64,000 bases of DNA from Octopus sinensis. Taxonomy: Eukaryota. This document shows, one piece after another, positions 1 to 64,000 of this stretch. A program made the position numbers and the translations under genes. The notes under the pieces were generated by a model. The model did not search any database. It was not told the origin of the DNA and was given only the letters and a program-made list of their open reading frames with translations. Within the stretch, counting starts at the first letter, position 1, and every line of letters starts with the position of its first letter. The stretch lies in NCBI RefSeq assembly GCF_006345805.1, contig NC_043010.1:60636001-60700000 (forward strand), given 5' to 3'.

Positions 1-750
1 GTCCAGGTGGGAGCCTGCACCATGCTTCTAAGTGTGTTTGGCATGGTTTTTACAGCTGGATGCCCTTCCTAACACCAACCACTCCATAGAGTGGGCTGAG
101 TGCTTTTTATGTGACACTTGCACAGATGAGGTCAGTTTTGGCATGGTATTTTACAACAGGATGCCCTTCCAAATGCCAATCACTTTACAATCCAGTGTCA
201 TTTCCTCTGTGAGGCAACACATCCTGAGATCAGTTCTCACCATTTCATCCCATGTCTTCCTGGGTCTCCCTTTTCCACAGACACCATCCACTTTCAGTGA
301 CAGACACTTCTTTATACAACTGTCTTCATTCATACACATCACATGTCCAAACCATCATAGTCTTCTCTCTTGCATGCTGCATTTGATTCCTTTTATACCC
401 AACTCTTCTCTCAACACATTTGCGCTTTATCATCCATGCACATTGACACTGCATATCCAGTGGAGCATACCACTGTTGTTCCTCTCTAGTCTACAAGTGT
501 CCTCTGCATTCAGAGCCCATGTCTCACTGCCATGGAGTATAGCTATTCATATACATGCATCATACAATCTACCTTTCAAGCTAAAAGAGAGTCCTTTTGT
601 TGCCAACAGAGGTAATAGCTCTCTGAAATTTCTCCATCCTATTTGTATTCTAGAAACAATACTTTCAGAGCATACACCAACACCCCACCACCCCATTGCT
701 AATTTGGTACCTGTTTATAGCCAGTTACACTGGCCATTGGGGAGTTAGGT
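1..750 (-). mobile_element. Degenerate 3' fragment of RTE-type LINE
   Basis: Minus-strand peptide EDSCIKKCLSLKVDGVCGKGRPRKTWDEMVRTDLR matches the C-terminus of the long RTE in this window; 1-150 matches its 3' UTR. Confidence 0.75.
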
Positions 751-1139
751 ATCCTGGTTATGAACACAATACAGAGCTAGAGATTGCTCTTACTTTCAAG
801 TGTAATCTTTTAGCTACAATTTTTAATATATATAATGTGTGTGTGTGTAAATACACACACACTTTATATGGTCAATTAATTCATAGGTGTTTAATTGTAC
901 TAAATTTTAAAATACTTAGTGTTTCATTTAAACAATGTACTGCATCTGTCCCGACCAATATTTTGGTGAGACTGTGTATCTCAATACAACTAAAACTATT
1001 TGTTCAGTACTTATCAGAGTCAGATGAGCACTGAATCATCGAAACATTGCTTTCGCATAGTGACACATAATATTGTTTTTAAATGAGTTAGTCTGAAAGA
1101 TAAATAATGAGACATATTGATAATTCAGTATAAAAGCTA

Positions 1140-1330
1140 TGAAGGTGATGGGATGGTGGAATTGTTAGCTTGCCAGGCAAAATGCTCAGTGGCATTTCAT
1201 CCATTTTTACATTCTGAGTTCCAATATTGCCAGGGCCAACATAGCATTTCATCCTTTCGGGTTCAATAAATTCAGTACCAATTGAGCACTGGAGTACATG
1301 TAATCAATTTACCCTTTTCCCCAAGTTTGC
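1140..1330 (+). mobile_element. tRNA-type SINE (degenerate)
   Basis: GAATTGTTAGC..GCAAAATGCT..TTCTGAGTTC..TTTCATCCTTTCGGG..AATAAA..AGTACC, shared with 46920-47100, 39140-39270 and 62300-62620. Confidence 0.6.
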
Positions 1331-1497
1331 TTGCAAAATTTGAAACCTGTATAAAAGCTACCATGGTGCTTGTATATTCCACAAAGATAACTCTTACTCA
1401 CTAATGAATGTCACATCAGGAAAAGATGGTTTTTAAATTGTACATTTGGGTATAATAGAATGTATTTACAGATATATATGTGTGTGTGTGTGTATAC

Positions 1498-1536
<39 letters not shown>

Positions 1537-1660
1537 CATATATATATATATATTAACATTGACCTGTTTGCTATTATTTCCATAAGTTATTTTATTTTCA
1601 ATACTGCTGTTGTCTTTTGTAGCAGTTTCTCCTGCTGAAATGTGATGAAGAATTCCAGAC

Positions 1661-4060
1661 ATGACAGCATATATTGGTCTACTGTGTCTTCTACATTTAC
1701 TGATCACCCTTGTACTGTCCATAGATATTACATACCATGTCAAGGAAGAAGACAGTCCTCACACCTATATAGGAGACATTGCTGTTGACTCCAACTTATC
1801 ACACCCTCTCACACATCAACAACACACTCTCATTACATTTACACAACTACAAAGGACAGTCGAGAGTGGTTCTCACTTATTTAATGTCACCAACTCAGGA
1901 AAACTATACACTACTCAAACACTGGATGCTGAGTCTCTGTGTACATACAACAAGGAATGTTCCAGAATAGTTAAAGTAGCAGTGAGGAAAGGAAAGACAT
2001 TTTTAAAAATTCTTAAAATTAAAATATTAATAGAAGACATCAATGATCATTCACCAGAATTTCCAAAGAATGAAATCACAATTCAATTTTTGGAGAGAGA
2101 CTTTGAAGGTTCTAAAATACCCCTTCTAAATGCCATTGATAAAGACATTTCAATAAAGAATTCTCAAATTACATATGTGATTAAGAAAAGTAAGAGAGAA
2201 GTATTTGCACTCTCAATTGAAAAGCGGTATGATGGTGTTTTCATACCTACTCTGACTTTGAAAAGCAAATTAGACAGGGAAGTGAAAGACTCATATATGT
2301 TGACCCTGGAGGCTAAAGATGGAGGGTACCCTCCCAAAACAGCTACACTCAAAGTACACATATCTGTAACAGATGTCAATGATAACATACCTGTATTTTC
2401 ACAGAAATTCTATAACATCTCTATAAATAATTCACATCAAAGACATTTACCAATTCTTACTTTAAAAGCCACAGATCAAGATTCTGGAGACAATGGAAAG
2501 ATTTCTTATCATTTCAACCATAAAACATCCCAAAATATCCAGAAATATTTTGTATTAGATAAGAAAACTGGAGATTTATTTTTACACAATAATTTTCATT
2601 TTAGTAAAAAGCAATCTTATAAATTATTTATTGAAGCACAGGATGAAGGAAATCCACCCTTAAGTTCTGTAACCAAAGTCCAGATTCACATTATTAATAA
2701 CCAAAATACTGCTCCATTGATTAACATAGATTTTGTATCTCCTTTATCAGAGAGCTCAGCAGCAGTTTCAGAAGACAGTGAAGTAGATAGTTTTATAGCT
2801 TATGTTATGGTCACTGACAATGATAGTGGGCCTAATGGTGAGGTTATCTGTGATTTAAAACATGATAAATTTAAACTTGCCAAAATGGATTCTAAAGAAT
2901 ATAAAATGATTGTTAAAGGCCATCTTGACAGAGAAATAAGGGACCACTATAAAGTATCTATTGTGTGTCATGACATGGGGTCACCTCAACTAGAAAGTAA
3001 AAAATATTTCTCTGTCAAAGTAACTGATGTCAATGATGTAGAACCACATTTTACCAAAGAGACTTTCCAATTCCTCACATATGAAAACCAGAAAGTTGAC
3101 TTCCCTATTGGCTTCATCAATGCTACAGACCCTGATCTTGGAGATGGAGGCCAACTTACATATTCTATCATCAATGATAACAACAATGATAACATTCCTT
3201 TCCAACTGACAAAATATGGATTTATTTCTACATCACAACCAATAGATCGAGAAATGAAAGACATCTATAAGTTCAAGGTTTTAGTGAAAGATAATGGAAC
3301 ACCTTCTCTCAATGACACTGCCAATATTGTTATTGAGATTCTAGATAAAAATGATAATGCTCCGTATTTTACGTTTCCTAATAATGACCCTTACAATCTC
3401 GATGTCCACTACCATCCACACAGTAAGAAGGACATCACAATTCTGAGAGCATCTGACAAAGACACTGGAAACAATGCTTTCCTCACATATGGAATACTGA
3501 GATCCAATGATAAAAACCTGTTTACAGTGAACTCACACACTGGTGTGTTATCTTTCTCTCGCACAGTTTACCAAAATGATGCAGGAACATATGAGCTGCA
3601 GTTTATAGTGAAAGACGGTGGTACTCCAGTTCAATCAGCAACAACTGCTATCATACTAACACTGTTTGTTAGTAATGATACATCTCCAATGTTGACTGCT
3701 GTGCCATTCCAGTCTGGTCACGACCTGAATATGACTTGGGTAATTATCATTGTAGCAGCAGCTGTAATACTATCTGTGGCTATCGTAGTGTCCATAACAC
3801 TGTGTGTTTTCAGATGTATTAATCACACAAATAACTCACCCACAACAGCAGAGAATCCCAACTTTCTCTCTCAGACTGAGATGAGACAATTACTGTATCA
3901 GACTAACAATCCTGTTGCAATAACGAGAAATGCAGAAGAGATATTTAACCGAAATCTTCAGACAATAAAATCTAAAAGTCAGTTTTTTCTGGAGATGGAA
4001 CAGACACCAGATGAGTGGAAATTCTCAACAACACAAAGGAGACTTCCACCTGTGCCTCAG
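1661..4060 (+). CDS. Pcdh: Protocadherin C1, large ectodomain exon (signal peptide, EC1-EC6, TM, proximal cytoplasmic tail)
   Basis: Open 800 codons. Hydrophobic leader MTAYIGLLCLLHLLITLVLS; cadherin motifs DINDH, LDRE, DVNDN, ATDQD, DKNDNAP; EC1 C-X5-C (CTYNKEC); TM WVIIIVAAAVILSVAIVVSITLCVF. Phase-0 donor CAG|GTAAAT at 4060/4061; acceptor TTTTGTAG 38 nt upstream of ATG. Symbol is family level only. Confidence 0.97.
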
Positions 4061-4438
4061 GTAAATATATTTTGAAACAATCCAGTTGTTGCATCAAATT
4101 TCTTTACAATATTCCTGCAAACATATTTTATACATCGTGTTTATTTCCATGTTGTGTTCCATTCCTTATGTCTTTGTCATGAAACACAATGGCTTTTTCA
4201 TAATTTTACATTTTACAGAAGAAATAGACAGAATTACATGGACTTCATTAAACTTGTATCTTTGTCTTGTTTATTCTAAGTTTATTTTAATTAACCAAGA
4301 AAAAGTTTATTATAATCTTTCTGCTCATTTTAAATGCATTCCATTCTTGTGTCATACCAGGGACATTCTAGAATATAAATGCACGTGTTTCTTCTTTTTA
4401 ACATTATGCTTCACTCTGCTTTGTTTTCTAATCAACAG

Positions 4439-4827
4439 AGATGTGATTCAATCCATAGTCAAGGACGTCGCACCAGTTCCATCATGTCTTACAACAGTGA
4501 CACCTTAGCATCCCAAAAGGACAGAGAAGCTAGCAAGAGTAATGGCAAGACTAAACCATATGATGAGATACCTGCAGAACCAGGTAACTTTTATCAAAAC
4601 ATAACATATAAATGTAATTGCCTTTATTACTGTAGGACAATATATAATGTTATGCTTAGTGTAATATAAGATCAATGTTTCTATCTTTATATATTGGAGT
4701 TGTTATATTGAAATGTAATTTGTGTTTGTATATTTGATATTTTGCAGAATATACCAATGACAATCCAGTGGCAGCCACAATACTAAAGGGACAACAAATA
4801 CAAGATACCTATCTACAGCCAACATAG
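4439..4827 (+). CDS. Pcdh: C1 cytoplasmic exons 2 (4439-4583) and 3 (4748-4827)
   Basis: AATCAACAG|AGA..CCAG|GTAACT (145 nt, phase 0 to 1), then TTTTGCAG|AA..TAG TAG. Phases chain with exon 1, giving RCDSIHSQGRRTSSIMSYNSDTLASQKDREASKSNGKTKPYDEIPAEP-EYTNDNPVAATILKGQQIQDTYLQPT*. Predicted from splice signals, no transcript evidence. Confidence 0.82.
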
Positions 4828-5344
4828 TAGATGTTCCATGACTATTGTTAAATGATTCTCTCACACACCAAATCTTATACAATACTTTATATTCATATAC
4901 AAATATTAACTCTATGTTACTTTCACACATCACACGTAAAGGGCCTTACAGTGGCATCTACTATGACCCCTTTCTTACATCTCTGATACAATAAATACAA
5001 TAAAAACCTAACTTTATTATAACATAGTACATTATTATAAAAGCATTATTTTACTGTCAGTTGTAGTATAGATATTTCCTTAAGCATAAGTCTATTAATT
5101 TTAGCTTTCCTAAAATAGATTTAATTAATTTAGCTCTTGAATATTGAATTTGTAATGATCAAACATTTTCTATCTTCTCCCTGAAGTTCAGTCTGTTTTT
5201 CTTTTAGAAATTGCTCAATTGTCATCTCATATTAACTTATACAACTTGGATGAAACACAGAAATATAATTATTAATTATTTTAATAGAAGTTCCTTTTTA
5301 CTAAGACTAAATATATAATAAAGTCATACTACTAATTATACCCC

Positions 5345-5960
5345 TGTAAATTATCAAGCTGCTTCAGTGTAACATGAATTCTCTTATTTGCTATGTTTGT
5401 GTGACACAGACATCATTGCAGTCATTTCCTATTGGATGAGAGAGATTTTCTATATTTCTTTCAATATTGAAAGTGAGGCTGATAGCTTTTTTCTTTGTTC
5501 TTCACACACACAATTGTGTGTGTGGAGGACATAGAGTTGTAACTAGCACACACCAGCATCTGGCTAACATCTCACCTCCCACTACATACAGCAACTGTCA
5601 CACTATTATATCAGCAGTTACACAGGAACAGCAGCAGCAGCTGCAGTAACACAGGAACACTATTACAACAGCAGCAGTACCACTATAATACCACTACAGC
5701 AGCAGCAGCAGCAGTTGGAGTGGAACACTACAGCAGGATACACATCATCCATCACACACAACTACAGTGAAGGATTAAACAATGCAGGTAAGTCTCTCTC
5801 TCTCTCTTTCTCTTTATTATCTTTTCATATTCATTATAACATTTATATTATTTGTATTTCTAATGAAAGACAGGGTAAGGATAATATCTAAAATGTCTGC
5901 CATGTTGTATATATACAGGGACTGGGACAGTGGAGGATCGAGAGATCTAGCCATCACTTC
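5345..5960 (+). promoter_or_regulatory. Conserved block 1: putative promoter and non-coding first exon of C2 (donor GT at 5788)
   Basis: Near-identical in all 7 units. Contains CCTATTGG (reverse CCAAT) at ~5428-5435, a (GT)n tract, a CAG-rich segment, then AAACAATGCAG|GTAAGT and (CT)n. Function is inference. Confidence 0.55.
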
Positions 5961-6116
5961 CACCATTAACAACAACTACAGTAATACAATCACTTCAAAC
6001 TGCATTACGCTTTTTAATGTCAGAATCATACCAGACACATTATACAAGAAATATTAAATTATATATATTCCTATGTTATATTTTATATTAAATTTTGGTG
6101 TTGTATAGTCCAAATG

Positions 6117-6200
<84 letters not shown>

Positions 6201-6431
6201 TTGTCAGAAAACATCAATATCCAATAAGACTGGCTGTTAGTATAGTTTCTTTCTGTGTTGTTGTTATAATTCACTAATTTAACCTTAATCTTTATTTAGG
6301 TTTAATGAACTCTAACAGATTACAAATATACCTTTCTATATTCCCTGTTAAATATTCATTATATATGTCTATGTATACAAAAAAATTAAAAAGTTTTTTT
6401 ATTATTATTATTATAATTATTATTATTATTA

Positions 6432-6486
<55 letters not shown>
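6117..6486. repeat. (TA)n and (ATT)n microsatellites
   Basis: Direct reading: 6117-6200 and 6400-6486. Confidence 0.95.
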
Positions 6487-6489
<3 letters not shown>

Positions 6490-8374
6490 TTGACAATAAA
6501 TATAATGTAGTGTATATTTGTTATTTAAGATATATTGTGTGAGATATAAACTGATGATATTGTCGTGTGTTGTTAAGATATATTTATTCTGACAACAAGA
6601 GATGAATGTTGTAGATTTGTTGAGAATTCGTCAAGAATAGTATCATATTCTATGTACAAACTAATATACATTACATTATTATAGTTGTTATTTCATAACA
6701 AAACATTACAGAAATACATGTAGAAGTATAATATAAAACCTGCATATCATATCTAGCAAATAAGATTGAAAATATTTTTGTTTTGATGTATTCAATTTAA
6801 ACTTTCTATATATTACATGGAAATTATTATGGGTTCGTTTCTAGGGGTTTTTTTAACATCTAATATTTTATTATGTCTATCTTTCTTTTATTGTAAAATA
6901 TTTTTGTGCAATTTCATAAATTATTCTTTCATATTAATGTCACTGTGTTCATTTCAATATCAAAAAATGTATTATGAAAAATGTTTCCCACACCCTACAA
7001 CAAAGTACTTTAAGCTCTGTCAGTGTTTGAAATAATGAAACTAATCTCAGCTCTTTTAGAAAAATATTTCTTTCCTTCTTCAGATTCCAACCCACTCAAT
7101 ACTTTCTTTAACACAGAGCTTGGACCATATTATTAGTGCTCCATCCACTCTTGAACATTCACCATCTACCATTTTTTGTTCCCTATGCACATCTTTTCCT
7201 TTGATTTAGTGTTAGCAAAGAACTGGAACAATTTCTTTCACTCTGCGTCTTCTTCATATGCTATTAAACAGTCAGTATTGTTGACATTTTCAATGCAATT
7301 TTGTAAACACTAATGAACCATTCCTACTTCTTGTTCAGCTTTCATTATTATAATTTACATACATTACCACTCAGCTATGCTACTGATATATATATGGAGT
7401 GTTTCACTCAAAGGTCTAACAGACACACAGCTGTCAAATTATTTCTGAAGAGTAACTTTATATGTTAAAAGCAATATTTGGTCTGAGTTTTACACTACAA
7501 GAACCATCTTCTTTTTGCATTGGAACATGGCTGCGACCGTTTTAGACCAGTTTATTCCAATAAATGTAGAGAAACTAGTAGAAAGGGCTTGCTAGTGTTT
7601 ACAAGAGCACACCAAAATCTTATGCCCCTTTTAGCCCCACTGAAATAAGAGAAGGAGGCTGGTGCACTGATCTGGAAAGTATGCCAAATTTAGTGGTGGA
7701 ATTCAGTTACCTGTGGCCAGGTAACTGAAGGTAGACTATACTATTAAGAATTAACAGCTTCTTATGTATTTTAAATGGACACAAATTGCTCTTACACCAT
7801 GTAATAGTTTGTGTGTGTTTGTGTGTGATCTCTATTGGTCACCTTCTCACTACTCACTCTGCATTCACTCTTTCTTGTTCTCTGTGCTATGTCACCTGTG
7901 TTACAAGAGATGTTATTTGACTTACCTGTATCCATATACCCCTACCCCATCCTTATCCTGACATCTCTTGCCCATCATACAATGTATAAGGTATTATGTC
8001 ACACAATACATTCCACCATCATTCTTTTTGTACTGCCAGTCATTTGTCATCACTCTCTTTCCTCAGAACCACTTGTTATTGACATCTGTCACTCACCCTT
8101 ACCATTGTTCTCCTCTATTACCATCCATCACCCTCTCTCAACCTTCAATCACTCTTTTTCTTTTACTATCCTATCGTCCTCTTGCCGTTTGTGTTATGAT
8201 AGACATGACAACCTGCACAAGTGACTAGTGAATGAGTTAAGGCATTCAGCCATAAAACTGTATTTTAACTTCTAAAGACTGGGTTGCCCTCTTCAACCAC
8301 CTGGTCAGCATAAATATAACAGCATCTGTGCCAATCAGTGATTAAGAATGAACAGACTTTAATGTCTATTGTCC

Positions 8375-8635
8375 ATGCTGGCATGGCTTGGATGGTTTGA
8401 CTGAGTACTGGCAAACCAGATGGCTACACCAGGCTCTAATCTGATCTGGCAAGGTTTCTATAGCTGGATGCCCTTCCTAACGCCAACCACTCTGAGAGTG
8501 TAGAGGGTACTTTTTATGTGCCACCAACATGGGCCAATCATGTGGTTCTGGCATCGCCCACACTCAAATGGTGCTTTTTACATGCCACCAGCATATGTGC
8601 CAGTCTGGCGGCACTGGCAATGACCACACTTGAAT
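8375..8635 (-). mobile_element. RTE 3'-end fragment / RTE-tailed SINE
   Basis: CCATGCTGGCATGG..CTGGATGCCCTTCCTAACGCCAACCAC..ATGTGCCACC, matching 9340-9500. Confidence 0.75.
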
Positions 8636-8642
8636 GGTGCTT

Positions 8643-9015
<373 letters not shown>

Positions 9016-9315
9016 AAAATAAGAAAATGGAGAAATACATCGAAATCAAATATCAATTATCAGATAATACTCAATCACATACTTTATTAAACCACCACAT
9101 AAGAAACTATAAGGTTAAACATAATAATGCAGGGTAAAGCAGTGTACATGAAGGAGTGTACATAAAATAGTAATATTATACAATAAGTAGAATACGTATA
9201 ATAGAACATAAATATAAGTACACATAAATACAAATATAGCAGTATATTGGATATATGGTATCCCATGGTGGGTTGCATTTACAACCCCTATCTCAATTTG
9301 AAAATATATATATAT

Positions 9316-12300
9316 CATCATCATCATCATCATCATTTAGCGTCCGTTTTCCATGCTAGCATGGGTTGGACGGTTCAACTGGGGTCTGGGGAGCCCGAAG
9401 GCTGCACCAGGCCAGTCAGATCTGGCAGTGTTTCTACAGCTGGATGCCCTTCCTAACGCCAACCACTCCGAGAGTGTAGTGGGTGATTTATGTGCCACCG
9501 ACACAGGTGCCAGACGAGGCTGGCGAACGGCCACGCTCGGATGGTGTTTTTATGTGCCACCGACACAGGTGCCAGACGAGGCTGGCAGACGGCCACGCTC
9601 GGATGGTGTTTTATGTGCCACCGACACAGGTGCCAGATGAGGCTGGCGGACGGCCACGATCGGATGGTGTTTGTTACGTCCCCAAAGCACGGAGGCCAGT
9701 CTATGCGGTACTGGCTACGGCCACGTTCGGATGATTTTCTTGTGTGCCACCGGCACTGGTACCACAAAGATACAAATTCCATTTATGTTCATCTATTTTG
9801 ATTTGTTTTGATTTGATTTGATTTTCACTTGCCTCAACAGGTCTTCACAAGTGTCACAAGAAGGAAGGTATGCACAGGTGGACTGACTACGTCGCCGGGT
9901 CTTCGGATGGTGTCTTTATGTGCCACCGACACAGGTGCCAGATGTGGCTGGCGAACAGCCACGATCGGATGGTTTTCTTGTGTGCCACCGGTACTGGAAC
10001 CACAAAGATACAAATTCCATTGATGTTCATCTATTTTGATTTGGTTTGATTTTCACTTGCCTCAACAGGTCTTCACAAGTGTCACGCGTGTCACACACTT
10101 GCCTCAACAGGTCTCCACAAGTGTCACACACTTGCCTCTGCCTCAACAGGTCTTCACAAAGTGTCACACACTTGCCTCTGCCTCAACAGGTCTTCACAAG
10201 TGTCATAAGAGGGAAGGTATGCACAGGTGGACTGACTACGTCGCCGGGTCTTTGGATGGTGTTTTTATGTGCCACCGACACAGGTGCCAGGTGAGGCTGG
10301 CGAACGGCCACGATCAGATGGTGTTTGTTGTGCCCACAGCACGGAGGCCAGTCGATGCGGTACCAGCTACGGCCACGTTCGGATGGTTTTCTTGTGTGCC
10401 ACCGGTACTGGAACCACAAAGATACAAATTCCATTGATATTCATCTATTTTGATTTGGTTTGATTTCCACTTGCCTCAACAGGTCTTCACAAGGGTCACA
10501 CACTTGCCTCAACAGGTCTTCACAAGTGTCATAAGAGGGAAGGTATGCACAGGTGGACTGACTACATCGCCGGGTCTTCGGATGGTGTCTTTATGTGCCA
10601 CCGACACAGGTGCCAGACGAGGCTGGCAGACGGCCACGCTCGGATGGTGTTTTTATGTGCCACCGACACAGGTGCCAGATGAGGCTGGCGGACGGCCACG
10701 ATCGGATGGTGTTTGTTACGTCCCCAAAGCACGGAGGCCAGTCTATGCGGTACTGGCTACGGCCACGTTCGGATGATTTTCTTGTGTGCCACCGGCACTG
10801 GTACCACAAAGATACAAATTCCATTTATGTTCATCTATTTTGATTTGTTTTGATTTGATTTGATTTTCACTTGCCTCAACAGGTCTTCACAAGTGTCACA
10901 AGAAGGAAGGTATGCACAGGTGGACTGACTACGTCGCCGGGTCTTCGGATGGTGTCTTTATGTGCCACCGACACAGGTGCCAGATGTGGCTGGCGAACAG
11001 CCACGATCGGATGGTTTTCTTGTGTGCCACCGGTACTGGAACCACAAAGATACAAATTCCATTGATGTTCATCTATTTTGATTTGGTTTGATTTTCACTT
11101 GCCTCAACAGGTCTTCACAAGTGTCACGCGTGTCACACACTTGCCTCAACAGGTCTCCACAAGTGTCACACACTTGCCTCTGCCTCAACAGGTCTTCACA
11201 AAGTGTCACACACTTGCCTCTGCCTCAACAGGTCTTCACAAGTGTCATAAGAGGGAAGGTATGCACAGGTGGACTGACTACGTCGCCGGGTCTTTGGATG
11301 GTGTTTTTATGTGCCACCGACACAGGTGCCAGGTGAGGCTGGCGAACGGCCACGATCAGATGGTGTTTGTTGTGCCCACAGCACGGAGGCCAGTCGATGC
11401 GGTACCAGCTACGGCCACGTTCGGATGGTTTTCTTGTGTGCCACCGGTACTGGAACCACAAAGATACAAATTCCATTGATATTCATCTATTTTGATTTGG
11501 TTGGGTCACACACTTGCCTCAACAGGTCTCCACAAGTGTCACACACTTGCCTCTGCCTCAACAGGTCTTCACAAGTGTCACACACTTGCCTCAACAGGTC
11601 TTCACAAGTGTCATAAGAGGGAAGGTATGCACAGGTGGACTGACTACATCGCCGGGTCTTTGGATGGTGTCTTTATGTGCCAGATGAGGCTGGCGAACGG
11701 CCACGATCGGATGGTGTTTGTTGTGCCCACAGCACGGAGGCCAGCCGATGCGGTACTGGTTACGGCCACGTTTGAGTGGTTTTCTTGTGTGCCACCGGCA
11801 CTGGTACCACAAAGAATACAATTCCACTGATGTTCATCTATTTTGATTTGTTTTGATTTGATTTGATTTCACTTGCCTCAACAGGTCTTCATAAGTGTCA
11901 CAAGAAGGAAGGTATGCACAGGACTGACTACGTCCCAGGTCGGGGCCACGGGTTATGGCCTGACTAGTCTTGCCGGGTCTTCTCATGCACAGCATACTTC
12001 CATAGGTCTCGGTCTCTAGACATTTCCTTAGTGAGACCTAAAGTTCGAAGGTCGTGCTTCACCACCTCGTCCCAGGTTTTCCTGGGTCTACCTCTTCCAC
12101 AGGTTCCCTCCACTGCTAGGGTGTAGCACTTTTGCACACAACTATCTTCAGCCTTTCTTGTCACATGACCATACCAGCGCAGCCGTCTCTCTTGCACGCC
12201 ACAACTGACGCTTCTTAGGTTCAACTTTTCTCTCAAGGAACTTACACTCTGACGATTATGAACACTGACATTACACATCCATCGGAGCATACTGGCTTCA

Positions 12301-15033
12301 TTTCTTGCGAGCTTACGCATATCCTCAGCAGTCACGGCCCATGTTTCACTACCATGTAGCATGGCTGTACGTACACATGCATCATACAGTCTGCCTTTTA
12401 CTCTGAGCGAGAGGCCTTTTGTCACCAGCAGGGGTAAGAGCTCTCTAAACTTTGCCCAGGCTATTCTTACTCTAGCAGTTACACTTTCAGCACACCCACC
12501 CCCGCTACTGACTTGGTCTCCTAGGTAGCGGAAGCTATCAACTACTTCTAGTTGTCTCCCTGGAACGTGGCAGAAGTTGGTCTCTGCATATTTCCAGTGT
12601 TTATTGCTCCTGAGCATTTGCCACAGACAAAAACTATTTTCCTAGTTAGCCTTCCTTTGACATTGCTGCACCTCTTATGTGTCCATAGCTTACACTTGGT
12701 GCATCTTATAGAGTTTCTACCTACACCTTTTTACAGATCGAGCAGGGCCATCTACCTGAAGGCGTTTGTGATTGATCTACCTTCCTACTTATTAGGACTT
12801 TGGTTTTGGCTAGGTTGATTCTAAGGCCCTTCGATTCTAATCCTTGTTTCCACACCTGAAACTTCTCCTCCAGTTCTGATAGTGACTCAGCAATTAGAGC
12901 AAGGTCATCAGCATAGAGGAGCTCCCAGGGGCAACCTGTCTTGAATTCCTCCGTTATTGCCTGGAGGACTATGATAAATAGGAGGGGACTGAGGACTGAA
13001 CCTTGGTGGACCCCAACCTCTACCCGGAATTCTTCACTGTACTCGTTGCCAACCCTCACCTTACTAGCAGCGTCTCTGTACATGGCTTGCACAGCTCTCA
13101 CCAACCATTCTTCTATCCCTAGTTTCCTCATTGACCACCAGATAAGGGACCGGGGGACCCTGTCAAAGGCTTTCTCCAAGTCAACAAAAGCCAGGTACAA
13201 GGGCTTATCTTTGGCTAGGTATTTCTCCTGCAGCTGTCTTACCAGGAATATAGCATCAGTAGTACTTTTCCCTGGCACGAACCCAAACTGCATATCATCT
13301 AAGGTAACTCTCTCTCTAATTAGTTGGGCTACAACCCTCTCCGTAACCTTCATTACCTGATCCAGCAGCTTGATGCCCCTGTAGTTATTTGTCTCTAGGG
13401 CGTCGCCTTTACCTTTGTAGCAGTTGACTATTATGCTGCTACACCAGTCATTGGGTATGACCCCCTCGTGTATCACCTGGTTAACTATACGGGTGACTAA
13501 GCTATAGCCGACACCACCAGATATTTTGAGCATCTCTGCAGTAATTCCTGATGGGCCTGGGGCTTTCCCTGTTTTCATGCTTCTAATTGCCTTATCTACT
13601 AAGGAACTGTTAACTCGGATTGCTGGTCCCTCTGTTGGGTCGACATTCGGCAGACTCTCTTTATCCCATTCATTTTCTTCATTCAGCAACCTATCATAGT
13701 GGCGTCTCCAAGCCTCTCTCTTTGCACCCTCATTAAGTGCAAGTGAACCGTCCTCCTTGCGAACACATTTCTCTCCTACCACGTCACGATTCTCTCTCAC
13801 ACACTGTCTTGCAACACGAAATACCTCAAGTCTTTCATCCTCACGACGCAGGACATTGGCAAATTTTTCCTTCTCTGCTTCCCCTCTGGCTAGATAGACC
13901 TGTCTCCTGGCTTCCCTTCTGGCAGACTGATACACTTCCCTGCTACCACCGTTCTTCCAGGCCTTCCAAGCCTGTTTCTTTTGTCTAATAGCCCTGTCAA
14001 CAATATTGTTCCACCACCACGTTATTTTGGGTCTTAAGGGGACTTTGCACCAGCCACAGATCTGGTCAGCGGCTTTCAGCAGGTTGTCCCTGAGAAGCGT
14101 CCTGTTGTCTTCTACCCCATGCGTAGCTATACTCCCTTCCATTTCGTCTAAGGCTTCAAATAACATATCTCTAAATCTCTGTCCATTCGCAGGGTCTTTA
14201 AGCTTCCAGACCCTTCTTCTCCATGTTGGTCGTCTTCTAGTCGCCCTCTTAGTCCTGATCCTAAAGTCACTAACTACCAGTCTATGTTGTGGGGTGCATT
14301 CTTCACCTGGGAAGGTTTTGGCATTTATAAGCAGCCATCTTTCCCTTTTTCTGGCAAGGATGTAGTCGATTTGGCTAGTATGCCGGCCCGATCGGTAGGT
14401 GACCAGGTGGCTTGTCGGTTTCCTGAAGTTAGTGTTGCAAATCATAAGACTATTCGCATCGCAGAACTCCAGCAGCCTGGTTCCCTCCTCGTTGCGGGAA
14501 CCATAACCGTAGCCTCCATGCACGCCATGGAAGCCCCCAGCACATCGTCCAACATGCCCATTGAAGTCACCAGCCACAAAGAGAAGGTCCCTGTCGTTCG
14601 TCAATGATGTGGTCTGCAGTAGGGTGTCATAGAAACAGTCTTTCTGTCCATCAGGTAGCCCTGGCTGAGGGGCATAGGCCGATATAATAGTTGCTAAACT
14701 ATGGTGGAGCACTAATCTAATCTTAATTATTCTGTCACTTACTCTGACTACCTCGATTACCTTATCTACCCATTTTTCGGCGATAAGCATGCCCACACCC
14801 CCGACTCCGTCAGTATTCCCAGCCCAGAAAATCTTGTACCTCTGTCCTTTGCCTGTGAGGAACCTAGCAGAACCTCCTCTCCACCTCACTTCTTGAATGC
14901 AGCATATATCAACCCACCTCCGTTCAAGCAATTCAACTATCTCGCCAGATCTGCCTTTCAGTGTGCCGACGTTGAGGGTGCCAACCCTGAGGCTGTGGGT
15001 GGGGGTGGAAGTGGTATTGGTCCTAATAGCGTC
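9316..15033 (-). mobile_element. Near full-length RTE-clade non-LTR retrotransposon (APE endonuclease + reverse transcriptase), 5' end missing, two 1-nt frameshifts
   Basis: ORF 12721-15084 has APE motifs (GTLNVGTL, CIQEVRW, SAYAPQ, GDFNGHVG, QIDYIL) and RT motifs (QFGF, FVDLEKAFDRV, GVHQGSVLSP, YADD). It continues after frameshifts (~12730, ~12553) into ORF 11964-12617. Repeat-expanded 3' UTR ends in (GAT)n at 9316-9336; (TA)n on both flanks. Confidence 0.95.
9480..11900. repeat. Nested tandem repeats in the RTE 3' UTR including a 1042-bp-period duplication
   Basis: Identical ORF-track peptides at offset 1042 (9829/10871, 10036/11078, 10183/11225); subunits ATGTGCCACCGACACAGGTGCCAG and CACTTGCCTCAACAGGTCTTCACAAGTGTCA. 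Confidence 0.9.
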
Positions 15034-15078
15034 ATATATATATATATATGAATGTGTGTGTATATATACATTATATAC

Positions 15079-15472
15079 ATACAAGGTGGTGTTAAATAGT
15101 TCCTGGACTAATTTTGTTGTGCAAAATGGCAGTATACAGTTGCATGTGCAGTGAGAGCTAGCAGTGACCTTTATGAGGCTGTGTAGTGAGTAACATAACT
15201 GGGTTTACTTCACAAGTTGTTAAATTTGTGTTTTTGTGATCACATGTTTGCAGTAGTCTGTGATTTTTTCATAGTCAGGAAGTTGGAACAAAAAAACTGT
15301 TGTGAAATTTTGCATTAAACTTAGGAAGTCTACTACAGAGACATTGAGCATGCTTCTGCAATCTTATGGCAATGAGGCAATGGGTTATATGCAATATTTC
15401 AAGTCACACAAGTACTTTAAAAGTGGAAGAACATCCCTGAAAGACAATGAACAATCTGGAAGACTTGCCACT
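15079..15472 (+). mobile_element. Tc1/mariner transposon 5' relic
   Basis: ~15305-15470 reads KFCIKLRKSTTETLSMLLQSYGNEAMG..FKSGRTSLKDNEQSGRL, resembling the mariner transposase N-terminal HTH region. Confidence 0.65.
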
Positions 15473-15586
15473 TTTATATGAAGTATATGAAGTATATCTG
15501 AATGATAAATAATGAGACATGTTGACAATTCAATTCAGGCTGTTTTATTCTGTAGAGATAAGTCTACCCATTAATGATTGTCACAT

Positions 15587-16805
15587 TTCCAGGGAGAAAA
15601 ACTAGAAATAGTTGATAGTTTCCGTTACCTAGGTGACCAAGTCAGCAGCGGGGGCGGGTGTGCTGAAAGTGTAACTGCTAGAGTAAGAATAGCTTGGGCA
15701 AAGTTCAGAGAGCTCTTACCTCTGCTGGTGACAAAAGGCCTCTCGCACAGAGTGAAAGGCAGACTGTATGATGCGTGTGTACGAACAGCCATGCTACATG
15801 GCAGTGAAACATGGGCCGTGACTGCTGAGGATATGCGTAAGCTCGCTAGAAATGAAGCCAGTATGCTCCGATGGATGTGTAATGCCGGTACTCACACTCG
15901 GCAGAGTGTAAGTACCTTGAAAGAAAAGCTGGACCTAAGAAGCATCAGTTGTGGTGTGCAAGAGAGACGTTTGCGCTGGTATGGTCATGTGGCGAGAATG
16001 GATGAAGATAGTTGTGTGAAAAAGTGCCACACCCTAGCGGTTGAGGGAACCTGTGGAAGAGGCAGACCCAGGAAAACCTGGGACGAGGTGGTGAAGCACG
16101 ACCTTCGAACTTTAGGTCTCACTGAGGAAATGACTAGAGACCGAGACCTCTGGAAGTGTGCTGTGCGCGAGAAGACCCGGCAGGACAAGTGAGTCCATAA
16201 CCCGTGGCCTTCTACATGGGATGGAGCCAGCCTACGTATGCATACCTTCCCTTCTTGGGACACAAAACTCTACTTGTGAAGACGTGTTGAGGCAAGTGAG
16301 GATCAGAATCGAAATCGATCAATGGAAATTGCGGATGTGCTACCAGTGCCGGTGGCATGTCGAAACTCTGCTTGTGAAGACCCGTTGAGGCAAGTGAGGA
16401 TCAGAATCGAAATCGATCAATGGAAATCGATCAATGGAAATTGCAGATGTGTTACCAGTGCCGGTGGCATGTAAGAGAACTTTCCGTTTCGCGACCGTTG
16501 CCAGCACCGCCCCGTTTCGTGTCCATTGCCAGCCTCGCCTGGCCCTCGTGCCGGTGGCACATAAAAAGCACCATCCGTTCGTGGCCGTTTGCCAGCTCTG
16601 TCTGGCACCAGTGAGGGTGGCACGTAAAAAGCACCCACTACACTCACGGAGTGGTTGGCGTTAGGAAGGGCATCCAGCCATAGAAACACTGCCAGATTTG
16701 ACTGGGCCTGATGAAGCCTTCTGGCTTCACAGACCCCAGTAGAACCGTCCAACCCATGCTAGCATGGAAAACGGACGCTAAACGATGATGATGATGATGA
16801 TGATG
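15587..16805 (+). mobile_element. 5'-truncated RTE LINE of the same family
   Basis: ORF 15578-16192 is ~90% identical in aa to 11964-12590. 3' UTR ends in (GAT)n; flanked by ACAT at 15583-15586 and 16806-16809. Confidence 0.92.
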
Positions 16806-16984
16806 ACATCAGGAAAAGAGAGTTATTAAATTGTACAGTGCGATGTAACATAGAATATCTACAAATGTATGTGTATATAACATGAACCCATTTGTTATTA
16901 TTTCTATAAGTTATTTTACTTTCTATTTTCCTCTTTTCTTTTGTAGAAATTTCTCCTGCTAAAGTGTGATGAAGAATTCCAGAC

Positions 16985-19384
16985 ATGACAGCATATATTG
17001 GTCTACTGTGTCTTCTACATTTACTGATCACCTTTGTACTGTCCATAGATATTACATACCATGTCAAGGAAGAAGGCAGACCTCACACCTATATAGGAGA
17101 CATTGCTGCTGACTCCAACTTATCACACCCTCTCACACATCAACAACACACTCCCATTACATTTACACAACTACAAAGGACAGTCGAGAGTGGTTCTCAC
17201 TTATTTAATGTCACCAACTCAGGAACACTATACACTACTCAAACACTGGATGCTGAGTCTCTGTGTACATACAACAAGGAATGTTCCAGAATAGTTAAAG
17301 TAGCAGTGAGGAAAGGAAAAACGTTTATGAAAATACTTAAAATTAAAATATTCATAGAAGATGTCAATGACCATTCACCAAAATTTCCAAAGAATGAAAT
17401 TCCAATTCAATTTTTGGAGAGAGACCTTAAAGGTACTAAAATTCCTCTTCCAAATGCCATTGATGAAGATATTTCAATAAAGAATTCTCAAATTACTTAT
17501 ATGATCAAGAAAAGTAAAAGAGAACCATTTTCTCTCTCAATCAAAAAAAGACATGATGGTGTCTCCATACCTGAATTAATATTGGAAGATAAATTAGACA
17601 GGGAACTCAAAGACAAATATATATTGACCTTGGAAGCTAAAGATGGAGGGTACCCTCCCAAAACAGCTACACTCAAGGTACACATATCTGTGACAGATGT
17701 CAATGATAACACACCTGTATTTTCACAGAAACTCTACAACATCTCTATAAATAATTCACATCAAAGACATTTACCAATTCTTACTTTAAAAGCCTCAGAT
17801 CAAGATTCTGGAGACAATGGAAAGATTTCTTACCATTTCAACCATAAAACATCTCGAAATATCCAGAAATATTTTGTATTGAATAAGGAAACTGGAGATT
17901 TATTTTTACATGATAATTTTCAGTTTAGTAAAAAGCAATCATATAAATTATTTATTGAAGCACAGGATGAAGGGAGTCCACCCTTAAGTTCTGTAACCAA
18001 AGTTCAGATTCACATTATTAATAACCAGAATAGTGCTCCATTGATTAACATAGATTTTGTATCTCCTTTATCAGAGAGCTCAGCAGCAGTTTCAGAAGAC
18101 AGTGAAGTAGATAGTTTTATAGCTTATGTTATGGTCACTGACACTGATAGTGGACCTAATGGTGAGGTTATCTGTGATTTAAAACATGATAAGTTTAAAC
18201 TTGCCAAAATAGATTCTAAAGAATATAAAATGATTGTTAAGGGCCATCTTGACAGAGAAATAAGGGACCACTATAAAGTATCTATTGTGTGTCATGACAT
18301 GGGGTCACCTCAACTAGAAAGTAAAAAATATTTCTCTGTCAAAGTAACTGATGTCAATGATGTAGAACCACATTTTACCAAAGAGACATTCCAATTCCTC
18401 ACCTATGAAAACCAGAAAGTTGACTTCCCTATTGGCTTCATCAATGCTACAGACCCTGATCTTGGAGATGGAGGCCAACTTACATATTCTATCATCAATG
18501 ATAACAACAATGATAATATTCCTTTCCAACTGACAAAATATGGATTCATTTCTACATCACAACCAATAGATCGAGAAATGAAAGACATCTATAAGTTCCA
18601 GGTTTTAGTGAAAGATAATGGAACACCTTCTCTCAATGACACTGCCAATATTGTTATTGAGATTCTAGATAAAAATGATAATGCTCCGTATTTTACGTTT
18701 CCTAATAATGACCCTTACAATCTCGATGTCCACTACCATCCACACAGTAAGAAGGACATCACAATTCTGAGAGCATCTGACAAAGACACTGGAAACAATG
18801 CTTTCCTCACATATGGAATACTGAGATCCAATGATAAAAACCTGTTTACAGTGAACTCACACACTGGTGTGTTATCTTTCTCTCGCACAGTTTACCAAAA
18901 TGATGCAGGAACATATGAGCTGCAGTTTATAGTGAAAGACGGTGGTACTCCAGTTCAATCAGCAACAACTGCTATCATACTAACACTGTTTGTTAGTAAT
19001 GATACATCTCCAATGTTGACTGCTGTGCCATTCCAGTCTGGTCACGACCTGAATATGACTTGGGTAATTATCATTGTAGCAGCAGCTGTAATACTATCTG
19101 TGGCTATTGTAGTGTCCATAACACTGTGTGTTTTCAGATGTATTAATCACACAAATAACTCACCCACAACAGCAGAGAATCCCAACTTTCTCTCTCAGAC
19201 TGAGATGAGACAATTACTGTATCAGACTAACAATCCTGTTGCAATAACGAGAAATGCAGAAGAGATATTTAACCGAAATCTTCAGACAATAAAATCTAAA
19301 AGTCAGTTTTTTCTGGAGATGGAACAGACACCAGATGAGTGGAAATTCTCAACAACACAAAGGAGACTTCCACCTGTGCCTCAG
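16985..19384 (+). CDS. Pcdh: Protocadherin C2, large ectodomain exon
   Basis: Open 800 codons, same architecture as C1; donor CAG|GTAAAT at 19384/19385. Confidence 0.97.
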
Positions 19385-19569
19385 GTAAATATTATTTTGG
19401 ATAATTGATGTTTTTTTGTTTATTATTATAAAGGTAGAAGTATTTTATCCATTATTCACGTATGTACAGTCATTACTGCAAATAAACTCAGCTTCAGTCC
19501 CTCAGACTGTTTTATTAGGAGTGATCTAAACTTGTATTTATACAAGATTCCACTTTCTATAATCAACAG

Positions 19570-19957
19570 AGATGTGATTCAATCCATAGTCAAGAACGTC
19601 GTACCAGTTCCATCATGTCTTACAACAGTGACACCTTAACATCCCAAAAGGACAGAGAAGCTAGCAAGAGTAATGGCAAGACTAAACCATATGATGAGAT
19701 ACCTGCAGAACCAGGTAACTTTTATCAAAACATAACATATAAATGTAATTGCCTTTATTACTGTAGGACAATATATAATGTTATGCTTAGTGTAATACAA
19801 GATCAATGTTTCTATCTTTATATATTGGAGTTGTTATATTGAAATGTAATTTGTGTTTGTATATTTGATATTTTGCAGAATATACCAATGACAATCCAGT
19901 GCAGCCACAATACTAAAGGGACAACAAATACAAGATACCTATCTACAGCCAACATAG
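19570..19957 (+). CDS. Pcdh: C2 cytoplasmic exons 2 (19570-19714) and 3 (19879-19957; 1-nt deletion near 19900)
   Basis: Paralogous to the C1 exons with the same splice sites. Exon 3 reads CCAGTGCAGCC versus CCAGT(G/T)GCAGCC in five other copies (C3 CCTGTTGCAGCC), which shifts the tail to ..NPVQPQY* as assembled. Confidence 0.75.
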
Positions 19958-20809
19958 TAGATGTTCCATGACTATTGTTAAATGATTCTCTCACACACCA
20001 AATCTTATACAATACTTTATATTCATATAAAAATATCAACTCTATGTCTCTTTCACCCATCACACACATAAAGGGCCTTACAGTGGCATCTATTATGACC
20101 CCTAATTTACGTCTTTGATTTAGTAAATATTACAAACACCTTACTCTACATTACCATACTACATTATTATAAAATAATTTTTTTACTTTCATTTTGGTAT
20201 AGGCATTTCACTAAACATAGATAACTTCATCTGAGTCATCCTAGAATGTCTAATTGTAGCATCTTTTAGTTTAACACCAATTCTAACATGTATCTTCTGC
20301 TGTTCTACTTTTATTTACAACTTTTCTCTTAGCATTTCCTTTCTGTATAACCTCTAGAAATACTTTTACTAATTACCATCCTTATAGATGGATATTTCTT
20401 GAAGGCGTAAATAGCTCACCTCTAAAAGTAAAGATAGCATACCACCAACGCCTAATCAATTTGGAATTTTTGTTAAATTTTAAAATTGAATAGTTTCATC
20501 TTTTATGAAGTCAAAATATTGAAGATAAATTTAAATATTTCCGGAATGTTCATTTTTGCTTTCAAAGTAATTAATTTGGATAAATTTTCATTTCCACAAT
20601 TAAAACTGGTTTTATTTAAACTTAAAATAAACTTTTGAAATGATAAAAGTTTAACTGTCTCTACTAAAATTTACATCTTTCTGAAAAAAGGTGTAAAATT
20701 ATATAAGTAGTTAATAATAAAGTTTGTATTTTTTCTACAAATTTATAATTTTCTAACACTAAATATTTAAGTAGTAATATTATGATATGTAAACTGTCAA
20801 TCCACTACA

Positions 20810-21420
20810 GTGTAAAGTGATTTCTCTTGATGTGTTTGTGTGACACAGACATCATTGCAGTAATTTCCTATTGGATGAGAGAGATTTTCTATATTTCTTT
20901 CAATATTGAAAGTGAGGCTGATAGCTTTTTTCTTTGTTCATCATACACACAATTGTGTGTGTGTGTGGAGGACATAGAGTTGTAACTAGCACACACCAGC
21001 ATCTGGCTAACATCTCACCTCCCACTACATACAGCAACTGTCACACTATTATATCAGCAGTTACACAGGAACAGCAGCAGCAGCTGCAGTAACACAGGAA
21101 CACTACTACAACAGCAGCAGTACCACTATAATACCACTACAGCAGCAGCAGCAGTTGGAGTGGAACACTACAGCAGGATACACATCATCCATCACACACA
21201 ACTACAGTGAAGGATTAAACAATGCAGGTAAGTCTCTCTCTCTCCCTCTCTCTCTCTCTTTATTATCTTTTCATATTCATTATAACATTTATATTATTTG
21301 TGTTTCTAATGAAAGACAGGGTAAGGATAATATCTAAAACGTCTGCCATGTTGTATATATACAGGGACTGGGACAGTGGAGGATCGAGAGATCTAGCCAT
21401 CACTTCCACCATTAACAATA
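20810..21420 (+). promoter_or_regulatory. Conserved block 2 (donor GT at 21228), putative promoter/first exon of C3
   Basis: Paralog of block 1. Confidence 0.55.
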
Positions 21421-21819
21421 CAACTGCAGTAGACATTGTAATACAATTATTTAGAACTTGACTACATTTTGTAATCTCAGACTCACACAAGACAACATTA
21501 TACAAGAGATATTAAACTATATATATATTACTATGATACATTTTGTATATAATATTGGTCTGATGTAGTCCACACCAGGTGTATGTATATTTGTTTCACT
21601 GTCAGAAAATATTGATTTATAGCCGATAAGACTGAGTGTTAATGTATATCAATATAGTTTATACGTGTTGTTGTAATAACTCATAAATTTAATCTGAATC
21701 CTTCTGTACCTTTTATGAACTTTAACAGATCACTGATATGCCTATATATATAGTGTTTGTGTACTCTGTTAAATATCTTTTATATACTTCTTTGTAATTA
21801 TGATAAACTAAGAATGTTT

Positions 21820-21844
21820 ATTATTATGATTATTATTATTATTA

Positions 21845-21894
<50 letters not shown>

Positions 21895-21895
21895 T
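21820..21895. repeat. (ATT)n microsatellite
   Basis: Direct reading; same relative position as the (ATT)n at 6400. Confidence 0.95.
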
Positions 21896-23382
21896 AGATA
21901 TTTAGTGTGAGATTATAAACTGATGATATTGTCCTGTGTTGCTAAAATATATTAACTCAGACAACAATTGATGAATTCTGAAGATTTGTTGAGAATTTTA
22001 TGAGAAATACCATCATCTGCTTTCTACAAACTGACATTACATTGTTATAGTTATTATAATATAACAAAATATTTCTCAAATATATTTTATGTAGCAGTAT
22101 GTTATGAAGCCTACTTATCGTTTGTAGTAAATATTGTTTAAAATAGTTTTGTTGCGATTTAGTCAATTTAAAATTTTAGAAATTTCTGGAAATTATTATG
22201 ATTCTTTTTTTAAGCGCATCTAATATTTTATAATCTTAATCTTTCTTTTATTAAAAATGTTGTAAAACATTTCTACATAATTTTATAAATTATTTTGTCC
22301 CTGTTATTAATATCACCACATCATTTTTAATAATTGTTGTCAAAATATGTATTATGAAGAAAGTTTTCTGCATCCCACAACAAGATTCCTTAAGTTTTGT
22401 CACTGTTTGAAATAATGAAGTCAATCTCAGTACTTTTATAAAAATATTTTTCTTTCTTTCTTGAGTAGATTGGAATTTGAAATCCCAACCCACTTATACA
22501 GCTTAAACCATTTTAGTAGGGTTACATTCACCCAACCATAAATACATACAAATTACATGAATTTTGCTCTAAGTATTTCGTTGATGTGAATTAAATTTCA
22601 AATATTTTTTTGCAATGTGAATTAATGTATATAGTTTTAGCTATAATCTCAATTAATTTTAAGATGTTTAATTATTCTATGTTTTGAAATGCTTATTGTT
22701 TAATTTAAACAATGTATTGCATCTGTTCCTGCTAATATTCTGATTAGAATATATCTCAATAAAACTACAACTATCTATTCAATAACTGTCAAAGTCAAAT
22801 AAACAGAGAAACTACAAAACATTGGCTTACACAGAATATAGTCTCTACATGAGGAATTCTGAATGATAAACAATGAGACATGCTAAGAATTTCATATTAA
22901 CATTTTAGCATTTAAACTGATCATATCCAGCCCAGATATTCTATATTTTCTGTTCAAACTGGCCAGATCAGGCCTCTCACACTTATTCATTCCAAATATA
23001 AACAATCACACCATCAAAATTTTGAACCTACAAGATAATGCATTATTGAGAGAAAAAAAATGTGACTATATAAGCATTTCATATGAGGGAGTAGCCTGAA
23101 GGTTAAAGGCCTAAAACTATGAATGTGCTAGTATATTCCACAAAAATAACTCTGCTCATGTATAATATTGATGAATGTTTATCAAGAGAAGATATATTTT
23201 GAATTGTGCAGTTGGGTATAATAGAGTATATTTACGTGTGTGTGTGTGTGTATGATTTTATTTCATAAACTATATATGTTTTTATGTACTGCTATTAATT
23301 TCACTGTGCTGAGAGCATGCCAGGCAGTATTTCTTAACATGTCTGTTGATCTTCCCATAAAAGAACAGAACATTATGTGTGC

Positions 23383-23384
<2 letters not shown>

Positions 23385-23421
<37 letters not shown>

Positions 23422-23426
23422 TATAA

Positions 23427-23512
<86 letters not shown>
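23385..23512. repeat. (TA)n/(CA)n microsatellite
   Basis: Direct reading. Confidence 0.95.
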
Positions 23513-23513
<1 letters not shown>

Positions 23514-23625
23514 GTGTATAACATTCACGTGTCTCTTATTATTTCTATAAGTTATTTTACTTTCAATACTGCTGTTGTCTTTTGTAGCAATTTCTCCTGC
23601 TGAAATGTGATGAAGAATTCCAGAC

Positions 23626-26018
23626 ATGACAGCATATATTGGTCTACTGTGTCTTCTACATTTACTGATCACCCTTGTACTGTCCATAGATATTACATAC
23701 CATGTCAAGGAAGAAGGCAGACCTCACACCTATATAGGAGACATTGCTGTTGACTCCAACTTATCACACCCTCTCACACATCAACAACACACTCTCATTA
23801 CATTTACACAACTACAAAGGACAGTCGAGAGTGGTTCTCACTTATTTAATGTCACCAACTCAGGAAAACTCTACACTACTCAAACACTGGATGCTGAGTC
23901 TCTGTGTACATACAACAAGGAATGTTCCAGAATAGTTAAAGTAGCAGTGAGGAAAGGAAAAACTTTTATGAAGATTCTAAAGATAAAAATATTCATAGAA
24001 GATGTCAATGACCATTCACCAGAATTTCCAAAGAATGAAGTTAAAATTGAATTTCTTGAAAGAGATAGAAAAGGAGATAAAATCCCACTTCTAAATGCTA
24101 TAGATCAAGATATTTCAATAAAGAATTCTCAAATTACTTATATGATCAAGAAAAGTAAAAGAGAACCATTTTCTCTCTCAATCAAAATAAGACATGATGG
24201 TGTCTCCATACCTGAATTAATATTGGAAGATAAATTGGACAGGGAACTCAAAGACAAATATATATTGACCTTGGAAGCTAAAGATGGAGGGAACCCTCCC
24301 AAAACAGCTACACTCAAGGTACATGTATCTGTTATAGATGTCAATGATAACACACCTGTATTTTCTCAGAAACTCTACAACATCTCTGTAAGTAATTCAC
24401 ATCAAAGACATTTACCAATTCTTACTTTAAAAGCCACAGATCAAGATTCAGGAGACAATGGAAAGATTTCTTATCATTTCAACCATAAAACATCTCGAAA
24501 TATCCAGAAATATTTTGTATTAAATAAGAAAACAGGTGATTTATTTTTACATGATAATTTTCATTTCAGTAAAAAACAGTCTTATAAATTATTTATAGAA
24601 GCACAGGATGATGGAAATTCACCCTTAACTTCTGTAACCAAAGTCCAGATTCTCATTATTAATAACCAGAATAGTGCTCCATTGATAAATATAGATTTTG
24701 TATCTCCTTTATCAGAGAGTTCCACAGCAGTTTCAGAAGACAGTGAAGTAGATAGTTTTATAGCTTATGTTATGGTCACTGACAATGATAGTGGACCTAA
24801 TGGTGAGGTTATCTGTGATTTAAAACATGATAAATTAAACTTGCCAAAATAGATTCTAAAGAATATAAAATGATTGTTAAGGGCCCTCTTGACAGAGAAA
24901 TAAGGGACCACTATAAAGCATCTATTGTGTGTCATGACATGGGGTCACCTCAACTAGAAAGTAAAAAATATTTCTCAGTCAAAGTAACTGATGTCAATGA
25001 TGTAGAACCACATTTCACCAAAGAGACATTCCAATTCCTCACCTATGAAAACCAGAAAGTTGACTTCCCTATTGGCTTCATCAATGCTACAGACCCTGAT
25101 CTTGGAGATGGAGGCCAACTTACATATTCTATCATCAATGATAACAACAATAACATTCCTTTCCAACTGACAAAATATGGATTTATTTCTACATCACAAT
25201 CAATAGATCGAGAAATGAAAGACATCTATAAGTTCAAGGTTTTAGTGAAAGATAATGGAACACCTTCTCTCAATGACACTGCCAATATTGTTATTGAGAT
25301 TCTAGATAAAAATGATAATGCTCCGTATTTTACGTTTCCTAATAATGACCCTTACAATCTAGATGTCCACTACCATCCACACAGTAAGAAGGACATCACA
25401 ATTCTGAGAGCATCTGACAAAGACACTGGAAACAATGCTTTCCTCACATATGGAATACTGAGATCCAATGATAAAACCTGTTTACAGTGAACTCACACAC
25501 TGGTGTGTTATCTTTCTCTCGCACAGTTTACCAAAATGATGCAGGAACATATGAGCTGCAGTTTATAGTGAAAGACGGTGGTACTCCAGTTCAATCAGCA
25601 ACAACTGCTATCATACTAACACTGTTTGTTAGTAATGATACATCTCCAATGTTGACTGCTGTGCCATTCCAGTCTGGTCACGACTTGAATATGACTTGGG
25701 TAATATCATTGTAGCAGCAGCTGTAATACTATCTGTGGCTATTGTAGTGTCCATAACACTGTGTGTTTTCAGATGTATTAATCACACAAATAACTCACCC
25801 ACACAGCAGAGAATCCCAACTTTCTCTCTCAGACTGAGATGAGACAATTACTGTATCAGACTAACAATCCTGTTGCAATAACGAGAAATGCAGAAGAGAT
25901 ATTTAACCGAAATCTTCAGACAATAAAATCTAAAAGTCAGTTTTTTCTGGAGATGGAACAGACACCAGATGAGTGGAAATTCTCAACAACACAAAGGAGA
26001 CTTCCACCTGTGCCTCAG
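23626..26018 (+). CDS. Pcdh: Protocadherin C3, large exon, frameshifted as assembled (pseudogene or consensus errors)
   Basis: ORF pieces 23626-24852, 24870-25490, 25487-25714 and 25839-26042 tile one full paralog. 1-nt deletions near 24835, 25474, 25704, 25804 and an in-frame 3-nt deletion near 25150; no nonsense substitutions seen; donor at 26018/26019. Confidence 0.85.
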
Positions 26019-26186
26019 GTAAATATTATTTTGGATAATTGATGTTTTTTTGCTTATCATTATAAAGGTAGAAGTATTTTATCCATTATTCATCTATGTA
26101 CAGTTATTACTGCAAAAAAACTCAACTTGGTCCCTCAGACTGTTTTATTAGCTGTAATCTAAACTTACTTTTTCTATAATCAACAG

Positions 26187-26575
26187 AGATGTGATTCAAT
26201 CCATAGTCAAGAACGTCGTACCAGTTCCATCATGTCTTACAACAGTGACACCTTAACATCCCAAAAGGACAGAGAAGCTAGCAAGAGTAATGGCAAGACT
26301 AAACCATATGATGAGATACCTGCAGAACCAGGTAACTTTTATCAAAACATAACATATAAATGTAATTGCCTTTATTACTGTAGGACAATATATAATGTTA
26401 TGCTTAGTGTAATACAAGATCAATGTTTCTATCTTTATATTGAGTTGTTAGTGTTATTGAAATGTAATTTGTGTTTGTATATTTGATATTTTCAGAATAT
26501 ACCAATGACAATCCTGTTGCAGCCACAATACTAAAGGGACAACAAATACAAGATACCTATCTACAGCCAACATAG
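26187..26575 (+). CDS. Pcdh: C3 cytoplasmic exons 2 (26187-26331) and 3 (26496-26575)
   Basis: Same splice sites, lengths and TAG TAG stop as C1. Confidence 0.78.
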
Positions 26576-27109
26576 TAGATGTTCCATGACTATTGTTAAA
26601 TGAGTCTCTCACACACCAAATCTTATACAATACTTTATATTCATATAAAAATATCAACTCTATGTTTCTTTCACACATCACACATAAAGGGCCTTGCAGT
26701 GGCATATATTATGACCCCTAATTTACGTCTTTGATTTAGTAAATATTACAAACACCTTACTCTACATTACCATACTTGACTATTATAAAATAGTAATATT
26801 ACTCTATGTTGGTACAGATATTTTACTAAGTATAAACCAATTAATTTTAGTTATCTTACAATGGATTTAATTAATTTATCTCTTGTCTATTTAATTCATT
26901 ACAGTCAAACATTTTCTATCACTTCTCTGAAGTTTAGTCAGTTTTTTTTTTGTTTTTTTTTGTTATAGGAATTGAGAAATTAATGAATTATCATCTCATA
27001 TTAAATGTTATAAAACTCAGCTGAAACGAACAAATATAATTATAAATTTTTTAATAGAAATTCCTTTTTAAGACTAAGTATGTAATAAAGTCATATTTAG
27101 TATAATATC

Positions 27110-27770
27110 CCTGTAAATTATCAAGCTGCGTCAGTGTAACATGAATTCTCTTATTTGATGTGTTTGTGTGACACAGACCACATTGCAGTAATTTCCTATT
27201 GGATGAGAGAGATTTTCTATATTTCTTTCAATATTGAAAGTGAGGCTGATAGCTTTTTTCTTTGTTCATCATACACACAATTGTGTGTGTGTGTGTGTGT
27301 GTGTGGAGGACATAGAGTTGTAACTAGCACACACCAGCATCTGGCTAACATCTCACCTCCCACTACATACAGCAACTGTCACACTATTATATCAGCAGTT
27401 ACACAGGAACAGCAGCAGCAGCTGCAGTAACACAGGAACACTACTACAACAGCAGCAGTACCACTATAATACCACTACAGCAGCAGTAGCAGCAGTTAGA
27501 GTGGAACACTACAGCAGGATACACATCATCCATCACACACAACTACAGTAAAGGATTAAACAATGCAGGTAAGTCTCCCTCTCTCTCCCTCTCTCTCTCT
27601 CTCTTTATTATCTTTTCATATTCATTATAACATTTATATTATTTGTGTTTCTAGTGAAAGACAGGGTAAGGATAATATCTAAAATGTCTGCCATGTTGTA
27701 TATATACAGGGACTGGGACAGTGGAGGATAGAGAGGATCTAGCCATCACTTCCACCATTAACAACAAGAA
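27110..27770 (+). promoter_or_regulatory. Conserved block 3 (donor GT at 27569), putative promoter/first exon of C4
   Basis: Paralog of block 1; TAG at 27487 interrupts the otherwise open frame. Confidence 0.55.
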
Positions 27771-27833
27771 CTGCAGTAGTCATTGTAATACAATTATTTC
27801 ATCTGGATTACATCTTTGAATCACACACACATG

Positions 27834-27866
<33 letters not shown>

Positions 27867-28826
27867 TATACAGGGAGAGGAAGAGCTACAGTATATTTAT
27901 TATGTACTCAACGCTGATGTTACATAGTACAAACTATGTATATATATATATATATATATATATCTTGTTAAATATCCATTATATATTCCTTGGTATATAA
28001 TTAAGTGCAAATGTTTGCAACTGTTATTATGAACATGATTTACATTGTTTTACTTACAATTAATTTGGAAAAAAAATTCAATTAATTTCATAATTGTTTT
28101 TTGAAACAAATTTCTATTTGAAGATTTTCTGTTTTAATCAGCAACATTCATTGAATCATTTTACACTCAATATCTATATACTTAGAATATATATCATTGC
28201 AAAATATTTTCTCATTTTTTTATAAACTATTTTCTTTATGTTCTTAATATTACTGCAACTTTTTTTTGTATCAATTGGATTGACAGTCCCCTTTCGTTTC
28301 ACATATTACAACTTGTATTTACATTACTCTCTCTCTTTCTCTCTCTCTCTTTCTCTCTCTCTCTTTCTCTCTCCACAACCATATTATAACCTTACCAAAA
28401 CTGTATCCCAAAGGCAACTACTTCAGTGTTATCTCTAGGCCATCCTTATATACATTCCTATTTACAGTACTATTAACATGCACACCGACATATCTATAGC
28501 CATGTTCCAATTATTGAAATGTTTTTTTTTTCCTGTAGATTAACATACTGCATTCCAACTTTAACAGAGCCCATCTGATATGCTGTTCCCTCTTTTTTTG
28601 TTGCTCCTACTTTATCTCAGCCCAGCTTAATCTTGCATTAATCACTTCATTTTGTTTTTGATATTTCTAACCAACAACTTCAACCCTTTGTACTTTTGTT
28701 CCTTCACTACTTTACCCCCAGAAAGCCCAGTTTGCATTCATGCACATGAGTCTAGGCTGTCTGAAAGTCTTTATGGTGATCATAGACATTGCTCCTACCT
28801 TATACGCATATATGTAATGTGTGTGT

Positions 28827-29045
28827 ATCATCATCATCATCGTTTAACGTCCGCTTTCCATGCTAGCATGGGTTGGACGGTTCAACTGGGGTCTGGGAAG
28901 CCAGAAGTTTGCACCAGGCCCAGTCTGATCTGGCAGGGTTTCTACAGCTGGATGCCCTTCCTAATGCCAACCACTCCGTGAGTGTAGTGGGTGCTTTTTA
29001 CGTGCCACCGGCACAGGTGTCAGACGAGGCTGGCAAACGGCCACG
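28827..29045 (-). mobile_element. RTE 3'-end fragment / RTE-tailed SINE
   Basis: (CAT)n-CGTTTAACGTCCG..GGATGCCCTTCCT, matching the long element's 3' end. Confidence 0.8.
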
Positions 29046-29063
29046 ATATGTATAAATATATGT

Positions 29064-29115
<52 letters not shown>

Positions 29116-29699
29116 AAGTGAGTGGACGAATGAATGAAAAGGGGTTCTCAACACATTTAGTTGGAATTACATGTATTATTTATAACAGTTTGATTCAGTT
29201 TCTGTGCTACTTCAAGTTTCACAGGCCCCTAATGGAGTCTGGCTCCTTCATACTTCTGGAATGACTGAATAATTTACATATTATAACAGACAATGAACAA
29301 GTAAAATATTTGACATCATTCAAAGCATTTAATTTGTAATTAATAATATAAACACTGTGCAGATTAGTTATAATAAATATGTAAAGTCTCTCTCAGCTGT
29401 TTCTAGAAAGCTAAGCATTTGGATCAGATGTTATTGAGTAAAGAATTCCGTATATGTCAGGTGTTCCATCATCAGAGAAAGAAAAAGAAAATATAGAAAT
29501 ATATCAATCGAGGTTGTTATTAGTTACCAGTTCTTCAAGAAACCAAGAAATTTCCAGGGTGAAAGATAGCTGTGTTTTGTACTTCCATGATCGAAAAGTT
29601 AATAAAATCCTAGGTAAAATTTAATATCAGTTAGCAGTTCCGTTTGTTAAGTTTCTAGGATAATCCCTGGCAAAGGATATGCATAGTTCAGTAGTTATT

Positions 29700-30750
29700 C
29701 TATACAAAGGTACTATTCAACAAAAAAGCAATGTATTTGAACCATTATTGAACCAAACTTTCATAAGCCCCTTTTTGTAAAAATTTGGGTGTGCCCTGTT
29801 GTTCCTATTTCTTCCAATTTTACTTTGTGTCATCAAATATTGTCCTTCATTGGGCTGAACAAGTGGAAGGTGAATGGTGCCAGATGCAGACTGTATGGTG
29901 GATGGGGAACCAGTGACCAGCTTAATTTCGTTGATTGCCTGATTTATTGCCAAAGATACATGTGGTCACACATTGTCAGGATGAATGTGGGACTGATTAC
30001 AGCCTCATGTTCAACCTCTTCCTCTTAATGCTTTCTTTAAGCCCCTTGTGTGTCCCAGTGTCCTGCTCGTTATTCATGGTTCAGCCACATTCCAGGAAAT
30101 CAAGGAGAATAATGTCCTTGTCATTCCCAAAACAGCCACCATTACCTCATCTGCCAATCCCTGGCTCTTGAACTTCTTAGGTCTTGGATAAAAGTTATGA
30201 CACCATTCCATCGACTGGGTCTCTGGTTCTGGATCATAAAGATAAACCCACGTTTCATCTCCTATCAGCAGATCAAGAAAAACATGTCTTCATCGGCTTC
30301 AAATGTTTCCAGTTGATCAGAGCTGATTTTCACCCTTCTCACCTGGCAAAGTACCCATTTCACACATGCTTTCTGATACCCAAAATCTTCTACAATCTTC
30401 TTTGATGTATTGTAGCCAGAGTCCAGATGTGCAGTAACTTCATGGGTTGTGACTTGTTTCTGTGAATCAAGTCGTCCACTCACTGCAGATGTGCGCCAGT
30501 TGTCCCCTACTGCATGGTTTATCTTCAATGTTTATTTCCCCTTCTTTCAACTTCTTCATAGCATTGCTTTTGTGATCCCTATAAATAAACTGTAGCCTTC
30601 TATGACTGATGGACAGTCAACCTTATTTTCCATCCTTTCAGTGGCCATTAAACAAGTGCTTGTTTTGTTGTGGTTTAGCTCCAAATCAGACTCATGTAAC
30701 TACCAATTGCTTTATAACTTTCAATTCTAGCAATTGTATATCCCTCCCAA
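29700..30750 (-). mobile_element. Degenerate mariner transposase
   Basis: Minus strand reads ..KIVEDFGYQKACVKWV.. and IGDETWVYLYDPEPETQSMEW..PRPKKFKSQ, resembling mariner motifs K.CARWVP, TGDETW and YDPETK.QS.EW. Confidence 0.75.
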
Positions 30751-31059
30751 AAATCTAGTATTGTTACAGCTATGTGAGATATTTTATTGGGCCTCCATCA
30801 GTCAAGATTAACCAAACAACTCCACATGAGAGTGCAGATCTGGGAAAGATTTTCTTGATGAAGCCTGATAGTTGCAAGGTGAGCAGAAGCTTTTTGACAG
30901 ATTTTCTATGGCTTTATGTCCTTCTTTACAAACCATTGTACAGAGTGGATTTTACTGTTGCCTTGTTCCCTGCAAAACTAAGGAATTTTTTACTATTCTA
31001 TTGTTCTTCCAAAGAAACCTGACTGAGAAGGTTAATAGAAGTGAGGGATGACCAAGAGA

Positions 31060-31800
31060 GTAACAGGAGAGTATGTGTATAAATGTGATGAGGGAAATAC
31101 AGAGAATACAAGGGAAGGAGACAGTGACAGCTATATGTTTGTTGTTGGTAAGGAGCTTAAATAATGAGTTGTATGATAAGGTAGCAATAAATATAGGTGA
31201 TGGTGAAAGTCATAGATATCACTGGAGAGTTATGTGAAGGAGAGATAATGATGGTTAGGTGTAAAGAAGGGTAATGGTATAGAGATACTGGAAATGTGTC
31301 GATTTGATGCCATCCCTTTTAATATATGAATCATGATGGTGAAGTGATTACAGGCAGATCAAACACCATCGTTCATTACACAATTCTCTTATGGTCTGGA
31401 GCACTGCATTAAACAGGTGGAGACCAAAACCAAGCCGTCATGAACCCCTTCTCTCAATGCTCAATTCATCACTGAACTCATTGCTAATTCTCATGTTGCT
31501 AATTGTGTCTCTATACAAAGCCTCTATAGGCTTTCACAGGCCATGCAGCTTCCTTAGCAACCACCAGACTATAGAATGAAGGACCCTGTAAAGGGCCTTT
31601 TCTACGTCAATGAATACAGGGTATAGGGGCTGACTCCTAGCTAAGTACTTTCTCCTGCAGTCATCTCACTTGAAAATGGCTTCAGTACAGCTTCTTCCCA
31701 GTGCAAAGCATAAATGCATCTCTTCCAGGCTAAATCTATTCCTAATCAACTGTAATGTAACACTTTCCATAACCTTCATAATTTAATCCAACAAGCTAAA
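31060..31800 (-). mobile_element. Old RTE RT fragment
   Basis: Minus-strand remnants KYLARSQPLY..FIDVEKA and GVHDG.VL resemble EKYLAKDKPLYLAFVDLEKAF and GVHQGSVL of the long element. Confidence 0.55.
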
Positions 31801-32399
31801 GTTTCTGAAGTTTCCCCTATTTTAGTGCATCACCTTTGTCTTTGTAACAATAAATAATGAAACTGCTGTATGATGCCTTCATGTACTACTTGACTCTAAT
31901 GCAAGTGACTCACATCTACTCTATTTTACCATATATTTTAAGTAACTCAGCATCTGTCACTGATGGATCTGCTAATTTCCCATCTTTCATATCCTTAACT
32001 GCACTTGACACCTTACTACACTTGACATTTTTAAGAGCTAGTCCCTGTGACAGGTCTACTTAGGGTAGACCTTCCCTCTCTCACCCATACATCTTCCTTT
32101 CATTAAAGTACTTCCATGTCTCTTATTTTGGTGTCATCAAAGACAAGTGTATCCCTCCATATTCATTCCTCCCCAATGGTCTCTTGATTCTTTCTTATAC
32201 ACTGCTTTGCAATCCACAACATTCTAAACACTTCCAATCTTCATGTCACACATGTGTAAACCATTTATTGATTCTTCCTTGCTAAATCTGGTGAAGGAAG
32301 GTCACGAAATCTACTACATGTCTAACAGCTCTTCTAGTTCATTGGTATTATTATTATTTGCTGCCCTCTTTCTTTCAATCTTTACAAACCTGCCTCCAA

Positions 32400-32950
32400 T
32401 AGTTTTTTTACTCTGTCCTGAGGACTATTTCAGCACCATGTCGTCCCCCATCTGCTCCTAGCTATAGATTCAGGCAGTAACCATCACCAGGTTATCCCAT
32501 TTGTCTTCAATGGTATAAGTCTTTGTCAACTTGACCTTCCTATGTGTCAGTTAGAACTCTCAACCCACGACTGGTCAGGGACTTCTTCAATTCCTGTATC
32601 TTACTTCTTTAAATGGTTCTGAGTCTCTGAGCCAGTATGGCTCTAACTTTGACCTCGCCAATGCTTAGTCTATGTCAAGTAGGACATTCTTCATCAGGGA
32701 ACAGCATTCACAATCATCTGCCTCTCCCGTCTCCTGAACTGTGCAAAGTATATTTACTTGCAACCATGGAATAACCTCATTCCAGCAAATAGTATTGCAA
32801 AGTATTAATTATATCATAGAGCTTGCGTATATCTCAGCAGGCTTCTATGATTATCAAAGCCACCTTCTACGTCCAGAAATGCATTTTAACGGCCATCTTA
32901 CGCATCAAGGTATTCATATAGTCCAGGGAGGTAACTCTGTCACATCATAA
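32400..32950 (-). mobile_element. Fragment of a different non-LTR RT (possibly R1/LOA-like)
   Basis: Minus strand near 32850-32885 reads AFLDVEGGFDN, resembling the RT motif FLDIEGAFDN; the rest is heavily degenerate. Confidence 0.4.
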
Positions 32951-33013
32951 GCGGTATACATTTTCCATTTTTCTTATTAGATTTAATGGATTGTCCTGCT
33001 CTCTCTCTCTCTA

Positions 33014-33056
<43 letters not shown>

Positions 33057-33180
33057 ATATATATATATAACGTTTACACATAGGCTATTATTTCATGAAG
33101 TAATTTTACATAGACTTTCAATATTCCTCTTTTCTTTTGTAGCAATTTCTCCTGCTAAAGTGTGATGAAGAATTCCAGAC

Positions 33181-35576
33181 ATGACAGCATATATTGGTCT
33201 ACTGTGTCTTCTACATTTACTGATCACCCTTGTACTGTCCATAGATATTACATACCATGTCAAGGAAGAAGACAGACCTCACACCTATATAGGGGACATT
33301 GCTGTTGACTCCAACTTATCACACCCTCTCACACATCAACAACACACTCTCATTACATTTACACAACTACAAAGGACAGTCGAGAGTGGTTCTCACTTAT
33401 TTAATGTCACCAACTCAGGAAAACTATATACTACTCAAACACTGGATGCTGAGTCTCTGTGTACATACAACAAGGAATGTTCCAGAATAGTTAAAGTAGC
33501 AGTGAGGAAAGGAAAAACTTTTATGAAAATTCTTAAAATAAAAATATTGATACAGGATATCAATGACCATTCACCAGAATTTCCACAGAATGAAGTTGAA
33601 ATTGAATTTCTAGAAAGAGATACTAAAGGAGATAAAATAACCCTTCCAAATGCCATTGATGAAGATATTTCAACAAAGAATTCCCAAATTACATATATGA
33701 TAAACAAAAGTAGGAGAGAACCATTTTCTCTCTCTGTCACAAAACAGGATGGTATTTTCATACCTACTCTGACTTTGCAAGAAAAATTAGACAGGGAAGT
33801 ACAAGACTCATATATGTTAACCCTGGAAGCTAAAGATGGAGGGAACCCTCCCAAAACAGCTACACTCAAGGTACACATATCTGTTATAGATGTCAATGAT
33901 AATACACCTGTATTTTCTCAGAAACACTACAACATCTCTGTAAGTAATTCACATCAAAGACATTTACCAATTCTTACTTTAAAAGCCACAGATAAAGATT
34001 CTGGAGACAATGGAAAGATTTCTTACCATTTCAACCATAAAACATCTCGAAATGTCCAGAAATATTTTGTAATAAATAAGAACACCGGAGATTTATTTTT
34101 ACATGACAATTTTCATTTTAGTAAAAAGCAGTCTTATAAGTTATTTATAGAAGCTAGAGATGGAGGAAATCCACCTTTAAAATCAGTCACAAAAGTCCAG
34201 ATTTACCTTATTAATAACCAAAATACTGCTCCATTGATAAACATAGATTTCGTATCTCCTTTATCAGAGAGTTCAGCAGCAGTTTCTGAAGACAGTGAAG
34301 TAGATAGTTTTATAGCTTATGTTATGGTCACTGACAATGATAGTGGACCTAATGGTGAGGTTATCTGTGATTTAAAACATGATAAATTTAAACTTGCCAA
34401 AATAGATTCTAAAGAATATAAAATGATTGTTAAGGGCCCTCTTGACAGAGAAATAAGGGACCACTATAAAGTATCTATTGTGTGTCATGACATGGGGTCA
34501 CCTCAACTAGAAGGTAAAAAATATTTCTCTGTCAAAGTAACTGATGTCAATGATGTAGAACCACATTTCACCAAAGAGACATTCCAATTCCTCACCTATG
34601 AAAACCAGAAAGTTGACTTCCCTATTGGCTTCATCAATGCTACAGACCCTGATCTTGGAGATGGAGGCCAACTTACATATTCTATCATCAATGATAACAA
34701 CAATGATAACATTCCTTTCCAACTGACCAAATATGGATTTATTTCTACATCACAACCAATAGATCGAGAAATGAAAGACATCTATAAGTTCAAGGTTTTA
34801 GTGAAAGATAATGGAACACCTTCTCTCAATGACACTGCCAATATTGTTATTGAGATTCTAGATAAAAATGATAATGCTCCGTATTTTACGTTTCCTAATA
34901 ATGACCCTTACAATCTCGATGTCCACTACCATCCACACAGTAAGAAGGACATCACAATTCTGAGAGCATCTGACAAAGACACTGGAAACAATGCTTTCCT
35001 CACATATGGAATACTGAGATCCAATGATAAAAACCTGTTTACTGTGAACTCACACACTGGTGTGTTATCTTTCTCTCGCACAGTTTACCAAAATGATGCA
35101 GGAACATATGAGCTGCAGTTATAGTGAAAGACGGTGGTACTCCAGTTCAATCAGCAACAACTGCTATCATACTAACACTGTTTGTTAGTAATGATACATC
35201 TCCAATGTTGACTGCTGTGCCATTCCAGTCTGGTCACGACCTGAATATGACTTGGGTAATTATCATTGTAGCAGCAGCTGTAATACTATCTGTGGCTATT
35301 GTAGTGTCAATAACACTGTGTGTTTTCAGATGTATTAATCACACAAATAACTCACCCACAACAGCAGAGAATCCCAACTTTCTCTCTCAGACTGAGATGA
35401 GACAATTACTGTATCAGACTAACAATCCTGTTGCAATAACGAGAAATGCAGAAGAGATATTTAACCGAAATCTTCAGACAATAAAATCTAAAAGTCAGTT
35501 TTTTCTGGAGATGGAACAGACACCAGATGAGTGGAAATTCTCAACAACACAAAGGAGACTTCCACCTGTGCCTCAG
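33181..35576 (+). CDS. Pcdh: Protocadherin C4, large exon, one frameshift as assembled
   Basis: ORFs 33181-35124 and 35124-35600 join across CAGTTATAG versus CAGTTTATAG (1-nt deletion at ~35119); 3-nt deletion in EC2; donor 35576/35577. Confidence 0.9.
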
Positions 35577-35760
35577 GTAAATATTATTTTGGATAATTGA
35601 TGTTTTTTTGCTTATTATTATGAAGGTACAAGTATTTTATCCATTATTCATCTATGTACAGTTATAACTACAAAGAACTCAACTTCAGTCCCTCAGACTG
35701 TTTTATTAGGAGTGATCTAAACTTGTATTGATATAAGATTCCTTTTTCTATAATCCACAG

Positions 35761-36149
35761 AGATGTGATTCAATCCATAGTCAAGAACGTCGCACCAGTT
35801 CCATCATGTCTTACAACAGTGACACCTTAACATCCCGAAAGGACATAGAAGCTAGCAAGAGTAATGGCAAGACTAAACCATATGATGAGATACCTGCAGA
35901 ACCAGGTAACTTTTATCAAAACATAACATATAAATGTAATTGCCTTTATTACTGTAGGACAATATATAATGTTATGCTTAGTGTAATACAAGATCAATGT
36001 TTCTATCTTTATATATTGGAGTTGTTATGTTGAAATGTAATTTGTGTTTGTATATTTGATATTTTGCAGAATATACCAATGACAATCCAGTTGCAGCCAC
36101 AATACTAAAGGGACAACAAATACAAGATACCTATCTACAGCCAACATAG
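35761..36149 (+). CDS. Pcdh: C4 cytoplasmic exons 2 (35761-35905) and 3 (36070-36149)
   Basis: Same splice sites, lengths and stop as C1. Confidence 0.8.
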
Positions 36150-36689
36150 TAGATGTTCCATGACTATTGTTAAATGATTCTCTCACACACCAAACCTTAT
36201 ACAATACTTTATATTCATATAAAAATATCAACTCTATGTTTCTTTCACACATTACACACATAAGAGGCCTTGCAGTGGCATTTATTATGACCCCTAATTT
36301 ACATCTCTGATCCATTAAATACTAGAAACACTATACTCTACATTACCATACTAGATTATTATAAAATAGTAATTTTACTCTATGTTGGTACAGATATTTT
36401 ACTAAGTATAAACCAATTAATTTTAGTTATCTTACAATGGATTTAATTAATTTATCTCTTGTTTATTTAATTCATTACAGGCAAACATTTTCTATCACTT
36501 CTCTGAAGTTTAGTCAGTTCTTTTTTCGTTTTTGTTTTTTTTTTGTTATAGAAATTGAGAAATTAATGAATTATCATCTCATATTAAATGTTATAAAACT
36601 CAGCTGAAACAAAGAAATATAATTATAAATTTTTTAATAGAAATTCCTTTTTAAGACTAAGTATGTAATAAAGTCATACTAATGTTAAT

Positions 36690-37330
36690 ATCCCTGTAAA
36701 TTATCAATCTGCGTCAGTGTAACATGAATTCTCTTATTTGATGTGTTTGTGTGACACAGACATCATTGCAGTAATTTCCTATTGGATGAGAGAGATTTTC
36801 TATATTTCTTTCAATATTGAAAGTGAGGCTGATAGCTTTTTTCTTTGTTCATCATACACACAATTGTGTGTGTGTGTGTGTGTGTGGAGGACATAGAGTT
36901 GTAACTAGCACACACCAGCATCTGGCTAACATCTCACCTCCCACTACATACAGCAACTGTCACACTATTATATCAGCAGTTACACAGGAACAGCAGCAGC
37001 AGTAACGCAGGAACACTACTACAACAGCAGCAGTACCACTATAATACCACTACAGCAGCAGCAGCAGCAGTTGGAGTGGAACACTACAGCAGGATACACA
37101 TCATCCATCACACACAACTACAGTAAAGGATTAAACAATGCAGGTAAGTCTCCCTCTCTCACTCTCTCTCTTTATTATCTTTTCATATTCATTATAACAT
37201 TTATATTATTTGTGTTTCTAGTGAAAGACAAGGTAAGGATAATATCTAAAATGTCTGCCATGTTGTATATATACAGGGACTGGGACAGTGGAGGATCGAG
37301 AGATCTAGCCATCACTTCCACCATTAACAA
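36690..37330 (+). promoter_or_regulatory. Conserved block 4 (donor GT at 37144), putative promoter/first exon of C5
   Basis: Paralog of block 1. Confidence 0.55.
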
Positions 37331-37661
37331 CAACAAAAACAATAACTGCAGTAATAATTGTAATACAATTACTTTGAACTGGATTACGTCTTTGAATCAC
37401 ACACACACACACACATGTATATATATACAGGGAGGGAGAGAGAGATAGGAAGAATTACAGTATATTATATTATGTACTCAATGCTGATGTTACATAGTAC
37501 AAACTATGTGTGTAGATACATATATATATATGTTTAACTGTCAGACGTCTATCTATATATATATAATATATAAGGATTTTGCCATAATAATTCACTAATT
37601 AAATTCTTATATTTCTCTTGCTTTAATGAACTCTTAGAAATCATTAATATCCTTATGTGTG

Positions 37662-37706
<45 letters not shown>

Positions 37707-38065
37707 TGTTAAATATCCATTACATATTCCTTTTATATAATAAAGTGCAAATGTTTGTCACTATTAATATAAACATGATTTACATTGTTTTACTTACAAT
37801 TAATTTGCAAAAAAAATTCAATTAATTTCATAATTATTTTGTGAAACAAATTTCTATTTGAAGATTTTCTGTTTTAATCAGCAACATTCATTGAATCATT
37901 TTACACTCAATATCTATATACTTAGAATATATATCATTGCAAAATATTTTTCCATTTATTTTATAAACTATTTTCTTTATGTTCTTAATATTACTGCAAC
38001 CTTAATTTGTATTAATTGGATTGACAGTCTCCTTCCATATCACTGTATTACAACTTGTATTTACA

Positions 38066-38110
<45 letters not shown>

Positions 38111-38236
38111 TCTGGTATTCTACAAAGTTCAGTTATACGTGCCACACACTACTATCTCAACACTATAAACCTTGCGGTTAGATCTATCTTTGCACCTTTT
38201 TACCCAAACAATACCATCCTTCACACTTCCTTAAGC

Positions 38237-38272
<36 letters not shown>

Positions 38273-39139
38273 TGCATACAGCCAACATGCCACAAGCTAC
38301 GCTTGTACATGCAACCTCCACAGCCATCTTCCATTGATGGAAATAACAAACTAGTCTCCTTAAACAGCACAAAATGCAGTCTCTACACCTACCAAGGAAA
38401 CATATGTCTCTATGTATGAACAACACACAAAACTTACAAAGTTACCACAAATACTCGGCTTCACTGTCGCTAAAGCTTATTGCTCTCTCTGTCTCTCTCT
38501 CTCTCGCTCTCTCTCTGTCTCTCTCTCTGTCTCTCTCTCTCTCACCACATTATAAAATTAGCAAAACTGTAAGGCTCCTGCCACAGTGGAATCTCTAAAC
38601 AAGCCTTAAATACATCCCTATTTACAATTCTACAAACAGACTTGGCTACAGACATCTTGCCACTGCTCTAATGTTTTTCTTCTCCTCTGGATTAACATTT
38701 TACCAACCACCTCCACTTCGTATACTCTCCTCTCCTTCCCATTTCCTGCACCTTGCCCATCCTCATATATTTTCTAATATTATCTTACCTAGAATTGAAA
38801 CATTCTCTGTCTCTCCTCCTGTCTGGGTGGTGGTTGTTTTTTAGCCCTAGGTCTGGTCTGATCAAGCAAGCATTTGATCAGCCTTTCCATTCATGACTTT
38901 TTTTTCAGAAGTGTGGGATTACATTATTTATATCTTGTCCTTAAAAACGATGGTACAGTGTGATATGAGGGATGTTTAGCTATGATATCTAACAGGTCAA
39001 GTAACTGTATAGAGACCTTTTTGGCTGTGCTATTTCTTTCTTGCATCAGCTGAAAGGAATCCAGGTTAATTGAACCTTAATCATATCAACTTCAGCTTAA
39101 AATGTCAACAGATACTGACACTCCACTTCTTGATAATGG

Positions 39140-39270
39140 TTTCAAATTTTGACTCAATCGAGGGAGGGGGCCAAGTTGATTACGTCAACCCCAGTGCTCA
39201 ACTGGTACTTACTTAATTGACTCCAAAAGGATGAAAGGCAAAGTCAACCTTGATGGAATTTGAACTCTAA
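39140..39270 (-). mobile_element. tRNA-type SINE fragment
   Basis: ACCCCAGTGCTCAACTGGTACTT..AAAGGATGAAAGGCAAAGTCAACC..ATTTGAACTC, the reverse complement of the family above. Confidence 0.6.
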
Positions 39271-39957
39271 AACTACTACTTAGCAGAACATAGACACCAT
39301 TTCTTAATGACAACAGACCAGGCTTCAGTGAGCAAACCTGTAACCAGAAGCATCCCAGCTATGACAATCCAACCTTTTCTTATGTATGGCTAATCTGTTT
39401 TCACAAAGACTATGTGTGATTTGAGGGATATATGGCTTCAGTTTCTTGCAGAGTAACCAACTACATAAAGGGTTTTCTCACACATGTAAATACCTGTGAA
39501 TATTCTATTGGTTCATTTAATGGACCTTACTCTGGCAAAATGATACAGGTTTACTGGGCACATGATAATATGTTGATATATGCTTCCATATAGTAGTCTT
39601 CAACTTTCTTAGCTAAATATTTAGCAGAACTTCATTAATATATTTATTTTTATTCCACTTATTTAAGAGTTCATGAATGTTATACTGGACCATTTGAATA
39701 AAAGTTTTGGACATTTGATGTTACTTGTAAATGTTAAATAATTCGGTCTTGTTATATCTCAATTTAATTTGTTGAATTACAATTCTTTCTTTGTTAACTG
39801 TCAATAGACATTCTACAACAGAACATTGAAAATATTAGGGTTTTTTTACAATAAACCAAGCTAGTGTGTCCATATATGTAATTCTGAAGGATCAAATGAA
39901 GCATGTTAACTCCCTAACTTTCACATTGGAATCTTGGATTATTCCAGGAATATAACT

Positions 39958-40480
39958 CATCATCATCATCATTATTTAACATCTGTTGTCCATGCTGGCA
40001 TGGGTTGAACAGTTTCACCAGCGCTGGGAAGCTGGAAAGCTGCACCAGACTCCAGGTTTTCTACAGCTAGATGCCCTTCCTAACACCAACCACTCTGAGA
40101 GTGTAATGGGTACTTTTATGTTCCACCAGCACTGGTGCCATTTGTGTGATACCAGTGTCTGCCATGACTGTGATTTTACTTGGCTTGATGGGTCTTCTTC
40201 TCCAGCATGACATAATGCCAAAGTTCTTGGTCATTGCCTCCATGAGGCCCAACACTTAAAAGGAACTCAGTCACTTTGCTTCCTGGATAGCCAACACTCA
40301 AAAAGTGCTTTTTACATGTCACTGGTACAGGTGTCAGTTACGTGGCATGATCATCAGCCACAACTAAGATTTCACTTGGCTTCACGGGTCTTCTCAAGCA
40401 CAGCATATTGCCAAAGATCTTGGTTTCTAGTTGTTGCCTCTATGAGGCTCAAAGTTCAAAGATCATGCATCACCACCTCG
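39958..40480 (-). mobile_element. Degenerate RTE 3' end
   Basis: (CAT)n tail, 3' UTR motifs and ..CACCACCTCGTCCCA (the TWDEVV region). Confidence 0.7.
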
Positions 40481-40696
40481 TCCCATTTTTTTCCCATTTT
40501 TTCTCTAGACATATATTCCATTACAGATTGGCACATCAGAAATATCATTTTTAATTCTTCAGTGAGTATTTAGAGATGGAAATTATATTTGTGCACTGGT
40601 TATTAAAATTTATCATATTTTCATTTTTTAGACATAAAATATTTCTTTTCTTTTGTAGAAATATCTCCTGCTAAAGTGTGATGAAGAATTCCAGAC

Positions 40697-43096
40697 ATGA
40701 CAGCATATATTGGTCTACTGTGTCTTCTACATTTACTGATCACCCTTGTACTGTCCATAGATATTACATACCATGTCAAGGAAGAAGACAGGCCTCACAC
40801 CTATATAGGAGACATTGCTGTTGACTCCAACTTATCACACCCTCTCACACATCAACAACACACTCTCATTACATTTACACAACTACAAAGGACAGTCGAG
40901 AGTGGTTCTCACTTATTTAATGTCACCAACTCAGGAAAACTATACACTACTCAAACACTGGATGCTGAGTCTCTGTGTACATACAACAGGGAATGTTCCA
41001 GAATAGTTAAAGTAGCAGTGAGGAAAGGAAAAACATTTTTGAAAATTCTGAAGATAAAAATATTGATAGAAGACATTAATGACCATTCACCAGAGTTTCC
41101 TTATCAGAAAGTTGACATAGAATTTAGTGAAACTGAATCAAAAGGTCTAACAAAAACAATTCCAAATGCTATTGATGAAGATATTTCAATACAAAATTCT
41201 CAGATTACATACTTGATTAAGAAAACTAAAAGAGAACCATTTTCTCTCTCTGTCACAAAGCGACATGATGGTGTCTATATTCCAGGACTGGTTCTAGAGG
41301 ACAAATTAGACAGAGAACTCAAAGACTCATATATGTTGACTTTAGTAGCTAAAGATGGAGGGTACCCTCCCAAAACAGCTACACTCAAGGTACACATATC
41401 TGTGACAGATGTCAATGATAATGCACCTGTATTTTCTCAGAAACTCTACAACATTTCCATAAGCGATTCACATCAAAGACATTTACCAATTCTTACTTTA
41501 AAGGCCACAGATCAAGATTCTGGAGACAATGGAAAGATTTCTTATCATTTCAACCATAAAACATCTCGAAATATCCAGAAATATTTTGTATTAGATAAGA
41601 AAACAGGTGATTTATTTTTACATGATAATTTTCATTTCAGTAAAAAGCAATCATATAAGTTATTTATAGAAGCAAGAGATGGAGGAAAACCTCCCCTTAG
41701 TTCTGTAACCAAAGTCCAGATTCACATTATTAATAACCAAAATACTGCTCCATTGATAAACATAGATTTTGTATCTCCTTTGTCAGAGAGCTCAGCAGCA
41801 GTTTCAGAAGACAGTGAAGTAGATAGTTTTATAGCTTATGTTATGGTCACTGACACTGATAGTGGACCTAATGGTGAGGTTATCTGTGATTTAAAACATG
41901 ATAAATTTAAACTTGCCAAAATAGATTCTAAAGAATATAAAATGATTGTTAAGGGTCATCTTGACAGAGAAATAAGGGACCACTATAAAGTATCTATTAT
42001 GTGTCATGACATGGGGTCACCTCAACTAGAAAGTAAAAAATATTTCTCTGTCAAAGTAACTGATGTCAATGATGTAGAACCACATTTCACCAAAGAGACA
42101 TTCCAATTCCTCACCTATGAAAACCAGAAAGTTGACTTCCCTATTGGCTTCATCAATGCTACAGACCCTGATCTTGGAGATGGAGGCCAACTTACATATT
42201 CTATCATCAATGATAACAACAATGATAACATTCCTTTCCAACTGACAAAATATGGATTTATTTCTACATCACAATCAATAGATCGAGAAATGAAAGACAT
42301 CTATAAGTTCCAGGTTTTAGTGAAAGATAAGGGAACACCTTCTCTCAATGACACTGCCAATATTGTTATTGAGATTCTAGATAAAAATGATAATGCTCCG
42401 TATTTTACGTTTCCTAATAATGACCCTTACAATCTAGATGTCCACTACCATCCACACAGTAAGAAGGACATCACAATTCTGAGAGCATCTGACAAAGACA
42501 CTGGAAACAATGCTTTCCTCACATATGGAATACTGAGATCCAATGATAAAAACCTGTTTACTGTGAACTCACACACTGGTGTGTTATCTTTCTCTCGCAC
42601 AGTTTACCAAAATGATGCAGGAACATATGAGCTGCAGTTTATAGTGAAAGACGGTGGTACTCCAGTTCAATCAGCAACAACTGCTATCATACTAACACTG
42701 TTTGTTAGTAATGATACATCTCCAATGTTGACTGCTGTGCCATTCCAGTCTGGTCACGACCTGAATATGACTTGGGTAATTATCATTGTAGCAGCAGCTG
42801 TAATACTATCTGTGGCTATTGTAGTGTCCATAACACTGTGTGTTTTCAGATGTATTAATCACACAAATAACTCACCCACAACAGCAGAGAATCCCAACTT
42901 TCTCTCTCAGACTGAGATGAGACAATTACTGTATCAGACTAACAATCCTGTTGCAATAACGAGAAATGCAGAAGAGATATTTAACCGAAATCTTCAGACA
43001 ATAAAATCTAAAAGTCAGTTTTTTCTGGAGATGGAACAGACACCAGAGGAGTGGAAATTCTCAACAACACAAAGGAGACTTCCACCTGTGCCTCAG
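40697..43096 (+). CDS. Pcdh: Protocadherin C5, large ectodomain exon
   Basis: Open 800 codons to donor CAG|GTAAAT at 43096/43097; the ORF-track extension to 43240 is intron read-through. Confidence 0.97.
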
Positions 43097-43433
43097 GTAA
43101 ATATTATTTTAATTGATTTTTCGGAAATGATATATCACAGATGTGGTTATAACAGTTATGTTCTAGTTTGTATATTTTTTCCTTTCCTTTCTAGAAATGT
43201 AAAAGCTTTCCTATCAATTTACACCTTTCAGAATAAGTAGAATTACTTCATTTAACAACTAAACTTGTTTCTCTAATTCTTTTACACAAATAAATTGTTG
43301 AATATTAATATTTCTGTTGGTGTGATTCTATTACTCTTCCTTGTGTCTTACCTGGGGCATTCTAGAATATAAATGCAAATGTTTCTTCTTTTTAAACTAA
43401 TGATTCACTCTGCTTTGTTATTCCAATCAACAG

Positions 43434-43822
43434 AGATGTGATTCAATCCATAGTCAAGAACGTCGCACCAGTTCCATCATGTCTTACAACAGTGACACCT
43501 TAACATCCCAAAAGGACAGAGAAGCTAGCAAGAGTAATGGCAAGACTAAACCATATGATGAGATACCTGCAGAACCAGGTAACTTTTATCGAAACATTAC
43601 ATATAAATGTAATTGCCTTTATTACTGCAGGACAATATATAATGTTATGCTTAGTGTAATATAAGATCAATGTTTCTATCTTTATACATTGGAGTTGTTA
43701 TATTGAAATGTAATTTGTGTTTGTATATTTGATATTTTGCAGAATATACCAATGACAATCCAGTGGCAGCCACAATACTAAAGGGACAACAAATACAAGA
43801 TACCTATCTACAGCCAACATAG
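43434..43822 (+). CDS. Pcdh: C5 cytoplasmic exons 2 (43434-43578) and 3 (43743-43822)
   Basis: Same splice sites, lengths and stop as C1. Confidence 0.82.
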
Positions 43823-44609
43823 TAGATGTTCCATGACTATTGTTAAATGATTCTCTCACACACCAAATCTTATACAATACTATATATACAGATAAAAATA
43901 TCAACTCTATGTTTCTTTCACACATCACACACGTAAGGGGCCTTACAGTTGCATCACTTATGACTCCTAATTTCCATCTCCGGTACATTAATTGTTACAA
44001 ACACGCAGCTCTACATTACCATAGTTAATTATTATAGTTATTTTCCCGTCAGTTTCAGTATAGACATTTCACTAAGCATAGATAAATTAGTCTGAGTCTT
44101 CCTCGATGGTTTAATTATATTGTTTTCATTTGACACCAATTCTAAATTGTACTATCGATTATTTCACAATTTTTTCTCTTAGCCTTTACTCATTGTATCA
44201 ACTTAAGAAGTACTTTTACAAATTACCATCCTCATAGATAGATAGTTGTTGTTGACCTCTAAAATTAAAGATTGCATACTACAAAAACCTACTCATTTTT
44301 GAACTTTTGTTAAATTTTAAAATTGATCAAATATTGAAGATAAATTAGAATATTTCTGGAAAATCATTTTTTCCTTCAAAATAATTCATTTGGAAATATT
44401 TTTATTTCTATGATTAAATTAGATTTATTTAAATTTTATTTAAAATAAACTTTAAAAATAGACAAACTTTTACTGTCTGTAATAAAATGTACATCTTTTT
44501 TTAAAAAAAAGGTGTCAAATTATGTTATAATACATTTGTATTTTTCATGTAAACTTTTAATTTCTGGACAGAAAATATGTAATATATTGTTATTATTACA
44601 TATCAACTA

Positions 44610-45245
44610 TGAAGTTGCTTCTGTTTAACATGAATTCTGTTGTTTGATGTGTTTGTGTGACACAGACAACATTGCAGTAATTTCCTATTGGATGAGAGAG
44701 ATTTTCTATATTTCTTTCAATATTGAAAGTGAGGCTGATAGCTTTTTTCTTTGTTCATCATACACACAATTGGGTGTGTGTGTGTGTGGAGGACATAGAG
44801 TTGTAACTAGCACACACCAGCATCTGGCTAACATCTCACCTCCCACTACATACAGCAACTGTCACACTATTATATCAGCAGTTACACAGGAACAGCAGCA
44901 GCAGCAGCAGTAACACAGGAACACTACTACAACAGCAGCAGTACCACTATAATACCACTACAGCAGCAGCAGCAGCAGTTGGAGTGGAACACTACAGCAG
45001 GATACACATCATCCATCACACACAACTACAGTGAAGGATTAAACAATGCAGGTAAGTCTCTCTCTCTCTCTCTCTCTTTCTCTTTATTATCTTTTCATAT
45101 TCATTATAACATTTATATTATTTGTGTTTCTAGTGAAAGACAGGGTAAGGATAATATCTAAAATGTCTGCCATGTTGTATATATACAGGGACTGGGACAG
45201 TGGAGGATCGAGAGATCTAGCCATCACTTCCACCATTAACAACAA
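44610..45245 (+). promoter_or_regulatory. Conserved block 5 (donor GT at 45052), putative promoter/first exon of C6
   Basis: Paralog of block 1. Confidence 0.55.
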
Positions 45246-45844
45246 CTGCAAGAACAGCAGTAGTCATTGTAATACAATTACTTCAAACTGAATTACATCT
45301 TTTAATGTCAGCATCACATAAGACAACATTATACAAGAGATATTAAACTATATATATATATTGCTGTGATATATTTTATATACAATATTGGTCTAATATA
45401 GTCCAAAGTAAGTGTATGTATATTTATTTCGGTATCAGAAAGCATTTATTGAAAACCAATAAGATTGGGTTTCAGTAATGTATGTCAGTATAGTTTAAAT
45501 CTATTTTGTTATAATAATTCACCAATTAAATCTTAATCATTCTCCACCATTTACAAATGCTAACAAATCACTAATATCCCTGTGTATAGATATTTATATA
45601 TATATGTATGTATATATTAAACTGATAGGAGTAGGTATTAAACCTTGATGTGTGTGTATATATATATATATATATATAAAGAAGTATTATTACCGTTATT
45701 TATAGTAATAATAAGGTGACTACCAAGTTCTTGCCTTTACAGGCACAATATAAGGTAAAATGAGATTCAGTAGAGAATATAATACCACTTGTTAAATATC
45801 TTTTGTATATTTCTATGTATTTATATTAAACTTGGAATGTTTTT

Positions 45845-45903
45845 ATATTATTATTATTATTATCATCATCATCATCATCATCAGTAGTAGTAGTAGTAGT
45901 AGT

Positions 45904-45968
<65 letters not shown>

Positions 45969-45975
45969 TAGTAGT
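45845..45975. repeat. (ATT)n-(CAT)n-(AGT)n compound microsatellite
   Basis: Direct reading; (AGT)n is periodically interrupted by AGTT. Confidence 0.9.
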
Positions 45976-46014
45976 ATCAAGATGGTGATAAATATAGTCA
46001 TGTGTTCATCACCA

Positions 46015-46800
46015 TTATCATCATCATCATCATCGGTTAATATCCGTCTTCCATGCATGTATGGTTAGGACGGTTGACTGGAGCAGGCCAGGTAGAAGAG
46101 TAACCCAGGTATCTGTCTGTTTTGGCAGGGTTTTTACTGCTGGACGCCCTTCCTAACACCAGCCACTCTGACAACAGAGATGTATTTTGTAGATTTGTTG
46201 TCTCTGAAGTTTGTGAATATCCTGTGATGGTATTGGTTATCATCATCATCATCATCATTGTTTAACGTCCGTTTTCCCTGCTGGCATGGGTTGGACAGTT
46301 TGACTGAGGTTTGGAGAGCCAGCAACTGCACCAGGCTCCAATCTGATCTGGCAATGTTTCTATAGCTAGATGCCCTTCCTAACGTCAACCACTCTGAGAG
46401 TGTAGTGGGTGCTTTTTACGTGCCACTGGCATCAATCACATTCAGATAGTTCTTTTTACATGCCACCAGCATGGGAGCCAGTCAGTGGGCACGGGCATTG
46501 ACCATGTTTGGATGGTGCCTTCTCCATGCCACTGGCACAGGAGCCAGTCAGGTGAACCTGGCATTGACCACATTCAGATGGTGCTTTTTACATGCCACTG
46601 TTACAGGAGCCAGGCAGTGGGCACTGGCATCAACCACATTCAGATGGTGTATTTTATGTGCCACCAGCATGGGTGTCAGTCAGGAGGTACTGGCCATAGC
46701 TACAATTTTGGTTTTACTTGACTCAACAGGTCTTCTCAAGCATATCATATTGCTTGATGCATCAAAGTACTTTTAAATGGGCCAGACATGCAACAATGGC
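46015..46800 (-). mobile_element. Two adjacent RTE 3'-end fragments
   Basis: Two (CAT)n tails (~46017, ~46240), each followed by GATGCCCTTCCTAAC-type UTR sequence. Confidence 0.75.
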
Positions 46801-46914
46801 ATTCAGCCATGGCTGCGATCTCACTTTAGTCTTCATCTTTTAAATTTATTGCTAAATTAGTCACAATAAATGTTGGATCTCTATATTGAGCTTGTAATTA
46901 TCTTTCCTATGCAA

Positions 46915-47100
46915 ATTAGGGAGGTGGATTGGCAGAATTGTTAGAACATCAGATAAAATACTTTTGCAGTATTTGTTCCAGTTCTTTACTTTCTGATTTC
47001 AAGTCTTGTTGAAGTCATCTTCACTTTTCATCCCTCTAGGGTCAATAAAGTAAACTACCAGTCAGAGTACTGTGACAAACTTCATTTACTAAACCCTCCC
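46915..47100 (+). mobile_element. tRNA-type SINE (degenerate)
   Basis: GGCAGAATTGTTAGAAC..TTTTCATCCCTCTAGGGTCAATAAAGTAAACTACCAG. Confidence 0.55.
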
Positions 47101-48351
47101 TCCAAATTTATGGCCATATCTCTATATCAGAGGTAATTGTCTTCAATTTCAATGTATTCTACATCTTTATAAATCTCTTTTTCACCTTTCTAATAAAAAC
47201 TGTTGCCACACCTGGGCTGGTAACCCTGCAGGTGTCTCTACCAGTGTTCTTTCTCTCCTTGATTACATTCAGAAGCAAATTTCTAACATTATTGGTCCTG
47301 TTTTACCACCATTAGAACATTCCTTCTTTATCTCTATTCTATAAATATCTCCATGGTCATTCTTTTGCCAAACATTCCTCTTTTATTCTCCCTCTTGAGG
47401 TTGCCAATCAAATGGTTCACTTTTCTACTAATTATCATTCTTTCTCTATCAATGTTTCTCCACCACACCTATTACTAGTGTTTCTACTTCAGTAGTTTCT
47501 TGCATCAGATATCTGAACCCTCTTCCTTCTTATCGTTTCTCTGAGAGATATAAGTTTAATTATTTTTAACCTTAAGCACCACAATATGGAGGATTTATCA
47601 CCAGCATTGCCCAAACAACCTTAACATCAGATTCAGAATTCATTCAAGTCTCAGGCCATATACCATGCACCCCCAACACCGTTTAGGATCACAGCATGTC
47701 AATTCACTGTATCACAAATTTCTTTTCCTCAACAGGCTCTGTTCTATTTAACATTATCCCAAACAAAAGATCTTTTCACCTTCACACAAAACCTGAACAA
47801 ATTTCTTCAAGGATACCAGATAATTCACCTATACCTGGATACATTTCAATCAAAAACAACTCCCTCCTTCAGTGGGCTATGATACCACAAAACTTGACTT
47901 CAAAATGACTTAACAGATCCTATCAAGTGGTGCTATTAAGTTAGATATGGTTTGGGCCAATCTTTGGTCAAAACACAAAGTTATTTATCTTACATTGATT
48001 ATTTTAAGATGTTTTTTAGGGCACCTTCTCATTAGTTATGGTGTTGTTGAGTTCTGCCGTCACAGTTTACACCTCTGTATGTAATTCCATCTTTCACATG
48101 ATGTTGGACAAGTTAAAAAACTTAAAATTAATCGGAATTGCATTACACAGGACAAAATGTCTGATTCCTTTTCAATCTTCATTAGGGAACCTTAATGAAA
48201 GACACTGATCTAGTGAAATATAACTGAAGAAAGAAAAAATATTTAGACTATCATTATTATAATGATGAGTCATTTTTTACATAGACTTTAAATATTTCTA
48301 TTTTCTTTTGTAGCAATTTCTCCTGCTAAAATGTGATGAAGAATTCCAGAC

Positions 48352-50751
48352 ATGACAGCATATATTGGTCTACTGTGTCTTCTACATTTACTGATCACCC
48401 TTGTACTGTCCATAGATATTACATACCATGTCAAGGAAGAAGACAGACCTCACACCTATATTGGAGACATTGCTGTTGACTCCAACTTATCACACCCTCT
48501 CACACATCAACAACACACTCTCATTACATTTACACAACTACAAAGGACAGTCGAGAGTGGTTCTCACTTATTTAATGTCACCAACTCAGGAAAACTATAC
48601 ACTACTCAAACACTGAATGCTGAGTCTCTGTGTACATACAACAAGGAATGTTCCAGAATAGTTAAAGTAGCAGTGAGGAAAGGAAAAACTTTTATGAAAA
48701 TATTAAGGATAAAAATATTGATAGAAGACATCAATGACCATTCTCCAGAATTTCCACAGAATGAAGTTGAAATTGAATTTTCTGAAAGAGATAGAAAAGG
48801 CGATAAAATATCTCTTCTCAATGCCATTGATAAAGATATTTCAATAAAGAATTCGCAAATAACATATATGATTAAGAAAACTAAGAGAGAACCATTTTCT
48901 CTCTCAGTTGAAAAGCGTTATGATGGTGTTTACATACCTACTCTAGTTCTAGGAGATAAATTGGACAGGGAAGTAAAAGATTCATATACGTTAACCGTAG
49001 AAGCTAAAGATGGAGGGAATCCTCCCAACACTGCTACACTCAAGGTACATGTATCTGTGACAGATGTCAATGATAACATACCTATATTTTCACAAAAAGT
49101 CTACAACATCTCTATAAGTAATTCACATCAAAGACATTTACCAATTCTTACTTTAAAAGCCACAGATCGAGATTCTGGAGACAATGGAAAGATTTCTTAC
49201 CATTTCAACCATAAAACATCTCAAAATGTCCAGAAATATTTTGTATTAGATAAAAAAACTGGAGATTTATTTTTACATGATAATTTTCAGGTTAGTAAAA
49301 AGCAATCTTACAAATTATTTATTGAAGCAAGAGATGGAGGAAAACCTCCCCTTAGTTCTGTAACCAAAGTGCAGATTCATGTAGTCAATAATCAGAATAA
49401 TGCTCCATTAATTAATATAGATTTTGTATCTCCTTTATCAGAGAGCTCAGCAGCAGTTTCAGAAGACAGTGAAGTAGATAGTTTTATAGCTTATGTTATG
49501 GTCACTGACACTGATAGTGGACCTAATGGTGAGGTTATCTGTGATTTAAAACATGATAAGTTTAAACTTGCCAAAATTGATTCTAAAGAATATAAAATGA
49601 TTGTTAAGGGCCATCTTGACAGAGAAATAAGGGACCACTATAAAGTATCTATTGTGTGTCATGACATGGGGTCACCTCAACTAGAAAGTAAAAAATATTT
49701 CTCTGTCAAAGTAACTGATGTCAATGATGTAGAACCACATTTTACCAAAGAGACATTCCAATTCCTCACCTATGAAAACCAGAAAGTTGACTTCCCTATT
49801 GGCTTCATCAATGCTACAGACCCTGATCTTGGAGATGGAGGCCAACTTACATATTCTATCATCAATGATAACAACAATGATAACATTCCTTTCCAACTGA
49901 CCAAATATGGATTTATTTCTACATCACAACCAATAGATCGAGAAATGAAAGACATCTATAAGTTCCAGGTTTTAGTGAAAGATAATGGAACACCTTCTCT
50001 CAATGACACTGCCAATATTGTTATTGAGATTCTAGATAAAAATGATAATGCTCCGTATTTTACGTTTCCTAATAATGACCCTTACAATCTCGATGTCCAT
50101 TACCATCCGCACAGTAAAAAGGACATCACAATTCTGAGAGCATCTGACAAAGACACTGGAAACAATGCTTTCCTCACATATGGAATACTGAGATCCAATG
50201 ATAAAAACCTGTTTACTGTGAACTCACACACTGGTGTGTTATCTTTCTCTCGCACAGTTTACCAAAATGATGCAGGAACATATGAGCTGCAGTTTATAGT
50301 GAAAGACGGTGGTACTCCAGTTCAATCAGCAACAACTGCTATCATACTAACACTGTTTGTTAGTAATGATACATCTCCAATGTTGACTGCTGTGCCATTC
50401 CAGTCTGGTCACGACCTGAATATGACTTGGGTAATTATCATTGTAGCAGCAGCTGTAATACTATCTGTGGCTATTGTAGTGTCCATAACACTGTGTGTTT
50501 TCAGATGTATTAATCACACAAATAACTCACCCACAACAGCAGAGAATCCCAACTTTCTCTCTCAGACTGAGATGAGACAATTACTGTATCAGACTAACAA
50601 TCCTGTTGCAATAACGAGAAATGCAGAAGAGATATTTAACCGAAATCTTCAGACAATAAAATCTAAAAGTCAGTTTTTTCTGGAGATGGAACAGACACCA
50701 GAGGAGTGGAAATTCTCAACAACACAAAGGAGACTTCCACCTGTGCCTCAG
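48352..50751 (+). CDS. Pcdh: Protocadherin C6, large ectodomain exon
   Basis: Open 800 codons to donor at 50751/50752. Confidence 0.97.
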
Positions 50752-52303
50752 GTAAATATTATTTTGAATATTTTCCATTTTAAGACAAAAATATTTACAC
50801 TGGTGCATATATAAATGTGCGTATGTATGTAATTGTTTGTTTGAGTGAATTAAATTACTCAATAAACTAGAATGACCCTCCAATATACCTCATACAAAGA
50901 TATGGAATATTTCTTACATGTCACCTTGTAATCATCCTCATCTTTGTTTAACGTCCGCTTTAAACGATGATGATGATGATGATAACAAGGTGACATGTGA
51001 GAAATATTCCATCTCTTTGTATATATTTCAATTAGGTATATGATATTTTGCCCCTTGAAATGACACTTTCATTTCCATAACACAAAGCAATTATGAATCT
51101 ATAATTATATAATTATAATTAATATCTATAATTCTGAAACAATCAGTTCCTTGTAAAATTCAGAGATATTGAAATGTAATATTCTTTTTTCTCTTGTGTA
51201 TTGCAAATTTGAATCATGTCTGTTAATTCATTGGAAATATTTGCAATATTGGTGATGTCTAAATATTCTAAAAGAGTTTTAATTATTTATCTGGTCTATA
51301 AAAATGACAATGTTTTAGTCATTTGCATCTAGCTTCTGTTTTGGTTACTTTGATTTCCAATTAATTATAAATGAAGATGAAAATATATTTTCATCTCTAA
51401 AGTTGGGGTTAATAATCTGACAAATCTTATTCAAAAAATATATTTTAAATACATTTGTATTAATTAAAGTAATATTTCATATTTATACTCTTGTTACATT
51501 TAATTCATTAATGGTTACTGCAGATAATTAAACTAGTTTATTCTAGTTTTAATTGTATCATCAGAACATTATTGGATACTCTCTGCCAATATGGTTGGTC
51601 AAAGTTGTATCAGAGTGTTTGAACGTCTTTCAGTCTTGATTGATGACAAAGTTTGATTTTATAAGGTTCCAAATTATAATTATAAGGGTAAGAAATATGT
51701 TGGTTTTCATGAGAGGTGTTTATTTTGGACATTTATTCAATAAGAAACTTGAAATAGCTGCAGAATTCACTATCAGGTCATGGAATTATTATCCTATGGG
51801 AATACTTGAAATCAAAGAAGATTTTCTGCCTCTGAAAACTTTTTATTTTTCAAGTGATCTACAACAGGATTGAGCCAGAATTAATTTTCGTTTCTCTCAT
51901 ACAAAAAGTCAATCCCAGAATGTCAGATTCCTCTTCTTCACAACATCAGAAGAACTTATCAAAGCCCATCAACTTCACTGAAGGATTTTTGCCAAAACAG
52001 ACCACCACCAGTTCCTGTGGCATCTGCATGGTATTAGTTATTAGAACAATGTGTAATATCTCTAACTGAGAATCAAACCTCACTTACAAATACAACTGAC
52101 TGGAGTTTAACTTCTATTCTATGGAACTTAAAAGCCAACAATGGTATTTCTTTCTTCAAACTCTGAGATTTATTCTAAATGTGTACACACACTATTTTAA
52201 AATTTCACCTGCATATATTTCTATTATAGATGAACATTTTTCTTCCTAATGTTTCTGTTATATTATTTTTCAACATTGTTTCACTCTGTTTTCTAATCAC
52301 CAG

Positions 52304-52692
52304 AGATGTGATTCAATCCATAGTCAAGGACGTCGCACCAGTTCCATCATGTCTTACAACAGTGACACCTTAACATCCCAAAAGGACAGAGAAGCTAGCA
52401 AGAGTAATGGCAAGACTAAACCATATGATGAGATACCTGCAGAACCAGGTAACTTTTATCAAAACATAACATATAAATGTAATTGCCTTTATTACTGTAG
52501 GACAATATATAATGTTATGCTTAGTGTAATACAAGATCAATGTTTCTATCTTTATATATTGGAGTTGTTATATTGAAATGTAATTTGTGTTTGTATATTT
52601 GATATTTTGCAGAATATACCAATGACAATCCAGTTGCAGCCACAATACTAAAGGGACAACAAATACAAGATACCTATCTACAGCCAACATAG
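52304..52692 (+). CDS. Pcdh: C6 cytoplasmic exons 2 (52304-52448) and 3 (52613-52692)
   Basis: Same exons as the other copies, after an enlarged ~1.55 kb intron 1. Confidence 0.82.
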
Positions 52693-53489
52693 TAGATGTT
52701 CCATGACTATTGTTAAATGATTCTCTCACACACCAAATCTTATACAATACTTTATATTCATATGAAAAATATCAACTCTATGTTTCTTTCATACATCACA
52801 CATAAAGGGCCTTACATTGGCATCTGTTATGACCCCTAATTTACATTTCTGATGCATTAAATACTAGAAACACCTTACTTTATATTACCATAGTACATTA
52901 GTATAAAATAATTATTTTACTTTCATTTTGGTATAGGCATTTCACTAAACATAGATAACTTTATCTGAGTCATCCTAGAATGTTTAATTATAGTATCTTT
53001 TAGTTTAACACCAATTCTAACATGTATCTTCTGCTGTTTTACCTTTATTTACAACTTTTGTCTTTGCATTTTTTTTTCTATATCAACTCTAAAAGTAGTT
53101 TTACAAATTACCAGATTGATAATTATTTTAGAGAAATAGCATACTACAAACACCTTATCATATTTGAACTTTTGTTGAATTTTGAAATTGCAAAGTTTCT
53201 TTTACAAAGTCAGATATTGAAGATAAATTAGAATATTTCTAGAAAATAGCTTCAGCATTCAAAATAATTAATTTGGAAATATTTTCATTTCCACACTTAA
53301 AATTAGGTTAATTTAAACTTTAATTAAAATGAACTTTAAAAGTGATCAAATTTTGGTTGTCTTTACTAAAATTTACATCTCTCTGCAGAAATATTTAAAA
53401 TTGTATAATAATAAGTTTTGTATTTTTCATGTAAATTTTTAATTTCTGAACAGAAAATATGTAATATATTGTTATTATTACATATCAAC

Positions 53490-54125
53490 TATGAAGTTGC
53501 TTCTGTGTAACATGACTTCTCTTGTTTGATGTGTTTGTGTGACACAGACATCATTGCAGTAATTTCCTATTGGATGAGAGAGATTTTCTATATTTCTTTC
53601 AATATTGAAAGTGAGGCTGATAGCTTTTTTCTTTGTTCATCATACACACAATTGGGTGTGTGTGTGTGGAGGACATAGAGTTGTAACTAGCACACACCAG
53701 CATCTGGCTAACATCTCACCTCCCACTACATACAGCAACTGTCACACTATTATATCAGCAGTTACACAGGAACAGCAGCAGCAGCAGCTGCAGTAACACA
53801 GGAACACTACTACAACAGCAGCAGTATACCACTAGAATACCACTACAGCAGTAGCAGCAGCAGTTGGAGTGGAACACTACAGCAGGATACACATCATCCA
53901 TCACACACAACTACAGTGAAGGATTAAACAATGCAGGTAAGTCTCCCTCTCTCTCTCTCTTTCTTTATTATCCTTTCATATTCATTATAACATTTATATT
54001 ATTTGAGTTTCTAATGAAAGACAGGGTAAGGATAATATCTAAAATGTCTGCCATGTTATATATATACAGGGACTGGGACAGTGGAGGATCGAGAGATCTA
54101 GCCATCACTTCCACCATTAACAACA
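53490..54125 (+). promoter_or_regulatory. Conserved block 6 (donor GT at 53937), putative promoter/first exon of C7
   Basis: Paralog of block 1; 2-nt insertion near 53827 and TAG at 53852. Confidence 0.55.
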
Positions 54126-55299
54126 ACAACAACAATAGCTGCAGTAGTCATTGTAATATAATTTCTTTGAACTGGATTATGTTTTTAAAGAAAGAATCAC
54201 ACAAAACATGCTAAGCAAGAGATATGAAAATGATTTGTATTGCCAGGGCATATTTTATGCATAATATTGATATAATATAATCCAAATTACACTTCTGATG
54301 AAGAATTAGGGTCCTTCTCTCTCTGTCCTACGTGTACATTTTGTAGCATTTAATGCATTTTCCATTCATTTAGTAACTGAATGCTATGCATATATATATG
54401 TATATACATACATGCTTCACTATCCAAAAACATTGATTGATCGCCAATAAGACTAGGTGTTAATAATGTATAATATAGTTTATATCTGTTTTGTTGTAGT
54501 AATTCACTAATTAAATCTGTGTATGCATACTCTCTGTTAAATGTCCATTATACATTTCTTTGTATATAATAACTATGAATTGGTCATAAATATAATTTAG
54601 TGTAGATTTGCTATTTAAGCTATTTGTTGTGAGATATAAACTGATGATATTGTCATGTGTTGTTAAAATATATTAACTTTGACAACAAGAGATGAATGTT
54701 GAGAATTGTTCAGAAATAATATCATCTTCCTACAAACTGACAGACATCACTTTATTATAGTTGCTATTTGCTAAATGTAATATAACAGAAATATTTTTAT
54801 ATGTAAAAATCTACATACTATATGTAAATAGAGATTAAATCATTTTACAATTAATTTGAAAAAAAAGAAAAATATACATATTTTATGAATATTATTACAC
54901 ATATTTTTCCAACATCATCATTCAATCCAACATTTGATATTTCTCATCTTTGTATCTTGGGGCTATATATTTGTAAAATATTTCTGCATATTTTGATAAA
55001 CTGTTCTGTCCCTGATATAAATACCCCTGTGTTAGGTTTTAATCATTATTGTGTCAATATAATTTCAATATACTATGAAATATCAGTATAGTTTGAAGAG
55101 TAGTTTCATATAAAATATTCCTGGAAGATATTGGTTGATTATATGAAAGATATATCTTCAACCCAGAATATCATTTTTTGAATCTTTAGCTTTGTGAGTC
55201 CAAACTCTTTATTTCTCAAGATTATTATACATTGACTTTATTATGACTTTGATCCATTCCAGATAGGGTCTAGTCTATAATCCTAGGTATGTTTTCTAC

Positions 55300-56100
55300 A
55301 TCTCTCTAATCCCTAATGATTGACACCTTTCCCTACCTAGCAGTGTTTATCAAGGCCAAACTATCAGGTAAAAGCTAACCCCTGGTAGCATTATGGACCA
55401 ATAGAATGTTATATCACTGAGGTATTTTTCCATTACCATCTTCTGGAATCTCTTTATTTATATTAGAACCATCTTCTGTTTCTCTTTTGTCACACATTAA
55501 TTAAGGGGATCCATTTTGAGTTGTTCATTGAATACGTATTGCTTGTTATCTCACCATTACTTGGTATTATACAAAAGATTCCATGTTCCTAATATAGCCT
55601 CAAGAGGCGAATAAGTCTACACAGAAGTAATTGAACTTGGGACTGTAAGTTAATTAATTACATATCAAATTGGTAATATTGCTTAGGTGTCTTTCCAGAG
55701 ATCCAGGCACCTTGGCACACACAAGTCAGCTAGAAAATAAGTTCTTTATTTAAGGTCTTGGGCTGGCTATATCTGGGGTCTGGCCATATTTGAGCTCCTT
55801 AATTGCTCTCATGACCTCAGTTTTCAAGAGGTTAGTCATGTCTCCTAGATGCATCTCACGTAGGTCAAATGTTGTTATATCTTGATTTAGGAGATCTGCA
55901 AAGTATTCTCTCCACCTTGCAAGGATACCCCTCTCTTTAGAGAGAAGATCCTTCTGACAAGTACCTCATAGCAGGCATGGAGGGAGACTTCTTATTATAA
56001 AGACAGCAAATGGTCTGCTGGAATACTTTATTTGCTGATTGAAAGTTGGAATCCAGTTTGACTCCTAGAATCCTCTCTGTATGGCTGCATCTCAGTACAC
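55300..56100 (-). mobile_element. Degenerate LINE fragments
   Basis: Minus-strand remnant TEVMRAIKELKYGQTPDI resembles the pre-RT AI..LK.GKAPG motif. Confidence 0.4.
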
Positions 56101-56640
56101 CTTGAACAATTACAACTGTCTTATTCTACAATTATCAACATCAGTCATACACATAAACAATGGATTACTTTCAGTGGTAAAAGATATTGTCTTTAGATAA
56201 ATAATACTGACTGAAAAACTCAGGGAAAATCTCACACAAATATCTTTGACAATAAAACATTGAAGATAAAAATTAATTTCAAAGTTTCCTTCTTTATCCC
56301 ACCTGATGATAAGTTTCATTAATACTAATCATTTTTCTTCTTAATATGGGTGTAATTTCAGTTGATTAAATATTCTTTTTACCTCTCTACATTCTTTGAG
56401 GCTAATTTAACTACAAGAAATTAATCGGTTGTGGTTATACTCCATTGAACTCACTTTGCTGATGTAGTTTATTGTACAGTCACATAAAAAGACATAATAT
56501 ATATATGAAGACCCAAAAGGCAGGTAAGGCTATGTAAGTGGTACGGAAGGACCACTGTTAGATTTTTGGTCCAATAATAGGATGAATGGGGAGTCTAATG
56601 TGGGCCTTGTGTGTGAGCATGTATATGTTGAATAAAATAT

Positions 56641-57015
56641 GATAACAAAGCCAGGGCAGTGTGAAATTTCTAGGACATTTATAAAGAGAGAGGTAATTTA
56701 CAGCTGTTTCAGAGATATAAAAGATATCCCATCATCAGAGACGATATGAAAGGATTAAAAGGAAAGAAATAGTAGAGTTCAATATAAGAAGTTATTTTGG
56801 AAAGGAAGAGATATAAGAAATATAAAGAAGAGTACTTCCATTTATACTTCTTATATCTCTTCCTTTCCAAAATAATTTCTTATATTGAACTCTACTATTT
56901 CCCTCTATTTAACCCTTTCATATCATCTCTGATGATGAGATATCTTTTATATCTCTGAAACACCTTTCTCTTTATAAATGTCCGAGATATTCCACACTGC
57001 CTTTGCATTGTTGTC
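56641..57015. repeat. ~375 bp imperfect palindrome (fold-back) with minimal hammerhead-like motifs
   Basis: Left GGCAGTGTGAAATTTCTAGGACATTTATAAAGAGAGAGGT is the reverse complement of right ACCTTTCTCTTTATAAATGTCCGAGATATTCCACACTGCC; pairing continues to a centre near 56830. Confidence 0.85.
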
Positions 57016-57291
57016 TCATTTTATTTAACATATATATATATAGATATAGATATAGATATATATATAAAGAGAACACGAATGGTGTTTAAAACCCATTTCT
57101 GTTCTCTATTTATACCTACACCACATTTGGATCTATGGTTTGAATTAGATTTGGTACTTACAAACAGTATCCTGCCAAAACTTGTGATCTTCATTATTGT
57201 TTATCTCACTGTGAAATCTGTTATTGTACCTAGCCATTTCTGGCATCCTATGTACTGATGTGTCCAGGTTTCATTGCATCCTTACAATTAA

Positions 57292-57325
<34 letters not shown>

Positions 57326-57447
57326 TTAGACAATTGTTATTTTGCTTGTGATTTCTTTACTTTAAATTTTATTCAGACTTTAAATATTTCTCTTGCTTTT
57401 TTTTTGTAGCAATTTCTCCTGCTAAAGTGTGATGAAGAATTCCAGAC

Positions 57448-59841
57448 ATGACAGCATATATTGGTCTACTGTGTCTTCTACCTTTACTGATCACCCTTGT
57501 ACTGTCCATAGATATTACATACCATGTCAAGGAAGAAGACAGCCTCACACCTATATAGGAGACATTGCTGTTGACTCCAACTTATCACACCCTCTCACAC
57601 ATCAACAACACACTCTCATTACATTTACACAACTACAAAGGACAGTCGAGAGTGGTTCTCACTTATTTAATGTCACCAACTCAGGAAAACTATACACTAC
57701 TCAAACACTGGATGCTGAGTCTCTGTGTACATACAACAAGGAATGTTCCAGAATTGTTAAGGTAGCAGTGAGGAAAGGAAAAACTTTTATGAAAATATTA
57801 AAAGTAAAAATATTAATAGATGACATCAATGACCATTCTCCAGAATTTCCACAGAATGAAATCACAATAAAGTTTTTGGAAAGAGACAGTAAAGGTACTA
57901 AAATCCCTCTTCTAAATGCCATTGATGAAGATGTTTCAATAAAGAATTCTCAAATTACATATATGATTATGAAAAGTGAAAGAGAACCATTTTCTCTCTC
58001 AGTTACAAAACGTGATGGTATTTTTATACCTGAATTAATTTTGGAAGACATATTAGACAGGGAAGTAAAAGACTCATATATGTTGACCTTAGAAGCTAAA
58101 GATGGAGGGAATCCTCCCAAAACAGCTACACTCAAGGTACACGTATCAGTGATGGATGTGAATGATAATATACCTGTATTTTCACGAAAAGTCTACAACA
58201 TCTCTATAGATAATTCACACCAAAGACATTTACCAATTCTTACTTTAAAAGCCACAGATCAAGATTCTGGAGAGAATGGAAAGATTTCTTACCATTTCAA
58301 CCATAAAACATCTCGAAATGTCCAGAAATATTTTGTATTAGATAAGAAAACTGGAGATTTATTTTTACATGATAATTTTCAGGTTAGTAAAAAGCAGACA
58401 TATAAATTATTTATTGAAGCAAGAGATGGAGGGAATCCACCTCTAAAATCAGTAGCCAGAGTTCACATTTACATAATTAATAACCAAAATATTGCTCCAT
58501 TAATAAATATAGATTTTGTATCTCCTTTATCAGAGAGTTCAGCAGCGGTTTCAGAAGACAGTGAAGTAGATAGTTTTATAGCTTATGTTATGGTCACTGA
58601 CAATGATAGTGGACCTAATGGTGAGGTTATCTGTGATTTAAAACATGATAAGTTTAAACTTGCCAAAATAGATTCTAAAGATTATAAAATAATTGTTAAG
58701 GGCCATCTTGACAGAGAAATAAGGGACCACTATAAAGTATCTATTGTGTGTCATGACATGGGGTCACCTCAACTAGAAAGCAAAAAATATTTCTCTGTCA
58801 AAGTAACTGATGTCAATGATGTAGAACCACATTTTACCAAAGAGACATTCCAATTCCTCACCTATGAAAACCAGAAAGTTGACTTCCCTATTGGCTTCAT
58901 CAATGCTACAGACCCTGATCTGGGAGATGGAGGCCAACTTACATATTCTATCATCAATGATAACAACAATGATAACATTCCTTTCCAACTGACAAATATG
59001 GATTTATTTCTACATCACAATCAATAGATCGAGAAATGAAAGACATCTATAAGTTCAGGTTTTAGTGAAAGATAATGGAACACCTTCTCTCAATGACACT
59101 GCCAATATTGTTATTGAGATTCTAGATAAAAATGATAATGCTCCGTATTTTACGTTTCCTAATAATGACCCTTACAATCTCGATGTCCACTACCATCCAC
59201 ACAGTAAGAAGGACATCACAATTCTGAGAGCATCTGACAAAGACACTGGAAACAATGCTTTCCTCACATATGGAATACTGAGATCCAATGATAAAAACCT
59301 GTTTACAGTGAACTCACACACTGGTGTGTTATCTTTCTCTCGCACAGTTTACCAAAATGATGCAGGAACATATGAGCTGCAGTTTATAGTGAAAGACGGT
59401 GGTACTCCAGTTCAATCAGCAACAACTGCTATCATACTAACACTGTTTGTTAGTAATGATACATCTCCAATGTTGACTGCTGTGCCATTCCAGTCTGGTC
59501 ACGACCTGAATATGACTTGGGTAATTATCATTGTAGCAGCAGCTGTAATACTATCTGTGGCTATTGTAGTGTCCATAACACTGTGTGTTTTCAGATGTAT
59601 TAATCACACAAATAACTCACCCACAACAGCAGAGAATCCCAACTTTCTCTCTCAGACTGAGATGAGACAATTACTGTATCAGACTAACAATCCTGTTGCA
59701 ATAACGAGAAATGCAGAAGAGATATTTAACCGAAATCTTCAGACAATAAAATCTAAAAGTCAGTTTTTTCTGGAGATGGAACAGACACCAGATGAGTGGA
59801 AATTCTCAACAACACAAAGGAGACTTCCACCTGTGCCTCAG
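57448..59841 (+). CDS. Pcdh: Protocadherin C7, large exon, three frameshifts as assembled
   Basis: Paralogous ATG at 57448 (CCAGACATGACAGC); 1-nt deletions near 57543, 58995 and 59056; 3-nt deletion in EC2; donor 59841/59842. Confidence 0.85.
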
Positions 59842-60217
59842 GTAAATATTATTTTTCAACAAATTACTTTTTGTATAATAAATTTGTGTCTGTCATTTTC
59901 TGGGAATGGTCTCTCAAAAATAAGGACTTCTTTTTCTTTTGCAAGAAATGAAATAGCTTTTCCTTAATTTCACATTATACTGAATAAGTAGAAATATTTT
60001 CATTTGACCAGTAAACATATTTGTATTGTTTCTCTAATTTTTTATACTAACAACTTGTTTAATTATAAAAATTCTGTTGTTATGATTCTACCATTCGCAA
60101 ATTGCTATTCGTAAAAGGATTACATTGTTTTGTCATAGCAGGAACATTCTAGAATATAAATATAAATGTTTCTTTTATTTAATGCTATTCATTCTGCTTT
60201 GTTATTCTAATCACCAG

Positions 60218-60606
60218 AGATGTGATTCAATTCATAGTCAAGGACGTCGTACCAGTTCCATCATGTCTTACAACAGTGACACCTTAACATCCCAAAAGGA
60301 CAGAGAAGCTAGCAAGAGTAATGGCAAGACTAAACCATATGATGAGATACCTGCAGAACCAGGTAACTTTTATCAAAACATAACATATAAATGTAATTGC
60401 CTTTATTACTGTAGGACAATATATAATGTTATGCTTAGTGTAATACAAGATCAATGTTTCTATCTTTATATATTGGAGTTGTTATATTGAAATGTAATTT
60501 GTGTTTGTATATTTGATATTTTGCAGAATATACCAATGACAATCCAGTTGCAGCCACAATACTAAAGGGACAACAAATACAAGATACCTATCTACAGCCA
60601 ACATAG
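60218..60606 (+). CDS. Pcdh: C7 cytoplasmic exons 2 (60218-60362) and 3 (60527-60606)
   Basis: Same splice sites, lengths and stop as C1. Confidence 0.8.
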
Positions 60607-61224
60607 TAGATGTTCCATGACTATTGTTAAATGATTCTCTCACACACCAAATCTTATACAATACTTTATATTCATATGAAAAATATCAACTCTATGTTTC
60701 TTTCACACATCACACACATAAGGGGCCTTACAGTGGCATCTATTATGACCCCTAATCTCCATCTCTGGTAAATTAATTGTTACAAACACCCAACTCTACA
60801 TTACCATAGTTAATTATTATAGTTATTTTCCCGTCAGTTTTAGTATAGACATTTCACTAAGCATAGATAAATTAGTCTGAGTCATCCTCGGAAGTTTAAT
60901 TATATTGTTTTCATTTGACACCAATTCTAAAATGTACTTTCGTTTGTTTACCTTTATTTCCAACTTTTCTCTTAGCTTTTTCTCATTTATCAACTCAAGA
61001 AGTAATTTATCCCTCACATTGATAAAACATTCTCTATTTTCCCTTGAAAGTTTAGTCAAATTTTTTTCATAGAAATTACTGAATTGTCATCTGATAGTAA
61101 AAGTTATACAACTTGCATGATGCTAAGAAATATAATTATAAAATTATAAATTTTTTAATAGAAATTCCTTTTTACTAAGACTAAATATATAATAAAGTTA
61201 TACTACTAATTATACCCCTGTAAA

Positions 61225-61865
61225 TTATCGAGCTGCTCCAGTGTAACATGAATTCTCTTATTTGATGTGTTTGTGTGACACAGACACCATTGCAGTAATT
61301 TCCTATTGGATGAGAGAGATTTTCTATATTTCTTTCAATATTGAAAGTGAGGCTGATAGCTTTTTTCTTTGTTCATCATACACACAATTGTGTGTGTGTG
61401 TGTGTGTGGAGGACATAGAGTTGTAACTAGCACACACCAGCATCTGGCTAACATCTCACCTCCCACTACATACAGCAACTGTCACACTATTATATCAGCA
61501 GTTACACAGGAACAGCAGCAGCAGCAGTAATACAGGAACACTACTACAACAGCAGCAGTACCACTATAATACCACTACAGCAGCAGCAGCAGCAGTTGGA
61601 GTGGAACACTACAGCAGGATACACATCATCCATCACACACAACTACAGTGAAGGATTAAACAATGCAGGTAAGTCTCTCTCTCTCTCTCTCCCTCTCTCT
61701 TTATTATCTTTTCATATTCATTATAACATTTATATTATTTGTGTTTCTAATGAAAAACAGGGTAAGGATAATATCTAAAATGTCTGCCATGTTGTATATA
61801 TACAGGGACTGGGACAGTGGAGGATCGAGAGATCTAGCTATCACTTCCACCATTAACAACAACAA
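61225..61865 (+). promoter_or_regulatory. Conserved block 7 (donor GT at 61669), putative promoter/first exon of an 8th copy beyond the window
   Basis: Paralog of block 1; no downstream Pcdh exon before 64000. Confidence 0.5.
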
Positions 61866-62299
61866 CAACAAGAACATCTGCAGTAGTCATTGTAATTCAA
61901 TTACTTTGAACTGCATTATGTCTTTTAATGTTAGAATCACACCAGACTCCTTATTGATGAGATATTAAACTATATATATATATATATATAATTACACTAT
62001 GTTTTATTTTGGTATGATATAATTGACACTAGGTATATAGATATATAGGTGCAACTGTTGGAAAACATTGATTGATATTACAACCGGGTGTTAGTATTGT
62101 ATGTCTGTGTTATTATTCACTAATTAAATCTTTGTCTATCTTTAGCTTTAATGAGCTTTTATCAGATCACTAATATCCCCATATATATATATATGTGTAC
62201 CTTGTTAAATATCTCTTATATATTTCTTTATATATAATAAACCAAGAATGTTCATTATTATAATTAATATCATCATCATCGTTGTTGTTGTTATTAATT

Positions 62300-62620
62300 T
62301 GGTGAGCAGGGAGAATTGTTAGCACATCATCATCATCATCATCGTTTCAGCATTCCATTTGTCAGTCCTGACCTTCTGAGTTTGAATTTTGCCAAGTTCA
62401 ACACCGCCTTTAATCTTTATAGGGTTTATAAAATAAGTACCAGTTGATTACTGGGGTCAATGTAACCAACTTATCCCATCGACCCCAGTGCCCAACTGGT
62501 ACTTATTTTATCAACCCCAAATGGTTGAAAGGCAAAGTCGACCCCAGCAGGATTTGAACTCAGAATGTAAAGGCAGGTGAAATGCCACCAAGCATTTTGC
62601 TGCTCATCATGATAATGGTT
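62300..62620. mobile_element. Two tRNA-type SINEs in tail-to-tail inverted orientation
   Basis: + copy ends AATAAGTACCAGTTGATTACTGGGGTCAAT; - copy begins ATCGACCCCAGTGCCCAACTGGTACTTATT. Confidence 0.65.
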
Positions 62621-64000
62621 CTGCCTGCTTACTTCCTTGTTCTGTCTCTGTTACTGATGCCACTGTGTTGAGTTTTAATCATGATTATGTCAATATAATT
62701 TTAATATTTCAAATCTAGTTTAATATAAAATATTCCATGAAGATATTTATTGAATACATTTATGAATTTGTGTTGTAAGATTCCTGTTGTGAAACCATGT
62801 GTTGAAACAGATTTTGTTGTAATCCGAAATGGTCCCCTTTTTTTTTTTCAAAATAAACCCATGCACTATATCCTTGTTCTTCACTCGTTTATTACTGTTC
62901 TTATTTTAACTCAGGTCCATTGTCTGGAAGAAAGCTTTTGTTACACATCTGTGACTTCTTTAGCATCATGAGTTAAAATAAAAGAACAGTAATGAACAAG
63001 TGAAGAATGTGCATGTGTTTATTTGGCAAAAAAAAAAAATTACCATCCCGAATGCAACAATATTTATTGGATAATTCTACAAAATTTCCTGTATCCATGC
63101 GATTATATTCCAACCGTTAGCTTTGTGAACCCAAATCTATATTTTCTAATGGCTCTATTTTGGTTAATTCTGTTCTGATTAGGGCCAACTATCATTGCAT
63201 GGTACTTTGTGCATGTTGGGAATGAGGGTTCCTTTCTTCTTCCCCTTTTTCTTTAATTATTTCTAATTCACAATTTCTTCCCTGAAATATTTCTCTTAAA
63301 GAATTTTTTGTATTTTATTTTTTTCAACAATATTGTATTCTTCAAGTGAAGTTTGTTGTAGATGTGAGTATCAGAAAGGACACTGTTTTAGTCAGTAGCA
63401 TTTTTGATTATGTCAAGTATTTTAGGAATTCATTTTATGATGATAAATCTGTTTCGTATTGCTTCAGTTGGAATTTTATTCTGTTTTAGAACTGGGATTT
63501 TTTTGCCCTGTCCAGTAATTAAAATCTGTTAGGAATGTAATCATTCCATTGGGTCTTAGCTAATTTAGCTATACGTCTGTGGTAGTTTCAGCTGCAAGTA
63601 CTTTGAAATGAAATCTTCTGATATCTTAGACCAAGGTATGAATAGAGAATCATTATTACAGTTTAGGAGATGATGTTTATCTTGTTTGCTTATTTTTTTC
63701 TGTCTTATTTCTGTGTTTCTTTTTTATGGATATTTGTAACTAAGTGACTGTAAATGGAACTTATTTGCACAGTTGTGTGTAGCATTCATCTATCATTTTG
63801 AGTTTAGCTTTTTTTTTTCTCAATCACTTGGTTATTTCAGTTGTTTAATTAGTTTTTATTCCGTTTTGGATATCTCCATAGTTAATTATTGAATGGATTT
63901 ACTGCATCAGTGCTTGTAGTATTGTTGAGTTCTGCTGTCAGGAGCCCTCTGTCTGGGTAGAAGTGTTTCTTTGAGGTTTGTTTCAAGATCCAAGAAGTAT

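Follow-up and report, generated by a model that had tools for sequence, protein, structure and literature searches.

The protocadherin array described here raises the question of how neighboring genes, each with a complete set of exons of its own, come to encode almost the same cytoplasmic tail. We analyzed a 64-kb window, that is, the whole stretch of 64,000 nucleotides at about 60,636,001-60,700,000 of Octopus sinensis chromosome CM016872.1, and compared its genes with the arrays of O. vulgaris (locus L003) and Argonauta hians (six genes, loci L001 and L005). In our favored reading, which we consider likely, interlocus gene conversion keeps separate blocks near-identical in old tandem paralogs, the remainder of which has diverged.

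Organization of the protocadherin array

Seven protocadherin genes, C1-C7, lie head-to-tail on the plus strand of the window, each possessing its own big exon, 145-nt exon and 80-nt terminal coding exon. Two further copies, C8 (partial) and C9, are found 4.6 kb past the window end on the same chromosome (locus L002); counting them, the array has nine or more genes of one subfamily, of which seven are inside the window. All introns have GT..AG borders, and the acceptor TTTTGTAG, located 38 nt ahead of the ATG, is conserved in all seven genes. The spliced product of C1, of 874 residues, has a single membrane helix and a cytoplasmic tail in addition to its cadherin repeats. Among its Pfam matches are Cadherin, across five stretches (2.8e-74), and an N-terminal Cadherin_2, and the hydrophobic helix WVIIIVAAAVILSVAIVVSITLCVF is seen in its translation. 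The best database matches are Octopus proteins named protocadherin beta-15-like, and the C6 model is exactly RefSeq XP_036365295.1 (‘protocadherin beta-15-like’, Octopus sinensis). The predicted products thus combine the several extracellular repeats, membrane helix and cytoplasmic tail of a protocadherin (cadherin superfamily), and the same-strand genes, each with a full set of coding exons, form a tandem array of the cephalopod type. The features of the window are as follows (position within the window, strand, description).

1661-4060, plus: C1 big coding exon, 2400 nt
1623-1960, plus: start of the C1 big exon, with acceptor TTTTGTAG, 38 nt of 5'UTR and ATG at 1661; homogenized 5' part encoding the signal peptide and most of EC1 (from identity and dS)
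1961-2710, plus: C1 variable segment, exon nt 301-1050, encoding the end of EC1, EC2 and EC3
2711-4060, plus: C1 homogenized 3' part, encoding EC4-EC6, the transmembrane helix and the proximal cytoplasmic part
4061-4438, plus: C1 intron 1, 378 nt, long type, unconverted island
4439-4583, plus: C1 145-nt exon, part 1 of the cytoplasmic tail, used by RefSeq models
4584-4747, plus: C1 intron 2, 164 nt, homogenized in Octopus
4748-4827, plus: C1 terminal coding exon, 80 nt including the stop codon TAG
4828-4930, plus: start of the C1 3'UTR, homogenized
5400-5975, plus: third homogenized block downstream of C1, ~575 nt (from identity across intergenic regions)
19385-19569, plus: C2 intron 1, 185 nt, short type
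19570-20057, plus: C2 tail block (exon 2, intron 2, exon 3, ~100 nt of UTR)
26019-26186, plus: C3 intron 1, 168 nt, short type
26187-26675, plus: C3 tail block, with a small internal rearrangement in intron 2
35577-35760, plus: C4 intron 1, 184 nt, short type
35761-36249, plus: C4 tail block
43097-43433, plus: C5 intron 1, 337 nt, long type
43434-43922, plus: C5 tail block
50752-52303, plus: C6 intron 1, 1552 nt, containing an inverted repeat (50892-51022) that forms a hairpin
52304-52792, plus: C6 tail block; the spliced protein is XP_036365295.1
59842-60217, plus: C7 intron 1, 376 nt, long type
60218-60706, plus: C7 tail block

One common set of constant exons that serves all genes was not found. 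Because each gene is equipped with tail exons of its own, whose splice sites are intact, the common tail is not shared via splicing.

Deletions of 1 nt were detected in exon 3 of C2 (near 19900) and in the big exon of C3, C4 and C7, all of them within short homopolymers; besides the one near 19900, their approximate positions are 24835, 25473, 25704, 25803, 35119, 57543, 58994 and 59057. No in-frame stop arising by substitution was found in any of the seven copies, and in the copies with deletions the private synonymous and non-synonymous counts are too small to tell whether a pseudogene signature is present. The deletions could reflect errors of long reads or defects of recent origin, and some copies may be pseudogenes.

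Identity and silent divergence along the repeat unit

Among the seven copies, the mean pairwise identity is 98.4% in exon 2 (the 145-nt exon), 97.4% in intron 2 and 99.2% in exon 3 (the terminal coding exon), and intron 2 is 164 nt long in all seven window copies and in C8 and C9. An earlier interpretation made without database searches (the sequence-only reading) had stated that each gene carries its own, almost identical copies of these three segments; this is borne out in 7 of 7 genes, at 97-99% identity between copies. It had also extended the homogeneous part of the 3'UTR to ~150 nt, which we shorten to ~100 nt, since identity is 96.9% over positions +1..100 and 81% over +101..200, and ~67% beyond. 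The big exon, which had been taken as variable as a whole, is not so. Its sole variable part is nt 301-1050, with 81-95% identity per 150-nt window, whereas nt 1-300 are 98.4-98.9% identical and the last 1350 nt (nt 1051-2400) 96.8-99.8% identical, that is, 97-99.8% outside the variable part. The true border between variable and constant sequence is therefore inside the big exon, near nt 1050 (EC3/EC4).

The block at 5400-5975 and its six counterparts are 97.5-100% identical, being present in all seven intergenic regions with diverged DNA on either side, and the block also occurs at the equivalent relative place in Argonauta. A donor (AATGCAG/GTAAGT) lies at 5787/5788, with equivalents at 21227, 27568, 37143, 45051, 53936 and 61668, and the RefSeq model XP_029645448.2 splices 5618-5787 to the acceptor ahead of the C2 ATG. 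In Octopus, ~190 nt of the intron that follows this probable 5'UTR exon are also homogenized. Judging by these splice sites and the position, the block is probably the predicted 5'UTR exon of the next gene together with the promoter just upstream. Each repeat unit is thus a patchwork, in which homogeneous blocks alternate with old spacers.

Silent divergence (dS) was estimated by the Nei-Gojobori method with Jukes-Cantor correction. Among the paralogs, dS is 0.42 at big exon nt 301-1050, with a dN/dS of 0.22, and 0.019 at nt 1-300 (0.016-0.019 across nt 1-300 and nt 1651-2400). The values per domain given below cover three copies from Octopus, all intact, and three from Argonauta, and the EC borders were placed by eye from the DxNDxxPxF linkers.

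Domain: dS among Octopus paralogs; dS between Octopus and Argonauta
EC1: 0.089; 0.31
EC2: 0.68; 0.85
EC3: 0.36; 0.73
EC4: 0.096; 0.40
EC5: 0.041; 0.27
EC6: 0.039; 0.24
Transmembrane helix and cytoplasmic part: 0.009; 0.37
Tail exons: 0.014; 0.20

The dS contrast inside one exon amounts to 25- to 75-fold. The dN/dS of 0.22 in the variable part argues against a recent burst with positive selection, and the dS of 0.20-0.40 between Octopus and Argonauta in the constant segments indicates that silent sites there are unconstrained. The constant parts are alike only within one genome; in the tail, dN is 0.008 among Octopus paralogs versus 0.12 between Octopus and Argonauta. Both marks by which gene conversion is recognized, a silent-site contrast within the gene and an excess of divergence between species, were thus found, and the view that the sameness of the tail reflects homogenization, rather than recent duplication or constraint, appears well supported. 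The Jukes-Cantor expectation for a dS of 0.42 is 68% identity, the same as that observed in intron 1 of C1, C5 and C7. With EC2-EC3, intron 1 and most spacer DNA at a dS of ~0.4-0.7 or ~68% identity, the paralogs appear to be old.

Of the explanation that the sequence-only reading had offered, one part stands: by dS, the per-gene tails are kept alike by homogenization. The other part, which placed the border of conversion between variable and constant sequence at intron 1, does not.

Introns and exchange between copies and species

The lengths of intron 1 in C1-C7 are 378, 185, 168, 184, 337, 1552 and 376 nt, respectively, and the three proposed types were recovered: short in C2/C3/C4, long in C1/C5/C7, and 1552 nt in C6. 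The loss of identity soon after the donor and its return at the acceptor were likewise confirmed, ~14 nt and ~12 nt being common across types; the cross-type identity comprises only GTAAATAT(T)ATTTT at the intron's 5' end and the ~12 nt at the acceptor. The introns of C2, C3 and C4 are mutually 91-92% identical, while their flanks are ~99% identical, and only the first ~22-29 nt of the C2 intron align to introns of the long types (C5, C6). Those of C1, C5 and C7 are 68% identical, with C1 and C5 reaching 88% over the last 92 nt, and C6 has only ~40 nt at the 3' end in common with this group. The intron 1 type is unlinked to variants in the flanking exons. A search for intron 1 as a repeat or transposon gave no match elsewhere in the window save the other intron 1 copies; C6 intron 1 contains an internal hairpin repeat only. 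Between O. sinensis and O. vulgaris, the intron 1 orthologs of C5 and C6 are 99.7% and 98.5% identical, thus intron 1 is not hypermutable. Having a homogenized tract on either side (nt 1051-2400 of the big exon before it, the tail after it), intron 1 is an unconverted island, which would record the real age of the paralogs.

No Argonauta ortholog of the Octopus intron 1 was found, while intron 2 aligns between the two genera at 71-78% identity. Intron 2 of the six Argonauta genes ranges in length from 118 to 670 nt, with identities of 52-86% (~71%), and exon 2, at 97% identity, lies between an intron 1 at 57% and an intron 2 at 71%. The earlier statement that intron 2 is homogenized and intron 1 is not therefore fails as a rule for the family, and the homogeneity of intron 2 appears to be specific to the Octopus lineage. 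Length variation accompanies divergence: intron 2 of Octopus is fixed in length and homogeneous, whereas intron 2 of Argonauta and intron 1 of both species are variable and diverged. Folding of intron 2 and of the tail (4439-4930) was considered as a sign of a role in RNA and rejected, as it is no better than in shuffled sequences (z -0.26 and +0.31), and a search of Rfam with intron 2 and the tail gave no credible match.

Octopus and Argonauta each have two subfamilies, A and B, whose tails are unrelated (RCDSIHSQ... in A, IYNKQV... in B), thus the A/B split predates the split of the species. Within a species, the tails of A and B are 33-35% identical; between species, the A tails are 75% and the B tails 68% identical. 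The region from EC6 to the transmembrane helix gives 91% identity between A and B in Octopus and 99% in Argonauta, and 84-86% within the same subfamily between species. Maximum-likelihood trees were built separately for EC2-EC3 and EC5-TM. The EC2-EC3 tree separates A from B (support 100/100) and mixes the species within A, with one cross-species clade at 96/93, whereas the EC5-TM tree separates Octopus from Argonauta (100/100) and mixes A and B. Grouping by lineage in one part of the gene and by species in the other is the classical signature of concerted evolution.

Exchange is also seen between the copies. In the four-gamete test, 58% of the informative site pairs among the seven copies are incompatible, and recombination is also indicated by the PHI test (p=0.0015). 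In O. vulgaris, collinear orthologs of C5, C6 and C9 were identified, with C7-C8 absent between C6 and C9, which is a change in copy number. The C5 orthologs of the two Octopus species are 97.5-100% identical throughout; those of C6 are 98.5-98.9% identical in intron 1 and its flank, and only 92.3% in the variable part. Nucleotides 901-1050 of the O. vulgaris ‘C9’ differ from O. sinensis C2 by 3 mismatches, versus 30 from the positional ortholog, which suggests that a tract of ~150 nt in O. vulgaris C9 moved after the split from O. sinensis. A mosaic tract of this kind would be expected of interlocus gene conversion. Other rearrangements include a tandem duplicate of exon 2 in an Argonauta gene model. 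The variable parts of four O. vulgaris proteins (P0001, P0002, P0006 and P0009) are not encoded in the window.

Homogenization, its alternatives and known systems

The identity of intron 2, of 100 nt of UTR and of the non-coding block (97-100%) could alternatively be due to purifying selection at the nucleotide level, acting on the constant blocks through regulatory elements, RNA editing or the structure of the RNA. Editing is extensive in cephalopod transcripts and puts the flanking sequence under constraint. Yet these segments accumulate changes freely between species (dS 0.2-0.4, with intron 2 at 71-78%), Argonauta has paralogs with a diverged intron 2, and the folding and Rfam results given above offer no such structure, which makes this explanation very unlikely. 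Recent tandem duplication followed by fast divergence of EC2-EC3 under positive selection would fit the whole-gene identity of ~95% among the copies, as well as a published analysis in which octopod protocadherins were assigned, from whole-gene distances, to a ‘recent burst 8-14 Ma’ (PMC9795677). It conflicts with the dS of 0.36-0.68 at a dN/dS of 0.22 in EC2-EC3, with intron 1 and spacers at neutral saturation, with positional orthologs in O. vulgaris, and with a diversity of EC2-EC3 as deep as the split of Octopus and Argonauta, including one supported cross-species clade; we regard it as extremely unlikely. Whole-gene distances badly underestimate the age of such paralogs, and the burst dating (PMC9795677) is likely confounded for arrays like that of O. 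sinensis. Least credible is an assembly artefact, to which we assign a negligible probability. Copies could have been collapsed or homogenized by read polishing, which is hard in multi-copy sequence, and the 1-nt homopolymer deletions of C2, C3, C4 and C7 do resemble long-read errors. Each copy, however, has a private intron 1, variable segment and flanks; an independent ONT-based assembly of O. vulgaris (PMC10700109) contains collinear orthologs, with intron 1 of 337, 1489 and 365 nt, and a near-identical intron 2; and Argonauta displays the same exon pattern.

The two remaining alternatives concern the way in which the copies are homogenized. Unequal crossing-over of whole units, rather than short-tract conversion, might be the main homogenizer, in line with the lack of C7-C8 in O. 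vulgaris and the tandem exon 2 duplicate in Argonauta. Turnover of whole units would homogenize EC2-EC3, intron 1 and the spacers too, whereas homogenized and old blocks alternate within 3 kb and mosaics of ~150 nt are seen, so we consider it improbable as the main process. Conversion templated by RNA (cDNA-mediated), which would act on exons only, could explain why identity stops at the edges of intron 1, ~14 nt from the donor and ~12 nt from the acceptor, and why the three coding exons of Argonauta are homogeneous and both introns are not. However, intron 2, the ~190 nt of intron after the 5'UTR exon and the presumed promoter DNA are homogenized in Octopus, and intron loss, the usual consequence of such a process, is found in none of the 9 Octopus and 6 Argonauta genes; its probability is therefore very low indeed.

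Under interlocus gene conversion, the reading that we favor, repeated non-reciprocal copying between the genes would homogenize several blocks per unit: in the big exon, ~300 nt at the start and ~1350 nt at the end (from EC4 to the proximal cytoplasmic part); the run from exon 2 through intron 2 and exon 3 into 100 nt of UTR; and the ~575-nt presumed promoter and 5'UTR exon. Occasional unequal crossing-over would alter the copy number. The outcome would be a ‘constant region’ built of separate homogenized copies and not of shared exons. The diversity of EC2-EC3 would presumably be kept by selection for distinct recognition specificities, while short tracts would still shuffle these domains.

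Since length variation accompanies escape, we infer that indels, together with many mismatches, stop conversion tracts from crossing intron 1 from either flank, and that this caused its escape. Divergence would then be self-sustaining, so that a segment would either stay locked in or escape for good. The Octopus intron 2, having no length differences and lying inside a short block, would be carried along passively; in Argonauta, intron 2 would have gained indels and escaped too. Models of sequence-dependent escape from conversion are reportedly due to Walsh (1987) and to Teshima and Innan (2004), a body of theory with examples drawn from other gene families; the alternating segments, indels and length differences of the present array resemble this escape theory, here as a correlation. 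The heterology model is incomplete, because intron 1 of C2, C3 and C4 is alignable yet only 91-92% identical; a smaller number of compatible donors can be proposed for these copies as an ad hoc addition. Tracts that run across intron 1 or end at it were not seen directly. The homogeneity in Argonauta tracks the exon edges closely, which is not predicted by simple long-tract conversion of DNA.

Tandem protocadherin arrays of cephalopods were reportedly described by Albertin et al. in 2015. As in the cephalopod arrays of Albertin et al. 2022 and Styfhals et al. 2019, the genes analyzed here are complete multi-exon units arranged head-to-tail on one chromosome. Cephalopod protocadherins are known as whole-gene duplicates without shared constant exons, and both ‘homogenization through gene conversion’ and ‘recent duplications or gene conversions’ were previously suggested for them (PMC9068888, PMC6339937). 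In these two papers, we found no map of the homogenized parts, per-domain dS contrast, intron 1 island, homogenized intron 2 or promoter block, or exchange between A and B. The general idea is already in the literature, and a description of the fine piecewise pattern was not found. Our analysis adds the ~75-fold contrast, the inclusion of intron, UTR and promoter-proximal sequence, the A-B exchange, the intron 1 island and a tract dated by the sister species.

The organization of the vertebrate Pcdh-alpha and Pcdh-gamma clusters into variable and constant exons is said to have been reported by Wu and Maniatis in 1999. The octopus genes resemble these clusters in having a large exon that encodes six cadherin repeats, a helix and the proximal cytoplasmic part, small exons that encode a common C-terminus, and probably a promoter ahead of each large exon, which is putative in octopus. 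They differ in that the constant exons belong to each gene, with seven sets in 64 kb and no long-range cis-splicing. According to the statements of PMC4978886 that cite Noonan et al. 2004, conversion in vertebrate clusters spares EC2-EC3 and acts on EC4-EC6, as measured by dS per domain, the approach also taken here. In these clusters, dS peaks in EC2/EC3 and reaches its minimum in EC5/EC6, and EC2-EC3, the specificity domains, carry the phylogenetic signal (Etlioglu et al. 2016, PMC4978886); the octopus gradient is the same. The ratio of the highest to the lowest dS is ~75 in octopus versus 2.5-5.4 in Xenopus, with comparable values in mouse (PMC4978886). In octopus, a lineage independent of vertebrates, conversion would reach beyond the big exon into separate downstream exons and an intron, and would also affect a promoter-proximal block and part of the 3'UTR. 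The expansion of cephalopod protocadherins is treated in the literature as convergent with the vertebrate one. The domain pattern agrees with that of vertebrates, EC2-EC3 being free and the part from EC4 to the tail homogenized, and a design of variable recognition and common signaling can thus arise without shared exons, outside vertebrates.

The near-identity of the blocks also affects transcript assignment and gene models. With short reads, a tail or constant part cannot be traced to its gene, and gene predictors fuse neighbors. The diagnostic sites that had been proposed for long-read phasing are few but present (GGA/GAA at 4464, GCA/ACA at 4508 and RKDIE in C4). Sites suited to phasing include nt 1740, 1866 and 2352 of the big exon and, in the tail, window positions 4464 (G/A), 4471 (C/T), 4508 (G/A) and 4770 (G/T). 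Among the RefSeq models, XP_029645448.2 is an extended C1, in which a cryptic donor at 4826/4827, after the first two bases of the stop codon (TA/GTAGAT), is joined to 5618-5787 and then to the C2 acceptor; further models fuse two neighbors into 1794 aa or span several genes (3333 aa). These conjoined models, themselves predictions, give a hint of read-through. It can be speculated, at long odds, that the array is used like a vertebrate locus with variable and constant parts, in which selection would keep the promoter block and the tail the same and read-through would let a big exon join a downstream tail. If so, the separate tails would be interchangeable in practice, and each gene would have a common regulatory entry and a common cytoplasmic output. 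Hexamers resembling poly(A) signals are located between each stop codon and the homogenized block that follows.

The homogenised intergenic block and fused gene models

A non-coding block of 575 nt (5400-5975) recurs in all seven intergenic regions, which are 97.5-100% identical over it. The block ends at a consensus donor site, with counterpart donors at 21227, 27568, 37143, 45051, 53936 and 61668, and it probably supplies the following gene with its promoter and 5'UTR exon. Five bases upstream of the donor lies an ATG from which a short upstream reading frame would run, ending just ahead of the main ATG. In Argonauta, the block occupies the equivalent relative position and is 69-71% identical to the Octopus block and 83-86% identical among the Argonauta copies.

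Several RefSeq models fuse adjacent genes (window 4826/4827, 5618-5787 and 16947; proteins P0127 and P0128; locus L004, 1-5471). The C1 model uses a cryptic donor within the stop codon (4826/4827) and continues into the 5'UTR exon of the next gene (5618-5787); the other fused models include a two-gene product of 1794 aa and a multi-gene product of 3333 aa. Either read-through transcription or artefacts of gene prediction may underlie such models.

Exchange between copies and copy-number change

A second subfamily with an unrelated tail is represented by proteins P0024, P0025 and P0034 in Octopus and by P0027 and P0029 in Argonauta. Within each species, its EC5-TM segment is common to the window subfamily; therefore, exchange crosses subfamily borders and ends ahead of the cytoplasmic part.

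The O. vulgaris array (L003, OX597827.1) was compared with window positions 38512-54208 and with positions 5702-13682 of the downstream O. sinensis locus L002. The O. vulgaris gene order is C5, C6 and then directly the C9 ortholog. The O. sinensis C7-C8 pair is absent, and the two sister species differ in copy number. In the variable part, nt 901-1050 of the C2 exon (17885-18034) differ from the third O. vulgaris gene (L003 21492-21641) by 3 mismatches in 150 nt, and the same stretch of that gene has 30 differing sites relative to its positional ortholog. The C2-like stretch is a recent conversion tract.

The gene model of P0011, a 953-aa protein of Argonauta hians, contains the exon 2 peptide twice in tandem. 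The two peptides are separated by a 26-residue read-through whose DNA starts with GT and ends with CAG, and the doubling suggests that exon 2 was duplicated by an unequal exchange.

Frame-breaking deletions

Four of the seven copies are frame-broken by single-base deletions, each within a short homopolymer. There are no substitution-derived stop codons, and the deletions could be long-read assembly errors or mark young pseudogenes.

Single-base, frame-breaking deletions
C2: ~19900 (exon 3)
C3: 24835, 25473, 25704, 25803
C4: 35119
C7: 57543, 58994, 59057

Repeats and mobile elements

The minus-strand interval 12721-15084, inside a G+C-richer stretch at 10-16 kb, carries a 787-residue reading frame with endonuclease and reverse transcriptase domains. 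The C1-C2 gap is unusually long (12 kb) because of this non-LTR retrotransposon. The long intron 1 of C6 contains a 130-nt inverted repeat (50892-51022; 82% self-complementary) that may be a small foldback element. A short interspersed repeat of ~100 nt, 77-83% identical among copies, is scattered through the spacers in both orientations.

Repeats in the window
Short interspersed repeat: 15-128, 8424-8524, 9423-9509, 16617-16694, 28931-29019, 40055-40132, 46326-46431
Long (GT)n/(CA)n-like tracts: 1460-1553, 6120-6200, 8760-9015, 23390-23510

Follow-up and report, generated by a model that had tools for sequence, protein, structure and literature searches.

A non-coding block following each gene of an Octopus sinensis protocadherin array: probable promoter and 5' untranslated exon of the gene that follows

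The stretch of DNA analysed here (hereafter the window) comprises 64,000 nucleotides of the Octopus sinensis genome (CM016872.1:60,636,001-60,700,000) and holds a head-to-tail array of protocadherin genes. The array of the same subfamily extends on both sides of the window, from at least 60.50 to 60.73 Mb. Octopods expanded their protocadherins independently of vertebrates and possess roughly 170 of these genes. The longest reading frame in the window (1661-4075) specifies a protocadherin with a signal peptide, cadherin repeats and a transmembrane helix, and the closest database relatives of its product are "protocadherin beta-15-like" proteins of O. sinensis, O. vulgaris and Argonauta hians. 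Gene 1, to which this frame belongs, is identical to the O. sinensis model XP_029645448.2 (P0128), and its exons were derived using tblastn and by exact rebuilding of the annotated protein. The main exon begins after an acceptor at 1622/1623, 38 nt before the ATG, and ends at 4060 (CAG/GTAAAT); two small 3' coding exons follow on the + strand (4439-4583 and 4748-4827), the second of which includes the stop codon TAG at 4825-4827. The annotated proteins extend beyond the long frame (...PPVPQ/RCDSIHSQ...YLQPT), and the terminus ...YLQPT is found in four intact single-gene O. sinensis models as well as in an Argonauta model (P0005).

Each of the seven genes in the window has a private copy of the two small 3' coding exons; there are thus no shared constant exons, and every gene constitutes a complete transcription unit. 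Among the paralogues the 3' exon region (4439-4827 in gene 1) shows 97-100% identity, the small intron between the two exons being 97% identical. At the other end of the gene a (Y)nTAG acceptor lies exactly 38 nt 5' of the ATG in 7/7 main exons. The 38-nt leaders so delimited are found on the + strand at 1623-1660 (gene 1), 16947-16984 (gene 2), 23588-23625 (gene 3), 33143-33180 (gene 4), 40659-40696 (gene 5), 48314-48351 (gene 6) and 57410-57447 (gene 7).

A BLASTN comparison of nucleotides 5345-5960 with the window revealed seven copies of this sequence, all on the + strand (E = 0), which begin at 5345, 20788, 27112, 36695, 44605, 53487 and 61219 and share 93-95% identity with microsatellite gaps included (n=7). 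They lie 518-831 nt past the true stop codons, that is, the ends of the third coding exons. An earlier note on this DNA had described seven near-identical copies, one after each stop codon, together with an orphan acceptor exactly 38 nt before each ATG, and both observations were confirmed. It had also placed the block at 5345-5960 and had it end in a splice donor; the donor stands, AACAATGCAG/GTAAGT being common to 7/7 copies, but the limits do not, since the core begins at about 5395 and continues to 5972. The cores occupy 5395-5972 (block 1, between genes 1 and 2), 20834-21418 (block 2), 27162-27764 (block 3), 36745-37330 (block 4), 44651-45242 (block 5), 53533-54123 (block 6) and 61269-61859 (block 7); all are on the + strand, and block 7 would serve gene 8, the main exon of which lies past the end of the window (L001). 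Mean pairwise divergence among the seven window copies is 1.0-2.9% within the core, against 17.5-34% in the upstream flank (5116-5391), 30-40% downstream of the core (after 5971) and 46% in the first coding intron. With 1.0-2.9% inside and 17-46% in the flanks, the block is a sharply bounded island and not merely part of a recent duplication. Poly(A) signals occur 28-160 nt upstream of every block, which is near chance expectation for AT-rich DNA.

Several elements can be recognised within the block. A reverse CCAAT box, CCTATTGG (5428-5435, - strand), which lies in the putative promoter part, is invariant in 7/7 copies, as had been claimed; ATTGG is present in two of the three Argonauta copies and the box is lost in the other. 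Island I3, TCAATATTGAAAGTGAGGCTGATAGC (5461-5486, + strand), has a GATA-type core, and its interval is identical across the O. sinensis copies compared; each gene unit has a single occurrence of this island, and the loci of other subfamilies have none. An inverted microsatellite, (CA)n-AATT-(TG)n (5499-5527, no strand assigned), differs in length among copies. It is followed by a putative non-coding exon, exon 0 (5528-5787, + strand), which has a provisional 5' end and runs to the donor 5787/5788; the exonic part in Gnomon models is 5618-5787 or what corresponds to 5592-5787. Just before the donor there is an upstream ATG (5782-5784, + strand), and the 5' splice site GTAAGT occupies 5788-5793 (+ strand). 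Conservation extends approximately 185 nt beyond the donor into the putative intron, to about 5972, and takes in an AT-rich island, I10 (5815-5854, + strand), which begins 28 nt past the donor.

The loci compared were L001, L002 and L007 of O. sinensis, L003 of Argonauta, L009 of O. bimaculoides, and L004, L005, L006 and L008, which carry other subfamilies. Octopus and Argonauta belong to different families, and their sequences align in the exons and the block only, the flanks being unalignable. Overall identity of the block between Octopus and A. hians is approximately 70%, compared with 85-87% for the coding exon; its islands reach 85% (5461-5498 and 5594-5632), 82% (5723-5787) and approximately 90% (5815-5858), the last being the highest conservation in the block. 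Since approximately 70% of positions are retained between unalignable flanks, the block is under purifying selection. Between O. sinensis and O. bimaculoides the blocks differ mostly by 2-5%, as against 12-20% in nearby orthologous intergenic DNA.

One block per gene unit, oriented as the gene, was found in the window, at L001, L002 and L007 of O. sinensis and at L003 of Argonauta, the exception being a split copy after P0001. There are six full copies in O. bimaculoides and three in A. hians; besides its full copies, L009 contains fragments and one minus-strand copy beside an inverted gene fragment. A transposable element or dispersed repeat was considered and ruled out by the presence of one copy per gene unit and none at other loci. 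The block islands are absent from the loci of four other subfamilies, L004, L005, L006 and L008, and at L008 just the last ~100 nt of exon 0 are recognisable. The block is specific to one subfamily, unlike the family-wide conserved sequence element (CSE) of vertebrates. The copy after P0001 is split by approximately 6.5 kb of inserted DNA; its two pieces are orthologous in both Octopus species and both now drift at the background rate. P0001 was also considered as a block-less end of the array, and this was rejected on account of the split, degenerate block 7 kb downstream and of another gene which follows it in O. bimaculoides.

The near-identity of the copies within a species was compared with that of the coding sequence. 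Third-codon-position divergence among the seven main exons is 1.6% in nucleotides 1-300, 13-27% in nucleotides 301-1200 and 0.6-4% in nucleotides 1201-2400, the diverged section being the part which specifies EC1-EC3. Near-neutral sites are thus homogenised while neighbouring segments are diverged, as in gene-conversion tracts. Because near-neutral coding sites are homogenised like the block, gene conversion is the best explanation, and the main cause, of the near-identity of the blocks within a species; it homogenises the block and the 3' exons along with two parts of the coding exon, its 5' 300 nt and its 3' half. The suggestion that near-identical promoters are what a promoter-choice system would need did not hold up, synonymous sites being equally homogenised in the 5' 300 and the 3' 1,200 nt of the coding exon. 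Conversion, or recent duplication, might also have carried a functionless block along passively with the neighbouring exons; in the homogenised coding parts synonymous sites are equally similar (0.6-2.6%), and the small intron between the 3' coding exons has been kept just as uniform. Within-species conversion, however, cannot give 70% identity (82-90% in islands) to Argonauta between flanks which cannot be aligned, the blocks of the two Octopus species have diverged 3-6 times less than the intergenic DNA around them, and the copy interrupted by an insertion has taken on the background rate of drift, all of which renders passive carriage scarcely credible.

The earlier note had predicted a junction from 5787 to 16947. 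XP_029645448.2 was reproduced exactly from the window as 1661-4060 + 4439-4583 + 4748-4826 + 5618-5787 + 16947-16969, and the predicted join is therefore present in a public NCBI model. This is a Gnomon model, is itself a read-through chimera, and constitutes the sole visible support at the transcript level; its 11-kb intron, which adds just seven codons, probably rests on read evidence. The leader of gene 2 is the partner of the block 1 donor across a putative intron 0 of 11,159 nt. From blocks 2, 3, 4, 5 and 6 to the leaders of genes 3, 4, 5, 6 and 7, intron 0 would measure 2,360, 5,574, 3,515, 3,262 and 3,473 nt, respectively. These spacers, which are transposon-rich and measure 2.4-11.2 kb, agree with the 2-11 kb, transposon-filled intron that had been proposed.

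Both splice sites are conserved. The donor GTAAGT is kept in three species (in the form AATGCAA/GTAAGT in Argonauta), and the acceptor is at exactly -38 from the ATG in 20/20 canonical genes, ten of O. sinensis, seven of O. bimaculoides and three of Argonauta. It is retained in the P0002-type gene of O. sinensis despite different leader and signal peptide sequences. The terminal ATG of exon 0 and the leader together make an upstream reading frame of 15 codons, the TGA of which overlaps the main ATG (ATGA); this frame exists solely when the exon 0 donor is joined to the -38 acceptor, and it is intact across the junction in all 20 canonical genes of the three species. Taken alone, an intact frame would lend modest weight to the splicing model, given that stretches of 12 codons lacking a stop are not uncommon. 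The leader carries additional upstream ATGs. The upstream reading frame may be used in translation, and its overlap with the main start would probably tune the translation of the main frame.

In other subfamilies an acceptor lies 22-55 nt 5' of the ATG, which indicates that a 5' non-coding exon is the rule in this family. In one subfamily, of 73% identity, the final ~100 nt of exon 0 persist together with the donor, GGATTAAACAATGAAG/GTAAGT. A segment repeated in that subfamily was examined as a block analogous to the one described here and was rejected, as it proved to be a dispersed repeat; homology is limited to the donor end of exon 0.

Whether the block encodes protein bears on a reading in which 5592/5618 to 5787 serves the preceding gene as an alternative 3' coding exon, specifying a Gln/Ala-rich C-terminal tail. 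XP_029645448.2 and XP_036365294.1 are translated in this manner, one long frame is open in five of the seven window copies (1, 2, 4, 5 and 7), and most copies across the three species contain a stop-free frame. Such a frame is, however, the expected chance outcome of a T-poor repeat composition (CAG, CAC, CTA), and Argonauta has CTA repeats where Octopus has CAG repeats. The long frame contains an in-frame TAG in copy 3 and is shifted in copy 6 by a 2-nt insertion (TA) which is followed by a stop. The phase between islands is not conserved either, the I6-I8 spacing modulo 3 being 0 in O. sinensis, 2 in 6/6 O. bimaculoides copies and 1 in Argonauta, and changes in the I8-donor distance are likewise not multiples of three. 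From the defects in copies 3 and 6, the unconserved island phase and the ATG-free zone described below, the block is non-coding, as the breaks in the frame had led the earlier note to argue. The normal terminus of these proteins is ...YLQPT, as described above. A protein search with the translated CAG-rich tail matched no cluster representative, which is uninformative given that the sole model with the peptide sits inside a 90% cluster, and no transcript-assembly (Logan) members were found in the cluster listings. The alternative 3' coding exon is largely refuted and must be regarded as extremely improbable.

Several NCBI models fuse adjacent genes, and these fusions raise the alternative that the block lacks a promoter of its own and serves as a non-coding exon inside multi-gene read-through transcripts which start further upstream, at the promoter of the previous gene or at a single distal one. 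In XP_029645448.2 (P0128) block 1 is entered at 5618 from a donor within the stop codon (ATA/GTAGAT), while in XP_036365294.1 (P0147) the entry into block 2 corresponds to 5592 and the exit leads to an internal acceptor situated past the signal peptide. At other places the latter model uses an 11-nt micro-exon, TGAAAGACAGG, for which an AG acceptor is present just in blocks 3-5, and an O. bimaculoides model shows the same micro-exon bridge. The block is thus reached from the last exon of the preceding gene in chimeras of both species. It follows tightly behind that gene, and the sequence at the 5617/5618 acceptor is conserved in Argonauta, so the block could at times be internal. Read-through transcripts which yielded PCDH gene fusions in O. 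vulgaris were curated out by Styfhals et al. 2022 (PMC9712504). The downstream protocadherin frame of a fused mRNA would nevertheless be untranslated, and each gene would still need a start of its own. The entries vary by model (5618, the 5592 equivalent or the micro-exon), the donor within the stop codon is weak, the acceptors are weak or unconserved, the AG at 5591/5592 is missing in Argonauta, and an internal exon would have no need of the conserved 140 bp which lie 5' of the ATG-free zone described below. The earlier note had counted joins between the preceding gene and the block against a first-exon role; such joins do occur in predicted Gnomon chimeras, but at weak or non-conserved sites and in an unconserved frame. 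As they are also inconsistent between genes, we read the chimeric joins as by-products of a promoter placed almost atop the 3' end of the previous gene, and consider it unlikely that the block is primarily an internal exon.

The block is probably the promoter and 5'-UTR exon of the next gene. A zone of 345 nt, from -352 to -6 relative to the donor, is free of ATG (P=0.0035 vs shuffles), and the 140 bp before it are conserved as strongly as the exon. These conserved 140 bp with their reverse CCAAT box, the ATG-free zone and the need of each gene for its own start all speak indirectly for a transcription start inside the block, and the conserved upstream islands may bind transcription factors. 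Neither a TATA box nor a clear initiator could be recognised in the block. Three parts may be proposed: a proximal promoter of approximately 140 bp (5395-5527) with the reverse CCAAT box, the TCAATATTGAAAGTGAGGCTGATAGC island and the inverted microsatellite of CA and TG repeats; a first, untranslated exon of approximately 200-260 nt, which would end in ...AACAATGCAG/GTAAGT at the donor 5787/5788; and a conserved proximal intron of approximately 185 nt. Exon 0 would then be spliced over the 2.4-11.2 kb transposon-filled intron to the large exon, at the acceptor positioned 38 nt ahead of its ATG. In such an arrangement the promoter of gene N+1 would be situated 0.5-0.8 kb past the stop codon of gene N, a proximity which would explain the read-through fusion transcripts and the chimeric models.

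Two features are left over. The strongest cross-genus conservation (5815-5858) is in the intron part of the block and is unexplained by a promoter and exon 0, and the tight distance to the upstream stop codon, combined with a loose one to the downstream exon, is not predicted by them. That the most conserved island lies beyond the donor, that conservation runs 185 nt into the intron and that the block has no coding function would suit a separate element with an incidental donor, be it an enhancer or insulator between genes, a promoter for antisense transcription or the gene of a small non-coding RNA. No Rfam match came near any gathering score, though, and consensus folding gave a weak structure (-22 kcal/mol across 540 columns, with a covariation term of -2.3). 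The blocks contain no CTCF-like motif, as had already been remarked in the earlier note: a scan with the consensus CCASYAGRKGGCRS at <=2 mismatches, which is not a full weight matrix, gave two matches in the window and none in the blocks, where 3.4 would be expected by chance in the window. A separate element also leaves the strict donor, the -38 acceptor and the upstream reading frame across the junction unaccounted for. As a replacement for the promoter and first exon it is very unlikely; as an addition to them it may well hold.

A further proposal builds on the promoter and first exon. Identical promoters might compete for a limiting activator or chromatin state, each neuron activating a subset of the genes, so that promoter choice would have arisen independently in octopods. 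The intron element at 5815-5858 and read-through from the neighbouring gene would, under promoter choice, take part in the process. In the single-cell study of Styfhals et al. 2022 approximately 19 PCDH genes were expressed per cell, some broadly and some in a cell-type specific manner (PMC9712504), which neither supports nor excludes a stochastic choice. We regard such a system as a distinctly speculative and rather unlikely extension. It is also possible that the splice sites of the block allow regulated splicing between adjacent genes.

The corresponding element of the vertebrate clustered protocadherins is situated at a fixed short distance from the ATG within a single 5' exon and binds CTCF (PMC7811963). 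The octopus array resembles these clusters in that each member appears to have its own highly similar promoter region, and in that a large exon encodes the ectodomain and transmembrane helix, of which the central ectodomain is variable and the rest is homogenised. It differs in that a non-coding exon and an intron of 2.4-11.2 kb lie between the putative promoter and the ATG, in that the block, unlike the vertebrate CSE with its CGCT box and CTCF site, has no CTCF-like motif and is limited to one subfamily, and in that the genes own private 3' exons instead of sharing constant ones. An analogy with vertebrate promoter choice would be a tentative one. Vertebrate protocadherin clusters undergo concerted evolution through gene conversion. 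The pattern in octopus is similar, with a homogenised 5' end and 3' half, an EC1-EC3 region diverged by 13-27%, and a putative promoter sequence which is homogenised too; unlike in vertebrates, it concerns an independent octopod expansion, and the tracts include a separate 5' exon module and the private 3' exons.

Olfactory receptor genes are tandem duplicates with modules of a 5' non-coding exon and a promoter. The octopus genes are like them in the short untranslated first exon, the long repeat-rich intron and the acceptor which precedes the ATG of the large coding exon by some tens of nucleotides, and are unlike them in that the paralogous modules are unusually identical and the module is conserved across octopod families. 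Upstream reading frames with a stop which overlaps the main start (ATGA) are read by termination-reinitiation. The 15-codon upstream frame, with its TGA overlapping the main ATG and its 38-nt leader fixed in three species, resembles these systems; unlike in these, the start codon is in another exon, so that the frame exists after splicing only, and its use is putative. As outlined in work cited in PMC6339937, chelicerate clustered Dscam genes have alternative promoters, and their variable 5' cassettes share constant 3' exons. On that outline, they would be like the octopus array in that recognition-receptor units with individual promoters stand in tandem in an invertebrate, and would differ from it in the shared 3' exons, every octopus gene being complete.

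The module is most likely ordinary gene anatomy in kind, unusually well preserved and useful in its detail. The searchable literature yielded no account of the promoters or 5' exons of octopus protocadherin genes. The likely 5' ends of one octopus protocadherin array are now defined, with exact predicted junctions, and a cross-family footprint of candidate regulatory islands is provided. The pattern of conversion, in which the putative promoter is included, makes questions of promoter choice and of translational control by the upstream frame directly testable. The tight spacing of the genes accounts for the fusion of genes into giant chimeric models by automatic annotation.

Among the spacers, the longest intron 0, that of gene 2, contains an antisense LINE frame (12721-15084, - strand) which specifies an endonuclease (Exo_endo_phos, E = 9e-7) and a reverse transcriptase (RVT_1, E = 5e-32). 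This same intron also holds kilobase-scale tandem repeats.

The seven main exons (window 1661-4060 and its six paralogues) form a mosaic in which homogenised ends surround a variable core. Third-codon-position divergence amounts to 13-27% across nt 301-1200, that is from the end of EC1 to EC3, and to only 0.6-4% outside this segment. The clustered protocadherins of vertebrates are similar in having a variable core with homogenised ends. When compared with their intact paralogues, the main exons of genes 3 (23626-26017), 4 (33181-35575) and 7 (57448-59840) each show several 1-nt gaps, and the last exon of gene 2 carries a 1-nt deletion near 19901. These lesions represent either pseudogenes or errors in the long-read assembly.

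Between Octopus and Argonauta the best-conserved part of the block, the non-coding module of which seven copies occur in the array, is an AT-rich island at 5815-5858 (~90%). This begins 28 nt into putative intron 0, the interval between the block donor and the acceptor preceding the main exon, and each block has its equivalent. In gene 2, intron 0 includes a stretch (9487-11941) that is tandemly duplicated on the kilobase scale, 9537-10943 matching 10578-11941 at 92% identity, with ~190-nt repeats nested in it. Further downstream lies an antisense LINE reading frame specifying endonuclease and reverse transcriptase (12721-15084, minus strand), flanked on its two sides by a ~650-nt sequence in inverted copies that are 89% identical (11855-12500 and 15653-16316).

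Five of the seven blocks are followed, a few hundred nucleotides downstream, by a long (TA)n microsatellite (6118-6200, 27834, 37666, 45657 and 61971), and it is at the first of these, after block 1, that homology between units stops. The intergenic DNA of the neighbouring subfamily (locus L008) contains a dispersed repeat, TTTAACGTTCGTTTTCCATGCTGGCATGGGTTGGACGG..., at 8796-9096, 17096-17396 and 22417-22615, which is probably a SINE-like element.

At L001, another O. sinensis locus of the same subfamily, the block 3' of gene P0001 is in two pieces (13487-13520 and 20198-20944): a fragment of the promoter, and a degenerate stretch of the exon whose donor is altered to AAG/GTCAGT. An orthologous split is present in O. 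bimaculoides (locus L009, 96047-96196 and 100662-101261), where a gene with a different leader comes after it.

O. sinensis and O. bimaculoides each have predicted gene models that fuse neighbouring protocadherin genes. These read-through chimeras use an 11-nt micro-exon, TGAAAGACAGG (27655-27665, 37222-37232 and 45134-45144), for which an AG acceptor exists in blocks 3-5 only, together with an internal acceptor directly 3' of the signal peptide (1723/1724, 17047/17048 and equivalents). Among the protein models of O. vulgaris, P0137 and P0142 have the second coding exon spliced to the main exon of the next gene, through an internal acceptor at ...DINDHSPEFP, and an internal methionine (MKILRIKIL...) serves as the start of many models of this species. 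Taken together, the joins at internal acceptors and the internal-methionine starts in O. vulgaris suggest that the array is systematically mis-annotated.

Follow-up and report, generated by a model that had tools for sequence, protein, structure and literature searches.

In this octopus protocadherin array, frequent gene conversion most likely homogenises the flanking parts of each gene, while rarer conversion of short tracts reassorts variants of EC2 and EC3, with a possible effect on binding specificity. We give this reading, which explains the data best overall, a probability of roughly 0.8. The window, i.e., the 64,000 nt of Octopus sinensis chromosome CM016872.1:60,636,001-60,700,000, contains seven (C1 to C7) of at least 12 tandem protocadherin genes.

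The array unit is a whole three-exon delta-type protocadherin gene, and the O. sinensis array spans ~210 kb, of which ~105 kb (60.53-60.64 Mb) lie outside the copies analysed, so that conversion donors may be unsampled. The large exon encodes a signal peptide, EC1-EC6, a TM segment and most of the cytoplasmic tail. The domain content is Cadherin_2 plus five Cadherin stretches, and the nearest solved structures are delta-2 and clustered protocadherin EC1-4 (E=2e-97). Every copy has two small 3' exons of its own, which were located by tblastn with the last 74 aa of annotated relatives as the query.

All seven genes are on the plus strand. The large exon of C1 (1623..4060), recognised by its ORF and translation, has its acceptor TTTTGTAG 39 nt upstream of the ATG at 1661 and ends in CCTCAG followed by GTAAAT; the variable EC2-EC3 region is at 1961-2770, and exon 2 (4439-4582), intron 2 and exon 3 (4747-4824) form the block 4439..4824. 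The large exon of C2 covers 16947..19384 (ATG 16985, variable region 17285-18094), with small exons at 19570-19713 and ~19877-19954. C3 (23588..26018, ATG 23626, variable region 23926-24735; small exons 26187-26330 and 26495-26572) carries four 1-nt deletions that break its frame in this assembly, and one 3-nt deletion that is also found in its orthologue. The large exon of C4 (33143..35576, ATG 33181, variable region 33481-34287) lacks 1 nt at aligned nt 1942, and its small exons are at 35761-35904 and 36069-36146. C5 (40659..43096, ATG 40697) has its variable region at 40997-41806. C6 (48314..50751, ATG 48352, variable region 48652-49461) is separated by an intron 1 of ~1.5 kb from its small exons at 52304-52447 and 52612-52689. 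C7, annotated in O. sinensis as model P0006, has a large exon at 57410..59841 (ATG 57448, three 1-nt deletions, variable region 57747-58553) and small exons at 60218-60361 and 60526-60603. An insertion between C1 and C2 (9300..16300) lies outside the mosaic and is not present in O. vulgaris; it contains tandem repeats and a LINE, whose ORF for APE endonuclease and reverse transcriptase is on the minus strand (12721-15084), with inverted partial copies at 11964-12617 (minus) and 15578-16192 (plus).

Differences among paralogues are distributed unevenly along the unit. They amount to ~1% (dS ~0.02) in the signal peptide and EC1, from EC4 to the cytoplasmic tail, and in the exon2-intron2-exon3 block, and to 8-16% in EC2-EC3, where dS is 0.4 and locally ~1.0. 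The variable sites cluster at CDS nt 300-1110 (aa 100-370), with 62-131 pairwise differences per 810 nt against 1-7 per 300 and 8-19 per 1305 in the exon flanks. Among copies C1-C9, dS is 0.02 in EC1, 0.40 in codons 101-370 and 0.027 in codons 371-800; within codons 101-370 it peaks at ~1.0 and dips to 0.10-0.19 at codons 241-300. The exon2-intron2-exon3 block differs by 0.8-2.2% and intron 2 by 2.2%, compared with ~41% for intron 1. GC3 is 0.31-0.36 in the homogenised blocks and 0.21-0.25 in the divergent islands. The array is old, given the EC2-EC3 synonymous divergence of 0.4-1.0 and an intron 1 and upstream DNA that are hardly alignable.

Within the homogenised blocks, orthology between O. 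sinensis and O. vulgaris has already been wiped out: orthologues differ at 7-17 of 1590 positions, about as much as paralogues (11-19). A more distant octopod carries its own genus-specific version. At aa 381-800, distances are 1.3% within Octopus and 2.6% within Argonauta against 11.8% between the genera (minimum 10.5%), while at aa 115-365 the within-genus values of 17.5% and 28.6% overlap the between-genus distance of 27.6% (minimum 18.5%). Frequent conversion between paralogues keeps three blocks ~1% apart, namely from the acceptor of the large exon to ~nt 300 (signal peptide, EC1), nt 1110-2400 (EC4-EC6, TM, cytoplasmic tail), and exon2-intron2-exon3.

Inside EC2-EC3 the copies form a patchwork, and each specific point of the sequence-only reading about it is confirmed. 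C2 17468-17650 and C3 24109-24291 share 183 nt with 2 mismatches, at window positions 17547 and 17596. The likeness begins at CDS nt 482 and falls off after 666, which places the two arms, part of EC2 (DISIKNSQ...LEAKDGG), at 17466..17650 and 24107..24291; the 143 nt directly upstream (nt 339-481) have 27 mismatches between C2 and C3. In a mismatch-tolerant fragment test, in which polymorphic sites were permuted and P corrected over all 55 O. sinensis pairs, nt 486-666 show 2 mismatches at 87 polymorphic sites (P=0.003). Upstream of the tract, sequence comparison places C3 (EVKIEFLERDRKGDKI) with C4 and C6 and not with C2. C4 (33740-33777) and C7 (58006-58043) have a 3-nt deletion and DGIFIP in common, after which C4 continues with TLTL as C1 does and C7 with ELILED as C2 and C3 do. 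In EC3, C5 and C6 share ARDGGKPPLSS (nt 978-1016, 0 mismatches at 25 polymorphic sites, global P=0.012), C4 and C7 share ARDGGNPPLKS, and C6 and C7 share NFQVSKK, the latter two by sequence comparison. C5 has stretches in common with C9 (nt 443-612), with C6 (nt 978-1016, 41674-41712) and with C1 (nt 1004-1059, 41700-41755). The claim that non-adjacent copies take part is borne out by C5-C9, C1-C5 and C4/C7, and by the O. vulgaris copies V9 and V15, which are ~52 kb apart.

Such a patchwork might also arise with no exchange at all, if ancient paralogues related by a near-star tree acquired it as homoplasy, through recurrent mutation and convergent selection at few tolerated residues. A dS of 0.4-1.0 implies multiple hits, and neighbouring sites are often incompatible. 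A simulation without recombination, using empirical site rates, gives 161 informative sites (observed 175) and an incompatible-pair fraction of 0.50 (observed 0.52), and the count of incompatible site pairs behind an Rmin of 49 is thus matched by recurrent mutation alone. Because the level of incompatibility is reproduced in this way, we count only spatial structure, the indel and templated changes as evidence, and homoplasy probably explains part of the fine-grained pattern, above all where synonymous sites are saturated. The spatial structure does exceed chance, as the PHI permutation test gives P<=0.0005 for the copies of the window, for all those of O. sinensis and for those of O. vulgaris. 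Its z lies between -9 and -11 in both species, and between -4 and -6 when third codon positions are used alone, whereas 60 simulations without recombination have a mean z of +0.5 and a minimum of -2.8 against the observed -10.7. Further, r2 falls with distance, reaching background within 20-40 nt, tracts show 0-2 mismatches over 25-131 polymorphic sites, and the 3-nt deletion violates the four-gamete condition, since it is paired with both multi-site downstream haplotypes. Homoplasy without exchange is already largely refuted by these results and by the orthologue comparison below, and we consider it very unlikely; the signature is one of recombination. The proposal that short tracts recombine sub-EC alleles holds in this respect, but not in the form of tidy sub-domain cassettes. 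Since LD is lost within ~20-40 nt, the variation looks more like a pool of site and short-patch variants with occasional tracts of 60-280 nt.

An independent assembly of O. vulgaris shows which of these mosaics are shared between the sister species. C1 to C5 differ from their positional orthologues (V8 for C1, V9 for C2, V10 for C3, V11 for C4 and V13 for C5) at 7, 9, 18, 2 and 11 of 810 nt, respectively, and the patchwork is kept. It is thus older than the species split and not an assembly chimera; most mosaics of the window are old and stable. The exon of C2 is 99.2% identical to that of V9, and C4 and V11 are identical in EC2-EC3 protein sequence. The C2/C3 tract recurs in V9 and V10, which are identical over nt 483-762 (no mismatch among 131 polymorphic sites).

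Chimeric assembly or polishing artefacts would be conceivable in so repetitive an array. Most of each gene is 99% identical across it, private 1-nt indels are scattered in both assemblies, so that the consensus is imperfect, and C7 and C8 have no orthologue for checking. Against this, the C1-C5 mosaics recur at 0.25-2.2% divergence, C4 and V11 share the 3-nt deletion with TLTL, V9 and V10 carry the C2/C3 tract, the patches occupy that part of the gene which diverges most and to which reads can be mapped uniquely, and the flanks are cleanly collinear. We therefore regard an artefact as extremely improbable. Neither of the two outcomes named in advance as speaking against exchange, a single tree without excess homoplasy and chimeric assembly, was found.

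The differences that do separate orthologues are largely templated. In EC2-EC3, both alleles are already present in other paralogues for 42 of 47 differences (null expectation 0.23-0.35), and in the conserved regions for 36 of 59 (null 0.03-0.09). At paralogue-polymorphic sites all 42 differences reuse an existing allele and none introduces a third. Where a templated difference concerns one site only, mis-mapped paralogous reads may in principle have introduced it during polishing, or it may reflect the sorting of ancestral allelic variants between the lineages.

Clustered changes are seen in two genes, in good agreement with the expectation that sister species would reveal new EC2/EC3 combinations arising after the split. 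In V15, the positional orthologue of C9, nt 913-1114 show 0 differences from C2 and V9 and 29 from C9 (V9-V15 fragment, global P<=0.002); the identical 202 nt form an EC3 island of C2 at 17897..18098. V15 is C9-like on both sides, 5' of 912 and at nt 1115-1127. The direction of post-split events is assigned by parsimony only, and the converted partner here may instead be C9. In C3, 10 differences from V10 fall within 63 nt (nt 369-431, window 23994..24056; clustering P<5e-5 by permutation) and cause five amino-acid changes. All 10 alleles occur in other paralogues, which makes this segment a candidate conversion tract that postdates the split. Conversion has thus not merely erased differences, as had been proposed, although erasure occurs as well (V9 and V10). 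The exon pair of C6 and V14 has flanks that are 97-98% identical, but differs at 62 of the 810 nt of the variable region; these differences are evenly scattered, 47 of them templated and 15 private, and the two may not be strict orthologues.

Unequal crossing-over of misaligned copies, with one switch point per chimeric gene, could take the place of gene conversion. Whole units have indeed been gained or lost since the split: C7+C8 (20 kb) are found only in O. sinensis, with no collinear orthologue of C7 detected in the O. vulgaris array, and the V12 unit (10.5 kb), which is partly C4-like, only in O. vulgaris. The best-resolved tracts, however, are two-sided (C2-like sequence inside C9-like V15; nt 482-666 of C2/C3), the flanks of C1-C6 and C9 are collinear with their orthologues though internal patches differ, and LD decay over tens of nt cannot be explained by copy-number changes, which supply far too few switch points. 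As the source of the mosaics, crossing-over is unlikely, and we retain conversion, with unequal crossing-over accounting for the turnover of whole units such as C7+C8 and V12.

In EC2-EC3, conversion is rarer per site by at least an order of magnitude, on a rough estimate. Its tracts, from a few nt to ~60-280 nt, carry pre-existing variants between copies that are adjacent or tens of kb apart, shuffling them without homogenising the copies. Every gene is a different mosaic drawn from one common pool of variants, mostly stable between sister species and at times remodelled. Conversion may be kept rare here by sequence divergence, by selection against a loss of diversity, or by both.

In vertebrate protocadherins, EC2/EC3 are the specificity region and EC1/EC4 provide non-selective affinity (PMC5001838). 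By this homology, octopus EC2 and EC3 would form the specificity-determining half of an antiparallel EC1-4 trans dimer, and reshuffled patches would be expected to change homophilic specificity. If so, short-patch conversion would make new specificities, and not only erase differences.

It is also possible, if less probable, that the exchange is real and functionally neutral, a leakage from the homogenised blocks that divergence merely slows while purifying selection keeps isoform identity. Within the variable part, dN/dS is 0.21 among paralogues, an average that does not indicate diversifying selection, and ~0.24 between orthologues in EC2-EC3. C4 and V11 show no amino-acid change, and most mosaics are stable over the split. 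Intron 1 is likewise divergent between homogenised blocks, so that a divergent island is possible without selection at the protein level, and by a rough rate argument a lowered conversion rate alone might shuffle without homogenising. A functional role is favoured by the position of the island, which comprises the two domains on which specificity depends in vertebrates (PMC5001838). In an AF2 model (pLDDT 87), hypervariable residues alternate along EC2 strands beta1 and beta5, at every second position, and are predicted also in the beta4-beta5 loop and EC3 beta7. Sparing of EC2-EC3 has moreover arisen independently in vertebrates (PMC4978886, PMC1852091).

The vertebrate clustered protocadherins of fugu, zebrafish, mouse and Xenopus undergo region-restricted gene conversion (Noonan et al. 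2004, as cited in PMC4978886 and PMC1852091), and their arrays are of independent origin from that of octopus (PMC4978886). Both systems have tandem units with homogenised, low-dS 3' ectodomain and cytoplasmic coding sequence (>99% identical), the highest dS in EC2-EC3, raised GC3 in converted parts and lineage-specific homogenisation. Each octopus unit is a complete gene, with small 3' exons of its own, whereas vertebrate variable exons are spliced to shared constant exons (PMC9068888). In octopus, unlike the vertebrate clusters, EC1 and the signal peptide are homogenised as well, so that EC2-EC3 form an internal island. Short-tract exchange is pervasive in this island, which also has a cassette replacement that can be dated, whereas vertebrate EC2-EC3 are seldom or never converted according to PMC4978886 and PMC1852091. 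The cephalopod expansions reported before (Albertin et al. 2015/2022; Styfhals et al. 2019; PMC9795677) concern the same family and the same head-to-tail arrays; in the cephalopod protocadherin literature searched, we found no domain-resolved analysis, EC2-EC3 sparing, patchwork exchange or orthologue comparison. The Amphioctopus genome study dated expansions by whole-gene Jukes-Cantor distances (PMC9795677), and concerted evolution would distort such dates.

Octopus EC2-EC3 differ from MHC and KIR genes in belonging to a presumed homophilic neuronal adhesion molecule with low overall dN/dS. MHC class I/II and KIR are immune receptors with documented balancing or diversifying selection, in which germline conversion moves short templated tracts of pre-existing polymorphisms among paralogues or alleles, with the result that binding domains become mosaics, LD decays rapidly and new combinations appear without any new mutation. 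A new octopus combination, in contrast, must stay self-complementary in order to work, with EC2 of a protein fitting EC3 of that protein. Arthropod Dscam1/sDscam likewise arrange tandem alternative binding-domain cassettes within constant sequence and thereby provide many homophilic specificities for neuronal self-recognition (mentioned in PMC6339937 and PMC9258826). Dscam variants are combined somatically, by splicing or promoter choice in one gene, whereas each octopus gene has a single combination, fixed in the germline, that evolves by conversion.

Seven ORFs of ~800 aa (C1 to C7), found by ORF search and translation of the window, stand head to tail on the plus strand, with their large-exon ATGs at window positions 1661, 16985, 23626, 33181, 40697, 48352 and 57448. 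Their products have a protocadherin-type EC1, five more cadherin repeats, a hydrophobic transmembrane stretch and a tail, mostly encoded in one exon; Pfam reports Cadherin_2 (aa 23-106) and Cadherin in five stretches (E=1.7e-74). Among annotated proteins, the nearest are entries of O. sinensis and O. vulgaris named "protocadherin beta-15-like". The C7 model, frameshifts included, is identical to the annotated O. sinensis protein P0006, whose locus overlaps the window and thereby puts it at CM016872.1:60,636,001-60,700,000 (assembly GCA_006345805.1); exact look-up returned no record for the C2 product or for P0023. EC1 to EC4 of C2 can be aligned end to end with solved protocadherin EC1-4 and EC1-6 structures (6VG1, E=2e-97; other matches are gamma-B4, gamma-B2, alpha-7 and Pcdh10/18/19, i.e., delta-2 and clustered members), and an AF2 model predicts four cadherin-like beta domains for this part (mean pLDDT 87.4). 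ORFs at window 8634-9137 and 32-748 were discarded as artefacts of microsatellite and low-complexity sequence.

At its 5' end the large exon begins with a splice acceptor (TTTTGTAG) 38 nt upstream of the ATG. The acceptor-side segments, each a polypyrimidine tract plus TTTTGTAG, lie at window 1613-1660, 16937-16984, 23578-23625, 33133-33180, 40649-40696, 48304-48351 and 57400-57447. The coding exon is thus not the first one and must be preceded by a non-coding leader exon, which each copy may have for itself or share with others. The microsatellites right upstream of the acceptor differ among copies, being (TG)n, (TA)n or (TC)n. At its 3' end the large exon closes after codon 800 with CCTCAG, followed by GTAAAT, and every copy, in the window as in O. 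vulgaris, has its own exons of 144 nt and 78 nt behind it. A vertebrate-like layout of variable first exons and one shared set of constant exons is ruled out by these small exons, which identify the copies as whole-gene tandem duplicates. This is in agreement with PMC9068888, where cephalopod units are likewise stated to be whole genes rather than vertebrate-style variable exons. The array continues upstream with the copies Sa, Sb and Sc, reaching at least 60.51 Mb, and downstream with C8 and then C9, the last copy.

When the seven coding exons are aligned with MAFFT, variation is seen in 291 of 2415 columns, nearly all of them at nt 300-1110 of the CDS, i.e., in EC2-EC3. Window copies differ pairwise at 62-131 of 810 nt in this island, at 1-7 of 300 nt upstream and at 8-19 of 1305 nt downstream. 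Among C1 to C9, dS is 0.40 in codons 101-370 but 0.02 in codons 1-100 and 0.027 in codons 371-800; within the island it rises to ~1.0 at codons 181-210 and falls to 0.10-0.19 at codons 241-300. Between orthologues, dS is 0.01-0.05 throughout. Because the island dN/dS among C1 to C9 is as low as 0.21, the difference between island and flanks is one of age and not of accelerated protein change, and gene-wide positive selection is unsupported.

The homogenised blocks include non-coding sequence. Homogenisation begins exactly at the splice acceptor of the large exon, and mean paralogue divergence is ~1% up to nt 300 and again between nt 1110 and the donor. Over exon 2, intron 2 and exon 3 it stays at 0.8-2.2% (2.2% for the 163-nt intron 2 alone), whereas upstream DNA and intron 1 (146-1537 nt long) diverge by ~40-55%. 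Intron 1, at window 4061-4438, 19385-19569, 26019-26186, 35577-35760, 43097-43433, 50752-52303 and 59842-60217 in C1 to C7, forms a second divergent island (~40%) flanked by homogenised blocks on either side. Exon-only homogenisation mediated by cDNA was raised as an explanation, since the block of the large exon runs from acceptor to donor; the homogenised intron 2 rules it out and makes both protein-level constraint and cDNA-templated repair insufficient. Recent duplication would be another way to arrive at ~1% divergence, but it is excluded by the EC2-EC3 dS, by the unalignable flanks of the genes and by the genus-specific state of the conserved blocks. GC3 is 0.31-0.36 in homogenised blocks versus 0.21-0.25 in the islands; raised GC3 of converted regions, as expected of biased gene conversion, is a weak, supporting criterion that has been applied to fugu (PMC1852091).

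The genus-specific state was obtained by comparing the Octopus copies with 11 paralogues labelled Argonauta hians by their source. Over aa 381-800, divergence within the genera is 1.3% and 2.6% (maximum 3.8%) and between them 11.8% (minimum 10.5%). Over aa 115-365, the within-genus values of 17.5% and 28.6% overlap the between-genus value of 27.6% (minimum 18.5%), and for several Argonauta copies the closest sequence is from Octopus. Paralogues are thus grouped by genus in the homogenised part and not in EC2-EC3. The same holds on a shorter time scale. In the conserved blocks, orthologues of O. sinensis and O. vulgaris are 7-17 of 1590 nt apart and paralogues 11-19; orthologues being no closer than paralogues, orthology has been erased there since the species split, while it is clear in EC2-EC3. 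The flanks are under concerted evolution around an EC2-EC3 island.

One dimorphic patch of 13 nt lies inside the homogenised block at the start of EC4 (CDS nt 1115-1127 in all copies; window 2775-2787 in C1). Its two forms, the ACGGAA type (SEDSEVDSF) and the CAAATG type (SEASKIGSF), are scattered over non-adjacent copies of both Octopus species and also occur both among the Argonauta paralogues. It is therefore an old two-state patch that survived homogenisation.

The O. vulgaris array used here is ~146 kb of OX597827.1, an independent assembly of another species, and was located via annotated proteins. Large exons of 12 O. sinensis and 17 O. vulgaris copies (the latter with V-prefixed names) were aligned, 29 in total. 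Mapped in 1-kb chunks, the O. sinensis region is collinear with the O. vulgaris array, and identity of the flanks is mostly 95-99%. V1 to V5 were rejected as orthologues of window copies; the true ones were obtained from cluster members and flank collinearity. The positional orthologues, with their island differences per 810 nt, are C1/V8 (7), C2/V9 (9), C3/V10 (18), C4/V11 (2), C5/V13 (11), C6/V14 (62) and C9/V15 (69); paralogues differ at ~90-130 of these positions. A ~20-kb segment with C7 and C8 (window 54000-64000, on to chromosome position ~60,710,000) is present in O. sinensis only, and a 10.5-kb unit, V12, partly C4-like and placed between the orthologues of C4 and C5, in O. vulgaris only. 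Whole units have accordingly been gained or lost since the split.

The sequence-only reading had described EC2 and EC3 as patchworks whose segments are shuffled between non-adjacent copies, and its individual tracts proved accurate. C2 (17468-17650) and C3 (24109-24291) are mismatched at 2 of 183 nt, as opposed to 27 in the preceding 143 nt; C4 and C7 share a 3-nt deletion that is paired with both downstream haplotypes, TLTL in C4 and ELIL in C7; and all peptide-level claims on the copies were correct on checking. A strict run test with zero mismatches on the seven window copies gave moderate per-pair P values only (C2-C3, 0.011) and was replaced by a mismatch-tolerant score over polymorphic sites, with site order permuted and all 55 O. 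sinensis pairs corrected for. Among these pairs, seven fragments have a global P<0.02, e.g., C2-C3 at nt 486-666 (87 polymorphic sites, 2 mismatches), C5-C9 at nt 443-612, C5-C6 at nt 978-1016 and C1-C5 at nt 1004-1059.

Chimeric assembly as the source of the C1 to C5 mosaics is refuted by the sister species. C4 and its O. vulgaris orthologue encode identical EC2-EC3 sequences, with the 3-nt deletion, DGIFIP and TLTL present in both, and the C2/C3 tract is common to V9 and V10. The mosaics of C1 to C5 recur in the independent assembly and are hence neither assembly chimeras nor recent; C7 and C8 are without a counterpart.

Homoplasy is the other explanation to be weighed. With all island sites, PHI gives z=-9.9 for the 12 O. 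sinensis copies and -9.1 for the 17 O. vulgaris copies, far below the permutation distribution, and with third codon positions alone -5.8 and -4.1, respectively. Mean r2 between biallelic sites 1-5 nt apart is 0.36 in O. sinensis and 0.21 in O. vulgaris and is at the small-sample background by 20-40 nt in both. As a null, 60 data sets were simulated without recombination on a neighbour-joining tree with the empirical spatial pattern of site rates. They agree with the real data in informative-site count and in the share of incompatible pairs, and Hudson-Kaplan Rmin=49 was therefore discarded as evidence; their PHI z, on the other hand, is +0.5 +/- 1.2 (minimum -2.8) versus -10.7 observed. The 3-nt deletion in the EC2 beta4-beta5 loop, carried by 11 of the 29 copies, is a marker unlikely to recur. 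It is combined with TLTL in C4/V11/V12 and with ELIL in C7/Sb/Vb/V3/V4, and the same multi-site haplotypes occur without it in C1/V8 (TLTL) and in C2/C3/V9/V10/V5/V7 (ELIL), the switch taking place within ~25 nt. This four-gamete violation supports exchange. Taken together, PHI on all and on third positions, decay of linkage, simulation and indel establish recombination inside the island that homoplasy does not explain, and we put the probability that gene conversion is the mechanism of this exchange at roughly 80%.

The differences that arose since the species split point the same way. In five close orthologue pairs, 42 of 47 island substitutions have both alleles present in other paralogues, where random mutation would yield a templated fraction of 0.23, or 0.35 if all changes were transitions (binomial P ~2e-20). 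At sites polymorphic among paralogues, a third allele appears 0 times in orthologue differences. The conserved blocks behave alike (36 of 59 orthologue differences templated versus 0.03-0.09 expected), so that most orthologue divergence is templated. Between C3 and V10, 10 differing sites, which change 5 amino acids, lie within nt 369-431 (permutation P <5e-5, even when restricted to polymorphic sites). Certain sites, namely CDS nt 829/831 (codon 277), 1160, 1579 and 1615, differ in several independent orthologue pairs, in each case alternating between one pair of states; examples are 829/831 in C2/V9, Sa/Va and C6/V14, and 1615 in six pairs. They are either repeatedly converted or long-lived polymorphisms.

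The clearest single event is found in V15, the last gene of the O. vulgaris array. Over nt 913-1114 it is identical to C2 (202 nt), and V9 also equals V15 there save for a 1-nt gap (78 polymorphic sites, 0 mismatches, global P<=0.002), whereas V15 and its positional orthologue C9 differ at 29 sites. On either side of the tract V15 is C9-like, including the CAAATG (SEASKIGSF) patch at nt 1115-1127, which is missing from C2 and V9. A crossover would not leave such a two-sided tract, which identifies the event as conversion. The donor-like copy lies ~52 kb and six genes away, and the tract spans the whole EC3 variable island, one end falling in the semi-homogenised spacer and the other in the conserved block. 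A transfer from V9 to V15 within the O. vulgaris lineage is the more parsimonious direction, as V15 has an exact match while C9 matches nothing exactly. V15 thus carries an EC2/EC3 combination with a two-sided tract that is missing from the sister lineage, as does C3 at nt 369-431 with respect to V10. Conversion still erases differences too: V9 equals V10 over nt 483-762, where C2 and C3 differ at 8 sites. Exchange and the formation of new EC2/EC3 combinations, as anticipated from the sequence, therefore stand, but the material exchanged resembles a pool of variants more than a set of discrete cassettes.

Some features of the locus bear on annotation. The frames of C3 (four, at approximately window 24835, 25474, 25705 and 25804), C4 (one, 35121), C7 (three, 57543, 58994 and 59057) and C8 (one) are broken by 1-nt deletions, for the most part within short runs of A or T. 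None is common to the O. vulgaris orthologues, and V4, V9, V10 and V13 have private 1-nt indels of their own; the cause is either faulty consensus in both assemblies or young pseudogenes that arose independently. Such indels in these repeats result in fused and truncated gene models in the annotations of both species, and copy counts and pseudogene calls for this family call for caution. An insertion of roughly 6-7 kb between C1 and C2 (window ~9300-16300) is present in O. sinensis and missing from O. vulgaris. It contains tandem repeats with a period of ~1 kb at 9.3-11.5 kb and a LINE whose ORF (12721-15084, minus strand) encodes an APE endonuclease and a reverse transcriptase; two partial, inverted copies of the C-terminal part of this ORF lie on its two sides (11964-12617, minus; 15578-16192, plus).

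Rough rates can be attached to both compartments. Saturated orthology in the conserved blocks implies, as a crude figure, no fewer than ~1 conversion per site in each lineage after the species separated. For the islands, each orthologue pair would have acquired ~5-60% of the divergence seen between paralogues, which corresponds to conversions of order 0.1 per site and lineage, and over the age implied by island dS this might amount to a few conversions per site. Such a number would break linkage, yet would be far below the number of array members, as needed to homogenise. A lowered conversion rate would then be sufficient for the pattern. It may be caused by divergence blocking heteroduplex formation, by selection for diversity, or by both; intron 1 shows that no selection on the protein is needed for a divergent island to be kept.

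Variability is concentrated where specificity is expected. Mean amino-acid entropy over 27 copies is 0.56 bits in EC2, 0.26 in the N-terminal and 0.44 in the C-terminal half of EC3, and 0.04-0.08 elsewhere. In the AF2 model of C2, the most variable positions map to alternate residues of EC2 beta1 (140/142/144) and the loop after it (146/148), to beta2 (151-154), to beta4 and the beta4-beta5 loop (187/190, plus the indel), to alternate residues of beta5 (197/199/201), and to the beta6-beta7 loop and beta7 of EC3 (331/339/343/344). The period-2 pattern suggests one exposed sheet face in this model, which is a structural fit and not a test of selection. In vertebrate clustered protocadherins, isoform specificity resides in EC2/EC3, including the EC2 beta4-beta5 loop, and EC1/EC4 provide non-selective affinity; homophilic trans binding with specificity determined by EC2:EC3 contacts is known for these proteins, and it and the antiparallel EC1-4 dimer are also predictions for the non-clustered families (PMC5001838). 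The octopus array, with EC1/EC4 homogenised and EC2/EC3 diverse, matches this division of labour, and by analogy reshuffled patches may change binding specificity. A new EC2/EC3 combination must be self-complementary to function. The pairs C9/V15 and C3/V10 are natural material for asking how many residues change homophilic recognition.

A further proposal, which we consider rather improbable, takes octopus protocadherin arrays as an evolvable germline barcode generator with combinatorial identities. Near-identical EC1, the N-terminal spacer of EC3 and EC4 onward would serve as homology anchors, which would let conversion swap EC2 and EC3 specificity patches, cassette-like, between distant array members. 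If this were true, new homophilic identities would arise combinatorially and differ even between sister species, and the solution would be convergent with the vertebrate cluster but mechanistically richer, the vertebrate EC2-EC3 being described as conversion-excluded.

Two cephalopod papers remark that protocadherin similarity may stem from recent duplication or conversion (PMC6339937, PMC9068888), and in the searchable literature we found no domain-resolved analysis of conversion or concerted evolution in cephalopod protocadherins. Expansions of the family have been dated from whole-gene distances (PMC9795677). As ~70% of each gene is homogenised, such datings are distorted; in this array, phylogenetic signal is confined to EC2-EC3 and is reticulate there. 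Regional conversion that spares EC2-EC3 is established in vertebrate clusters (PMC4978886, PMC1852091). The octopus array shares the homogenised flanks around EC2-EC3 and differs in that EC1 is homogenised too. While this homogenisation is convergent, the exchange of patches inside EC2-EC3 and the dated swap of a cassette go beyond the vertebrate accounts consulted: conversion is not simply excluded from the putative octopus specificity domains but reshuffles them, leaving different combinations in positional orthologues of sister species. An invertebrate array whose expansion was independent of the vertebrate cluster has the same regime, with all but EC2-EC3 homogenised, which argues for a regime tied to the way these receptors encode specificity.
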